64,000 nt of DNA, from the NCBI RefSeq assembly GCF_036971445.1, contig NC_091471.1, forward strand, positions 151,528,001-151,592,000, in the 5' to 3' direction. Made by a program: the position numbers and the translations under genes. Positions within the stretch are counted from its first letter, which is position 1. The number at the start of each line of letters is the position of its first letter. Of this stretch, positions 1-64,000 are shown piece after piece. The notes beneath the pieces are model-generated. The model had not been told where the DNA came from. It searched no databases and worked only from the letters and a program-made list of their open reading frames with translations. The DNA is from Narcine bancroftii. Its lineage: Eukaryota.

Positions 1-595
1 GGAAGAATTAAATCAGATACTAAATAAAATTACAAAAAATAACATACCAAAAAAACCCAGAGATATTTATTTTAAGTAACATAAGAAGTAAAGAATTAGG
101 CCTCAAATTGGATGAAGTGCAAAAAAAATTCATTATGATAGCCTTAGCGATAGCAAAAAAAATGTATAATATCAACTTTGAAAATGGAAGAGAGCATGAG
201 TATACAGCAATGGTACATGGAAATAAATAAATGTATTCCATTGGAAAAAAATAACATATAATTTTTAAAAAGTCACAATGTTTGAACAAAATGACCTCCA
301 TCCTCTAAAATGAGAATGAAAATTATAAGAAGACAAAACGACTAGATTCAGTGTGTAATAAATAGATGACGCATTTTTCTTGTTTATTTTCTTATTTTCC
401 TTTGTGTGAAGATATTGTTTTTATGGTTTTATTGTATTGTATATGTTGAATATTTATGGATTTTGGAGGGGGTGGGTAGAGGGGAGGGAGGGAAAGGGGG
501 AAAAAAGGGAGAAAAGACCACTGTAAATTTAATGAGAAATGTTTGTACATATTTTGGTTGATATGGTTAATAGTGTGAAAAAAATTATTAAAAAA
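1..595 (+). mobile_element. L1 (fish-type) 3' end: ORF2 C-terminus, 3' UTR and A-rich tail
   Basis: Translates with frameshifts to EELNQILNKITKNNIPK..MIALAIAKK..QQWYMEINKCIPLEK. Closely matches the minus-strand L1 at 32043-32648. G-rich 3' UTR ends in gtgtgaaaaaaa. Confidence 0.9.
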
Positions 596-649
596 TTATA
601 AGACTGTATTATGTATAGAGTCAAATACAAATAACAGTGTGTCTGAAAC

Positions 650-780
650 CTCCATGTAAGAATGATCACTGTTCAATTTCTGCTTTAAAACACATATCTG
701 GTTAAAATAATGAAATGGAGGAATATGGAAAAAGGCGAAGCTGTATAATCTCTTGGGTCTGCTCCAGAATTCAAATAAAT
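650..780 (-). pseudogene. Candidate exon (FWSRPKRLYSFAFFHIPP...SYME)
   Basis: Open frame within ORF 596..796, donor gag|gtttca at 650. Acceptor not clear. Confidence 0.4.
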
Positions 781-823
781 TCAAGTAAGAGTGCAATCTT
801 TATTGCATTCACATTCCTTACAT

Positions 824-1612
824 CAGTGGTTCTCAACCCTTTCTTTCTACTCACATACCATTTTAAGTATTCCCTATGCCAGAGGTGTTCTGTGATTAGT
901 TTAAGGCAGTACATAGGTGCAAAGAGAAAGTTTGAAATCCACTGTTTTTAATAAACCTAATTGACTTGTTATGTGCATGGTTTCATAACTCCAAAGGAAA
1001 TGGGCTGTAATTATAGTGATTGTGGTTGCAAGGCAAATAGCAATGTCTTACTGTTTGATTATACTTGGCTCCCACCAGGGGCTAACACAGAACAGGAGAC
1101 ACACAGTATGCTGTATCTGTAATGGAAACTTGCAGCCTCATGGCATGCCTCATGGTGCTGATTACAACAACTTTAAACAACCTTCTCCTTCACCATGTGT
1201 TGTCTAAGAACTCACACATATGAATACAAGATGAAACATGGTGTGAGAAATGAGATGAAGGAAATTAGAAGAAAATACTTTAAAAGGTAAAATCTAAAGT
1301 CAGTAACTGATCAGTGAAGAGAAGCTAATAGTGAAAAATAGAAGGATTACATCCACCAGCGAAACTTCAGTTGACAGGTAATGTGGCTGATGAACTTTTC
1401 CTTCATCCATGTGTTGTCTAAGAACTCACACACACAAGATGAAATGTGGGCCAATGACAAATTTTTCTCAAGCAAAATATTTCAGTAAAAATTAGGCCTA
1501 GACAGTGATTCTCAAGCTTTCCTTTCCACTCACATATCAGCTTAAGCAATCTCTTACTAATCACAGAGCAATTATGGTACATAAGTAGAAAGAAAAATGT
1601 TGGGAACCACTG
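824..1612. mobile_element. hAT-Charlie-type MITE interrupted by a Gypsy remnant
   Basis: Termini cagtggttc...gaaccactg. 8-bp TSD ccttacat (816-823) / ccttatat (1613-1620). Same family as 34596-35949 and 37217-37582. Confidence 0.9.
1006..1446 (+). mobile_element. Internally deleted Gypsy LTR retrotransposon
   Basis: 5' LTR tgtaa..aaca at 1006-1238. PBS-like tggtgtgagaaatgagat at 1239-1256. Gag start EGLHPPAKLQLTGNVAD at 1341-1391. The last ~50 bp of the LTR are repeated at ~1395-1446. 5-bp TSD tgggc. Confidence 0.8.
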
Positions 1613-2359
1613 CCTTATATACATAGCTTGATGTATCCTGACCTAACAAAAATCAATCTTCAATTTCCCCAGTAATGATAGAAAATTCTAGATTGTGTGA
1701 AAAGTGTTCCCTGATTTCAATTCTAAATATATTAGATATAGTTTTCAAGTATGTTCTCTAATTCTTCATTTATTCCATGAAAAAATATAACCTAGTTTCT
1801 CTGCATCTACGCTACTTTACAATCTTAACAGATCAATTAGGTCAGCTCTTCTTCATTTAAGCTTAAGGCCAACAAATTTCTCCAGATCATTTAGCTCTTT
1901 CCTGTCCAATGTCACCCTCTCCAGGGCTAATATATCCTCATAGACTGAACTTAACACTCTAAACAGGTAATACCAAAACTTGTATAAATAAAAATAACTT
2001 TTTTTTTTGCACATTGCTACCCAGCACTCTTGAGATAAAGTCAAATATTCCATTAGTTTTGTTGATTGCTTTTTGAATACACCTTTAAGAGAAGTTATTT
2101 CATGGAATTGCATTTGTGAGCTACAGCTGTCCACAGCTATTCTCCTCTGCTAATCAGATGTTACAAGTGATGGACAATATATACATAAATACCAGACATG
2201 TTCTGACCTGCAGCATTGTTCCTGACAATTTATTTTTGTCCTGTTCCAGAACATAACGTGAGGTTGCTGTGTGCAATAAGGAAAGATATTTGAATTGAGA
2301 TTGACTTTTATTCAATGTCAACCATGCAGAAAACTACTGCATTCACATTTACTTCTCTG

Positions 2360-2895
2360 TCATCTTTTAATCAAATCTTTTTCTTTGTCAATCTCTGCCA
2401 CTAAATTTATTTCTGGATCATTGATTTCTATCTCCTTTTGAATCTTTTTGCAGGAAAGCTGAAGATTGAGTATCCTGTTCCACAAAACAACCTTCTTAAA
2501 GCTTGAATCATTCCCTGCTGGAGTATTACAGTTTGCATTGGAATTCTTGATGAAAGCAGGCAAAATTATTTTTCAATCTTACTTTGTTTTTAATCTTCTT
2601 TAGTATAATAAGACAATGTTTTAGGATGGAGGAAAACACAAGCAACATTTCTGTTCCACATTGATGTCCATTTTTTCTGAATGGAAGAATTTGAAAGAAC
2701 TCACTAAACTGAAATATCGTCGAAGAACAACCATCGTCCTCAATATGTGATGTGTGATGGATATTATATATGTGATAACCAGACACTTCCAGACCCAGCC
2801 ATGGGCTACTTTATCCCCTTCTGAAGCATGTATTATCTTGAAAGAAGATCCCTTTAATTTCTGAACCATTTTTGCCATTCACTGATTCATACTAT
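2360..2895 (-). pseudogene. Candidate exon(s) with stops and frameshifts
   Basis: Acceptor tttttacag| at 2895. Three overlapping ORFs in two frames (..EFFQI../..HSEKMDI../..WNRILNLQLSCKKIQKEIEINDP..). Non-repetitive sequence. Confidence 0.45.
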
Positions 2896-4303
2896 CTGTA
2901 AAAAGCAACTTGTTACAATATTCCCTTCTTTACTATCTGATATTTGTACAGTAAATATGCAGAGCAGTGGTCAAATGATGTTTGTTATAAAAAAAATTGC
3001 TCAAATAAATGTGTTTGTTTAATTTCCTCTCAATTTTCAGATATCAAAAGCACAAATTGAAAGGGTTTAAGCAGAAAATCTATTAGTAAAGAACTGATAT
3101 GTTAAAGGATTATGAAGTCGACAAATGAATTGATATTATTAAAGACCTCAGATTCTTTAGTCTCAGACATTCTTTAAAATGTTGAACTATAGTTTCATGG
3201 CAGTAGTACGTGCAGATTTCAGATGTTGCATTGTGTTATTTATGAACAGTACCTCTTAATATAAAAAATCTAGCACTCAGCTTCATCTCTTTGCATCACT
3301 TGCCCCTCATCATAATAGTGGCAACCTTCTACCTCCCACAGATAGGAGAGGTTTTCTGTATCATGCACAGCTTAATATTTTATGCAAAGAGTTTTCTTGG
3401 AAAATACATTTTTAAAATTTTTTCAAAGGTTTCAAGCTTAGGTAATATGGAAAAAGATAATACAATCAAAAATCCCTCATATTTTTTGAAAAAATCCGGA
3501 GTGTTTATCTGTGACATTACACAATAAAATTTCAGTCATGAAATAGCATTTTAATTAGGTCATTTTAAATTGGCTTGCAGAGAACACAGCTAATATCATC
3601 CACCACAATATCTTTTGCTGTAGCTGTGTTATTGATGTGTTACTTCAGAAAAGGCATTTCAGGGCCACGATCTGGGGAGGAACTTCACATCAGATCATCC
3701 TAGACTCTATCCCAGGCCTCAAAGCAGAAACTGAGATTGGCTCACATGGAGCTCTGGGCTCTTCAACCATCTTTGCAAGAATTGCTGGTGTATTTGCCTT
3801 GGCAGCACTCAGGGGTGATTGCTAGCAATGAGGTCAAGGGAATAAAAGTGGGTGGAAGCTGGGAGCTGGGAATAGGTGAGGTAGTTGATGGTGTTGCAAC
3901 AATTGTGAATGGATATTTGTCCTGAAGGGGAAAGCAATGATCCTACCAATAAACAGACCTCTTAATCACAATGGCAGTAGTAGTAACCAATATCGTAGTT
4001 TTTCCTATTAACCAACAAATAGTTTTGGTCTGATCATCTCATTGCATGCTACATCCTAAGTTTGTCTAAAACAGATCCTCGTGTAAACCTACATCTGGAC
4101 TTCTTAAGTTATCCCCAAAGGCAGACTTAAAGATTTGGGTATAAGCACAAGAGTATTAATCTGATGATGTTGATTTTGAAAGAGGTATTAATGTCTTAGT
4201 TAACAATAAACTGCTCAAGGAACTTAGCAGGGCGAGCAGCATCAACAAGGGTCAAGGAATTACGAACTTTTGGGTTGATATTACATCAGGACTGAGAACG
4301 GAG

Positions 4304-7188
4304 GGGGGGCATGGCAAAATGGCATAAGGATCAGACGTGCCTTCCAGTCCTCTCCTGAGTCTATCTTATTGTTTTGTCTAGAAATGCCTGTTAAAATTCT
4401 TTAAAAGTTTAGATAATTTCAGTGCTGTTAATTTAACTTATGATGGTACAATTGGTGGAAAAGAGCAAAAGAAAACGACAACAGATCATCAAAAAGCTAC
4501 ATTTTCCAAAAGTTCAAGTTTTGGAGCCTACCTACAGGAAAGACATCGGGACTCAGCTTGAAATGGATCTCAGGAGAGAGGTACAGTGTTCGGATGTAGA
4601 GCTCTATGTTACATCGGTAGAGCCCCCTAAAGAGGATGCTAAACAGCCTTTAGAACAAAGAGTTACTCAAAGGCATTTGTCAACTGTAGAGGTGGTGCTG
4701 CAAACTGCATCTCTTGAGATAAAAGAACCTATACAACTTGATGTACTGGGAGAACTTAATACATTTTGGACTGGGGAAAACCCTGACCAGCATCCTCCAG
4801 TTATTGCTGGAGAGGCTGTGGCTGGGGTTTCCACATGCAGTCATACTATAAGGAAGGCAACCAGAATGAAGGAAGCAACAGAAGATCCTTTGGTTATGCA
4901 GAAGAAGCAGGAATCTGTTGAGCCAAAATCTCTTCCAATTGAAAAGATTTTTGTGAATCTTGAATCTAAATTATCTTGTACAATGCAGGGATTATCCAAG
5001 ATTATGACTGAACTTGGTACTAGGTTTAATACTCTGGTGAAAATACATTCTCAACAGATGGCTGAGTTTGGAGCTTTTAAGCTTGAAGTGAGAGATCAAT
5101 TTAATTCGTGTGAAGAAGATATAGACGAAATACGGGATCAAGTTTTTGATGTGACCTAAATGGTCGAAGACTTACAAACTCAAAATAAAAATTTGGTGAA
5201 AAAGATTGATTATTTGGAAAACCAATCCAGATGGAACAATATAAAGATTATTGGTTTGCCGGAAGGTATGGAGGGACCAGAGCCAAGAAAATTTTTTACT
5301 GAATGGATTCCTCAGGTGCTGGGTCAAGAACATTTCCCGGAAGGTATAATACTGGAACGTGCTCACAGAGCCTTGCGTAGAAGACCTATTTCAGGTCAAA
5401 GTCCAAGACCTGTTTTGGTTTGTTGCTTGAATTATTACAACAGAGAAATAATTTTATGATTGGCTATTAGAAATGCACAACAGAGAAAATCACCCTTGAT
5501 GATTCAAAATAATCGAGTTTTCTTCTATGCGGATTTGAGTCAAGAAGTTATGTTCCAACGACGGGAATTCAATCCTGCTAAAGAGTTGTTGTGGAAGAAA
5601 GGTTACAAGGCAACCTTTAGATATCCAGCTGTTTTGAAGGTTTTTCAAGATGGTTACCAACCAAAGTTCTTTGATTCTCCAAAGGAAGCTATTGCATTTG
5701 CTCAAGAGCTGCCAATTACTCAGTTTCAACAGAGACATAGTCCGCCGTGATCTTTAAGGAGACAAGAGATGGAAGAAAAGAGCCGTGCTCCAAGAAGGAA
5801 TGGTTGTAATGGTGATTCGGCAGTTGGAGCTGATTAAAAGAAGAGTTGTCCTTTTTTTTTCTAATGTTTTTTTTTTTAAAAAGGGATATTAAATAATGAT
5901 GATGTTAGTTTAAGATGAAGTGTGAGTTGGGGGAGAGAACTGGACAGGCACTATTTCCTGAAAGTCATCTGCTACGTGTGAGTTATCTCACACCCATTTT
6001 TTTGGGAGTTACCGCATTGCGCGGTTAAGACTGGAGGGGGTATTTTTAACCTCCTACCCGTTTTTTTTCCTTTTTTTTGTATTATTAGATTAAAGAGTGA
6101 AGGGGTTTTTTTTGTTTAAATATTAAAAAAAAAGCATAAGAAAGTATTTGATTGTTTAAAAAACTAAAAATTGATGTGGTTTTTTTTGTAAAGTTTATTC
6201 AGTAGATAAGGAATATCTGAAATTTAAATGTGAATGGGATGGATAAGTTTTTTTAAATATATTTTTTCTTTAACTTTAAGGTGAAAGGAGTGGTAATTCT
6301 GGTGTATATTATTTTGCTATTTTAGTTATAGAACGAAGGGAATAATGGTGAAAGTTATAAATTGAATTGTACAATCCTAAATGAGGCTTGAATTTTGTTT
6401 GTGGTTTATGCTCCATTTGTTGAAGATATAGACTTCGTTGTAGATGTGTTTTTATTATTTGGATATCTGAATTTTAACGTAATGATTGGGGATATTTAAA
6501 TGTGGTATTGGAGCTTTCATTGGATAACTATTCAAGAGTAAAAGGGAAAAATGGTGGAAGAGTACTAAAATTGAATTGTACAATGCTTAATGAGGTTTGA
6601 ATTTTGTTTTTAGATGGTGGTTTATGTGACTAATATGATGATAGATGTGAAGTTAGTTGATATTTGAAGGTTTATCTCTATAGAGAAATTTTTTTTTCAT
6701 CTTTTTTTTCATGCTACAATTTTTTTTTAAGAATTGATTATTGTTTAAGAATTTTTGATAGATAATGTTACTAACTTTACCAATTTTTTATAGTAAGTTT
6801 GAGTTAAATATATGTTTCATCTTAACTCCGTTTGTTAAATTTATGCATTTAAGTTTGATTTAAATATGTTTTTTAAGTCTGATATCTTAGTATTAATTAC
6901 TTTTCTTTTTGTTAGTATTTTAATCGGTTATGTTTTTGTTTTTTTTGGAAGTGGGTTTTTTTCTCACATATATTATTAACTTTATTAATTCTTCACTATT
7001 TATTTTGGGGGGAAAGGGGGGGTTGGACTAATTTGAGTTGGGTTATTAATGTGTAATAATTATTGGGGAGGGTATAGTTTATTTAGATTAATGATACTGT
7101 ATTGTAATTTTATTATTTTATTCTTTTTTTTAAATGTAATCCTATACGTTATTCATGTTATAAAATCTTAATTAAAGTTTAAAAAAAA
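4304..7188 (+). mobile_element. ORF1-only L1 derivative (HAL1/half-L1-like), ~2.9 kb, complete from 5' G-run to A tail
   Basis: ~16-bp TSD aggactgagaa(c/t)ggag at 4288-4303 and 7188-7203. L1 ORF1 present. Degenerate endonuclease motifs at 6170-6745, no RT, A-tail at 7181-7188. Confidence 0.85.
4440..5750 (+). pseudogene. L1 ORF1p (coiled coil, RRM, CTD; Transposase_22-like), one frame with two nonsense codons
   Basis: Three consecutive same-frame ORFs: LENQSRWNNIKIIGLPEG, IILERAHRAL, FYADLS, FRYPAVLKV. Stops TAA at 5157-5159 and TGA at 5457-5459. Confidence 0.9.
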
Positions 7189-7544
7189 GGACTGAGAATG
7201 GAGAGAGATCTATCCACCTACCACTCACATCGCAACCCATTGCAATTACTATGATTCTATCTGCCCATCATTTCATTATTAACACCTTCCTTTAATTGCC
7301 TTGCAGGATCTCCAGCCATTGATAATTCTACATCACCTTCCTGTTTCTGTCTCCACCTCCATCTTCTCTTCTCTCTTTCCCCCCCTCCCACCCTCCCCCC
7401 CCCCACCCCATCCACCTGATTCCATCTACTTGTCAACCTTTCCACATTAGGTCTCACCTCTTATCTGCCTCTCCTGCCTCACATACACGTCTCAATAGTG
7501 TCTGTCTCACCTCCAAATCTTCAGTCAATGCAGGATTTCAACCC

Positions 7545-9170
7545 AAATAGTTTTTTAGATTATGTGCTACTTTCCTTCCTCAGAGAAAATAAAGGAAAAT
7601 AAACTATTTATTCTGGACCTCTAATTCGGAGCTGGTTGTAGATGTCAATGTGTGATCTGCAAACACTGAACCACATGTGATCGGGGTGGGGGGAGGGGTG
7701 CTTAAGAGAAAGGATGAATAGGTATTTGAGAAGATTGCCTCCATAGATGCCATCTGACCCATGGAGTTGCTCCAGTAATTTGTTTTCTTTTTAATTTGAG
7801 TAGATATTTCCACTCATTTGGACGAAAGGTTACTGTCTCAATTAATGGCTCAGATGGACAAAGAGAAACTGCTATTAAAAGTGAAGTGAATGTTTGGAAT
7901 TCTCCACTTTACAGGCCTTTGATCATTGATTCCATTTTATTTCCTCTAATCTCCCCAGTACATCCCATCAAGCCACTGAAATGGATCCCGAACGTTGTAT
8001 AACTGGACTAATGTGATGTGGACTTAACATTTTGTAGATCTCTGAAAGTTCATCTTATTGCTACTATTTATTGCTACAAATAAAGTTTCATTGTATCCAT
8101 ATTAATGTTAAATTGAGTATAAACAGAATTGTCTTTATTTTCTTAATCTTTGTTGTGATAAATATATCACATTTGAATGATATTGAACCACTATGTGGCA
8201 ATTCTTAAAAGAAAGAAATACTTGGTTGTTTGTTTGAGTTGGTATTTCCTTGCACAAAACTTTCTGGAGTACTTCTGAAATGAATGTTTTCTTTTTTTTT
8301 CTTGAGTAGTTTCCTTTGAATTTTGATTTGCTTCCATTCTGGTTTTGCAGCTTCTGAGATGGTCAATGAGTCATGGAGTCATAGAGTTGTACAGCGCAGA
8401 AACAGATTCTTCAGCTCAACTCATCAATGTCGACTAAGGGTCCTACCTGAGGCAGTCCAATTTGACTACATTTGGTCCATATCTCTCTGAAGCTTTCCAA
8501 TTCATGTCTTTTAAATATTGTGCCACTTACTCTAGCATCTGACCTGATATATCCACCACCCTTTGTTTGACCAAGTTTCCCCTATAGTTCTACATATATC
8601 TTTCCCCTCTCACCTTAAATCCATGCCTTCTAGTTTTAGAACCATCTCCTATATTGTTGGGAGCACATAGAAGACCAACATAAATACTAGATGGAATGAT
8701 CTGCCTCTGACTAAAAGAAAAGGGCACAATTTTAGAATGAAGTGGAAGAAGGTTAAGAGTGAATGGGAGGAAGTATTTTTTTCATCCAACAGGTGGAAGA
8801 AATCTGGAACACAGTGCCTGAAGGGGTGGAAGAGGCAGACTCTCACAACATTGAAAATATATCTGCATGGGCCATTAAAAATAGAGAAGATATGGTATAA
8901 TTGCTGATAGATGATATAGGTACATGATGGTTAGCAGGGTCATTGTAAGATAAATAATCTCTTTATGTGCTATATATAAATCTCCATAAATCCATGATCT
9001 TCTCATCCTTTCTTTTAAGCACCCCAACCCCCACCCTGCATATGGTTCAGTGTTTGCAGATCCCACATTGACATCTACAATCAGCTACGAATTAGATGAC
9101 CAGATTAAATAGTTTATTTTCCTTTATTTTCTCTGAGGAAGGAAAGCAGCATGTAATCTAAACAGACTTT
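7545..9170. repeat. Inverted repeat pair, ~180-bp arms (7545-7736 and 8997-9170)
   Basis: ttagattatgtgctactttccttcctcagagaaaataaaggaaaataaactattta.. is the reverse complement of ..taaatagtttattttcctttattttctctgaggaaggaaagcagcatgtaatctaa. Similarity continues through the arm. Confidence 0.9.
8370..8995. mobile_element. Two old CR1 3' fragments in opposite orientation (about 8370-8645 minus, 8670-8995 plus)
   Basis: CR1-type 3' motifs (catagagttgtacagc..; ..atctggaacacagtgcctgaagggg..). Heavily diverged. Confidence 0.55.
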
Positions 9171-9785
9171 CTCCACCATTTCCCCATATAGAGGCAATTT
9201 TTCATTTAAGTGCAATATTTGAAATCTGAAATGTATACTTATACTTTATTTATACTTCTGGGCTGCCCTGAAGAACACATTTGCAATTTAATGTTGGTTG
9301 ATGATTGAATGGGAGATCATATAACGACTTTCATTATGAAAAGTTTTGAGGAGGCTGCCATGATACAAGTCTGCGAGTGATTCACTTGAAAATAAATAAG
9401 TCAGGACATTTATCTCACATTATTGCATGTGATAAACATGTCAAGCGACCAGTTAAAATATTTATGACTCAAAGGATTATAATAATGCAATGATGCTCTG
9501 TAGATGAGACAATAACCTGTAAGAGGATAAATCACATAGTAATACACCACAAGCAAGCGTCCTGAAGAGATGACAACTCAGTGATGGATACCTTCCAGGA
9601 GAAGGCAAGACAGGAACCCAAATGATGTCTTCAGGTAGCATCAAAAACAGTGACAGCTAAATCTGAGTTGGACAGCCCTGGAACCCCAATGTTTGATTTT
9701 TGCTTCATTTACAGATAAGGATCAGTTACCATTAAAATGTTAGAACCACAAATAGGACCACATCACTGACAGAATATGAAGACAC

Positions 9786-10190
9786 TCTTTCTCTTTTCTT
9801 TCTTTTCTTTCTCTTTGGCTTGGCTCCGCGGACGAAGATTTATGGAGGGGTAATGTCCACGTCAGCTGCAGGCTCGTTTGTGGCTGACAAGTCCGATGCG
9901 GGACAGGCAGACACGGTTGCAGCGGTTGCAAGGGAAAATTGGTTGGTTGGGGTTGGGTGTTGGGTTTTCCTTCTTTGTCTTTTGTCAGTGAGGTGGGCTC
10001 TGCGGTCTTCTTCAAAGGAGGTTGCTGCCCACCGAACTGTAAGGCGCCAAGATGCACGGTTTGAGGCGATATCAGCCCACTGGCGATGGTCAATGTGGCA
10101 GGCACCAAGAGCTTTCTTTAGGCAGTCCTTGTACCTCTTCTTTGGTGCACCTCTGTCTCGGTGGCCAGTGGAGAGCTCGCCATATAACGC
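9786..10190 (-). mobile_element. RTE LINE 3' fragment (young)
   Basis: Near-identical to 35305-35686. Microsatellite-like GAAA tail. TSD gaagacac at 9778-9785 and 10191-10198. Confidence 0.95.
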
Positions 10191-10779
10191 GAAGACACAG
10201 TCCTGTATTAAATCACAAAATCTTACTTGGTTAGTCCTAAAATAATTACAATTTTGAATACAGAATCTATATCTTTAAATCCATTTTCCATTCTGGGTTT
10301 CATGGAGAAATGGTAAATATAACTGAGCACATCTCCCGTGATACTAAAGACAATTGACAGGATCCAGGACAAAGATACTCACTTGATTCTTCCAGCCTAG
10401 CTTGGAGCCTACTCCAGCACAATACCTGCCTGCACCGTGGGCTCAAGAGATGCAGCCACATGGTGCAGGACACATACAAGCAGAGGCTGAGGTGGGAGAC
10501 CCTGATAGGAAAGTCATTCATTATTCATATGAGATCATACGCAATCAGCTAACAACCTCAATCACCATTGCAAGGCTAAAAAGATGATTAAGTATTTCCC
10601 AATCAGAAACCATGGATGAACTGGGAATTCATCACACTGCTGTAGGCCAGGTTAGAGGCAGTCACATCAGGAGATCTTTCCGTCTACAAGAAATCCAAGT
10701 ACAATCCCTGAAAAGGAAACAGAGAAACCAAAAGATGGAAAAGTGACAAGGCGACATCAAAGACACACAGTGACTGTGA

Positions 10780-11200
10780 CAGGGCTATCACAGAATACAA
10801 AACAAGGCCAAGCAGCAGAGTACAACATTTCATGATGAGTTAAACATGTTCTCTGCTGCTTCAGACAGGGAACTGGCAGAGATGAGATATTCACATCAGC
10901 TACTGCAAGTGATGTCATACCCATGGTCCCCGCTGCCAAAGTCAGAGAGGACGTCCAGTAAGAGAACTTGTGGGAAGCAACAGGCCCATATGGTGTCCTG
11001 CCACATGTTCTGAGTGCCTGTCTAGATCAACTAGCAGATATTTTTAATCTCCTTGTAGATTATTCCATTGTAGTGGGTCCAATATCAAATAATGAAATTA
11101 TGAAATATTGGAAAGAGATTCACAGACATGTTTAATCTCTCCCAATAACAAGCCAAAATGTCCTCTTGCTTTAAGAAGGCCACATACGAATACTATTTAA
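10780..11200 (+). mobile_element. Decayed Rex1/Babar LINE fragments
   Basis: Remnants of KATGP.GV...L..C.DQLA.IFNL at 10975-11055, resembling 27325-27415. Confidence 0.5.
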
Positions 11201-11933
11201 AAAGCATGATAAAGGGCCTAAATAAAAAATGCAGCACTGGTGAAGCGGCAGCAATAGCAATGGTGCCACAAGTGCAGACATCGAGAGCAGGAAGCAGAGA
11301 CTGCTGTTCTGCCCTACTGTCTGGTAGTAATTCTGAAAACCTAATACAGGCTTTGAACAGCCTGTTAGATGGAAATTATGGTGTCTTTTTTTTTAATCAT
11401 CCTGCAACCACCAAGATGGTCAAGCCTCTGCCAGATAGTGTACCACAAGGGGTTGTAGACACTGGGAGAGCAGAGGACTGGTTCAGGGCGCTAGAAATGA
11501 GGAAGCCCCCCTGCACATTCATTGAAAAGGAGAAGACCATACAGGAAAGTGACCATAGTGGCAGACCAGCAAGGTGTTCAGAGGCTGAAGGACCCACACT
11601 AGCAATGGGTTGTTGGCAATTTGCTGTCAAAGGACTCACACAATGCTGTGAACTGCTGGAGTCTGGCTATTGGGAGCCTCGTACAAAACCTGGATTCAAG
11701 AAGGTTCTGACAGTTAGAAGGGGCTCTTGAAGGGTATTGGATGCTGAAGGCTTCCTGATCATATTGGATGTTTTGTATATGGAAATCAAATTGATTGAAC
11801 AGGAGTCTGTACAGCTGTAGAGGCTCTGGAATCACTCGAGGTGAATCCACGGGTACTCAATGTTCCTGAAGGGACTCCCTTTTTTTTATTATTGGGAGCA
11901 ATGGGCAAAGATCATGGTAACTTGTTATTTTGC

Positions 11934-12224
11934 TTAAGGATTGCTTAAGGTGGTATGTGAGTGGAAAAAAAAAATGTTTGTAAACCATTGTTTTAATCAG
12001 ACCTAACTGACACATTATAGGCATGGTTTCATAACTCCAAAGGAAATGGGCCAATGACAATTTTTCTCAAGCAAAATATTTTGGTAACAATTGGGTCTAG
12101 AGCAGTGATTCTCAACCTTCCCTTCCACTCACATTCCATCTTGAGCAATTCCTTACTAATCACAGAGCAGTTATGGATGGCATAGGAATTACTTAAAATG
12201 GTACATGAGTGGAAAGAACCACTG
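11934..12224. mobile_element. hAT-Charlie MITE, left end missing
   Basis: Same internal spacer (ccaaaggaaatgggccaatgac) and gaaccactg terminus as the other copies. Confidence 0.85.
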
Positions 12225-12313
12225 CTCTACACCCATGGCTGTACAGCTAAATACTCTTTCTATTGATCTTCGCATGACAAGACGGAAGACAGGAAAGAGA
12301 TTGAATACCTGGT

Positions 12314-12445
12314 NNNNNNNNNNNNNNNNNNNNNNNNNNNNNNNNNNNNNNNNNNNNNNNNNNNNNNNNNNNNNNNNNNNNNNNNNNNNNNNNNNNNNNN
12401 NNNNNNNNNNNNNNNNNNNNNNNNNNNNNNNNNNNNNNNNNNNNN
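12314..12445. other. Assembly gap (N run)
   Basis: Run of n. Confidence 1.
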
Positions 12446-13362
12446 AGATGATAGTTCAAGAGAAAGGACATAGTCCACAATCTGCCCACATCAATGGTGC
12501 TGAAGTGAAAAGTGCAGATGGCTTCAGATTATTAGGGATAAATATCCAAATATCCTGCCAGCTCCATTCCTTGCCTGCCTCTGAAATGTTCCCAACATAT
12601 TTGCTTCCTGCACATTCCAAACACTTAACACTTACTCTGTGCAAAAAACTTGCCTCGCACATTTCCTTCAAACTTTCCTCTTTCTTATCTTAAAGCTTTG
12701 CCCCCTAGTATTGGATATTTCCCTCCAGAAAAAAACAAATCTGACTGTATCCCTTATCTTTGTCCCTCAAAGTATTTAAAATCACTGTTCTTCCCCCCAC
12801 AGTGCAGATAAAGAACTTCAGCTTTTTTTTTTGCTGCTTACACCTTGCTCAGTGTTACCATCTCCAGCTCAGTATTTCCAGTATATTGTTGTCCTTTCCT
12901 TGCCAACGTGTCTTCTCTCTGGCTAATGCACGCAATCTCACATCCATGTAGTATTTACTTTTCTGGCCTATTTCAATGTTCTTGCTGTTGAAGCTATATA
13001 AATGGCCATCATTCAGGTATTATGCAGGCTTTGGCAGAAACCAGCAAATGCTAGGTCCAAAATGTATTGCAAAGTAAACTTCTTTTTTTGTTTTATACAC
13101 AAGTGACATGCCTTACATTGATTGACTGCAATTTAATTGTACTGTATGCCTTGATGTTTTCCTTTGAACATCATTGGTAAACATCCTTCTATGTAGTTAT
13201 GGCATGTTAACAAAGACCATGCGTGTACTCAGGTCTACCTATCACAGGTATTCTGTATGAAACTGCATGAGAGATTTAAATTGCACGTGCATTTTCCTTA
13301 AAGATCATTCTATCATGCACCATTTTGTGAGGATTCCAACTTTATCCATGCTTAACATCATC

Positions 13363-13560
13363 TGTTGGAGGAATGCAACGGGTTGAGTTGCATCAGAAAA
13401 AAAAAAGGTTGGCATTTCGGGTTGAAGCCTTTCATCAAGAGTCTTGATGAAGTGTATAAATCTGAAACATTATCCATCCTTGATGTCCCACTGATGCTGT
13501 TAGTCCTGCTGAGTTCTTCCATCAGGTTGTGTTTAGCTTCAGGTTCCAGTATCTGCTGCC
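13363..13560. mobile_element. Palindromic Penelope-like terminal repeat (two inverted ends)
   Basis: ..tttcgggttgaagcctttcatcaaga|gtcttgatgaag..ctgaaac.. with inverted outer arms. The same motif occurs near 4210, 21690, 46900, 55380, 60400 and 62270. Confidence 0.5.
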
Positions 13561-13949
13561 CTTCTGCGTGTATCCATGCCTACATTGCAGGAGGTTAACT
13601 CACCAGCTGGGACAATGATGCAGAGCAGGTAAAATGAGAAAATGAGATTGAGTTATCATTTGTGGATACTTTGGCAAATATTAGGCCCTATTTGTTGACT
13701 GTTCGGGAGAAGTAAAACAAAACTCACCAATTTGGACTATTCCTGACAGCACAGCCCCATGTTCCATTCCAATCCTCAAGTACAAAAAAGACTAGATAAA
13801 ATCATGCCTTTCTGGGCTCACAGTGACTATCTGTGCTCTAATAACTAACAATGGTAGCTGAAACTGGTTTTTCAGTCCAGTTTGAGTTTCCTACAGAGGC
13901 AATAGAGGACAACATTGTACAAATTCCAGGGCTTCCACTCGTGTCCAGG

Positions 13950-14275
13950 GTCTTACAAAGTCCTACAACATGGAAACAGGCTGTTTGACTCTCTTCATGT
14001 ACACTGTTCATCAACCATCCATGTGCAAAAGTTCTATATTAATCCCATTTTATTCCTCTCACTTTCCCATCAAATCACCCAGATTCTAGCTATAGATTAG
14101 CGGAAATTTAGTGTGGCCTATTAATCTGCACATATTTGGGATATGAAAGGAAAATGGAGCATCCAAAGGAAACCCACACAGTCATATGAAGCATGAGCAA
14201 ACTCCAGGTCAACAGCAACAGGAGATTAGGATTGAACCCAGTTACTGGAGCTTTGTGCTAGTTGTATCACTGTGC
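13950..14275 (-). mobile_element. tRNA-derived V-SINE (HE1-like), old
   Basis: Diverged match to the copy at 30032-30255 (gaaacccacacagtca core, CR1-like tail). Confidence 0.55.
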
Positions 14276-14680
14276 CTCACCAATGAGTTTAAAACACCCT
14301 GCTTTAACATTGCTTCATTTATTTAACCATTCTGCCATCTCCAGGGAGTGCATTAAATGTCACAGCTGGTAGACTATCTCAGAAAAATACAAAAAGTAGG
14401 CACAAGAGATCTAAGTTTGTCAGGCAGTTGGAAAAAGTGGAAAGGAAAACAAAGCTGAAAAATCTGGTTGGGGACAGCAACCATACAGTTAAGTGCCATG
14501 TGGTTATATTAATATAATTACATTTCATATACACTTATTATCAGTGAATGTGAAGCAACAAGTATCCTGAGTAAAAATAGCAGCTATCGTAATATTGTAA
14601 TGACAATCATATCCATTCACAGTGTATGAAGAAGTTTAATACAAATTGGTGCTATATATGTTATTTATATTGCAATTTAC

Positions 14681-14833
14681 ACAAGAAACTAATGTAATTT
14701 TATGCTTCTTGTTGGTTTAACATCTATTGTCAGATAGATTGGAATAGATAGATTGATAAGAAAGACTTTTCATCATAATTTTACTTAAACTAGCCCAAGA
14801 TTTATCACTATAAAATATATATAATCAGATATG
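14681..14833 (-). pseudogene. Candidate exon (..SWASLSKIMMKSLSYQSIYSNL..)
   Basis: Acceptor ttttctgcag| at 14833, donor |gtaaat at 14681. Internal stops. Confidence 0.4.
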
Positions 14834-17406
14834 CTGCAGAAAATTAGAATCACATCACATGTTCAGTGAAGTGAAGTTTTTTTTTGAAGCATCAAAACTC
14901 ATTTTCTATCCATTAGAAAAAAAAGCCAAAGGTGGTCTTCATTTCTGTGAATGCAGCTTTCATTTTGGATTAAGCTGAGCCAATTAAACTCGCTCTCCAT
15001 TTTTACAGCTTTACCACAATGTTTAACTCAGGAAAAATGGTAAGAAAGTTACGGGTTTGGTTCTTGCTCTTCATTGACTTAACTGGTCATGGTTGAGATA
15101 ATGACAGATGGTCTCTATGTGGTCTTAGCTCCTGATACAGAGGTTTGCCAGAATAGCTATTTCTGGACACTGCCTGGGTACACTATTTGGGAAAGGTCCA
15201 TGTCTGGATGTTAATAGTGCATGAAGTCAGAGTAAACTGAGCCACCAACACTTATTCACTTGTCTATGACATTAAGACATATAAATGTGCTGAAGTTTAA
15301 AAGATTCTATTTTTGAGTCATTCAGAACCAACTAATATTAAATTTATTAATACAGATTCCCTGCATTAATCCAAGGTTTCAAAAGAGTTGCAGCTATGCA
15401 TATTAGAAACAGTACCACAAACTGCCCCTAGATTAGTCTGGATTTTAAAAAATATTTTATTAACACTTACTCTGTGCAAAAAACTTGCCTCACAGTTTGT
15501 AGCCAGTTACAAAATTGAAAAAAGATTCAATTAGAGAAATGATAAACCCATAATACAATTTATGATGGTTAAATTCCCCACTGCCGCCAACTCCTTCCCA
15601 CCTTAGAAACCCCAAAAGGAAAAGATGAAAAAAAAAGAAAAGAAAGCAAATGAGAAATAAAAGGAAAAAAAAAAGAAAATCAAGGAAAACAGAAAGAATT
15701 GCCAAGAAAGTGCCACTCACCACACGGATCTCCAATATATATTCTGTTTAATTCTTTGGAGAAGGTTAACACAAGTCGTTAAGATTTGAAAATCGTCTAC
15801 AAATTTATACCTCAAATTTGTAAATACTGGAGCAAAAATTGCAGAAATATTTCATATTTATTTCCTAAATTATAAGTAATCTTCACAAGGAGAACACAAC
15901 TATACATCTTGGCATTTGATTGTGCCATAGCTAAATGTGAATCAGATTTCCAAGTAACTGCTATATATGTACTTGCCACTGTTAGTGCTATTTTGGCAAA
16001 TTTTGTTTGGTATTTATATAATTTTAATTTAGGTCTTGTCCCTGAGATATCCCCCAATAAAAATAGTTCTGGATTTTTTGGAAACCTAATTCCTATAACC
16101 TGTTCTAAAATTAATTCCTAAATCTTCCCAAAAAGTCCTATCTGGGGACGTTATCAAGTCGAATGTATAAAGTACCTACCTCCTCACCATATGTAAAACA
16201 TTGAACTGATAAATCTGACTTCAACCTATTTAATTTCTGCAGCATGAGATACAATTGCTGTAAAAAATTGTATTGAACCATCCAGTATCTTACATTTATT
16301 GTATTTGTCATACTATCCCAACAAAAATCAGAACTATTTTGTTCATCAATTTTAACATTTAAATATGATTCCCATCTCTGTTTGGCTTTCTGAAACCCCT
16401 GTTTATGAGTTCTCATTTGAAGTAGGAGATACATGGCAGAAGTAAATTTCTTTATAGTTTGTTTTCGAACCAAAGTTTCTACATCACTTCACTTTAGTAA
16501 TAACATTGTTGGGCCTAATTTATACTTTAAATATGCTATTACTTGAAAATAACAAATGAGTGTGTTATTAAGTAGTCTATATATTTTTAATTTATCAAAT
16601 GACATAAAATGTCCTCCTTCATAACAATCTTCAATATGTCTGATCCCCTTATGAGACCAAATAACTAAGAACTGATTTCTAATCATAAAAGGAATATTTT
16701 TTTAAATCAAAGGTATTTTAGCTGATAGCATAACCCCCAATGCTCCAAATTCACCATTTATCTTTCCAAGTATTGATCATATGTTTTTACAGAGGGGCTC
16801 TTTGTCACCACATATTAATTTTAATTTCCCATTTGTATATAAAATCCTCTGCTATTCACTCTCCTATTTTCTCCAATTCTATTTTTACCCATGCAGGTCT
16901 CTCTCCTTCCTCAAAAAAGAAGAAAGTAATGCCATTTGTGCTGCTTGATAATTTTTTAAAATTTGGAAGTTGTGATCTTGCTAATTCATATTTCCAAGTT
17001 AATTTTCTGATGGACACCCTGCATAGCTTAGCCTTCCAAATAAATTTTCTTACATATTTATTTAATTCCTGAATTGTGATATTGGCAGTGCTTGTGAATG
17101 ATATTGTATTCTTGTGAAAATATTCATCTTAATACAATTAACTCTACCCACTAATGTTATTGGCAAAGGCATCCACCTATTCAAATTTTCTTCAACCTTT
17201 TAAAGTAAAATTTATATAAATTATTTAAATTTTTATTTATACGCATCCCTAAATAATTTAACCCATTATTGGCAATTAAAATTGATAACTTTGACTTTTA
17301 ACATAATCCCTCCCATAAGAGGAATAATTTTGATTTTGTTCCAATTTATTTTATAGCCCCAAACTTTCCTATATTCATCTAATTTTGAGTGCAACTTTTG
17401 TACAAA

Positions 17407-18122
17407 AGCTGCTTTCAGGTGGAATCACCTGGAGAATGTGGTTCCATGGCAGCTGTGGGTAAGGCAGCTGTGGGTATCTGCAAAGGGAATTTCAGACAGC
17501 ACCGCTGATGCCAATGTTCTGCCACCTGAAATGTCCAAAGTGGGGAGAGATTCCACAGGGCAAATGCCAGCTCCTGAGTTGGGGCATCCGTCTGACAGCT
17601 CACCTCCCCGCTGCTGACAGCCCTTTCCTTGCTGCCTTTCAACCCCCTCTTCGCAGACTGACAACCCCCCACCCCCCAGCATGGGACTATGGGGCTGGAG
17701 CAGCCAGCATGGGACATCCAGGCTAGGGAAGCTAGTGCAGGGTGTCAGTGCTGGGGTGGCTGGCACGGGATGTCAGCCCTGACATCCTGCGCCACCTGCC
17801 CCAGCCCTGACATCCCGTGCTGGCCACCCCAGCACTGACATCTTGCGCCAGCCATTCCAGCCCCATAGTCCTGTGCTGGGGGGCTGTCAGACAGTGGGCA
17901 CCTTTAGTCTGCTAGGAACCTGAAAGCTGTGAGCCACTTTGCCTGGTGCTGCTTTCAGGTGCAACAGGGGATTCTCCAAGATGGAGAATATACGTACCCA
18001 AGGAGGGTTAGGTAAGTGCTCCTCCTGGCCAGGTTCTCCACTTTCAGGTGGCCACCCAATAGCTTCATTGGGGTAGAATAGGCGGCTTTACAGTCTGGTA
18101 TTCTGGCCACCTGAAAGCAGCT
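17407..18122. mobile_element. GC-rich non-autonomous DNA transposon, PIF/Harbinger-like MITE, inserted in the L1
   Basis: Perfect 16-bp TIR agctgctttcaggtgg / ccacctgaaagcagct. 3-bp flanking repeat aaa. L1 RT sequence resumes across it. Internally palindromic. Confidence 0.75.
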
Positions 18123-19622
18123 AAAGTTGCTGGTTCTGTCAATTATATCAAAACAAATAAAGTAATTTTATTTTCCCCTTGATTAACCCTAAATCCTTTA
18201 ATATGAAGATCATACTGAATTGCTTCTCCAAGCAGTTTTATAGCTAAAATATATAAAGCTGGAGATAATGGACGTCCTTTTCTACTCGACCTAGTTAGCT
18301 GGAATGGTGCAGAAGCTTGTCCATTTGTTACAACTTTGGCTTTTGCCTCATAATATTATGTTCTAATCGAATTTAGAAAATCTGTCCTAACCCAAATCTT
18401 TCCAGCACTTTAAATAAAAAAAAACCTATTCAAGTCTATCAAACATTTATTTCTGTATCTTAAGCCATCCAAACACTCAAACCCCCTCTCTTTTGTGCCA
18501 AATGATTTACACTAATTAATCTAGTTACATTGGCAGCAGATTGTTTCTTTTTAACACAGCCTGTTTGATCAATATTTATTAATTTTGGTAAAAATTTTGT
18601 CAATCTATTTGCTAAAATTTTTGCTATAATCTTATAATCTGAATTTAACAATGAAATAGGACTATAGGATGATGGTTTCAATGGGTCTCTATCATTTTTT
18701 GGTATAACAGTAATGAATGTAGTTGAAAAAGATTCTGGGAGAGTATGCATTTCCAATGTCTGATCTAATACCTCCATAAAAAGAGGAATTAATAAATCTT
18801 TAAATTCTTTGTAAACTTTAAGTGGGAAACCATCTTCTCCCAGAGACTTATTACTTTGCAGTAAACAAAATGCTTCCCTCACCTCATTTTGAGTGAAAGG
18901 ACCATTCAATTCTACTTGTCTTTCTAACTTTAACCTTGGAAGACATATGTGTGAAAAAAATCCTCTATTTTATTATCATCACTTTGTGATTCAGATTGAT
19001 ATAGTTTAGAATGAAATTGTTTAAAAATCTCATTAATTTCTTGAGGTTTATAGCATTCAAATCTATTTTTACTGCAGTAATAATTTTTGAGACCTGCTTT
19101 GCTTTAAACTGCCAAGAAACAACCTTATGAGCTCTTTAACCTAGCTCATAATACCTGTTTAGTTCTTATTATTGCCTTTTCTGTTTTTATATGTTTGCAA
19201 TATATTATACTGATTTTAAAAAATTAATAAGTTGCCTATGTTTATCCTCAGTCTTTTTTGAAATATAGTATACCATTTCCCAATTGTTCTAGCTCTCTTA
19301 TAAAATCCTTCTTAATCTTAGAAGTATAACTTACAATTTGTCCTCTTAAATATGCTTTCAGAGTATCCCATATAATAAATTAACTCAACGTGAATTAGTC
19401 TCACAATTTTTTCAAATTTGCCTTCTAATAAAAATCACAAAAATCTGGTCTTTTTTTAACAGCAAAGAGTTGAATTTCCATCTATAAACTGATCATCAGG
19501 CATTGTTACAGTCATTAATAAAGGTGAATGATCTGATTAAATTCTCACTACAGCTTCAATAATCCTACCTTGTAAATATGCTGACATTAAAAATCAATTC
19601 TAAAATAAGAGTTATGTCTATT

Positions 19623-19764
19623 NNNNNNNNNNNNNNNNNNNNNNNNNNNNNNNNNNNNNNNNNNNNNNNNNNNNNNNNNNNNNNNNNNNNNNNNNNNNNN
19701 NNNNNNNNNNNNNNNNNNNNNNNNNNNNNNNNNNNNNNNNNNNNNNNNNNNNNNNNNNNNNNNN
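19623..19764. other. Assembly gap (N run)
   Basis: Run of n. Confidence 1.
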
Positions 19765-21086
19765 ACTTAATTCAGTTCTATCATTCATGCCAAAAAGGCT
19801 TTTGCCCTTATCACTACTCTAGTTGACCGATCTTGTTGGATCCAAACAAAAATTAAAATCGCCATCTACTGAAGTATTTTCATAAGCATCTGCTAATTTG
19901 AGAATTGTTTCTTGAATAAATTTCTCATCATTTACATATGACACATACAAATTCATAAGGGTCCATAGTTCTGAATAAATCTGACAATGTATTATTACAT
20001 TTCTTCCTGCTATATCTGTTACTACATTCTGTATTTTAACTGAAAGATTTTTCCTCATCAAAATTGCCACTTGCCTTGGCTTTGAATTAAATAAAGAAAC
20101 TATAACATGTCCCACCCAATCTCTTTCATTTTTGATGTTATTTTTCAATTAAGTGAGTTTCTTGCAAAATGGCTATGACAGCTCCCATTGTCTTAATGTG
20201 TGTCAATACCCACTTTCTCTTCACTCTCCCATTTAACCTATTAACATTAAAACTTATAAATTTCACTCATCCCTATTAAAAAAATATCACTGTATTCTTA
20301 TATTCCCAGATCTTCTCTCCCCATGTGACTCCTCCAATAATTTGATCAATTATTATCTTTCATGTTTGAGCACATCTTCCCCAGCCATCCAGGTAGAAAA
20401 AAAAGAATAGATATATAAGAAGAATATGACACACATAGCAATCAAAATTAAACAAACTACAAAAATTTCCCATATTAGCATTATATAAATAATGCACAAC
20501 ACTACCCCCCTCCATTATATAGGTTGTGCCAAATGCCACAAAAACACACGTGACTTGATAATAGTCAGACATGCTATACCCCTAATACCCCCAGATATTT
20601 ACCAGATATTTGTTAATCATTCTTCTTATATAAAAATAATGTTTTAATTAAATCAAAGGAACAACAATATATTAATTTAGTCACTCCGACAATTGGGCAT
20701 TCGTCAATGACTCCACAAACTCTTCTGCCCCGCCACTATCTGAAAAGAATTTTCTTCCACTGTCTGGCAAGGAGATCTTTAAAGTGGCTGGATGATGCAG
20801 TATAAATCTATATCCTTTTTGCCAAAGAGGATTTATAACCTTTGCTTCAGTAATGCTACGCTTACGTCTGGATAGATTAAAACTCTACATACTTGATATC
20901 AAGTGGACCACTTGCTTTTTCTCCTTTGCCCACCGCAGTCATTATCTTCTCTTTATCATGATATCTCAAGCATTTTATCAGAATAGAGTGTGGCTTTTGA
21001 TCTGGAAATGGCTGTGGTCTGAGAGCTTTGTATGTTCTCTCAATTTCAATAGGTTGTTCCAACTTTTCCTCTCCGCTTCAGGTATC

Positions 21087-21660
21087 TGACATGCCAGTTG
21101 ATTAAGTAGACAAAGACGATGTGGTTAAAAAATAATCATGGCTTTTATTAGCAGAAGCTCATGGTACAATAATGAAAGACAATAGATGCATACACAGTTA
21201 TACCCAAGGGGAGCATCCTTAACAGTAGAGATAATGCACAGCCAATGTTAGTACAGCAAGGCTCGCCAGAGGGGAGACAGGCAACTTGGCAGACAATCAC
21301 CACAGTCTCCCCCCGGCAGAAGAAGGGTTAAAATCAAAAGGACAGCTGCTAGGAAAGACTAAAGCATGGATACCATGTTTGACATTGAGAATATTCTAAC
21401 AGCCAAGATACTCCAGTATCTAGCAAGTAATGAGATGTTTTATGAATATGTCAGCTATCAGATTGTTTATGAATTCTGGTGCTTCTTCTCAAAACAGGAT
21501 GCTCCTTTGCAACCTACAGTTCCTGGGTCTGTAGTGTCGGAAGGACTGACTTCTGGACCCACTTCACAATTGCCAGCTTGAGGCAGAGAAGCCTCAGCTT
21601 GGCCTGCATCAAGACATCCCTTAGTCCAAAGAGATGGTCTTTAGAATGTGCAACATTCTA
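21087..21660 (-). mobile_element. Gypsy 3' fragment: end of pol, PPT and 3' LTR (21087-21304)
   Basis: TG..CA-bounded ~218 bp with AATAAA on the minus strand. Polypurine ggggggagac directly upstream. PVLRRSTRI-type pol C-terminus. Confidence 0.7.
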
Positions 21661-21788
21661 CTGAATGGTCAACTATATTCTGATATCCTGGATGAAGAGC
21701 TCAAGTCCTGAAACACTGATTATGTATCTTTTTCTTTGCTGTATAAATAAAACTGTTTGACCTGTTGAGTTTCTCCAGCATTGTGTTG

Positions 21789-22740
21789 GCTCTTCAGCGC
21801 TTGACGTCCTGTTTTGCAGAAACTGCCAAAATGTTTGGCCTGGAAGTCAGCCTGAAGAAAACTGAGGTCCTCCATCAGCCAGCTCCCCACCATGACTACC
21901 ATTCCCCCCACATCTCCATCGGGCACACAAAACTCAAAACGGTCAACCAGTTTACCTATCTCGGCTGCACCATTTCATCAGATGCAAGGATCGACAACGA
22001 GATAGACAACAGACTCGCCAAGGCAAATAGCACCTTTGGAAGACTACACAAAAGAGTCTGGAAAAACAACCAACTGAGAAACCTCACAAAGATAAGCGTA
22101 TACAGAGCCGTTGTCATACCCACACTCCTGTTCGGTTTCGAATCATGGGTCCTCTACCGGCATCACCTACGGCTCCTAGAACGCTTCCACCAGCGTTGTC
22201 TCCGCTCCATCCTCAACATTCATTGGAGCGACTTCATCCCTAACATCAAAGTACTCGAGATGGCAGAGGCCGACAGCATCGAATCCACGCTGTTGAAGAT
22301 CCAACTGCGCTGGGTAGGTCACGTCTCCAGAATGGAGGACCATCACCTTCCCAAGATCGTGTTATATGGTGAGCTCTCCACTGGCCATCGTGTCAGAGGT
22401 GCACCAAAGAAGAGGTACAAGGACTACCTAAAGAAATCTCTTGGTGCCTGCCACATTGACCACCGCCAGTAGGCTGACATCGCCTCAAACCATGCATCTT
22501 GATGCCTCACAGTTCGGCGGGCAGCAATCTCCTTTGAAGAAGACTACAGAGCCCACCTCACTGACAAAAGACAAAGGAGGAAAAACCCAACACCCAACCC
22601 CAACCAACAAATTTTCCCCTGCAACCTCTGCAACCTTGCCTGCCTGCCCCGCATTGGACTTGTCAGCCACAAACGAGCTGCAGCTGACATGGACATTTAC
22701 CCCTCCATAAATCTTCGTCCGCGAAGCCAAGCCAAAGAAG
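21789..22740 (+). mobile_element. RTE LINE, 5'-truncated (end of RT to tail)
   Basis: ORF ALQRLTSCFAETAKMFGLEVSLKKTEV..FTYLG..QLRWVGHV with a stop at 22470. Tail gaagccaagccaaagaag. Confidence 0.95.
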
Positions 22741-23114
22741 TAGCAGACCTGTGTTCTGTAACTGAACTGGATGAACTTTAATAAAGGCCACTGCATCCCC
22801 TTCCTGACTTGCCTGGAAGATGCTCATTGTAGAAAGAGTTGGAGATGCTCTCATTGACAGTACAGCTACCTGATTCTGCATGAAGGATGTGATAGGGAGG
22901 CCCTTCTTTCCACCAGACAAGCAAGTACTTGGTGTTGGTTTGAAAGTTCTGGTGTTGAGCCACCCTGCCAAGTGAGTTGTGGAGCCATCCAATAGAAAGT
23001 ACAATCTGCTTTTTTTTTCCGCTGTTCTTGACATCTTCCAAAATCCATTCTTGATAACAGCACGGATGGAAAGAATCTCAGAAAATAATAACCTTTGATG
23101 TTTGCACACCCAAG

Positions 23115-23224
23115 GGTAGGGTGGTTATTCCAAAGGAGGACATGGTCATAGTTTACCATATATTGCCATATGGTAATAAATGGTAACCTATAATCATGTC
23201 CTCCTTTGGAATGGCTATCCTACC
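23115..23224. repeat. 44-bp-arm hairpin with a 22-nt loop
   Basis: 23115-23158 matches the reverse complement of 23181-23224 at 37/44 positions. Confidence 0.9.
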
Positions 23225-24466
23225 TGTGGCCTGTACACCACTTAATGGACCCACACACAAAGGATGAAGGCTATGGTACATATGGTACATTTTCCCCCTT
23301 TCATATTGTTTTTCAGCAGACATAATCTATTTACAGTCATCAGATAAAATAGTTTACATGATTGCAGTAGTGCATTCAAGGGGTATGGTCCATGAAGAGA
23401 ACATCTCCCATCTGGTTACTACCTTCAATCTAAAATGAGCACTGCTCACACAATCACTGCTTCTGCTTCACCTTCACCATACATGTCATCTAATCTTTAG
23501 TGCATGATCCTGCACTCTGAACCACATTCTCATATGCAGGTATCCAGGCAAGAGAGAAAAGAGAACAAAGAATCACATGAAGCAATCGCCAAACTATATG
23601 GCCTTGCCTTTGTTCCAATTATCTCTGCCTCAGGATCTATCTGGTCAACACATTTACGAGTTCAGGTTCCTTTATGCTCATGCAAATAACACACAAAATT
23701 TGTTTATCTTTATTTGCCTAAAAGACACCCAAAGAGACTCCATTAGTCCAGCATCTCTACCGAGAAGAGAAAGAGAAGCAAAAGAGAGTTCCTTCATAGA
23801 TATCAAGTGTCCACTAAAGACAGAACTGAGGGATTTGGAGGTGAAGGCAGAAACATTATCTATTTACATGGAGTACCTTCTAGGATTGTCACCCCTCATG
23901 CTCATGAACCTCAAGAAAGACTCAGCAACACACAAACTAAATAGAGGAGAAAATGCAGCATTGCTCAGTTCCAGATTTGATCAGAGTTCATTTGAACTGT
24001 GATATGGCGTGCGAGTGCAGAGCACTCATAGGAAATGTTCAATTCCTTGAGAGGAGTAAAGTTTGCAGAGATTTTTCATAGTGCCCATCTGATCCATTTG
24101 AACAGATCTGCAGAACAGATCAAGACCAAGATTCAATTTATTATCTTGAGCACAAAGTACACAAAAATCTTTCCTTTGTTAGGCCTGCAACCTCTGGAGT
24201 CACACAGCCAGTTGTTCAGTGATGAACCCAAACTCAAGGTATCCAAATTTCATTTCCTCAACCCTGCTTCCAAGACCCCAAAGCATGAAGAAGCCATTGT
24301 TCCCAAGGCCTTCTTGCTATCTTGTACCCGAGGAAGAGCCCAGGATCAAAATGCTGGTTACCCTTTACTTCAACTGAATGCAGTATGACTTCAGAGTGTT
24401 TCTGTATAGCTCTCAACTCCAATATCTGGAGACGTTCTTGTTTAACATCTCACTATCGTACCTCAC

Positions 24467-24563
24467 CTGTAGGTGAAATTCCCTATCTCACGAATTCTGA
24501 CATGCTGCCAATTGCATGTAATTTTTCCAACAATATTAAAAGATAAATGCTTCTTAAAATTAA
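24467..24563 (-). pseudogene. Candidate exon (..MQLA../..REIGNFTY)
   Basis: Acceptor accacag| at 24563, strong donor acag|gtgagg at 24467. Frameshifted. Confidence 0.5.
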
Positions 24564-25046
24564 CTGTGGTTTAAGAAAGTTGTGATTGAGAAAAGGACCC
24601 CAAAATGCACTGGGCTCCATGAGATAACTTTGATACTTACAGGGGAGATTTCACATGAGTGAGTAACATATTGGTGAAATAAATGAAGAAAATAATTAAA
24701 AGTGAAAATTGGGAGTGGATTGACATGTAATTTCATTTCAGGCAAGTCAATCGACAGTGGGTGATGAGGGAAAGAATTAGAGAGGGGAAGTCCTTGGCTT
24801 TATGAGCAAGAAGTGGAACAGATGGACAGATGAGATGTATCATCATTTCTTGAATTTATGCCGTTTTATTTTTAATTATAATTTACAGAAGACCAGTCTT
24901 AGTGTGCAGCAAAGCCTTATACATACAATATATGAAGTCAGTGGAGCAAATTGTTCTTTGGCTGTCACATTCAGGTTCTGACATCAGCCAGGGGGTAGGT
25001 AGGGAAAGGAGTCAGCTAAGTTTTCCACTTCTGACTAATAACTAAC

Positions 25047-25204
25047 TTCAACTGGAGAGAATGCAACAGGTGAGAGCAGAAGCAGGCTTGGCTACAAGAC
25101 ATCCCCAGCTGAGCAGCCTTTGCCAAGTGATAATCCAATGTCAAATATAAATATGAGGCAGGGTATACATAAATGAATTGACTTGAAAATTCTAGCAAGA
25201 CCAG
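25047..25204 (-). pseudogene. Candidate exon (LVLLEFSSQF..YHLAKAAQLGM / SLLLLSPVAFSPVE)
   Basis: Acceptor caatag| at 25204, donor |gttagt at 25047. 158 bp, so one frameshift is needed. Confidence 0.5.
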
Positions 25205-26528
25205 CTATTGTAAAATGGTGCAGAAATCCTTCCTCTATGATACATGTGGAGTGAATAACACAGTGAGATGTAATTGTCATGTGATTATAAATGTGCAATA
25301 TTACACAGAATTTGCTTTAGTCTGCCATAAGGCAGACGGATTAACCTTCGGCAGAAATTTCCTAAAGTGCCTCTTACAATTAGAGAAAAAAAAGGAAAAG
25401 AGAGTCCCCTCAGAGCCGCAAGATCACAAGATATAAGAGCAGAAGTAGGCCAATCTGCCCATTGGGTCTGCTCTGCCATTTAATCATGAGTTGATCCTTA
25501 ACCCTCATCCCACTCCCCAGCCTTCACCCAGTAAACCTTGATGTCCTGTCTAATCAAATACCTGTCAATCTCTGTCTTAAAAGCACCCAATTATCTCGCT
25601 TCTGCTGTGGCAACAAGTTCCACAGACTAACTAGACTCTGGCTAAAGAAATTTATCCATATTTTTATTTTAAATTGATGCCTTTTTATCCTGAATTGTGG
25701 TCTCTTGTTAAAGACTCCCTACCGTGGGAAATAACTATGTCACATCTTCTCTGTCTAGGCCTATCAGCATTTGAAATGTATTTATGAGGGCCCCCTTGTC
25801 CTTCTGTATTCAAATGCGTAGAGTTCAAGAGCCATGAAAAGTTCATCATATGCAAACTCTTTCATTTTTGGTACCATTCTAGTAAATCTTCTCTGAACCT
25901 TCTCCAATGCTACCACATCCTTTCTCAAATAAGGTGCCAAAAACTGTACACAATACTCCATGAAGTCTTCCCACTGCCCTTTAGCATCTCTTCATTACAT
26001 CCCTGTTCATGTATGCTGTCCCTCAAGAAATGAATGCCAATGTTGTATATTCTTTCTTCACTGCCAATTCAACCTGGAGTCCTACAAAGGGCTCCCAAGT
26101 CACTTTGCACCTCCTGCCTATTTCTTGTGCCAAAGTTTATGACTGTACACTTCAAAACATTATAGTTCATTTGCCATCTCTTTGCCCATTTTTGTAATCT
26201 ATCCAAGTCTCTCTGCAGCCTTTCCATGTCCTCAGCACCCTGAGCTCTCGCACCTATTTTGGTGTAATCTGCAAATTTAGCTGCAAAGCTATTTATTCCA
26301 TTATCCAAATCATTTATATACAATGTAAAAGAAGCAACCCCAACACAGATCCCTACAGAACACTACTAGTAGCAGGCAACTAAACCATATAGAATCCTTT
26401 TAATCCCACTCTCTGTTTCCTGCCTATGAACCAATGCCCTACCCATGCTAGTATCTTTCCTGTAATTCCATGAGCTCTAATCTTGGTAAGCAGCCTCATA
26501 TGTGACACCTCATCGAAGACTTTTCGAA

Positions 26529-28910
26529 TGCCTTCCGGACTATTGTGGAAGACTTCAATCAGATCAACCTGAAGAAGTCTCTGAGAAACCTCCACCAGCA
26601 TGTCACATGTGAGACCAGGGGAACCAGCTCAATTGACCACTGATGCACCACCATGAAAAACACATAGCAATACATACCACGACCACACTTTGGCAAGCCT
26701 GATCACCTGGATGTACTTCTACCCTCAGAATACAAACAGAAACTGAAGACCACAGCACCAGTGGTGAAGATGGCGAAAGTATGGTCAAGGGATACAGAGG
26801 AGCGTCTGCAGGACTGCTTTGAATTGGTGAACTGGAACATTTTTAATAACTTATCCATAGACTTTAATGAATATGCAATAGGTGTTAGTGACTTCATCAA
26901 GACCTGAGTAGATGAGTGTGTGCCCATGCACAAATACTGGGTGTTTCCCAACTAGAAGCCCTGGATGAATCAGAGAATCTTCAACCTACTGAGGATGAGA
27001 ATAAGGGTGTTTAAGTTCAGGGATTGAGATCTTTACGAGAAGCCCAGGTATGACCTACAGAAAGCCATTTCTGAAGTGGCAATTCTTGAGGAAGCTAGAG
27101 ACAAAGACAGATGCATGCCAGTTATGGCAGGGAGTGAAGGCCATTACAGCCTACAAAGCGAGGGCGAACAATATTGGCTGTGATGGTTCGCTACCCAATG
27201 AACTGAACACCTTCTATGTCAGCTTTGAGAAGAAGAACAAACAGTCCCTACTAGAATCTCTGAAAAGGCTGAGGACCCTGTGATATCTGTCACTCAGAAC
27301 ATCATTCAAGAGGGTGAACCCTTGCAAGGCATCAGGCCCTGGACAGCGTACCTGGCAGGCTACTGAAAATCTATGCCAGCCAACTAGCTGGAGTGTTCAC
27401 GGACATTTTCAACCTCAGAGATTCCCACAAGTTTCAAAAGCGCATCAATCATCCCAGTACCCAAGAAGAGTAGCTTGAGCTGCCTCAATACCACCCAGTA
27501 GCACAAACTTCTACTGTGATGAAATGCTTTGGGAGGCTAGTCATGGCCAGAATTAACATGTACCTAAGTAAAGATCTGGACCTACTGCAAATCACCTATC
27601 GTCACATTCGCTCCATGGCAGATACAATATCTTTGGCTCTCGCCTCAACTTTGGATCACCTCGAAAACAGCAATTCATGCATACGGCTGCTCTTCATAGA
27701 CTAAAGCTTGGCCTTCAATACCATTATTCCCTCCATACTGGTCATGAAGTTACAAACTCTAGGCTCTGTACCACATTCTGCAACTGGATCCTTGACTTTC
27801 TCATTGGAAGGTCACAGTCAGAATTAATTGGAAAAAAACATCTCCTCCTCACTAATGATCAACACAGGTGTACCTCAAGGATACATGCTTAACCCACTGC
27901 TCTAATTGTTATACACCCATGACTGGGTGGCCAGGCACAATTCCAATGCCATTTCCAAGTTTGCTGATGACACCACAGTTGTTAGGAGAATCATAAATGG
28001 CAATGAGGAAGCGTACAGGAGGGAGAGAGATCAGCTCATTGAATGTTGTAATAACAACAACTTTGCGCTCAATGTCAGCAAAACCAAGATTGTGGACTTC
28101 AGGATGAAATCAGGGGAATATGGCCTATATTGAGAGCTCACTAGTGGAGAGAGTCAAAAACTTCAGAGTCCTGGTGTCAATATCTCCAAGGATCTGCCCT
28201 GGAGCCTCCACATTGATGGAATCGCAAAGAAGTCTCACCAGTGGCTATACTTGGTAAGGTATCTGAGGAGATTCGGTATGTCACCGAAGACTCTCGTAAA
28301 CTTCTACAGATGTACGATGGGATGGTTACATCACTGCCTGGTATGGAGGCATCAACTGTCAGGACAAGAATAAACACCGGAAGGTTGTTAACTCAGCCTG
28401 TGACATCACAGGCACCAGACTTCACTCCATTGAGGACAGCTGTATGAGGCAATGTCTTAAAAAAGCAAATTCCTTCCACAAAGACTCCCCCTACATAAGC
28501 TATGCCCTCTTAATTCTGCCACCATTGTGAAAAAGATATAGGAGCCTAAAAATGAGCACTATTGCACAAGGACAGCTTCATCCCCGCAGCCATCAGATTC
28601 CTGAATAATCAATGAACCAAGGACACTGCCCTACTTTTCGGGCACGATTATTGTTGAATTGGTGGACTGGAACATTTTTAATAACTTATCCATAGACTTT
28701 AATGAATATGCAATAGGTGTTAGTGACTTCATCAAGACCTGAGTAGATGAATGTGTGCCCATGCACAAATATTGGGTGTTTCCCAACCAGAAGCCCTGGA
28801 TTATATATAGTAATATCATAAGATGTTTATAATATGAATGTTTGCACAATGACGCTGCTGCAAAACACCATATTTCATGACTTGTTCATGACAATAAATC
28901 CTGTTTCTGA
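26529..28910 (+). mobile_element. Rex1/Babar LINE, 5'-truncated and decayed
   Basis: MKCFGRLV, IRLLFID, CNWILDFL, KFADDTTVV, LNVSKTK. Tail catgacaataaa..ctga. Confidence 0.88.
28654..28801 (+). repeat. Direct duplicate of 26819-26966
   Basis: 148 bp with 4 mismatches, all transitions. Confidence 0.95.
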
Positions 28911-29728
28911 TTTTGAAGTCCAAGTACACAACATCAACTGTGTATCCTCTGTCTATCCTGTTTGTTAACTCCTCAAAAAAAAATTGTAGGTTTATCAGGC
29001 ATAATTTTCCTTTAAGGAAACCATGCTGACTTGGACCTATCTTGAAATGCTCCTCTAGGTCCTCTGTAACCTCAATTTTGACAATTGGTTCCAACATCTT
29101 TCCAACCTCTGACATCAGACCAAAAGGTCTATGGTTTCCTTTCTGCTGCCCTCCTTCCTTTCTTAAACAGTGGAATGGCATTTGCAATTCTGTGGAAACA
29201 TGCCAGAATCTATTGATTCCTGGAAGATCATTATCAATGCCTCCACAATCTCAGCAGCAACCCCGTACAGAATTCGAGGGTGCATTCCATCTGGTGCGGG
29301 AGACCTTTATACTCTTAGACCATTTAGCTTCCTAAGGATCTTCTCTTTCGTGATCTTGAGAGAAGTAATTGAGTGTTTGTGGATTCAGAAGAGTAGTTCA
29401 GTGCTTAATGATTTATTAAATAATGTGTTCAACAAATACAATAGAAACTCAAATATTTCATGGATGTATTGTTTAAAGAAGGAACATTAGCGACATTGTT
29501 CTATTGCAAATAGAATGTATTGATTGATGGTATAACAAATGTATTGATGTGGTGACACAATAAACGTAAAGATAGTTATGTTCAAATTGCACTGTACTTA
29601 CTATATACATTTTTATGAATGAAATCTATTTTGAAATAAATAAAACACAATAGAGACAACCTTCTATTCACTTAGGTTTCTTTGCTTTGTTTTTCTTCTC
29701 TTTGGATGATTCTGGAGGGCAATTGTAC

Positions 29729-29830
29729 CTTAGAAATGCCGTATTCAATTCCAGGAAAAGAGGCTAAAGTTGGAGCCAAAAAATGTCATCCAAATACAAT
29801 CCAGAAATGGCATTGATGGTACTTGAGATG
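29729..29830 (-). pseudogene. Candidate exon (ISSTINAISGLYLDDIF / PTLASFPGIEYGISK)
   Basis: Acceptor atttttttag| at 29830, donor aag|gtacaa at 29729. Frameshifted. Confidence 0.5.
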
Positions 29831-30031
29831 CTAAAAAAATAAACCTTATTTGCCCAGAGTAACACAGCACAGTAGTTAAGAGATCAAACAACAACCAAGA
29901 GAATTGTTAATAAGATAATGACTCATGCTCCAGCAAGCATCTGGATGGATTAAAGAATGAAATGTCAGTATTAAGTGCATTGGTGTCATGTTGAATTATG
30001 CACTTCAATACAAGAGTTGAAATTAAGAGCA

Positions 30032-30255
30032 ATTTAGACATACAACATGGTAACAGGCCCTTTCAGCCCACGAGCCCGTGTCACCTAATTACATTGAATT
30101 GATCTACACCCTGTGAGAGGAAACTGAAGTATATGGAGAAGACCCACACAAACACGGGGAGAATTTAAAATCACCTTACAGAGAGTGCCGGATTTTAACC
30201 GTGATTGTTGCTGTTGTAACAGAGTTGTGCTAACTGCTACGCTAAATATGCCGCC
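30032..30255 (-). mobile_element. tRNA-derived V-SINE (HE1-like)
   Basis: Minus strand starts ggcggcatatttagcgtagcagttagc (A-box-like), has a central conserved core and a CR1-like tail. Plus-strand relatives near 39170-39360, 53870-54060 and 59445-59670. Confidence 0.7.
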
Positions 30256-30605
30256 TCAATAATGTATTATATTGTGACTTCACTGGGGCCAGACCAACTT
30301 TTACAAAAATTACTAAATGCCAAACTCTACAATAAGAGTTATAAGAGTATGACGATAGATCTGGGGATAGAAATTCACTACATAGTGCATTTTCCATAGA
30401 CTATTTCAGTGAATGAAAGAACAAAATCAATCATGAAATCGAAGTGATATTTTCTAATGATACGTAATCACAATGTGAAGGAATGGATCATCGTTACTAG
30501 GTGCACAGTTGTAAAGTCAATTGGCAACAATGAGCAGGCTACACTGCAGGGTTTTAAATGGAAATGTAGGCCTTGACAAAAATGTATCAGGGTGCTTGGG
30601 CATCC

Positions 30606-30722
30606 TTTTTTTTATTTTTTTTATTTTTCACACTGTGAACCATACTGACCAAAATACACACAAATATTTCCCTCTTGAATATACACAGTGTCATTTTCTC
30701 CCCTTCCCCCCCCACCCCCCGC
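30606..30722 (-). mobile_element. Very short L1 3'-UTR and tail insertion
   Basis: Matches 31795-31915 and the reverse complement of 480-590. Confidence 0.85.
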
Positions 30723-31794
30723 CTCTTTCTTTTGAAGGCAGTCTTAAATTAAGAAATTGTCCATTCAGGCCAATGGTATGAGAAGAGAGTAATTATTATT
30801 TGAATTTTTCTACTGAAGTGGATTAACTGCTAAGTATATTTAAGAGAGAGAGCGTTAGATATTTCGATATTGAAGTAATTATTGATTTGAATGAATTGTC
30901 TATTATCATGTGTACCAAGATGCAGTGAAATGTGTTGTTTTGAAAGCTATCCAGGCAGCAGTAGCGTAATAATAAACCAAAAGTACAGGGTGAGGTGTTG
31001 CATTACATCTAAGAGTGCATGTTATAGTGTCACTATGACAAAAGGGTAAGATTTGTAGAAAAATACAGTTAAACAGCACAGACACATCATCTTTTTAACA
31101 ATGAGAGGTCCATTCAAGTGTCTGATAAGAACAGGAAAGAAACAAGCTTATGCATCTTGATGTTGAGGGTGGGGGAGGGGTGTTACAGAAGGGAGTGTGA
31201 AATGTGGGGTCAGTTGTATTGAAGTAAAAGATTGAGGACTTTGCTTTGAATGGGGGCAGGTAGGAGAGGCTGCTTCAGTTTCCCATGCTCTTACCAGAAT
31301 GCCTGTTGGGAAGCCTGCGTCTGAAAATGACTGTGAAATATTCATTGATGTTTTCCGCAGATGACCACCTCTAATGCCATGATGTACAAATGTCCATCAG
31401 AAAATAGAAGGACCTGCTTCAATATTCCTTCATGGTCAGATCCATTGATATCACCCCACTCCCACAAGAAGCAGTTCCAATTGGAGATAATCCTTTAACC
31501 ATTCACACTGTGGCAGACGATGTTGATTACTTGCTGCTTTCCACATAACTAGTGAAATATACAGGCCCATAAACATTCTAAGCCTGTAGAGTATATTACA
31601 CCACAGTCCTGGACAAAATTATAACAAGCCCCTAATGCATGATCATTATGAGGGGGTTTTCTGTCTAATTTTTAAGTGTTGCCATCAAAATATTTTTAAC
31701 CTATTTTATCTTTGTTTTCTTTTCATTTTTGAATTGAAATTCAAGTTCATTGTGATAACCCAGGATAACTTTTTTTTCAAAACGTTTGCTTCTT

Positions 31795-33860
31795 TTTTTA
31801 ATTTTTCACACTATGATCCATATTAATCAAAATACACACAATTTCCCTCTTGAGTATACACAGTGTCATTTTCTCCCCTTTTCCCCCCTCCCTTCCCTCC
31901 CTCCTTCCCACCCCCCTCCAAACCCATTAAACATTCAACATATACAATACAATAACCTATTAAACAATGTCATCACACAATGAAAATAAGAAAATTGTGT
32001 CATCTACTTTTACACACTGGGTCAGTTCATTTCATCTTTTTCTCATTCTATCATTTTAGGGGGTGGAGGTTGGCCGTCTCTGTTGTGTTCCATGTATGGT
32101 TCCCAAATTTGTTCAAATAATGTGACTTTATTTTTTAAATTATATGTTTTTTTTTCCAATGGAATACATGTATTCATTTCCATGTACCATTGTTGTACTC
32201 TCAGGCCCTCTTTTGATTTCCAAGTTGGCATTATACATTTTTTTGCTACAGCTAAGGCTATCATAATAAATCTTTTATACGGTTCATCCAGCTTAAGGCC
32301 TAATTCTTTACTTCATATATAACTTAGAAGAAAGATCTCTGGATTTTTTGGTATGTTGCTTTTTGTGATTTTATTTAATATCTTATTTAGATCTTCCCAA
32401 AACTTTTTCACTTTCTCACATGTCCAAATTGCATGTACTATTGTTCCCATTTCCTTCTTACAGCGAAAACATCTATCTGATTCTGTTGGATCCCATTTAT
32501 TTAACTTTTGGGGCGTGATATATAGCCTGTGTAACCAACTATATTGTATCATGTGTAACCTGGTATTTATTATATTTCTCATAATTCCAGAGCATAACTT
32601 TTCCCATATTTTATTTTTTATCTTTATGTTTAGATCTTTTTTTCCCACATTTGTTTGGGTTTATAGCTTATTTCATCATTTTCTTTCTCTTTCAGATTGA
32701 TGTACATGTGTTTTATAAATCTTTTAATTATCAGTGTGTCTGCAATCACATATTCCAAGCTACTACCTTCTGGTAATCTCAGTCTGCTTCCCAATTTGTC
32801 CTTTAAGTAGGTTTTCAGTTGGTGGTATGCAAACATTGTACCATATTTGTACATCATTTGTTCAAATGATAATAAATTATTTCCCAAAAAACAACTTTCT
32901 ATTCTTTTAATTCCTTTTCTCTCCCTTTCTCTAAAGGAAAGGTTATCTATTGTGAAAGGGATTAGTTGATTTTTCATCAATAATAATCTATCTCCCTCAC
33001 TGTTCGCTTTAGCAATAGAACCATTGGCAGAATTGATAAGAGCAGAAAATAAAATAAAAGGGATAAAAATAAAAGAGAAGGAATATAAAATCAGTCTATT
33101 TCAGATGATGTCATAGTATACTTAACAGAACCAGAATTATCAATAAAAAAATACATAAGAAATTGAAGGAATATGGAGAAATATTGGGGTACAAGATCAA
33201 CGCAAATAAAAGTGAAGCAATGCCAATGAATAATGTGGAATGCACAAAGTTTAAAAAAGAATCACCATTTAAATGGCAAACACAAGCAATCTGATACCTA
33301 GGTATTAGACTAGATAATAATCCAGGCCAGCTATACAAATTAAATTATCAGCCATTAATGAAGAAATTACAAGATGACTTAGAACATTGGAAAGATTTAC
33401 CACTAACACTGATAGGAATGGTAAATTGCATTAAAATGAACATCTTCCCCAGGATACGATACCTATTTCAATCATTACCAATTCCCTTAACAGAGAAATT
33501 CTTCAATGACCTAAAGAGAATAATAAGGAAATTCTTATGGAAAGGGCAGAAACCAAGGATGGCACTAGATAAATTAACAGAATGGTACTAACAAGATGGT
33601 TTGCAGCTACCAAACTTTAAAAATTATTATAGAGCAGCACAATTAAGATATCTATCAGATTTTTATCAAACAAGGGAAAAAACAGATTGGACCAAGATAG
33701 AGCTAGATAAAATAGGGGAGAAGGTACCAGAACATACACATTATAAGTGGGATGAAAAACTGGTGCAATATAGAAGTTCACCAGTACTGCACCATCTGCT
33801 CAACATTTGGAAGAAGATTCACATAGAAAGGAAAAATAAATAAATTACCAACTACCAAAA
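31795..33860 (-). mobile_element. L1 with a 5' inversion: 3' part on minus (31795-32987), upstream part on plus (32988-33860)
   Basis: Plus part LSPSLFALAIEPL...NYQLPK joins minus part LLLMKNQLIPF with no gap. ~17-bp TSD at 31778-31794 and 33856-33872 (2 mismatches). Confidence 0.92.
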
Positions 33861-34595
33861 CATTTGCTCCTTGAAAGCAAAATTGTGAATTATGATAGAC
33901 AACTTCAACCTGAACACAAAGATAATTTCAGATTTGCTGTACTATTAAAGAATTTGGAGACACAGTAAATTAACTTTTTTTGACAGTAAATTAACTTTTA
34001 TTGAATTTATCATATTTATTTGCATAATGATGCTGACACATTATATGAGTTCAACTCATATAATGCCACTCATTTTCACTTGTACTCAGCATCTGATGCC
34101 TCTTGTGTCAGTGTCCAACAATTGTCGGCCAGAATTGATGCATTCCAATTACCATGATCCCACTTTTCCATGGTGGCAATTTCATGCTAAAATTTTTTAC
34201 CATGTTCATTACTGACTGCACAAGATCAGCAGTAAAGCATCCAAGTGCAAATGCAGAAAATGAATTTTCAATGACATGTTGCACTTCACGGTTTTATACG
34301 CTTGAAGCAGACTTAAAATTGGACAGGAAATCACAAAAATAGGTTATATCTGAAAAAAGATACATGATAGGAAAATTTTAAGGTGATTTTCGTGATCAGC
34401 AGTCCAAAATCCATAAATTATACCCCAAAATGTTTAGAAAGCAAAATCTTGGTTGTCCTGTGTAATCTATTCTGCAATTGTTATTCATTATGTGATACTA
34501 ACTCCTCTACAGCTATTAAATAAGTAGTTCCCAAGGTATTGTAGCACAGGTGATGTGAGTCTGGAACAAATGCATTACTGTCATATCTATCAAAC

Positions 34596-35949
34596 CAGTG
34601 GTTCTCAACTTTTATCTTTCCACTCACATACCACTTTAAGTAATTCCTATGCCATCGGTTCTCTGTGATTAGTTAGTTGGTATGTGGGTGGAAAGAAAAA
34701 GTTTGAAAACCATTGTTTTAATTCAGAGCCAGCTCTTCAGCGCTTGACGTCCTGCTTTGCGGAAACTGCCAAAATGTTTGGCCTGGAAGTCAGCCTGAAG
34801 AAAACTGAGGTCCTCCATCAGCCAGCTCCCCACCATGACTACCAGCCCCCCCACATCTCCATCGGGCACACAAAACTCAAAACGGTCAACCAGTTTACCT
34901 ATCTCGGCTGCACCATTTCATCAGATGCAAGGATCGACAATGAGATAGACAACAGACTCGCCAAGGCAAATAGCGCCTTTGGAAGACTACACAAAAGAGT
35001 CTGGAAAAACAACCAACTGAAAAACCTCACAAAGTTAAGCGTATACAGAGCCGTTGTCATACCCACACTCCTGTTCGGCTCCGAATCATGGGTCCTCTAC
35101 CGGCACCACCTACGGCTCCTAGAAAGCTTCCACCAGCGTTGTCTCCGCTCCATCTTCAACATCCATTGGAGCGCTCACACCCCTAACGTCGAGGTACTCG
35201 AGATGGCAGAGGTCGACAGCATCGAGTCCACGCTGCTGAAGATCCAGCTGCGCTGGATGGGTCACGTCTCCAGAATGGAGGACCATCGCCTTCCCAAGAT
35301 CGTATTATATGGCGAGCTCTCCACTGGCCACCGTGACAGAGGTGCACCAAAGAAAAGGTACAAGGACTGCCTAAAGAAATCTCTTGGTGCCTGCCACATT
35401 GACCACCGCCAGTGGGCTGATAACGCCTCAAACCGTGCATCTTGGCGCCTCACAGTTTGGCGGGCAGCAGCCTCCTTTGAAGAAGACCGCAGAGCCTACC
35501 TCACTGACAAAAGGCAAAGGAGGAAAAACCCAACACCCAACCCCAACCAACCAATTTTCCCTTGCAACCGCTGCAATCGTGCCTGCCTGTCCCGCATCGG
35601 ACTGGTCAGCCACAAACGAGCCTGCAGCTGACGTGGACTTTTTTACCCCCTCCATAAATCTTCGTCCGCGAAGCCAAGCCAAAGAAATGTGGGTGGAAAG
35701 AAAAAGTTTGAAAACCATTGTTTTAATTCTACCTAATTGATTCGTTATGTGCACGGTTTCATAACTCCAAAGGAAATGGGCCAATGACAATTTTTCTCAA
35801 GCAAAATATTTCAGTAACAATTGGGTCTCAACCTTCCCTTTTCCTTCACTTACCATCTTAAGCAATCTCTTACTAATCACAGAGCACCAATGGCCTAGGG
35901 ATTACTTAAAGTGGTAAGTGAGTGGAAAGAAAATGGTTGAAAACCACTG
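34596..35949. mobile_element. hAT-Charlie MITE interrupted by an RTE
   Basis: cagtggttc..aaccactg termini. Imperfect 8-bp TSD tatcaaac/aattaaac. Confidence 0.88.
34725..35686 (+). mobile_element. RTE LINE, 5'-truncated, with an uninterrupted ~300-codon ORF ending at 35631
   Basis: RT thumb region through a C-terminal CxxC..H..C motif (CNRCNRACLSRIGLVSHKRAC). Identical 43-bp flanking duplication. Confidence 0.95.
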
Positions 35950-36238
35950 AATTAAACAAGGACAAGTTTTGGTAAAACTCACTTCCTTCCTCCTGCAACA
36001 GTCACATTTTTCTTTAAATACATTTTTTTGGGGATCTGGGGTTTGTTGGTCAATTTAGAAATTCTTTTCCATTTCTGTTGCTCTTGAGAAGGTCACAATC
36101 AGCTGACTATTATTTTTCTGGTGAAAATACTCCCATAATTCGGAAGTTTTGGATTAGACCAATACATTTTATTCGGAAGAGAACCTATAAGTGGGCAGGG
36201 AAGGATTGGGGATGTTCTGACGTGTTACTTCGAGCTAC

Positions 36239-36490
36239 CACTGTTGATGATTTTAGTCAATATTCATTTGGTGGAAATTGTGTCATGCCTTCTTTGGCTT
36301 AGTCTCACTAATTTTTCAGGCTTTACATTTTTGGTTTGAATTTCCCAGTATGGCCTGTGTTGTTTTGATATCTATTGGCCAGGGATAGAATCACAAAATC
36401 ACCTTTAGTCCAGAGAAGAATTGATGGTTTCTTTCTGTGGTGTATAAGAAGAAATAAAAAATATGTTTCTCAGTGCAAATAGGCAGCTTC
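36239..36490 (-). pseudogene. Candidate exon(s) (..FLYTTERNHQF.. ; PYWEIQTKNVKPEKLVRLSQ..)
   Basis: Acceptor ttctatattag| at 36490. Internal structure uncertain. Confidence 0.45.
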
Positions 36491-37216
36491 CTAATATAGA
36501 AGAAGAAGAAGCTCATTAAATAAAGCATCAATTCAATTCTGATTAAATTGTACAACACATTTTTCCTCAATCTAACTGGGGTGAGAATAGTGGATGGAAA
36601 TCTCCTCAAGCATGAAAATGTGCATCAAGACTGGAGGGGAAACATGTTACAGTTTGCTTTGAAAACAGGAGACTAGTTCATTACATATCACAGATTTACA
36701 AACCCTGCCTTTTGACGGTTAACAGTGCCTAAAATCACTTCTTTCAATTGAAGAAAGAATGGTATCACTTCTTTCAATACATCCAAGAGTATCGACAAAA
36801 TTGTCCTGGAGTGATTAATTGGAAGGAAATATAATGTGTGCACTAGGTAGATTACGTTTAAAAATCAGATTTTCAAAGCAACATAATAACACATTATACA
36901 AAAAATGGAGCAACATTATTGGCATTACTTTGTTGTACCTTTCCCACCATTCTGAGATGCCAAATACCTTGGTGATATCTTTTGAGAAAGTAAATAAAGT
37001 TAAATTTTGTTCAGTTCGATCTTTGACAAATACCAGGAGGCAACATGCTGCTATTTTATAACTTGCTAGCAGATTCTGAGTCTGACAAAAAGGTCCACTT
37101 GCTTATTTGGAAATAAATTGCATTCTGCTCAGAGAGCATTTGACCTGCATATGATGGATTCATGTATTTTGAAGAGTACCTATTTCATATATTTTGTCTT
37201 TTTCTTTGACCTAGGC

Positions 37217-37582
37217 CAGTGGTTCACAACCTTTTTCTTTCCACTCACATACCATTTTAAGTAATCCCTATGCTATATGTGCTCTGTGATTAGTAAGGAT
37301 TGCTTAAGGTGATATGTGAGTGGGTAGGGGAGGTTGGGAATCACTGCTCTAGACCCATTTGTTACCAAAATATTTTCCTTGAGAAAAATTGTCATTGGCA
37401 AATTTCCTTTGGAGTTATTAAACCATACACATAATGAGTTAATTAGGTATGATTAAAGCAGTGATTTTCAAACATTTTTTTCCACCCACATACCACCTTA
37501 AGCAATCCTTTACTAATCACAGAGCACCTATGGATTACTTAAAGTGGCATGTGAGTGGAAAGAAAAAGGTTGAGAACCACTG
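37217..37582. mobile_element. hAT-Charlie MITE, complete (366 bp)
   Basis: TIRs cagtggttc/gaaccactg. Perfect 8-bp TSD acctaggc at 37209-37216 and 37583-37590. Confidence 0.95.
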
Positions 37583-38314
37583 ACCTAGGCTATTGGTAAA
37601 AATTCCACCTTGGCTATTCAATGTTCCTCACAAAAATTCCTGATGCTGTTATATGGAAATAAACAACCAAATGCTTGCAAATCCATGAATGTTTTATTAA
37701 GTAGACAAACTTCACAAGAGGCAGCAATGATAAAATTAAAAATTTCTGTCCCCCTTTTTAATCACCCTGATAGGAAGTACCAGTTCAGAGGGCTGTGATT
37801 ATTTTTCCGAAGCAACAAACACATTACTTTCGGCAATATACAAATGGAACTCAGCAGGTCATTCAGCATCCATAGGAAGTAAAGTGTAACACATGTTTCA
37901 GCCTCGGCTCATCTGTAACTTCCAATGGATGGTGCGTGATCTCAGTTTCTCCAGCCCACTTGTGTATTGTATTCAACTCACAAGATCTGTAAGTTTATGA
38001 CACCTAAAAGAAAATTGAAGGATATATTATTGTTTTTTGATCATTTTTTTTTGGTTAGTTTCCCAACCTATCTGAAAGATGTAAAAGCAGCAGGAACTAC
38101 ATGAGTATTTTATTATTCTTTCTAGTCCTCAAGCAGGTAACTAACTCTTTATGTCCTGGGGAAGTGAAGTCAATGAACAGATTGCTTGTTTTTCAACTGC
38201 CTTTCACATCAACCTTAAACTGAATGTTCGAAGTGAAGGCTGAATGTCACATAAATGATCAATGAACTTTGCAGTAAAATATAGATAAATAAAATTATCT
38301 CTATTTGCGATGAC

Positions 38315-38392
38315 CTTCTCTATCTGCTCCATATGCTCTCTTAAGAAAAGCACGATTATGCCGACTAAATATATGATTCATCCTGTTGGCTG
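38315..38392 (-). pseudogene. Candidate exon (QPTG*IIYLVGIIVLFLREHMEQIEK)
   Basis: Acceptor ttttgatag|, donor aag|gtcatc. 78 bp with one stop. Confidence 0.45.
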
Positions 38393-38702
38393 CTATCAAA
38401 AGAACACCAAGGAGCTCTGGCTAATAATGTTACACATAGAGTTTCAACCTGACATAGATATTAAGGACAAAATATAAATGTGTTTATTCCAACTAAATTA
38501 TGGGATCAAACAACACAATGAGAGGTCTTTTATCTCATATTTGTGGCAATTCTTTGAAAGAGCAACACAATTAGACCCAATACCCTGCTATTTTCTTACA
38601 TCTTCATATGTATATTCATCTCAAATATGTATTTTCCACAAAGGCTCCATTTTGACATGTTATTTATATCATATGATTGGATATAATAATATCCTCTGTT
38701 AC

Positions 38703-38837
38703 CTATGAATTTTCATCTGCACAAAGAAAACAGCAAGATTCAGCATTGGTCTCATCCTCCTTTCCTCATTAGAATTTGGGATCACTACCACAGAAGTAAT
38801 TCATTACAAAAACTGAACTGCCCTCGAGAAGTGCTAG
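38703..38837 (-). pseudogene. Candidate exon (LALLEGSSVFVMNYFCGS..)
   Basis: Acceptor aaccag|, donor tag|gtaaca. Internal stops. Confidence 0.45.
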
Positions 38838-39744
38838 CTGGTTTATTTGAATTGCAAGAGATCACCGGTGAGGATAATTCTTGATTTTTTCTGGTCTAGA
38901 ATTTGACAAAAATCTGCACATTTAAGTCATGGAAAGTTTAAAATATTTATTTTAATAACTTTGAATGAAAGATATAACTAGTATTAAAACATGAATCTGG
39001 AATAAATTATTTTACAGAGAGAATGGTAAATAGGTCAGATCTTGAACAGAGTAGAAGCAAGAGACAGTCAAGTTTCAATAGAAATGGAAAGGGAGGAATG
39101 GGTAAAGTAGTGTGATACAACTGCAGTAGCGAATAACAGTGAATTTGAGCCATTATTACCATCAAGCATTAGGCAGCACAGCTGGTACAATGCTATTAAA
39201 GTGCCAGTGACCTGAATCAACACTTTCTGTAAGGAGTTTGTACATTGTCTCCATGACCTGTGTGAGGTTTCTCCATGCAGGGTTGATAAGTTAATTGGAT
39301 GTAATTGGGCAGAACAGATTTCATAGATCAGAACAGGCTTCAACTGTACTATATTGTTAAAACTAAAATAAGAATTTCAACATTATCAAAATAAAAATCA
39401 TTAAATGAAAAGATTGCCATCTATTATGGTGCAAGGTCTGGATCCTGGATGCACCACTGTCTTCCAAAGTCAGAGAATCTCACTTTGTCAGATCTGGTTG
39501 CAAATTAATGGATGAGGTCCTAATTGGGATCAGTAAAGATCACCAATGAATAAGAGAAAAGTTTTCCATTTTTGTGGAAGAACCCTTTCATAGTGAAGGA
39601 ATGAGGGATTATTTCCAGTAACATAATATATAATGCTCCACACGATGACCAAGGCCATTAATCACAAGTAACTTACATGGACGTGCTGGGTTGATGGGTC
39701 TATTTCCATGCTGTATGACTCAATAAATTAAATATGAAGAATGA

Positions 39745-41405
39745 TGTGTGCCACCTGATCTTAGCGGCAGGAGCCTAGTTGGAAGTTGCCTCACCTGATT
39801 AGCGCACACCTGGCCACTGGCCCCTTTAATCACATAACCCATTGTCCTGGGTAACCTTGTACCTCTCACTTTGTTCGTTTTAGATTGGTCACAGAGTTTG
39901 AGCTACCAAAAGAAAATAGACACACACACACACACACCGAGAGCAGTTCAGTTTATACAAATGTTTATTACAAATTCAAAAGCTGATTTCAAACAACAAT
40001 ATACAAGCCCTTCCCAACTATACTTATCAACACTTGGACTGGTCCCAACTGCCGAAGCGAGGCAATGACCGCACACTTGTAGTAGGTTGTCAGGGCGCCA
40101 GTAGCAGCTTCTCCACCTCCTCCGATCGGGACGTTGGCTGAACTCTAGAAGTTCTTCTTGCTGAGAGATGTTGCCACCTCTCGGAGAGTCTCAAACTTCA
40201 GGAGCGGGACAATGGCTTATATTACCCAAAAACTGCTTACCCAAGCACCTATTCCCAGCACAGTAAGAAAGATAAACAAGCAAGCTAGCATTCTAGGCTT
40301 CTATCGAATAATGTAATTTTCAGCTTATCACTTTGAATACAATGGTTTATTTTGCATCAAGGCTTGGCCTCTGACAGTCTGTGACCAAAACAAGCAGGAA
40401 GATTAAATGTTCTTGGTGCATAGATGTCCTTTCATCAGATAACTGCATCTCTGGCCCCTTGGTAGAATTTAGCTTTTGTCTGCTGGTTCTAAAACACAAG
40501 CAGGTTCTCAGCCTTGCAGAAGCAAAGGCTTCAAAAGTAAAAACCATGGTTTAAATCTTCCATTACACCCATACTTGGGATGGACTTTACAACCGATTGC
40601 ACTATAAAGCCCACCACATATGGACCACTACTCTTTCCCCTGGGATGAACTCTAACTTCACTTCAGGGTGCAACCCATGGGTGACTACTGAGAATCATTG
40701 ATAAGGTGTGCGCTGATAAAGGGTTGGAAGCTGTTGTGTTGTACACTGTTATTGTAAGCCTACTTTAGTTTAGTAAAGAGCCAAGCCTACACTGTATCAA
40801 GGAGTGGTAGACATTGTATTGTATTCTTTAACTGTAAAGTTATTTCTCCACGGGTGGTTGCGAGTATCGGGTAGCTGTTATGTCTGAAGCGATTGCATTG
40901 TGTGATCCTTGCACATGCACGTGTGTGTGTTGCAACTTCCATACACATGTGAATAAAGATCACATGCTATGGCGGCAGTACAACTCCCAGAAGGCAATGA
41001 ACCGGCTATGTGATGTCTGTGTAAGATGATATCTACGCATGTCGGGCGCGTGATTCGGACTTTTAAATGTTTGCACACGTTCTGAACGGTAAATCCATAT
41101 GATTCACTGAAGAAATAGCTTGTGTGGCTATTTCATCGTGTCCAATGCGATTCCAGTTACCACGAATAGTGACCTCGATGAGTCCAAAAATGTATTTTTG
41201 GCAAACATGGACTCTGCAGCCATTGCTGTGAAGCTATCACCTTTCTGGACGGCTGAGCCTGAACTATGGCTGCAACAGGCTGAAGCACAATTTCACCTTG
41301 GCAAAGTCGAGTTGGACACCACTCGTTATTACCATCTCGTCAGTGCCCTGGACCAGGCCATGACTAAGGGGGTCAGTGACTTCCTATGGGATACCACCTG
41401 CTCCC
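39745..41405 (+). mobile_element. Gypsy 5' part: interrupted LTR, degenerate PBS and gag start
   Basis: tagtgacctcga near 41167 resembles the tRNA-Trp PBS TGGTGACCCCGA. Gag MDSAAIAVKLSPFWTAEPELWLQQAEAQF..TRYYHLVSALD. LTR limits are approximate. Confidence 0.75.
39872..40567 (-). mobile_element. Solo LTR (ERV/Gypsy-like), ~696 bp
   Basis: Minus strand reads tgtaatgg...aaacgaaca with AATAAA near the 3' end. No clean TSD found. Confidence 0.55.
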
Positions 41406-42083
41406 AGCAGATAATAGAAATAGAAATCTGGGTGAACAAAGTTTCTCACACCCAGGCATGACAAGGTAAGATGAAATGGCTGCATTGTTAATTCAGTTAC
41501 AGGCTCTCTCTTCTTTGCCCAAGAGAAAGATTCCAGCTTTTGATGGTGACCCACTTCAATTCCAAGTGTTTATGGAAAACTTTGAATGCAGTATTGAAAT
41601 TAAGAGCCAAAACTTAGAGGATTGTCTATATTATTCGGAACAGTTCATAAGAGGACAACCACAAGATCTTGTAAAGAGTTGGCATCATATGACTCTGAAT
41701 AAAGAATATCAAAAGGCTAAGTTCTTACTTAAGAAGCTTTTGGGTAATTTGCATAATATTTCTACAGCTTATGTACCGAAGGTTCTTTTATGGTTATCAA
41801 TAAGACTGGATGACACAAAGGGTTTACAAGTTTATGCTCTCTTGCTTAAAGAATGTTGCAAGTCATGATGGAGATCAACCATCTACGAGAGCTTGACATA
41901 TCTACTAATATGCTAATCATTATAGATAAATTACCCTACCTGATGAAAGAACCATGGAAAAGTTCAGTTGTTGAATACCAGAAAATAAACCAAGTGACAG
42001 CTACTTTTGGGCATTTGGTGGAGTTCACTGAAGGGCAAGCGGACGTTGTCACAGATCCAGTGTAGGGAATAATCAAGGGCAGT

Positions 42084-42392
42084 ACATTGACCACTGCCAG
42101 TGGGGTGATCTCGCCTCAAACCATGCATCTTGGCGCCTCACAGTTCGGCGGGCAGCAACCTCCTTTGAAGAAGACCGCAGAGCCCACCTCACTGACAAAA
42201 GACAAAGGAGGAAAAACCCAACACCTAACCCCAACCCACCAATTTTCCCTTGCAACCGCTGCAACCGTGTCTGCCTGTCCCGCATTGGACTTGTCAGCCA
42301 CAAACGAGCCTGCAGCTGATGTGGACATTACCCCTCCATTAATCTTCATCCGCGAAGCCAAGCCAAAGAAAGAAAGAAAAGAAGAAGAAAGA
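42084..42392 (+). mobile_element. RTE 3' fragment inserted in BEL gag
   Basis: Near-identical to 35396-35686, with a GAA/GAAA tail. Confidence 0.95.
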
Positions 42393-45104
42393 GGTTGAGA
42401 GGTCCAAATCATACCCTCAACCAAATTTTTTAAAAAGTACATTTGGTACCTCTCTGGCAGTGCAAGATAAAGAAATTAAGGGAAAAGAAGGTTTGCCTGT
42501 TGTGAAGAAATGTTTGTTCTGTAATCATAAACACGATTTGGAAAAGTGCTAACAGATGGAAAAGAAGAAACATAGTGAGAAAATCACTTTTCTGAAGGAA
42601 AACGGAGAATGGTTTGGCTGTCTGTGTAAAGACACATCAGCAAAAACTGCAAAAAAATCTCAAAAAAAGTACATATTTTCCAGGAAAATAAGAATATGGA
42701 AATGGAACAAGCAGAGAAACAGATGAAATCAGTGCAGAAGCCTCAGTATTGAGAAATGGTCTTACTGGGGCCAGAGAAAATAGTATCTGTACAAGTCAAG
42801 TCTTAACCCAGGAAGCAGTGTCATTTTGCACCATAGGGCTAATAAATAAGCTTAATTTTCAAGGAAGAAGTACAAAGATTCAATTAAGGACTATAGATCA
42901 AGTTAAACACATTGAAACCAACATTGTTTCAGGTCTTGAGATCGGTGGACTGAACTGTAATGATTTTTGTGAACTCCTAGGTATATACAGAAGACTATGC
43001 CTATGCATCAAGGAGAAATCCCACATCAAAACAACATTGAACTGTGAAAAATGTTTGTTTATGCAAAATTAACTCTGAGATTGAGTTGCTGACAGTTTAG
43101 ATGTACCAAAGACTCTGGAGCCATTAGATGTGAGTGTGAGAGATCAAAACTATGCTTGGTTGGACAATTAGTGGGCCATTAGGAGAAAAAAAAGAGGTTC
43201 AAAATCAATCAGTTGTGTCAACAAGATATTGAATGTTAAGCTCGATAAGCTGTGGGAGCAGCAGTTCAAGAACCACTTTCTGAGTTCATCAGGGATGATC
43301 AAGAATCTTCAAAGATAGACTAGCATTTCTTGGAATTGGTGTCAAAATCTGGCAAGCAGTTTAATGATCATTATTGCATAGGATTACCTTTAAAGAAAAG
43401 GGAAATATGCATGCTTGATAATAGAAGTGTTATCAAACAATGCACACTGAATTTAGAGAGAGGATTCAAGAAAGATTTTTCCTTTCATTCAGACTTCACC
43501 AAATGCATGTCTGATATGATATCCAAAGAACGTGCAGAGAAAGTACCAAATGATATCTTGGAACATAGTGATGGCAAAAAATGGTACTTACAAGACCATG
43601 GAGTTTTGCCTCCACAGAAGAAAAAAAAATTGTGTGGTGTTTGATTGGGGAACAAACTTGTGGTGTGTTTCACTAAATTCTCAACTCTTTCAATGCCCTG
43701 ATTGACCAATACCTTGATAGGAGTCTTAACTAGGTTCCATAAAGAATCCAACGTCATTACTGCAGACATTGAGGGAGGTGAAGGTATTGAATGATGACCA
43801 TGATTTTTTTATGATTCCTTTGGTGGCCTGTTGGAGATTACGGTTGGAACATGATAGAATACAGGGCAACTATTTGGAGTGACTTCATCACCAAGTTGTG
43901 TGAATTTTGCCCTTAAGAAGTGTGCTGAGGACAGCATGGAACAATTTAGCTCTCGAGCTGTAAGCACCACCAGGAATAACTTTTATGTGCATGATTTTCT
44001 CACTTCTGCATCTACAGTTAAAGAAGCAATAACTCTTTATTATGATTAAAAGCAATGTGTTTCAAAGGAGGTTTTCTACTTACCAAATGGACAAGTATCA
44101 ATTGCCAAGTACTGACTGCCATTCCTGAAGGAGAAAGTGTGAAAGAAATGAAGAATTTGGACTTAGACCATGACAACCTTTCTGTGGAGAGGTTGTTAGG
44201 TGTACAATGGTGTGTTCAGTCTGATGTTTTTACGTTCAAAATAATTTTGAAGGGCAGACCTCTCACAAGAATGGGAATTCTATCAACAGTCAGTTCAATA
44301 TATGATTCTCCAGGAATATTGGTATCAGTTGTCCTGATTACCAAGAAGATCCGGCAAGATTTGTGTAGGAAAAGGATTTGTTGGAATGGTGAGATACTAG
44401 AATCCATTGTACAAGAATGGACATGTTTGTATTCAGGATCTACGCAAGCTGGAAAAATTCAAGATTGACAGATGTTTTAAACCCACCAAGGTTGGAAGTG
44501 TGACATCAGTTCAATTGCATAATTTTGCTGTTGCATGTGAAGACATTTATGGAACTATTTGTTACTTACTACTGCATGATAACAAGGATCAGATATATAG
44601 TGGATTTGCAATGGGAAAGGCCAGAGTGGCTCCATTGAAATCAATCACTATCCCATGAATGGAGTTGACAGCGACTACCTTGGTAAGCAAAATAGACACA
44701 ATGTTGAAAAGAGAGTTGCAGATTAAATTAACAGACTGCATATTTTGGACCAATTGAATCTCTGTTCTCAAATAGACAACAATAAAATTACAAGGTTTCG
44801 AAGTTACATGGCAAACTGAATCATTGAAATTGATAAAGACTCACGTCCAATACAGTGGAGATATGTTAATGTACTTAACAATCCTGCTGATATGGCTTCC
44901 AGAGGTCAAGTTTTGAAGAATGAAATGTGAGTGTCCAGGCCTCGATTTATTCTACAATCTCAAAAGGAGTGGCCTCAAAATTCTGATAAATTAAAAGAAA
45001 ATTTACAAGAACACCCTGAAATCAAGAATAAGACTGCAAAAGCTGTTCAGATAATGTCTAAACAAATGGATACAGTTACCCACTTAATCCATTACTTCTC
45101 ATAT

Positions 45105-45665
45105 TTGTCTGGGGGAAAGGGTTCCCTCGTCACCAGTACTCGTGGAGCCTGGGTCTTTGGGTGTGATGCATCACTAATTTATGTGGGCCTTGTGCCTTGC
45201 TGTTACACTATCCACAGAATGTTATAAAAGTCCTCGATAGCCATCAATCTGGCATATGCTTTAAAAAAAACCAGCTCTAAGAGCAAGCAAACAAGACCTA
45301 TGGCCATCTGCCAGTGCCAACATGTCATTCATTAACACCAAAGATGCACAGTCCCCCCGGCCATTGATATGGAGGTGCTGTGCAGCTCACTTACACTGTG
45401 AGAGACTATAAATCCATAGAAGGAAGACCAGAACTGGTGGAATCTGAAGGAAATCCACTACTTGACCAGCCGTGTCCTTGTTGTGGGCGCTTACCACATA
45501 ATAGTTCTTAGTGGCGTCAACTTCTATCTTGTGAATGTGGAACTCTGCCGCAACCTGCCCAAACCAAACTTCAGGCTGAGTTGTTCAAAAGACAGACAGT
45601 TTCAGCGAAACCATGGCAATGTCTATATTGGGTCCAAAATCTGTTTGGGCCCATTGGGGACACCA
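45105..45665 (+). mobile_element. Decayed Gypsy gag/protease-like segment inside the BEL
   Basis: Abrupt rise in GC content, C.YH/C.WP knuckle-like remnants. Looks like the continuation of the 41207-41405 gag. Confidence 0.45.
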
Positions 45666-46893
45666 ATGTAACAACTGTGTCACAGTGTGAAATTAAGAAT
45701 GAGATAATGATCAGACGTAGTCGAGTTGAAGTTCAGTAAAAGTCAGTTACTCAAACAGTCGCATGCAGAATACCCTGTGTGTTCCAAATGACGTAATCAC
45801 ATTGCGATGTCATGATGTCACTCAGAACCTCCCAATCTGGTTTGATTAAGCCTCAGGTGAGCCATGACATCTTGAACGTCAAGTTCGGATCCAGACTAAA
45901 GCTGGTTTTCTGAACAATTATGAAAATCTGTCTTTTACAAGATGCAGAAAGCATCTGGCCTTTTGCTTTCCTTTGAAATTTAACTAATATATACTCCTAT
46001 TTACTGTGTTTGATTTTTTTTGGAATGTTATTTTTTTTTAAGTAATACATTAGGGTCTGATATTGTGAGGGTTAAAATGCAAGTCACAAGCAAATTTGCA
46101 AGCAGCCAGTAGATGTTTATGTATTTCATGCTCTTTCCTAGTAACATCTTTGCTTCAAGGTTATAGCTAGTTTTTCTCCATGTGTTTGAGATAAATGTTC
46201 ATTTTGATTTTCTTCGTTTGATGAAAATACAGACATTAGAAGAGTTCTGACAACTTTTATTGACTTTAACCATCTTTTAATTATAGCTTTTGTACTGTCT
46301 AACAAAGTTTTAATGGCTTGTGATAATGGAGTAACTGATATATTGTTTAATAAACTATGGAAAACTCAATTTTAGTACAGATTTGTTTGAATGAGTCATA
46401 GACAACAATTACAATCTAATTTCTGCAAGTGATTATTAAGGAAAATAGTCACCACAGTCACATTATTCATTAGATGCTCACATCTCCGTTCTCAAATATA
46501 TTCAGGTGACAATCCAAGAAACTTAAAGAAGATTTTACATGAAAATATATAATATAGTCCCTTTTTTTCTACAGATTTTATTCCAAAATTCAATAAGTAT
46601 AGAACCACTGTGTAAAAGAAAATAAAATTGTTTTGTTATCTTTGAATTCAGCGTGAAAGCTGGCCACTAAAGTGCCCAGACTGCATTCTCTGGCAATATT
46701 AACATATTTTTGGTAATCTTTGTAAATTATGAGCATTGTAATTGAGGTAGAGATATTTGTTCTTGTTAAATGTAGGACAAACTGCTGCATGAAGATTGGA
46801 TATAATTGCTTTGCCTTGCATAAGAATAATTTTATATCACTTTTATGATTGCATTTTGGAAAATAAATAAATACTGTCACTTGCAAAATTACA

Positions 46894-47130
46894 AAGCTGG
46901 AGAAACTTAGCAGGCCAAGCAGTGTCCTTTATATAGCAAAGGTAAAAATATATAACAGACATTTCGGGCCTGAGCCCTTCATCAAGGAAAATTTTGGCGG
47001 GTGTCCGAAAAAACGAGTAATGGGGAGGGAGGGGTAGTCACAAAGGTTGGTGGTTTTAGGTGGAGAAGGGAGGGAGGGGCAGCAGAGATCAAGGGGAGGA
47101 GAGATGGCTGGGTGAAGGGAAGGAATAGGT
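46894..47130 (-). mobile_element. Penelope-like terminal repeat with a hammerhead-like core
   Basis: Minus strand ttgatgaa-gggc-tcag-gccc-gaaatgtc at 46958-46985. Confidence 0.55.
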
Positions 47131-47496
47131 CAATATTGTCTCTTTTCCTACTGTTTAAGCAGATAACAGACATAAATCAGAAATAACCTTTATTAACGAC
47201 TTCCACTCATATTCACTGAAATTTAATTATGCCATCATTGTTCTAGTTTCATTTCTCATTGCAAGCAATCTTATATTCTTCCATCTCAATAGGATTGACA
47301 TCCTATGAGCCATTATATTCCAAGTTACTACAAAGAAAAGGGTTTAGACGAGAGCAGGGGTTTGGTTTCCTCAGTTTGCTTGTTTTTGTATTCAAGGTTG
47401 AAAACAGTATTTTGATTCAATTAATTCCCTTGGTTGACTACCATTTAAAGTGTGCGAAAGCTTTCATAATTGTAACTTGCTTTGTAATTCTTTCAA

Positions 47497-47691
47497 GAGC
47501 CTCTGATAGCTCAGTGGATAGAGCAATGGTCATGTAAACCAGGGGTCATGAGTTTGTTCCTCACTGGGGGCCTTATTTCTGTGTGGGCAGAGGACAAAGT
47601 GTTGACTTTCTGTTTTCCTTATGGTAGATGTAAAAGAATTTCATGTTGGTTAAATTCTAAAATGTAGTACTACGAGACAATAATGGAACCT
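47497..47691 (+). mobile_element. tRNA-Thr(TGT)-derived SINE
   Basis: Head 47499-47572 (tagctcagtggatagagc..tgtaaaccaggggtc) resembles tRNA-Thr(TGT). Tail atttcatg..gacaataa. TSD tttcaa. Confidence 0.8.
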
Positions 47692-49469
47692 TTTCAATTT
47701 TCAGGAACAGTTTCAGGGGTTGATATTATCAAAGCAAATTATTGGTCATTTGAGAAGAAGCAATCAGTTTTCTTCCCATTTGTCTGAATATCCCATATCC
47801 CTGTAGGAACCTTGTTAACATGACCAAACTAAAGCAACTCACAAGTCTGCAATTTTCATCTGCACAATTATGATTATCAACAAAAAAGCTAAACAGCAGA
47901 TGTTGGTCACACTGCACATGCCCTGGTTATCAGAGTGTAATTTTGAATTGCACACTCTCAAGAGCCTCACTGAGAGGATCAGAAATAAAATCAGAGCTTG
48001 GAACAATATCATCGAGAAGTTTAGAATGTAAAATAATTGTGGGTTATTAAAACCTATATGCTAGGCCTACATTACTCCAGTGCTATGTTTGCTGCTGTAA
48101 GAATGCTCTGTCCATACAGATTTTTTAAAAAGCTAACAGTGAGTTACACAAGTCTCCCCCTGCATCATCAAATCACTCCAGGAAAGCATCTAAGGATGTG
48201 CAGGAGCTTCCTCACAACAGTACAAGTTGTCCACACCCATTACACACATTTGTGAGGACTTCAGGCAAACATGACTTGTAGATCTTGCAGGTGGGGCCAC
48301 TATCAGTAATAGTGCACTTAACCAACTCTTTACTGGGTTAGAGATCACTACCTGGAATGTCCTAATCCATCTCTGTTCCTTAGTCAACCTGCAAAGAGCT
48401 AAGATTATGTACAAGGATGATGCAAAAATACCAGAGGCCTACAATTATAGTGAGATGCAGATGATGCAACAGTTCTTAGTCTGTTAGAAAATCTTCTTAA
48501 CTTTCCAAGGCACTTTCTCAGGATGAAGGATGACTTGGTCTATTCTGGGGTCTGAGATGGCAATGGGGCTAATGTGGGAACTGTAGACACTTCCACAGAT
48601 AGGGCAGGAAATGCCTGATGGTATGGGTATGTTGTGAGGTGATACTCTCCTTTTGGCACCTGCACTAAGGTGGTGTGTAATCCTAACACATGACCTCAAG
48701 GTTCTCAATATCATTGTGAATTATCTCCTCCATTTTCAGTGGTTAAGTGAGATTCCCAGATGTCAATGTCAATGTTGCGTATCAAGGTTGTTTTTAGCAC
48801 TTTTCCTCCATCCTATTGTTAAACTCTCTCATTTTAAATCTTGAAATTAAATATCCATCTTGTTGGGCATGTAATCTTAATCTAATGAGATTAAGTGCAA
48901 CTGGGGTCTCAGTTTTGGGGAGATACTGCTTAAGAACAAGCTGAATACAGTTCAAGTTCAGTATCATCTGACTGCACTTGTTCACCAGATGAAACAACTG
49001 GCCTCATTTTCAATTTCCTAATCTTTGATAAATGGACATAAAAAGAAGGGCTCAGAAAACAGAAAGAAGGACTTGAAACAGAAAGCAGTGCCCCCTGTTG
49101 CCTTGCCAATATCAGCAAGAACTGATGCTAAGGTTATTCAGATTTCCATTGTATCATTTGTATTCTGAGATGTCATGTTTGATATGCAAATATCTCTGAA
49201 GACAACCTAATCTGATTCCCCTCTGGAACTTAGTGAAAAAGCAATGATTGACACTGAGAGAATGGTTCAGAATACAATGTGTGGAGATAGAGAGACACCA
49301 GTTTGCCATTCAGCACTCAAATCCATTTTGTCATTCAATTAAACGTCAGAATTTTTTTAAAAACCTCATTACCATTCATCCACAATTTCTCATAACCATT
49401 TTTGGGTCCAATTGCAAAAGAGTGCTGTACAATTTTTGCTTAATTAAATATTTCTGCAGTTAAACTACA

Positions 49470-50060
49470 AACTTACCTGCGATACTCAGCCAGTCAAGTC
49501 AAAATTTTTGTCATCCGACTATACAAGTGCAACCCAATAGAACACTGTTCTCTAGTCTGCAGTGTAAAACATGCAGACGTACAACCGGACATGAACCACA
49601 TAAGAAAAACAATACTTATGCAGGACAAGTATTCATCTATACAAATAAATTTTAAAAATTAATATTGTTCACAAATATGAGAATATTTAAGTCATTCAGC
49701 ATTCTCACTGCTTGTGGTAAGAAACATGGTGGTTCTGGCTTTGATACTTCAGTATCTCTTTTCTGATGAGAGCAGTTGAAAGATGCTGTGCACAGGGTGG
49801 AAAAGGTCCTCAATAATTTGGTGTGCCATCATTAGAAAATGATCCCAGGGGCGGGGAGGGGTTAGAGGAGAGACTCCAATGATCCTCTTTGCCACTGTTA
49901 TGGTCCTGTGGATTGACCTCTGATCCTTTTTTTCTGCAGCAACTGTACCACACGGTGATGCAGCCGGCCAGGACACTCTTGAGAGAGCTCAAGAGCTCAA
50001 GGTTGACATAATGGTGGCTTGTAGCCTTGCACACTTTAGTCTTCTCAGAAAGTGCAGCTA
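49470..50060 (-). mobile_element. Rex1/Babar 3' fragment
   Basis: SVLAGCITVWY, AKRIIG, IFQLLSSEKRY. Confidence 0.75.
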
Positions 50061-51573
50061 AAACATATGGTTAAGTTCCAAACTCAAAGTGACATATTTA
50101 GTGAGTTTCTATGTGTGTGTTGATACAGAGTGAGGTGAAAAGTATGAGAGACTTCAGCAGGTACACTGTCACAAGCCACCAGTATGCTGATTGACTGCAT
50201 CACAGGCTGGTTTGGCAATTCAAATGCCCAGAATTTCAGAAAGCTGCAGACAGTACAAACATAACTTGCTCCGTCACAGGTTCTGACCTTCCATCCATTA
50301 GAGATATCTATGTGAGGTGCTACCTCAAGATGACAGTCAACATCATAAGGACCCCCATTACCCTGGTCACAACCTTTTCTCGCTATTGTCTTTGGGCAGA
50401 AGGTACAGAAGGATGAAAACCATCATCATCCAAATCTTGTTCAGACTTTGCACTGCAAATAAATTGTACTTCCCTGCTTATAAAATATCAGGGAAGTAAA
50501 TCAGAGATTTATTCTATTTTCATTACATTGTGATTTAGATTTCATAGTGTTTTAAGGATTGTAATTACTAAAATAGAATTACACTCCCAGGTTTGAACAT
50601 GCTAAGGATGTATGACTGGCAGTGATTCAGAATTGTACGAGGACTAAACAGATAGTAACATTAAAAAAAAGTTTAAATCCTGGGGTTTGAGAATTCAGCT
50701 CCAGTTTTTAGAGTTATGAGGCAACTAAAAAGGCAAGTTTGGGAACCACAAATGAGGCAGAAGGAGGCCAAAGGAGAGAACATCGGGGTAGTTTTCGGGA
50801 TTGTGCATCCATTTCACTGCTTATGCAGGACTTCTATTGGGCACCCAGTGTACGGCCCTGAGGTTCTCAATACCATCATTAATGCAATTACTCCACTTTG
50901 AGTGGTCAATTTTTCTCAGAGGGTAAATGATGTTGCATTTGTTCAAGGAAACTTTGAGGACATCGAGAAGTTATTTTCTCTCCAGATAATCTCCTCCTAC
51001 AACTGACCTTGGGCAGGCAAACTATGTATGTGCTGCTCTTTAACATGTTCAATATCTACTTAAAGCTAACTGCAACATGATTTGCCTTCAATAATTAGCA
51101 GGGACCTATTTTTTAAAGAAGGTGGCACTGGTTTATCTTAGTGCCACTGTTTAAAGTCAGCGAACATTATTTAAAGGGGAGATGCACTGTGACTGGTGTG
51201 GATAGTGAAATGATCTTAAAAATGATGCTAACTTGGTAGAAAACATGACATTGTTCAGACATGGTATTATTTCACACTAGATATAAACAGAAATGGTCAA
51301 CCAGAGATAATAATATGAGGATGTATCATTTTTGCACCAGGAATCATTTCACGAATAATAATGGTAGTTTGAATCATCAAATTAGAATTCTGACACATCC
51401 TCGGAAAAAAAACCAAAATATATTAGCACAAATTATTATAATTTATACCAGTAACCTGTTCATTAAAATCTAATATCCGTAAGCAGGCCAAGTAGAATAT
51501 GCTCCCCATTGTGATTTGATTCAAAAAGGTATCTAAATAATCATCACTTAACATGTTAACACTTTTAGAGTGT

Positions 51574-51888
51574 TTCTTTGGCTTGGCTTCGCGCACGAAG
51601 ATTTATGGAGGGGGTAAATGTCCACGTCAGCTGCAGGCTCGTTTGTGGCTGACAAGTCCGATGTGGGACAGGCAGACACGGTTGCAGCGGTTGGCGTTGG
51701 GTGTTGGGTTTTTCCTCCTTTGCCTTTTGTCAGTGAGGTGGGCTCTGCGGTCTTCTTCAAAGGAGGTTGCTGCCCGCCAAACTGTGAGGCGCCAAGATGC
51801 ACGGTTTGAGGTGATATCAGCCCACTGGCGGTGGTCAATGTGGCAGGCACCAAGAGATTTCTTTAGGCAGTCCTTGTACCTTTTCTTT
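51574..51888 (-). mobile_element. RTE 3' fragment with a small internal deletion
   Basis: Matches the other RTE copies. TSD tttag(a/t)gtgt at 51564-51573 and 51886-51895. Confidence 0.93.
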
Positions 51889-53189
51889 AGTGTGTATTAC
51901 ATAGAAATACCTCACAGGCTAATTATATTCTATGACAATTTAGAGAGAAGGAGAATGAAAAGTCATAAAATGTTATGAAAGATTTAAATCAGAATAGTAG
52001 AGCCAGATTAAACAGTTTGGGACATTTCCAAGGCTTTCACAGAAACTCACAACAAATCTGGACCTCGTCTGTTACTCAAGCTGGTTGCTTGCAATTAACT
52101 AATATTGAAAATTTGAAACTCATTAAAGCAAGGCATGGGTGACAAAGTGCATGACTTGTGATTTCTTATTTCCACATCTGTTGCATGGATGATGAATAAA
52201 AATTGTAAGTTTATCCAAGTGCTGAACAAGATTGCTTGAACATTAATCATCAGTTGTTTATATGGATGGATTTAAAATCAATAGGATTTGGAATTTGGTG
52301 ATCAAGCAGGTTGAGGATCAACTCACAGTTGGGAACTCTTTTGTCCAAGAGGTGCACAAAACTCATAGGTGGGAATCTGCAGGGCAATCTTGAACATCTG
52401 TTGAATACCTCAAACACTCAATTCCATTCCTATTTGGACCTATCTGTCCATAGCTTCCTCCCTTGTCATAGTGAGGCCCAATTTAAACCAGAGGAACATC
52501 ACATGTCCTGTCCAAGCAATTTGCAAACTTCTGGAATGAACAGTTAATCTTCATACTTCAGTTAAACTACTCTCTCATTGTTTCCCATTATCCCTGCTGA
52601 TTAACCTTTTTTACCTTGTGAATACTTCTACAAAATGCTTTTTTAATCTTCAGTTCCATTTATCAGCTGGTTTGTCTTACCTAATCTCCACCACCTTTTA
52701 TCCTTCTGCTGCTCCCCACCACCCCACCCCCCCACAAACCCCCCCACACCCAGCTCTTCTTTGAAAACTGTGCATCTTCTCAGTTTGGAGGTAGGGTTCC
52801 TGTCATGAAACATGGAATATTTAGGAACAAGACCTTTGCCCACAATATCTACATGAAAAATGATGCCAAATTAAACTAAGTCACTGCTGCTTGTACATGA
52901 TACAGATCGCTCTATTCCCTGCACCTCATGTCCCTATCTGGAAGTCTCTGAAGCATTAACTGATTTTTCTTTCCTCAGATGCTGCTGAACAAGTCCAATT
53001 CTTTCAGCATTTTCTGTTTTTTTCTTCAAATCCTATGATATTTGTTTGCACTCATCCTTGTGCTAGATTGCTTCAGAGCATAGAGTGGAAATTAAGGGTT
53101 TCCTCTTTTTGGCCGGAGTAACTGAAAGTATTTCATTTGAAGTTGCTCTGAATAATGAATAATTTCTGTGTATGTTAAGCATCCTTTCT

Positions 53190-53830
53190 TTTTAAAATAT
53201 GTTTATTGAATTTAACGTACAAATCCTACCTTCAAAATCTACTAGTATAGCAAAAAAGCATGCCATATCATATACATATCACAAATTAATATAAATATAA
53301 TTGAAATACATCCATATTTGTTGATTTAACATTATTTCTTAAAAATAATTCTGGATAGAAACTAATTGAGTTACATTATAACATGCCTTGGTCGTAACAC
53401 AGCGTTATATCTGTCTAATGTGATAATATGATTTAGCACAACAATAATTAAACTTGTATATAATCAGTTAATCTAAAAAATCAAAAATAAAAGGAAACAG
53501 ACAAAAGAAAACTAAAACTAAATCTAATCTACCCCCCTCCTTCTTACCAAGATTATCTTGTAGAGAAAAAAGTGGAGATATGGATCGAATAGTGACCTTC
53601 AGAAACTAGATAGAGAATTGCCAGAGCATCCAAATTACTTAAATCTGTCAATCATGATAGCATTCCATGAGTGGGCCCCACATCTTTTCAATTTGAAACT
53701 TTCAATCTATAATGTTGTATCTAATTTTCTCCACGCTTAAATATGGTATTACATCATGTAACTGCTGTGCGTAAGTAGGTGAAGATTCATCTTTCCACTT
53801 CATTAAAATTGCTCATCTGGCTATTAACGT
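53190..53830 (-). mobile_element. Old L1 3' fragment
   Basis: T-rich tail with tttatt. Minus-strand remnants of the ORF2 C-terminus (KWK...W...EKIRY). Confidence 0.55.
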
Positions 53831-54239
53831 GCAACATCATTCTGGAAATAATTCTACATCACAGACTTGCTTGGTTGGCACAACACAATCACAGTGAAGT
53901 GACTAGGGTTTGAATTCTCCTCTTTCTGTAAGAAGTTTGTATGATCTTCTTGTGTCAATGTGGGTTTCCTCTGGAAAATCCAGTTTCCTCCCATGTTCCT
54001 AAGATGTACTGGGTTAGTAGGACTCATGGCCCAGATGTATCTCAAAATTAAAAAAAAAACCTTAGCACAATACGATAGTCCATTAATCTGGATACCAGTA
54101 CAAAGAGAAAGTAGATATACCAATGTTTCCAATATTTTACAAAGTAAAACTGCTTGAAGTTAAAATGAAGTTATATGACAATAAAGAGACTATAAAGAAT
54201 CATTTTGTTCTCAGTAAAGTTAAAAAAAATTAAAAATGG

Positions 54240-55066
54240 TGGTGGTGCTAGAGCTGCTCTAATGGGATCGGTTCAACTAGTGTAGACCTGTTGAGAGAAG
54301 GGAGTGAAGACTCAGCACTCCCCCGTCATGTCCAACTAACCGGTCTGACTGCCATCAGCTCTGTACAGGCTTTAAGCAACCTGTTAAAACTGCGGATAGT
54401 GGTTTATTTTAAAATCCCATGATCATGGGATCTGCCCCAAGATGCCGGCATCTATGTTCAGCTGCAGCCAAGAGGAGTTGCAGAATCTGGAGAAGTGGAG
54501 GACTGGTGCAGGGCATTAGACATTAGAGACCACCACGACCCCCTCGTGGTTTGAGAAGAAGCAGAAAAGGAGATGACCCATGGGATAGTGAACTTGGCAG
54601 TGGACCAGTTGGACCAGTGAAGGGCTCCGAGGCTGAAGAACCAACAGGAGTCAGGTTGTTGGTGACTTGAGGTGATGTACCAATGTAGGATGTGGGCTGT
54701 TGGCAACTGTGGACAAGAAATCCCATCAGGCTGAGGACTGCTGGAGATTTGCTCAAGAATGGCTGAAGGGATAACCAGGTGCGAGAGGGTGCTGCAGGTT
54801 TCCTGATTGCATCAGAGATGTGCACCTGAATGGTTCAAATTGAAGGCTGTGTGGCCGCGGAGGCTACAGGAGTACTGGAGGCAAAACTATGGACATTTAT
54901 TGAGGCTAGGGGTGGGGGGGCATCTCTTTTGCTTCTCTTTTTCTGTTGGGCCGCTAGGCAAATTTTCATGATAATTAATCTTTGTCTTCCTCACAGTGGA
55001 CTAAAGGAAATTTCATGTAATATCACATTTCTTTGTTTTATTACATGACAATAAAATAATCTTGAA
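54240..55066 (+). mobile_element. Non-coding GC-rich retroposon with a Rex1-like tail; probable relative at about 11230-11900
   Basis: Ends atttcatg..catgacaataaaataatcttga, like the Rex1 tail at 28870-28910. Shares ggctttaa..cctgtt..caagatg motifs with 11350-11420. Confidence 0.5.
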
Positions 55067-55541
55067 AGAGTGCCAGAGATTATTGAAATGTAGTATCCAA
55101 ATTAAAACTGTCCAACAATCTTAGCTTTTAAGATCTCTCCTCTAATTTAGCTTCTGTTTAAACTACAATTATAAAACCTCTTGAGATATTAAAGGTGCTT
55201 TATAAGGACAAGCATTGTTTATTTTACTGGTGCCCTCTACGTGTAGTGCAATGTTACTCAGTGGCAAAAAAACAAACTGTAGGAAGCACCTGAGCACACA
55301 TGAAAAAGAAACTCTAACTGCTTTTTGTTTTGCATGGATGCTGCATAACCTGGCAAGTGTATCCAGCACATTTTTGTACTGTTGGAAGAACTCAGGAGGC
55401 CAAGTAGCATCACGGAAACATGTACAATGTCCAATGTTTCAGGACAAGACCTTGCATTAGGACTGAGAGTATAGCTGGTATCTAGGCATGGGCGGGAGGG
55501 ATGAGACAAATGCTGCTATATGATAGGTAGATATAGATAAC

Positions 55542-55901
55542 CCTTTTCAGGTTCTAGTACTTCCTGATTTTTATTGTTACAGCAAGAATGTCTCTGTGCT
55601 TTTAAGATGAGTTCTTTCAAACAAATTTTATGAGCCTTTCTTCCAAACAAAGTTCATAATTATAATTTTCTTTGAATCAAAATATAGACAAAACTTTCCA
55701 GATTCTAGTATTTCGTAATTTCAAAATGTCATCTTCAAGGAAACATGGGCATGATATTCTGAATTAGTATCTTATTATTTCAATAAATCAAATTTTGTAG
55801 ATGCAGCTTCATGTATCTTAAATTTGTTAATAAAACAGATAAACGTTTTGCTTAACTTCACATTAAGATTTTCATAATGATGAATAAACAAGGCATATAC
55901 T
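55542..55901 (-). pseudogene. Candidate exon (VYALFIHHYENLNVKLSKTF..) with several stops
   Basis: Acceptor tttaaatag| at 55901. 3' boundary uncertain. Confidence 0.35.
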
Positions 55902-56362
55902 CTATTTAAAGATATAACGATATTCAAATTTAAAGAGATAAACAAGAAGAAATAAGATGAATTCAAAGAAAATTATCTCGAGCTCACTTTCCCTTCATAA
56001 TACATCGAAAAATGAGATTCAAGCTCTTAGTCTGCGCAGATATTATGACATATGATGTCATAGTCACTATGGGAACACAACAAACAATAGTCTTTCTTAA
56101 ATAGATGAGCACAAAATTAACTAAGAATCAAAAACACAAGGTTTTAACCTTTACAGTAGAATCAAATAAGGGGAGAGATGGGCAGGTGGAGCCAGGAAGG
56201 GAAAGTGGAGGGAGAAGTTGAAAGAGCAGTTAATAAGCATTGATAGAAACATGCAAGGGAAAAAAATAGGCAGATAAATCTAGATGATGGAGTTGAGAGG
56301 CAGAGAGGAGACAAAGGCTGGTAGATGTCTCGACTCCACAGATGTTGTTTGTCCAGGTGAGA

Positions 56363-56980
56363 TTTTTTTTCAAATTTCATTAGCACATGTAACAAAATTG
56401 CATAGAGAACTAAAATAATTCTATATATCAAAATCAATACATGATATTTTTTAGCATTCCCACCCCCCACTCCCTCCCATATGGAAAAAAAAACCCAAGA
56501 AGTAGTTGTAAGTGCTAAAATAATTATGTCACAATTTATTCATAATGTAATATACAGTATTGTTTTAAAATCAGTCTATTCTTTCCCTTTTTCTTTCTTT
56601 GTTCTTTTTTTCTCTTTTTTCCTTTATTCTTTGCTTAAAAACACGGGAATAACATCTAACAAATTAAAATAAAATGAAATGAATTAAGGTAAGGTCAAAT
56701 TCTACCAATTGACATAATATAATTACTTATAAAGTTATAACTGCAATCTTTTGCATAAATTGAAACCAAATTTTCAAAAAAAAAATCATATTTGTTCTTT
56801 AAATTATATGTGATCTTTTCTAAAGGTGTACACCTTTGCACTTCACCATGCCATCTATCTAATACCAATTTCCATGAAACGGTTATACATTTCCTGGCAA
56901 CTACCAGCGTGATCTTTAAAAAATTCTTTTTGAAACCAATTTAATTTTAAATCTGGACTAATCCTTGATCCAGCTGAGAT
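56363..56980 (-). mobile_element. Old L1 3' fragment
   Basis: Poly-T tail. Minus-strand VARKCITVSW..EKITYNL-type remnants. Confidence 0.65.
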
Positions 56981-57395
56981 ATTCAAGCAGTTTTCTTTTT
57001 GTTGCAGAGCCCAGCATCTGCAATCCTATGTTCACCGGCAGGGCTTAATACAATAATAACTAGGAAACATCCCTTAGAATAAACAAAATATTGAAAAATA
57101 TAAGGGTGCCATTTATAGAGTTTGATTGAGATTCAAATTATATCAGTTCATGAATGCAAGATAGTCACAAATAAATCAGAAAGGAATACAAATCAGGGAC
57201 CATCAATAATGTAGAGTTGGGAATCACATTTAGTGTTGAGATTATGAGACTTTTAGAGAGAAGTTGGTTGAACGTATGAAATAATGGTTGAAAGAAAGTT
57301 TAGATTAACAAATATGTTTAGCAATAATGAGATAGCCATGGAAGAAGAGGTTTGCGTGGAGCAACTCCTGTAAAAAACTAGCTTGACCAAATTGC

Positions 57396-57567
57396 CTGTC
57401 ACTGTGTACAAGTTCTCCATTAAATGATAAAACACAATGGTCCAGAATTCACTCAACGCCATTAATGACATTGAGTATTTGCTTTGAATCCCAATAATTC
57501 CGATTACATTTTTATGCAAATCCATCATCCTTATGGAAGGTAGCATCAAATCAATGCTGGCCTTCAC
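57396..57567 (-). pseudogene. Candidate exon (reading frame ambiguous)
   Basis: Acceptor gccacag| at 57567. One open frame, and one protein-like frame with stops (..RNYWDSKQILNVI..ILDHCVLSFNGELVHSD). Confidence 0.4.
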
Positions 57568-58760
57568 CTGTGGCATAAGAATTCTATATTTTCTTTTAAA
57601 TTCTATTCCACATTAAAGAAAATATAAGGGAAAAGAAATCAATTTAGAATTAAATTGGAAGCAACAGAATTGCTTCTCGTTATACCACACTTAATTATAG
57701 CCAACATGCTCTGCACTCAAGGGGAATATTGTGAAATTCTTTCATCTCTTGATGAGCATATATGTTGGAATATAGGGGGAAAACTTTTTTTCACAGTTAT
57801 CATTACAAGCAAAAATCGCAGCATAGGTGGTAAAACGTTAACATAACATGAAAGCAGTTCTTCAGTGGAAATTAGGTCAGACAGTACAGGATTGGAATTT
57901 GGTGAAAGTGCAAACTGGAAGTCGAATTACCATTTCAGTTCTTACACTTTTTGAGCTTTTCAGACAGTATCTCCAATCCAGTAATATCTCAGCAGCTGCC
58001 AGAACCGATGTTATAGAAGACTCTTTTGATTGTATTTCTTTGTTGACATGTCAGTAACATCCCGGTTTTGTTGCTAACCTTATTCAACAGCTTTCATTTA
58101 AAATATCAAATTTATATACTTACAAAAATTAAATCCCTTGGTCTCCTAGTGCTATCTTGCAAGGGAATTTATCAGATTTAGTGGGAAGTAAAACTGAATT
58201 TTTCACCTGCAAAAACTTGAGCTCATAAAAGAAGCCTTCTGCCTCGATTCATTCAGGGTATTAAATCTCCATGTGATCCTGCTATATTTAGTAAAGTACA
58301 TTAAGAGAGGATAATGTTTTATTTTCCATCAAAACTATCACTCAGTTTAATCCACATAGAATAGGAAATCATCAAAAAGTCAGATTACCAAAAAGAAGGA
58401 GGATTTTAAACTTAATCAAATTGGAACTGTGTCGAACATCTTAGAAATCTTTGTTTGATGGAATATAACTAATCATACAAGTATATGCACATATTTATAC
58501 ATGAGCCATAATGTACTGTCAATCACCACAATTACAAAATTGATTACCTTAGCTAAAATAAATGATTATCAGATCAATGTGACATATATACTATAGCAAT
58601 CCAGTTACAAAATGCTGAGAATATATATTTTAAATTTCTTTCAAAGCATTATTAATGATATAATTAAGTTTATGCCTCAAAAAAGTAGAGTCTGCAAACA
58701 ACTTTCATTTTATATGAATAATGAGACTCCGTTCAACAAAATAAAACGTGTTAGATTCAC

Positions 58761-58934
58761 ATTCTTTGCAAGTCTGAAAATTCTACAAAAAATGTGATCA
58801 GACATAAACTGGGAAATCAGCGCCTCATCTGTCTGTCTCTCACATGCAATCCAAATGTTGATGAAGGCAATGTCTTTGGATTCCTTCTGGTGAATGTGCT
58901 TTTTATGATGCTGTTCAGAGGTAATTTTAGGAAT
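58761..58934 (-). pseudogene. Candidate exon (IPKITSEQHHKK..RLAKN), 174 bp open
   Basis: Acceptor aatcag|, donor |gtgaat. Confidence 0.4.
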
Positions 58935-59689
58935 CTGATTCAGCAATGATCAATGAGTACAAATACATTTCCAACTCAGACAGATGCATGATTTGGAGGG
59001 ATATTGAAAAGAGAGATTGAGATGTTACTGGACATTTTCTATCCTCAACATGCCAGGTAGTAGAGATCTTGAATTTGTCAAGTTGGTCTTGTAACTTGAA
59101 ACTTATAAGACTACATTTTGATACATATTTCTACCTGTGTCAGTAGTAGAGTGAATGAATATTTAGGCTGATATATCAGGTGCCAACTGACAACTGCCTT
59201 GTCCTGTTTGGCCATGGGCATCTTGAATGTGGCTGAAACTTCACTCACCCAGAAAAGAAGGAAAATATTAGATTGAGAATGCAAGAGAAAGTTGTTTTAC
59301 TATCTCCATAAAGAAATTAACACATGCAGAAATAACACTGGTCATTTTAAATTATTTACTTTCCAAACTAGCTAAATTGTTTTCTATTTCTAGAGTGTAA
59401 ATATTAACATTACAGAATTCTCAGGGCATTAAAAAGAGAACAGGGCAGCAGAATTAATGTAGCACTTTGCACAACACTATTATAGCACCAGCGACCGGAT
59501 TTGAATCTAACACTCTCTGTAAGGAGTATGCATGTTTCACTTGTGACTGCATAGGTTTCCTTTGTCTTCTCTCATTTCCTCCCACCCTTCAAAGAAATTG
59601 AATCATTGTCAGATTAATTGAGGCATTTGGGTGGCTTGGGGTAATGGTCCAGAAAGGCCATTGTTTGACTAAACTAAAATTAAAATAAA

Positions 59690-60130
59690 CAATGATGGAA
59701 TAAACTTGATGAACCTCCTCTTCAAAGCCAGAATATCTTTTTTTTTAAGTAAGGAAAACAGAAATGGACACAGTACTCCAGATGCAGCTGTAACACTGCC
59801 ATGAATAGTTGCAGCAGAACTGTTCCTTGCTCTTAAATTGAATCCCTTTGCAGTGAATACAAACATTCCATTTGGCTTCTTGATTACCTGCTGTTCCTGC
59901 AAACCAACCTTTTGCAATTCATGCACAAGCACTCCCAATTCTCTCTGCACAACGGTATGCTGCAATTGTTCCCCATTTAAATAATAATCTGACCTATTAT
60001 TTTGACTTAAGGTGGACCTCACACTTACCTCCAAGTGCCCGTCCCTTGCCTACTCTCTTGACCGATCCACATCTCCAGCCATCCTCTGCACAATTTGTTT
60101 TTCCTTGCAATTTGGTGTCATCCCTAATTT
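59690..60130 (-). mobile_element. CR1 fragment
   Basis: DDTKL..; YYLNGEQL..QRELGVLVH. Confidence 0.8.
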
Positions 60131-60819
60131 CCTGTGAAGGTTTAATTGATAATGATTGAACAATTGTTTTCCACTTCACAGGAATTTTGGCAGTTTCACT
60201 CAGTAAAATGAAAACTTTGAACAGCTTCAAATGAAGCATTACATTTTACTTCAAAGGAGTTGGAAAGATCTGAATGCTACAGATTATCTCACCCATCTGC
60301 ATTGCCATTCACCACTCCAAATATTTCAAATCATCAATCCCATTACATCATTAATGCTGGCTCCTACCCACCAGCTTGACTAAGAACTTGTCATACCTGA
60401 CAAAGGGTCAAATCCCTTATGGATGCTACATGTCCTGTTGAATTTCTCCAGGACATTTGCGCATTGCCATTAACACTTCTGACTCTCCCTGAACTCCAGT
60501 TTTTTTCTCAGCGCATCTACACTTTAAAATGGTCAATATCAACCCTCACATTCAAACAGGGGCCAACCTCAAGGATAGCCAACAATATGTCAACAAGTAA
60601 TTTCTCAAGTACAGAATGACAGCATGGTTTTCATCATTAGTCTTTTGAATGATAAATTGTCTCTGCTTGCTTTATGTACATCTGAAATTTTCAGCCCAAA
60701 CGATACAAACTGAGGAAGCATGAATTTGGGAAGAATTGTTACTGCAATCTTCAATGGATCAAACACATTCCTCATTTGAATTCAATGAAATTTATCAACA
60801 AAAGTTGCTCAGTGTCTGA

Positions 60820-60998
60820 NNNNNNNNNNNNNNNNNNNNNNNNNNNNNNNNNNNNNNNNNNNNNNNNNNNNNNNNNNNNNNNNNNNNNNNNNNNNNNNNN
60901 NNNNNNNNNNNNNNNNNNNNNNNNNNNNNNNNNNNNNNNNNNNNNNNNNNNNNNNNNNNNNNNNNNNNNNNNNNNNNNNNNNNNNNNNNNNNNNNNNN
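60820..60998. other. Assembly gap (N run)
   Basis: Run of n. Confidence 1.
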
Positions 60999-61442
60999 AA
61001 ACTGCAAGAGGACACAAGTGAGGTCTCACCCAAGGAGCAATTGCAATTTTAGGTATTCATCTATTCATCCTAATTAAAATTGAGTGTAAGTCTTCTAACT
61101 GATCAATGGACTTCCTGGCACTAGATAGCAATGATAAGAGAGAAGCTTGGCTGGCATTTCTCAATCTGCATCCAAGCAGCAGTAATATTGACTGTAGCAT
61201 CCCATTACTATCTGGATTTCAATCAAGTAATGACTTCATGATATGTAAATCTCATTATTAACACAGGCCTATGGTATATCCACTGCACACTCAAGATATG
61301 CAAAAATGTCCATCAACATAACCAATGTCTACATTGTGATTGCAGAATATCTGATGTAAATGATAATAAAGGAATTTTTCAGCAGGCTGTGTATATTATA
61401 TTGTCATATTACAGGCAAAAATACTGTAAATAAATCATATAC

Positions 61443-62016
61443 CAATTTTGCTTTATACTTTGCAAGACTGAATTGAATGACAATCAATTCAAGTTTAAAT
61501 TTACACCCTCTCGACACCTCAATGGACAATGCAACCTTAAATTGTGTGCATGTGTGGCATGCCATGACACAGAAGATTTTGCACATTAGCAAATGACATC
61601 AATCAGTGAACAATCCATGTTTGGCACCATTGCTCCAACAATGGAGCATGACCACAACTAAAAAGAGTTGGAGCCTCAATCAGGAAAACAGGACTGTGCA
61701 AGGAAAGTAGGTCAGCTCAGTGTTTCTTAAAGTGACAGACTATACCTTCAACATTGTGTGGAGAAAAATCTGACAGATCCAGTTCCAGTACAATGACGGG
61801 TAAGACTTCTCAGTATTTTTAATGAAGTCATGATGCTCTCTTTTAGGCATGGAAAAGGACGAAATGCATGAAATGGTTGAGAAACCAAGTATTGTGGTTG
61901 ATTCCTTTGTATTTGCTTCTACCAATAGCAATGACCAAAGAAAAGCATAATCCTCACTTTCATTGGAGATCTGAACACAGATTGTCTGACATTGCACCAA
62001 AACTATCAGTGAACAT
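61443..62016 (-). pseudogene. Two phase-compatible candidate exons (62016-61746 and 61535-61443)
   Basis: ttaacag| .. aag|gtatag and ttaag| .. ttg|gtatat. Both have an open frame and join in phase 0. Confidence 0.5.
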
Positions 62017-62373
62017 CTGTTAAAATATTTTCGTATTAATAGAATAAGTTAACTTTGATGTCTCCTTGCAACATCTATTACTGAGGAACTCCAGCTACGA
62101 CAAGACATTGTAGAGGTAGATTCTTACTTTAAATGCCACTCTTAAAATTACATACAATTGAGAAGAACAATTGTACAGCGGAATCATTCTCTGAACACCA
62201 AGAATGAAATGGAATGAAACACAGAAGTCTGCCGACAATGTGATGGCAGTAAAAACACACTGTAAATGCTGGAGGAACTCAGTCAATGTTGCAGCATCCA
62301 CGCAAGATAAAGATATATCACCAAGCTTTGGGCATGAGCTTTTCTTCAAGGTATAAGCAAAAAGCAGGTTCAG

Positions 62374-63175
62374 TGTGGATTGTGGAGCTCATGTGAGCTC
62401 TCCACCTGCCTGAGATCAGAAGTGACCATATCTGCCAATCAAGGGTTAGATTAGGTGAGACTGATGAGTGAATGATCCTTGCAGGTCGCATGGACGGGCC
62501 CTGAAATGATAAAGCAGCATGTGGAGTTTTGTCTACCACTATTTTTGTGGTTGTATGGAGGTCATCACTAAACTACAGGCTGTGGCCACATGCAATATAC
62601 CCATCCTAGGTCCTGAGCCATGGGTGATGCTGAAGCCCATTTGTTATACTTGTTAGTTCCAATTAATTCACTGTTTATTAGTGTGCTATGGCTGCTAGGG
62701 ATAGAGAGGGTTAGTGGCTGCTGTGTGTTTGACTGGGAGTTGAGAATGCTTAGCAGTGATTTATTCACACCTAATATGTAGTTATTTGTGTACTATTACT
62801 GTGTATGTGTTCATTAGTTGTGACCATTGCTGAACTCCAGGCTGCAGGCCATGGGCAGATCCGGAGGGCCGATCCCAGATCCTGAGCAGCAACAACACTA
62901 GAGATCAGGTTCAATGTGTATGTGTTTGTTTAGTTTTGTGCTATACCATACCCATGGGTGGTTGGGAAAATCCTTGTTGAGTTGTTACCTAGTATAATGT
63001 GCTTATGGGTGGATGAATGCTAAGAAAGTTTAATCCTCATTTATTTGAGAATATGTCTGAGTGTGGATGTGTTATTTTTATGAATTTCCCTGTCTATAAA
63101 TAAAGACCCCTGTTTGTTAATAAGGTATGTCCAGCCTTGGTTCTCTTTAAACCTGTCAAACCTATCCTGAACACA
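62374..63175 (+). mobile_element. Solo LTR (802 bp) inserted in a Penelope-like repeat
   Basis: tgtgg...aacaca termini. 4-bp TSD tcag at 62370-62373 and 63176-63179. tataaataaa near 63095. Confidence 0.8.
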
Positions 63176-63249
63176 TCAGCAAGCAGGTGTCGAGAATTTG
63201 AGAGCAGTAGGGAGTGCAGATGGAGATCAATGAGAGAGTCCAAGAATAA

Positions 63250-63961
63250 AATGCCAAGTTATAGATTATGCCTCCTATTCTCTTGATTGGGGAATGATAT
63301 GGCATCCAAAAATTGTTCAAAGGTTAAAATATTCTTCCAATAAATTTGGCAGGTCCTGAGGGAATTTGATCCTTCCAGAACAAAAGGCCACAAGTATTAG
63401 AATCTAGAACAATAAAAAAACACTGGAAGAATGAAATAGGTCAAGCAGAATCTGTGAAAGCAAAAGGAATGTGATCTTGCAAATTGAGATCCTGCAACTC
63501 ACAACTTTTGCCTCCACCAATGCTGCTTGATCAATTGAGTTTTTTTAGACCTGTTTTACATTCTTACAGGCTTCTGTCCCTTTGAACATTGATCATGATA
63601 ATACTGGGTCTTTTATCATCTTCCATCTCATGGCATTGTAGTACCTTGCAATGAAAATTTGTTTTTTGCATATTATTTTGTGATGATGTAGTGGGGCTTA
63701 GAAGAGGCAGGAGAGAAGATACTCTCTAGCTAAATGTACAACATTTAATCACCTATTAATTATGCTGAGATTGTGTTGGGATTTTTGTCATCTTAAAGTC
63801 TGAACAGAACAGGATGAAGCCATCTGAACTTTCCTTTTCACCAATTTAAAAATGATGTAAATTAAACTGGATTTGGTGCATAATTTAAACAGTCTCTATC
63901 TTGAATTGGAATGATAATTAAAGGAAGTTGTTCAGGAATTTTGCAGTAAAACTCCTGCCAG
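63250..63961 (-). pseudogene. Three phase-compatible candidate exons (63961-63842, 63696-63645, 63451-about 63250)
   Basis: Canonical AG/GT sites. Spliced peptide WQEFYCKIPEQLPLIIIP..V*FTSFLNC|PTTS..FHCK|ILLDLFH..F*..KFPQDLPNLLEEYF contains in-frame stops. Confidence 0.5.
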
Positions 63962-64000
63962 CTTTAAAAAGGCAAGAGTTTAAAAGCAAAAACAAACTGA

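Follow-up and report, generated by a model that had tools for sequence, protein, structure and literature searches.

Introduction

The half-L1 elements (HAL1) of mammals were reportedly described by Smit in 1999 and by Bao and Jurka in 2010. They are non-autonomous and encode only ORF1p (PMC5753468), and the type of element treated here is as such already known. Editing of retroelements is known in the form of clustered G>A changes of the sense strand, with C>T used as the control, and APOBEC1 is assigned to tetrapods and APOBEC3 to placentals (cited passages of PMC3880073). For the strand-biased base composition of LINEs, the cause is called unclear and RT error improbable in the cited part of PMC9099904. 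Here we analysed a window of 64,000 nucleotides of the ray Narcine bancroftii (NC_091471.1, positions 151,528,001 to 151,592,000; coordinates below are those of the window), in which a sequence-only reading had seen a strand-specific C>T hypermutation of a vestigial endonuclease. New is a quantified sense C>T pressure on one L1 clade that is opposite to known editing, together with the correct parent of the affected sequence, its match to synonymous sites, a sharing gradient, context tests and a contrast to CR1. A published sense-strand C>T drift in L1 was not found in our literature search, in which subscription journals were poorly covered.

Results

A chimeric half-L1 with a deleted ORF2

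The stretch 4299-7188 (2.9 kb) belongs to a multi-copy family of ORF1-only L1s of the HAL1 type, of which it is one copy, and all its features lie on the forward strand. It is a chimera of the front half of one L1 family, L1-A, and a deleted ORF2 of another, L1-C, and both parents are autonomous families. The copy is flanked by an 11-bp target-site duplication, the letters at 4288..4298 being identical to those at 7188..7198. The 5' UTR (4299..4439) is common to autonomous L1-A, with homology to sister copies and L1-A from about 4300-4305 on. It is followed by the L1 ORF1 (4440..5837), which is open over 466 codons in the family majority and interrupted by stops at 5157, 5457, and 5748 in the window copy. 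ORF1 differs from L1-A at 28 of 1527 sites, with 11 synonymous and 16 non-synonymous differences, which are few, and the capture is recent; its Pfam match to Tnp_22_dsRBD is weak and under the cut-off (E 0.06). Near 4669, 33 ORF1 codons are absent here and in most sisters, which are present in L1-A and in some half-L1 copies. The inter-ORF spacer (5838..6113) has 4 differences from L1-A in 279 sites and is of the A/B type, not of the C type, which fixes the direction of capture for the spacer. Three hairpins are predicted within it (5970-6058) that are conserved in L1-A, L1-B, and L1-C and have retained their C; the consensus fold of five sequences has little covariation.

The junction between the L1-A front and the L1-C-derived back is a 9-base microhomology (6114..6122), the motif of which occurs in both parents. 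The alignment to L1-C begins at 6114, and identity to L1-A falls from 95 to 69% at 6128-6132. As far as 6130, autonomous L1-A matches the half-L1 at about 95%; beyond, it continues into an intact endonuclease and RT, which are only 69% like the remnant, whereas L1-C fits both the remnant (75-78%) and the 3' end (69-71%) better. The endonuclease remnant, the intact L1-A counterpart of which matches PF03372, comprises a first part (6114..6541), an internal duplicate of 6336-6402 (6542..6611, self-match 80%) and a second part (6612..6770). The match of the endonuclease to L1-C stops at its position 2638 and resumes at 5682, so that a deletion of about 3 kb removes the RT. The last ORF2 codons and a T-rich 3' UTR (6781..7180, aligned to L1-C 5682-6087) lead to a short poly(A) tail (7181..7188), as read from the sequence, and sister copies end alike. 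The region 6120..7180, taken as vestigial endonuclease before, is endonuclease only in its first part (6114-6770), whereas 6781-7188 is ORF2 end and 3' UTR. A template switch would have joined the L1-A front to a deletion element that is older and derived from L1-C.

Searching the genome yielded 2185 candidates, and the best 39 other copies scored are 92-97% identical to the window copy. The element thus resembles HAL1 in several respects: many copies have ORF1 frames of 450-517 aa in addition to the open family majority, ORF2 is non-functional with its RT deleted and its endonuclease broken by stops, frameshifts and the duplication, it arose from existing L1s (front 98% to L1-A, back 75-82% to L1-C), and it moves as a unit, as seen from the target-site duplication, the poly(A), and the 39 best-scored copies. 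From the L1-type 3' end and the target-site duplication, the half-L1 is probably mobilised in trans by an L1 ORF2p. Exchange of ORF1 was also seen among the autonomous families: one ORF2, about 93-96% identical, stands behind two ORF1 types, L1-A and L1-B, that are only 72-75% alike (L087 and L124-L149 versus L061-L093), and thus autonomous families swap ORF1 too. Elsewhere in the window, the minus strand carries an older, decayed L1 with traces of ORF1 and ORF2 (16165-21074), the sense strand of which is likewise C-poor, and a further L1 fragment with an inversion lies at 32436-33822. A GC-rich open frame of 320 codons is located at 34669-35631 and gave no Pfam match.

Sense C>T in the endonuclease remnant

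The C-poverty that was noticed from the sequence is real: 6601-6660 has 1 C and 16 G, and the 1061 bases of 6120-7180 comprise 65 C, 194 G, and 481 T; no other 1-kb stretch of the window, on either strand, is as poor in C or G. The recovery of an endonuclease motif by reverting T to C also holds, as L1-C has FNSKAKGVAILVH at the site where 6269-6307 has FNFKVKGVVILVY. For the spectrum, 648 aligned endonuclease sites were compared with the majority of 41-42 L1-C copies. C>T was found at 50/75 sites and G>A at 7/127 (Fisher p 5e-21), with C>T 32/49 and G>A 5/86 in the first part of the remnant and 13/19 and 1/25 in the second. The other changes are rare (A>G 10/224, T>C 12/222, A>T 20/224, T>A 5/222, G>T 5/127). 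Only 4 of the 75 parental C stand in CpG, in line with the claim that many of the sites are non-CpG. Polarised by the outgroup L1-A, C>T is 39/58 and G>A 7/107, which is the polarity opposite to that of cDNA deamination. An equally C-poor parent had been named as a refutation; L1-C has 75 C and the remnant 32 C in these 648 sites. The corrected C>T/G>A rate ratio is 25 (bootstrap 12-89), and the implied equilibrium C/(C+T) is 0.07, which lies close to the value for synonymous sites in L1-A and L1-C, 0.10. As proposed, fixation occurred under relaxed selection: codon positions 1-2 hold 63 of the 68 parental C, 42 of which are now T, and the L1-C parent keeps only 5/68 at position 3. The remnant has therefore lost the position-1/2 C that protein function had preserved in the parent.

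Two candidates were rejected at this point. L1-A, which shares the ORF1, was tried as parent of the remnant, gave G>A 22/125 and was replaced by L1-C. Slippage beside T runs was dismissed with C>T 29/52 before T and 31/50 otherwise. Seven changes are present in both copies of the internal duplication and hence preceded it, and eight are private and followed it; C>T accounts for 4/7 of the former and 1/8 of the latter, counts that leave room for an early burst in the remnant. The segment 6781-7188 is T-rich by inheritance, the L1-C parent having 27 C in 391, and its asymmetry is weak (C>T 10/27, G>A 13/60). This would be expected if the UTR drifts in both lineages, yet it still counts against a clean story.

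Two parts of the sequence-only reading did not hold. The first is the hypermutation of this copy, since the changes are common to the family and its 39 best other copies are 92-97% identical, so that the C-poverty belongs to the source sequence of the family and is not damage of one copy. The second is the use of two ORF1 stops (TAA, TGA) as a C>T signature. At the TAA of 5157, AAA stands in 40 of the 41 copies that cover it, which makes it an A>T change, the TGA at 5457 is CGA in 33/40 copies and thus ordinary CpG decay, and the codon at the third stop, 5748, is CGA in 36/42. All three stops are private, ordinary decay, one by A>T and two by CpG changes, and are no evidence for the drift.

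The drift acts on the autonomous families and accumulates with inheritance

The drift is not special to the vestige: it is repeated and fixed in relaxed sequence, but synonymous sites of autonomous L1s drift as well. Between L1-A and L1-B, synonymous sites differ by C/T at 18/242 and by G/A at 6/249, corresponding to a rate ratio of 14 (6-56) in two-state estimates that assume stationarity. These estimates replaced polarity by parsimony, in which saturation of the outgroup produced a spurious T>C excess. In the comparison of L1-A with L1-C, saturation has been reached at C but not at G sites. Fourfold sites of ORF2 in L1-A and L1-C consist of 5-8% C, 12-14% G, and 43-52% T, and the base composition of the remnant is close to these values.

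The question whether the skew grows along the family was answered with 141 copies of four families, all chosen as top scorers. The per-site, non-CpG C>T/G>A ratio rises from 1.26 for private variants (C>T 352/44552, G>A 477/76011) over 1.63 for variants in pairs to 3.64 for variants in at least three copies (C>T 98/1623, G>A 45/2710), the shared classes including recurrent mutations and mis-polarised sites. The half-L1 set excludes L011, L026, L031, L037, L041, L045, L050-52, and L057-59 (low-identity autonomous alignments, duplicated loci), and duplicate or recombinant loci were removed from the sets of the other families. Across all four quartiles of age, for which the proxy is noisy, the C>T excess is 2.7-3.8 per 1000 C. 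The gradient fits a process that acts per cycle or on the source lineage and is diluted by symmetric decay after insertion. When one ancestral-state pattern was used to look for older, half-converted copies, three matches came up, all of the young type; decayed copies would escape such a search. A low-depth contig labelled as a second organism (run X5, 6153-6629) carries the remnant with seven differences, which hints at C loss before the split.

A host Hsp90 exon as passenger of a second half-L1

A second ORF1-only family (L241, L251-L271) has an L1-C-like ORF1 and a different ORF2 remnant, and probably is of independent origin. Within it lies a sense-oriented piece of a host Hsp90 exon, 210 bases long; the family search recovered the host Hsp90 genes as well as the multi-copy fragment. 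In the majority of 21 copies, the piece has C>T at 20/23 and G>A at 4/51 compared with the host exon (p 3e-11), T>C at 1/35 and A>G at 9/101, and C was converted in all sequence contexts. The family's own ORF2 remnant has C>T 15/20 and G>A 6/41. The sister-subfamily copy L241 has 12 conversions in common with the others, keeps C at 6 sites and has one conversion of its own, and this intermediate pattern argues for a stepwise conversion rather than a single burst. Six short Hsp90 retro-fragments, all from one host region and only assumed to have undergone a single cycle, are without excess (C>T 5/251, G>A 9/282).

Other LINE clades of the same genome

In CR1 of the same genome, the C>T/G>A ratio at synonymous sites is 0.35 (0.08-0.86) and A>G is the fastest change, based on 10 copies and two sister copies that were selected for long frames; a private C>T excess was not found in the 10 CR1 copies. 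Two CR1 families (L204-L217) have 8-9% C and 31-33% G at fourfold sites, brought about by fast sense A>G. A fragment inserted in L202 (4477-5180), which we take to be RTE-like, has a reverse-strand frame in which 41% of the 97 fourfold sites are C, a C-richness that contrasts with L1 and CR1. The distant L1-D (RT identity 42%) has a C/(C+T) near 0.22 and a weaker bias, its C>T excess being restricted to shared variants (12 versus 2).

No signature of a deaminase

The 184 shared C>T changes have no preference at -1 (p 0.70) or -2. Neither WRC (58/516 versus 126/1101 for other contexts, 0.112 versus 0.114) nor TC (59/545 versus 125/1072, 0.108 versus 0.117) is enriched, and a W-C-W preference was not found among them; they do prefer a 3' pyrimidine (p 0.0005), for which we offer no explanation. 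WRC is not depleted at synonymous sites. None of the 141 copies is hyperedited, the dispersion being 0.94-1.56 and mildly raised only in L1-C (p 0.013), and the longest pure C>T mismatch run is three. The excess of sense G>A that cDNA editing leaves was not seen in the remnant, where G>A stays far below C>T. Among 11 candidates in the host genome there was one APOBEC_N match, the best Pfam hit of which is APOBEC2, although split genes, e.g., AID, could escape this search. RNA contigs were rejected as evidence for editing, as the contig type is uncertain and the family is multi-copy, and at five C>T places the window copy has a private T>C.

Discussion

A proposed miscopying of C by the ORF2p of the L1 clade

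Any explanation has to meet the observed polarity, magnitude and lineage-wide, stepwise action of the drift as well as the absence of context and clusters. Of the two alternatives put forward from the sequence alone, the biased RT is the better one, whereas editing of the AID/APOBEC type does not stand as the lead cause, as there is no 5' context and no hyperedited copy. To a miscopying of C by the clade's ORF2p in each cycle, which is suggested by the comparison of copies, we give close to an even chance. Both half-L1 families would borrow the ORF2p of the L1-A/B/C clade, and each retrotransposition cycle would add a few sense C>T changes. The simplest chemistry would be a dA paired with rC of the template during first-strand synthesis, where the mismatch in the RNA:DNA hybrid would evade mismatch repair; alternatively, dT could be placed opposite dG in an ORF2p-made second strand. 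In this way the sense strand would be under a constant pressure from C to T, independent of context, that builds up along a replicating L1 lineage. Since protein constraint would purge most C>T from working ORFs, the drift should come to light in third positions and dead passengers alone, the latter sinking to about 5% C. The lineage-wide action at autonomous synonymous sites and in the Hsp90 passenger supports such a copying error, and an element-encoded cause is ranked first mainly because CR1 would be expected to share any RNA process that acts throughout the host.

The human L1 RT is error-prone, with 2.2e-4 in cDNA and 5.7e-4 in the second strand, but according to the cited data its commonest cDNA error is at thymine, unlike the drift found here (PMC11331410). 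The excess among private variants, about 3e-3 per C, is roughly tenfold higher than the error reported for this enzyme, if a single cycle is assumed (cited data of PMC11331410), and therefore one must suppose either that each sampled branch hides several cycles or that this RT is sloppier. L1-A and L1-C have the ordinary RT motif FADD, which also counts against miscopying.

Possible conversion of C in the RNA or in the source DNA

An unlikely alternative is that C of the RNA becomes U without any enzyme, either by Pol II placing rU opposite dG or by deamination in long-lived ORF1p particles, and that faithful reverse transcription then fixes the change. Polarity, missing context and missing clusters would all follow, as would an excess that is confined to C>T and leaves T>C level with A>G, and C>U is indeed a general bias of transcript errors in bacteria, for which deamination and dG:rU pairing are blamed (PMC7259958). 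All retro-RNAs of the host should then be affected, however, and CR1 has no C>T excess; moreover, C predicted to be unpaired were not converted more (0.378 versus 0.382), and a putative, L1-specific storage of RNA would be required.

Editing of L1 RNA or sense DNA by a host cytidine deaminase, as a low-level germ-line activity recruited via ORF1p particles, appears improbable. Its chemistry and polarity would be right for a lone, 15-25-fold C>T excess, and the figure of about 3e-3 per terminal branch is more than one would expect of a polymerase. Specificity for a clade is possible as well, given that lizard APOBEC1 selectively inhibits ORF1-encoding LINEs in the cited experiments (PMC3880073). 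The missing WRC, TC, and W-C-W preferences, the conversion of Hsp90 C in every context, the absence of hyperedited copies, the longest run of only three and the single, APOBEC2-like APOBEC_N match speak against it. The enzyme could be a germ-line deaminase without the usual sequence signature, other than APOBEC1 and APOBEC3, that slightly edits the ORF1p-particle RNA of one clade in each cycle, which we consider improbable to the same degree. If true, a deaminase would have driven an L1 clade and its passengers to about 5% sense C, the mirror of known retroelement editing.

Slightly less probable again is a mutation associated with transcription, in which the exposed, non-template sense DNA deaminates at a heavily transcribed master copy in the germ line. 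It predicts context-free sense C>T on internal branches, as observed, but the source loci of CR1 are transcribed too and have no C>T excess. Moreover, transcription asymmetry in vertebrate genes is well below twofold and thus too small for a 15-25-fold effect. Selection for a U-rich, C-poor RNA instead of a mutation bias is very improbable: it would agree with the excess of A>T over T>A in the remnant, with the T-rich spacers and 3' UTRs of fish L1 (PMC5381506) and with the argument that selection maintains LINE composition (cited part of PMC7140322), but if selection had raised C>T 15-25-fold, it should also have held down T>C, which equals A>G in the remnant and is likewise read as unsuppressed in the Hsp90 piece, while G>T is not elevated and a lean towards C>T is present in private variants already (p 0.001).

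Comparison with known systems

Miscopying by ORF2p, our preferred reading, concerns a general question. Dead passengers of known ancestry, namely the endonuclease and the Hsp90 exon, read out the effect of repeated retrotransposition directly, and one genome offers two spectra, a 15-25-fold sense C>T in an L1 clade and an A>G-led one in CR1. The question of mutation versus selection in LINE composition thereby becomes testable, and editing screens that use sense C>T as negative control may have a non-zero baseline.

With the non-LTR elements surveyed in PMC7140322, the ray L1s share that L1 is AT-rich and that clades differ within one host, as far as the cited part of that survey goes. In fish L1, A is about equal to T, and GC3 is 32% there compared with 23% here (C3 4.5%, G3 18%; fish values from the cited part of PMC7140322). 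Only singletons were analysed in the cited part of that study, whereas the bias found here lies in inherited variants and dead passengers, which points to mutation. With APOBEC-mediated G-to-A editing of lizard L1 and mouse IAP, as documented in the cited parts of PMC3880073 and PMC9099904, the drift shares a strand-specific cytosine transition in copies. It differs by its opposite polarity, by the absence of clusters and dinucleotide context, and by its extent over many cycles and autonomous families. A further close system is the mammalian HAL1, like the ray element an ORF1p-only L1 derivative with both ends, poly(A) and target-site duplication that forms a family (cited description in PMC5753468). 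The ray half-L1 derives from a local L1-C and has taken its front half from L1-A, unlike mammalian HAL1, and it also retains a readable endonuclease remnant. A strand-specific C>T drift, as carried by this remnant, is not mentioned in the cited part of the mammalian HAL1 description (PMC5753468).

Follow-up and report, generated by a model that had tools for sequence, protein, structure and literature searches.

A multi-copy, ORF1-only L1 derivative, very probably of the HAL1 type, in the electric ray Narcine bancroftii

The window analysed here is a stretch of 64,000 nucleotides from Narcine bancroftii (NCBI RefSeq assembly GCF_036971445.1, contig NC_091471.1, positions 151,528,001 to 151,592,000, forward strand), near the start of which a 2.9-kb element is bracketed by a 16-bp direct repeat with one mismatch (4288-4303 and 7188-7203). 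This repeat is the target-site duplication (TSD) that had been proposed on first inspection of the letters; a repeat of more than 12 bp with one mismatch occurred in none of 1500 random pairs of 30-bp windows placed at the same spacing. The 5' G-run and the A tail noted at the same time can be read directly at 4304-4309 and 7181-7188. The target site differs from the mammalian L1 consensus TT/AAAA, and no second copy of the element was found inside the 64-kb window. Public contigs of four runs (X1, X5, X6 and X11) were mapped over 3700-7800, and the following layout was established.

4288-4303, plus strand: 5' copy of the TSD; an X1 contig (3700-4323, depth 10.6, 0 differences) crosses the junction.
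4304-4439, plus strand: 5' UTR of 136 bp, beginning with six G (4304-4309); seen in the sequence and in the rise of depth in bin 4248-4384.
4440-5837, plus strand: L1 ORF1 of 465 codons plus stop, with stops at codons 240, 340 and 437 in the window copy.
4497-4931, plus strand: long N-terminal extension of ORF1p, residues 20-164, predicted to be disordered (pLDDT <50).
4935-5225, plus strand: coiled coil, residues 166-262 (model helices 166-238 and 242-262).
5226-5714, plus strand: RRM and C-terminal domain (CTD) of ORF1p, from profile search, structure model and Foldseek.
5838-6080, plus strand: T-rich inter-ORF spacer, with a possibly structured core at 5920-6065 (fold test).
6132-6540 (3' end at ~6540), plus strand: endonuclease (EN) vestige, part 1, EN residues 20-155 of reference P0027 (profile scores).
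6542-6626, plus strand: old internal duplication of 6336-6410, 85 bp, 80% alike, common to other copies.
6632-6747, plus strand: EN vestige, part 2, EN residues 168-206, up to a RIDY-like motif (score 34.1, shuffle maximum 26.2 in 40 shuffles).
6748-7180, plus strand: T-rich 3' region, containing two G tracts (7007-7022, 7065-7072) and ATTAAA (7171-7176).
7181-7188, plus strand: A tail of eight A, the last of which is common to the TSD; five X5 contigs exit the stretch at 7188.
7188-7203, plus strand: 3' copy of the TSD; an X1 contig (7151-7385, depth 12.2, 0 differences) crosses the junction.

The length of ORF1 differs from that first given. It had been described as a frame of 437 codons with only two nonsense changes, and this was mistaken, as the family ORF1 has ~465 codons (4440-5837, 1,398 bp) and the window copy carries three nonsense changes. 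At the three stops (5157, 5457 and 5748), nearly all contig depth shows a sense codon, and codon 437, like the other two, is a stop in the window copy only, another letter being found in 14,863 of 14,863 depth in X1, 211.5 of 211.5 in X5 and 366 of 366 in X6; the frame is therefore read through to 5837. The relatives P0016 and P0019 have no stop at the matching places. When the frame, read as X at its stops, was used to look for relatives, 14 were found, the best being Narcine bancroftii gene models of 89-93% identity, followed by matches of 53% and 49%. The models in the 89-93% class sit on three chromosome-sized contigs (376, 494 and 108 Mb) and are 87-97% identical depending on the region. 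A Pfam search of ORF1 gave no match to an L1 family, and a profile search (E 2e-9) and the structure model (Foldseek E 2e-10, ~20% identity) both pointed to human L1 ORF1p. By the profile search and the structure model, ORF1 is of the L1 type, with coiled coil, RRM and CTD.

The region N-terminal to the coiled coil had also been singled out as long and atypical. Its length is real, with 260 residues before the RRM motif as compared with 128-151 in six relatives of roughly 300 residues, but it is less special than it seemed, being predicted as disordered and having counterparts of 187-235 residues in four other ray ORF1 models. No domain was found in the extension, and an Atlas search with it returned nothing at or above 0.9, the best score (0.82) being at the chance level; in the model it looks like a disordered extension. 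The ORF1p N-terminal region is described as extremely variable in length in the part of the zebrafish L1 literature consulted (PMC5381506). The long N-terminus is common to three ray subfamilies, each with several, mostly truncated, gene models, that together form one clade (support 100/100) and between which identity is 30-41% in the N-terminus (residues 1-165), 37-43% in the coiled coil and 73-82% in the RRM and CTD. Faster evolution of ORF1 in the family was considered and dropped, the stem branch of 0.76 in the ORF1 tree being equalled by that of another ray clade (0.77). A metagenome scan yielded 45 loci, all distant (best 46%) and none belonging to the element's family.

Many RefSeq models of ray host genes carry an L1 ORF1 under names such as GALNT6-like, FAM122B, TEFM, GPR139, STXBP6, ADAT1 and TADA1 (P0006, P0009, P0021 and P0043 in Narcine; P0011, P0041 and P0042 in other rays), and these are either exonised L1 or annotation artefacts. 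A separate set of stingray proteins, encoded outside the window and known from protein records, consists of P0044 from Hemitrygon akajei (XP_072890665.1) and P0184 and P0185 from Hypanus sabinus (XP_059827035.1 and XP_059827034.1), in which a TRIM N-terminus with RING and B-box leads into an almost complete L1 ORF1p, the fusion point being the same and the identity between the two genera 95%. The stingray proteins are a candidate domesticated fusion, or else a shared exonised L1 or an annotation artefact, and by analogy could possibly act as an anti-L1 factor in the manner of TRIMCyp; a literature search returned no report of a TRIM-ORF1p fusion.

The ruined endonuclease remnant announced by the sequence-only reading is present downstream of the spacer, and is bigger than first described. 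It was missed by Pfam and by a sequence search of the PDB, and was found at 26 bits with a profile built from eight related ORF2 proteins. With frameshift-aware scoring, EN residues 20-155 reach 84.5, as against a maximum of 34.0 in 40 block shuffles and 26.0 on the reverse strand, and the whole vestige extends over residues 20-206, split by the 85-bp duplication (6336-6410 / 6542-6626). Compared with intact EN, 56 of 168 residues are identical (33%). The linker, RT and C-terminal parts of the profile score at shuffle level in the element (21.6, 26.4 and 23.4, respectively), which bears out the earlier statement that no RT is present, and the element is thus not an autonomous L1, an intact ORF2 with EN, RT and C-terminal domain being absent. 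When the 3' half was compared with the window by tblastn at permissive settings, only low-complexity noise resulted. By eye, two X1 loose ends (before 6626 and before 6825) resemble less decayed forms of the EN helix before the DIW motif and of the post-EN motif, which suggests, as a lead only, sister elements in which the same vestige reaches ~6830.

The spacer core (5920-6065) has a fold z of -2.64, with one of 200 shuffles as good, and a search of Rfam returned no family for the spacer, apart from one chance match. Loose ends show that a diverged relative also has 5962-6006 of the spacer, so that the core is common to this relative although no ORF2 follows, and it may be a kept RNA signal. 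In an ordinary relative, locus L001, ORF1 is followed by the spacer and then by a normal EN start. The junction between the ORF2 vestige and the 3' UTR falls somewhere within 6748-7180. The 3' end shares a layout of T-rich sequence, G tract and A tail with three other L1-like copies in the window, while its sequence likeness to those three 3' ends is within the block-shuffle level; both internal deletion and premature polyadenylation would consequently fit. The T-rich 3' region also holds a second short internal duplication (6795-6830 / 6851-6885), and X5 variants lack ~100 bp of it (6867/6872 joined to 6970).

Part of the element is present in 11 of the 15 runs listed, from five studies; no RNA run is named among these holders, though X5 may be one. 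In X1, summed contig depth lies between 27,000 and 94,000 in every one of the 22 bins that span 4248-7261, as against 10.6 in the three outer bins of the left flank. Summed contig depth is not equal to copy number, and X1 is possibly the window's own source run; with this reservation the lowest listed place (5,833 over a flank of 10.6) suggests at least several hundred copies, and single X6 contigs reach depths of 328-505. Depth is flat across the element, the 5' end being as deep as the 3' end, and is ~11 in the flanks. Five X5 contigs leave the element at 7188 into mixed sequence (agreement 0.55), as expected of other insertion sites, and no empty-site joint was found in the four runs mapped. 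The element family is multi-copy and dispersed; a single-copy structure, which would have spoken against a family that retrotransposes as a unit, is incompatible with the X1 depth and with ORF1 models on three contigs. The presence of ORF1 in several Narcine bancroftii RefSeq gene models would also accord with a host gene domesticated from L1 ORF1 (like L1TD1), the mRNA of which was retrocopied repeatedly, or with a segmental repeat at the DNA level. This is considered very improbable, as depth drops at the TSD edges to single-copy X1 flanks, the X5 flanks at 7188 are mixed, the unit retains an L1-sized 5' UTR, a spacer and EN, and there are three subfamilies with several, mostly truncated, gene models each.

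The ruined EN recurs in other runs, as illustrated by contigs of X5 (6270-6594, 4 differences), X6 (6305-6653, 5 differences) and X11 (6286-6596, 4 differences) of 311-349 bp, of which that from X6, at depth 328, covers the internal duplication. Overlapping X5 contigs carry the sequence on as far as 6840, and in one X5 contig position 6867 is followed directly by 6970, RT being absent from the joint. In X11 (organism D) the majority-type contigs reach a depth of only 4-8 and could come from trace DNA or a low-copy family. None of the contigs listed runs the full length of the element or, in its reference form, connects 6840 with 7017; the listing gave 24 of 751 loose ends along with 40 of 162 difference rows. 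The RT and C-terminal scores together with the deep X5, X6 and X11 contigs indicate a family without functional ORF2, beside which a rare longer form with RT is possible. The ruined EN is thus the family norm, whereas the ORF1 stops are private to the window copy. An explanation to which we give almost no weight is that of a single ordinary L1 copy whose RT was lost and which degenerated once inserted. Big deletions are frequent in old L1 copies as a matter of general knowledge, but deep contigs from other runs show the same ruined EN and duplication at 4-5 differences, ORF1 is ~3% from the majority where EN is 33% identical to intact ENs, and the decay is strand-asymmetric (see below). A post-insertion deletion in an L1 with intact ORF2 fails for the same reason of a shared ruined EN, and the proposal of a HAL1-like family still bearing a recognisable ORF2 vestige is supported by this shared EN and by the private stops.

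In X1, 98 places at most differ from the window copy, or ~3.4% of the element, and the window copy is a dead insertion of full length that has diverged ~3% from the family majority. Its listed changes within ORF1 (24 rows) comprise 18 replacements and 6 silent changes and look neutral, as for post-insertion decay. Since the copy is ~3.4% from the majority and the vestige shares only 56 of 168 residues with intact EN, EN died long before the window insertion; the duplication is likewise old, its halves being 80% alike as against a copy divergence of ~3.4%. That ORF1 is far better kept than the ORF2 remnant, as first observed, is borne out by the same figures.

Decay of the vestige was scored at 67 C and G sites, all of them codon positions that a conserved residue determines, the ancestral state at these sites being inferred from L1s only 33% identical. 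C was kept at 5 of 24 sites and G at 33 of 43, with C>T at 12 of 24 and G>A at 6 of 43 (p = 0.003). A silent genomic copy is expected to decay strand-symmetrically, and the dead L1 at 15.4-21.3 kb, given the same treatment as a control, did so (5/24 vs 5/42; 5/55 vs 9/80). The asymmetry in the vestige would thus point to changes acquired while successive masters were transcribed or reverse-transcribed. Candidate causes of C>T are deamination of the RNA, deamination of the non-template strand in the course of transcription, and RT error. APOBEC3-type editing of first-strand cDNA gives G>A on the element's sense strand; it was rejected as the source of the bias, as the vestige shows C>T.

In ORF1, C is kept at 12 of 16 conserved sites as compared with 5 of 24 in EN (p = 0.001). 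It makes up 190 of 932 letters at codon positions 1-2 and 13 of 168 at fourfold sites, the latter equalling the vestige (45 of 765, p = 0.38). Retention at codon positions 1-2 and at conserved sites indirectly indicates long purifying selection on ORF1, and together with the private stops these tests show indirectly that ORF1 was kept open by selection in the replicating lineage. The idea that ORF2 degenerated in the course of many replication cycles, with ORF1 under selection throughout, accordingly gains support from the asymmetric loss of C in EN and from the C's kept in ORF1. A recent chimera, in which a template switch newly brought the ORF1 of an autonomous L1 onto an aged non-coding 3' half, would explain how an intact ORF1 can stand next to a ruined EN with no long period of selection, ORF1 being open because young. 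L1 5' parts are known to be exchanged, with UTR replacement, according to the portion of PMC5753468 that bears on it, and the 24 of 751 loose ends listed leave some room for such a joint. The reading is nonetheless improbable, as ORF1, spacer and EN stand in native order, as in L001, ORF1 is no deeper in contigs than the 3' half, and the fourfold sites of ORF1 carry the skew of the vestige (T 82, A 43, G 30, C 13) and not that seen in the other L1 within the window (A 26, T 23, G 4, C 4).

Taken together, the element is very probably a non-autonomous, ORF1-only L1 derivative of the HAL1 type that arose in an electric-ray lineage. A fish-type L1 would have lost all of ORF2 behind the EN domain, presumably by an internal deletion that joined it to the 3' UTR. 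The shortened RNA, transcribed from its own 5' UTR by a putative internal promoter, would have encoded its own ORF1p and, as the TSD, A tail and missing RT suggest, would have been reverse-transcribed and inserted in trans by the ORF2p of an autonomous L1. The useless EN may then have drifted over many cycles to the C-poor, T-rich make-up of the element's silent sites, while ORF1 would have stayed open as each master copy needed its own ORF1p, presumably in cis.

Mammalian HAL1 (half-L1) elements were reportedly described by Smit in 1999 and by Bao and Jurka in 2010. In the parts of the literature consulted, HAL1 is presented as a non-autonomous L1 derivative coding ORF1p only, with several origins in mammals (PMC5753468, PMC13756887), and the ORF1 of guinea pig HAL1 as open for 29-44 Myr (PMC3627910). 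On that description, the ray element resembles mammalian HAL1 in being L1-derived, in encoding ORF1p only, in its copy number, TSD and A tail and in an ORF1 that was open for long. It differs in its cartilaginous-fish host, in a parent that is a fish-type L1 (short 5' UTR, spacer), and in keeping ~0.6 kb of recognisable EN with strand-biased decay. The nearest relatives of its ORF1 are ray and fish proteins, and no descent from mammalian L1, as in HAL1, HAL1B and HAL1M8, was found; with only ~20% identity to human ORF1p, this indicates an origin independent of mammalian HAL1. As far as the available part of PMC5786205 goes, HeT-A (Jockey clade) and Ag-Sponge (CR1 clade) are also non-autonomous LINEs with ORF1 present, and the ray element is like them an ORF1-only LINE derivative needing an autonomous partner, whereas they belong to other LINE clades, HeT-A being telomeric, and the ray element is of the L1 clade and dispersed. 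With autonomous fish-type L1 (P0027, P0029, L001 and the dead copy at 15.4-21.3 kb), it shares the ORF1p fold, the size of the 5' UTR, a T-rich spacer, EN and a T-rich 3' end, but it is without RT or C-terminal domain, its EN is ruined in the family majority, and its N-terminus is ~110-130 residues longer than in the relatives of roughly 300 residues. For zebrafish, an ORF1 of 780-1,059 bp is given, as compared with 1,398 bp here, and for fish L1 5' UTRs of 113-267 bp, in the sections of PMC5381506 consulted.

A literature search found HAL1 for mammals only and none for sharks, rays or fish, and a second search on Narcine repeats found no report of the element's family, although a Repbase or Dfam entry may exist in either case. 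HAL1 in sharks or rays is not named in the accessible portions of PMC8535693, PMC4161310, PMC13343379, PMC5381506, PMC7140322, 10.1101/050880 and 10.1101/2025.06.08.657570. The HAL1-type kind itself is already known; what is new is the host group, the high copy number and the built-in neutral passenger. The half-L1 way of life is thus not peculiar to mammals, having also arisen and been strongly amplified in a cartilaginous fish. The EN vestige, whose ancestry is known, travels as a neutral passenger in the RNA that also carries a selected gene, and this pairing with ORF1 lets the mutation spectrum of L1 replication be measured apart from genomic decay. On the part of PMC7140322 consulted, singleton (post-insertion) mutations indicate that selection is what mainly maintains L1 base composition, with the causes of mutational bias left open, and the internal branches of the ray family would bear directly on that question. 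In this family, nature also provides a test of why ORF1p is required in cis. More tentatively, and with the balance of evidence still leaning the other way, the three long-N-terminus ray subfamilies might together constitute an ancient ORF2-less L1 lineage that sustains itself, the first beyond the mammals, in which the EN passenger would record a sense-strand C-to-T bias of the L1 replication cycle that explains the C-poor ray L1s. Such a bias would stem from deamination of the RNA or of the non-template strand, on the strand opposite to that edited by APOBEC3-type enzymes.

The window contains a number of other retroelements. The dead L1 used as a control is a decayed, near full-length copy on the minus strand (15400-21300; ORF1 scrap, EN, RT and 3' UTR). 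It contains a GC-rich insert (near 17500-18300) and is interrupted by an N gap (19623-19764). Another L1-like family is represented by two 3' ends, at 1-600 (plus strand) and 31790-33100 (minus strand), that are 74% alike and have a long G/A tract ~120 bp upstream of the tail. Fragments of BEL/Pao retrotransposons (DUF1759, Peptidase_A17) occur at 41470-41868 and 44046-44468. Finally, an RT-bearing LINE family, which we take to be RTE-like by its motifs, is represented by five fragments (9785-10192, 21747-22739, 34669-35687, 42084-42393 and 51573-51892) that are 86-94% alike and have C-rich silent sites (46%), unlike the L1s of the window.
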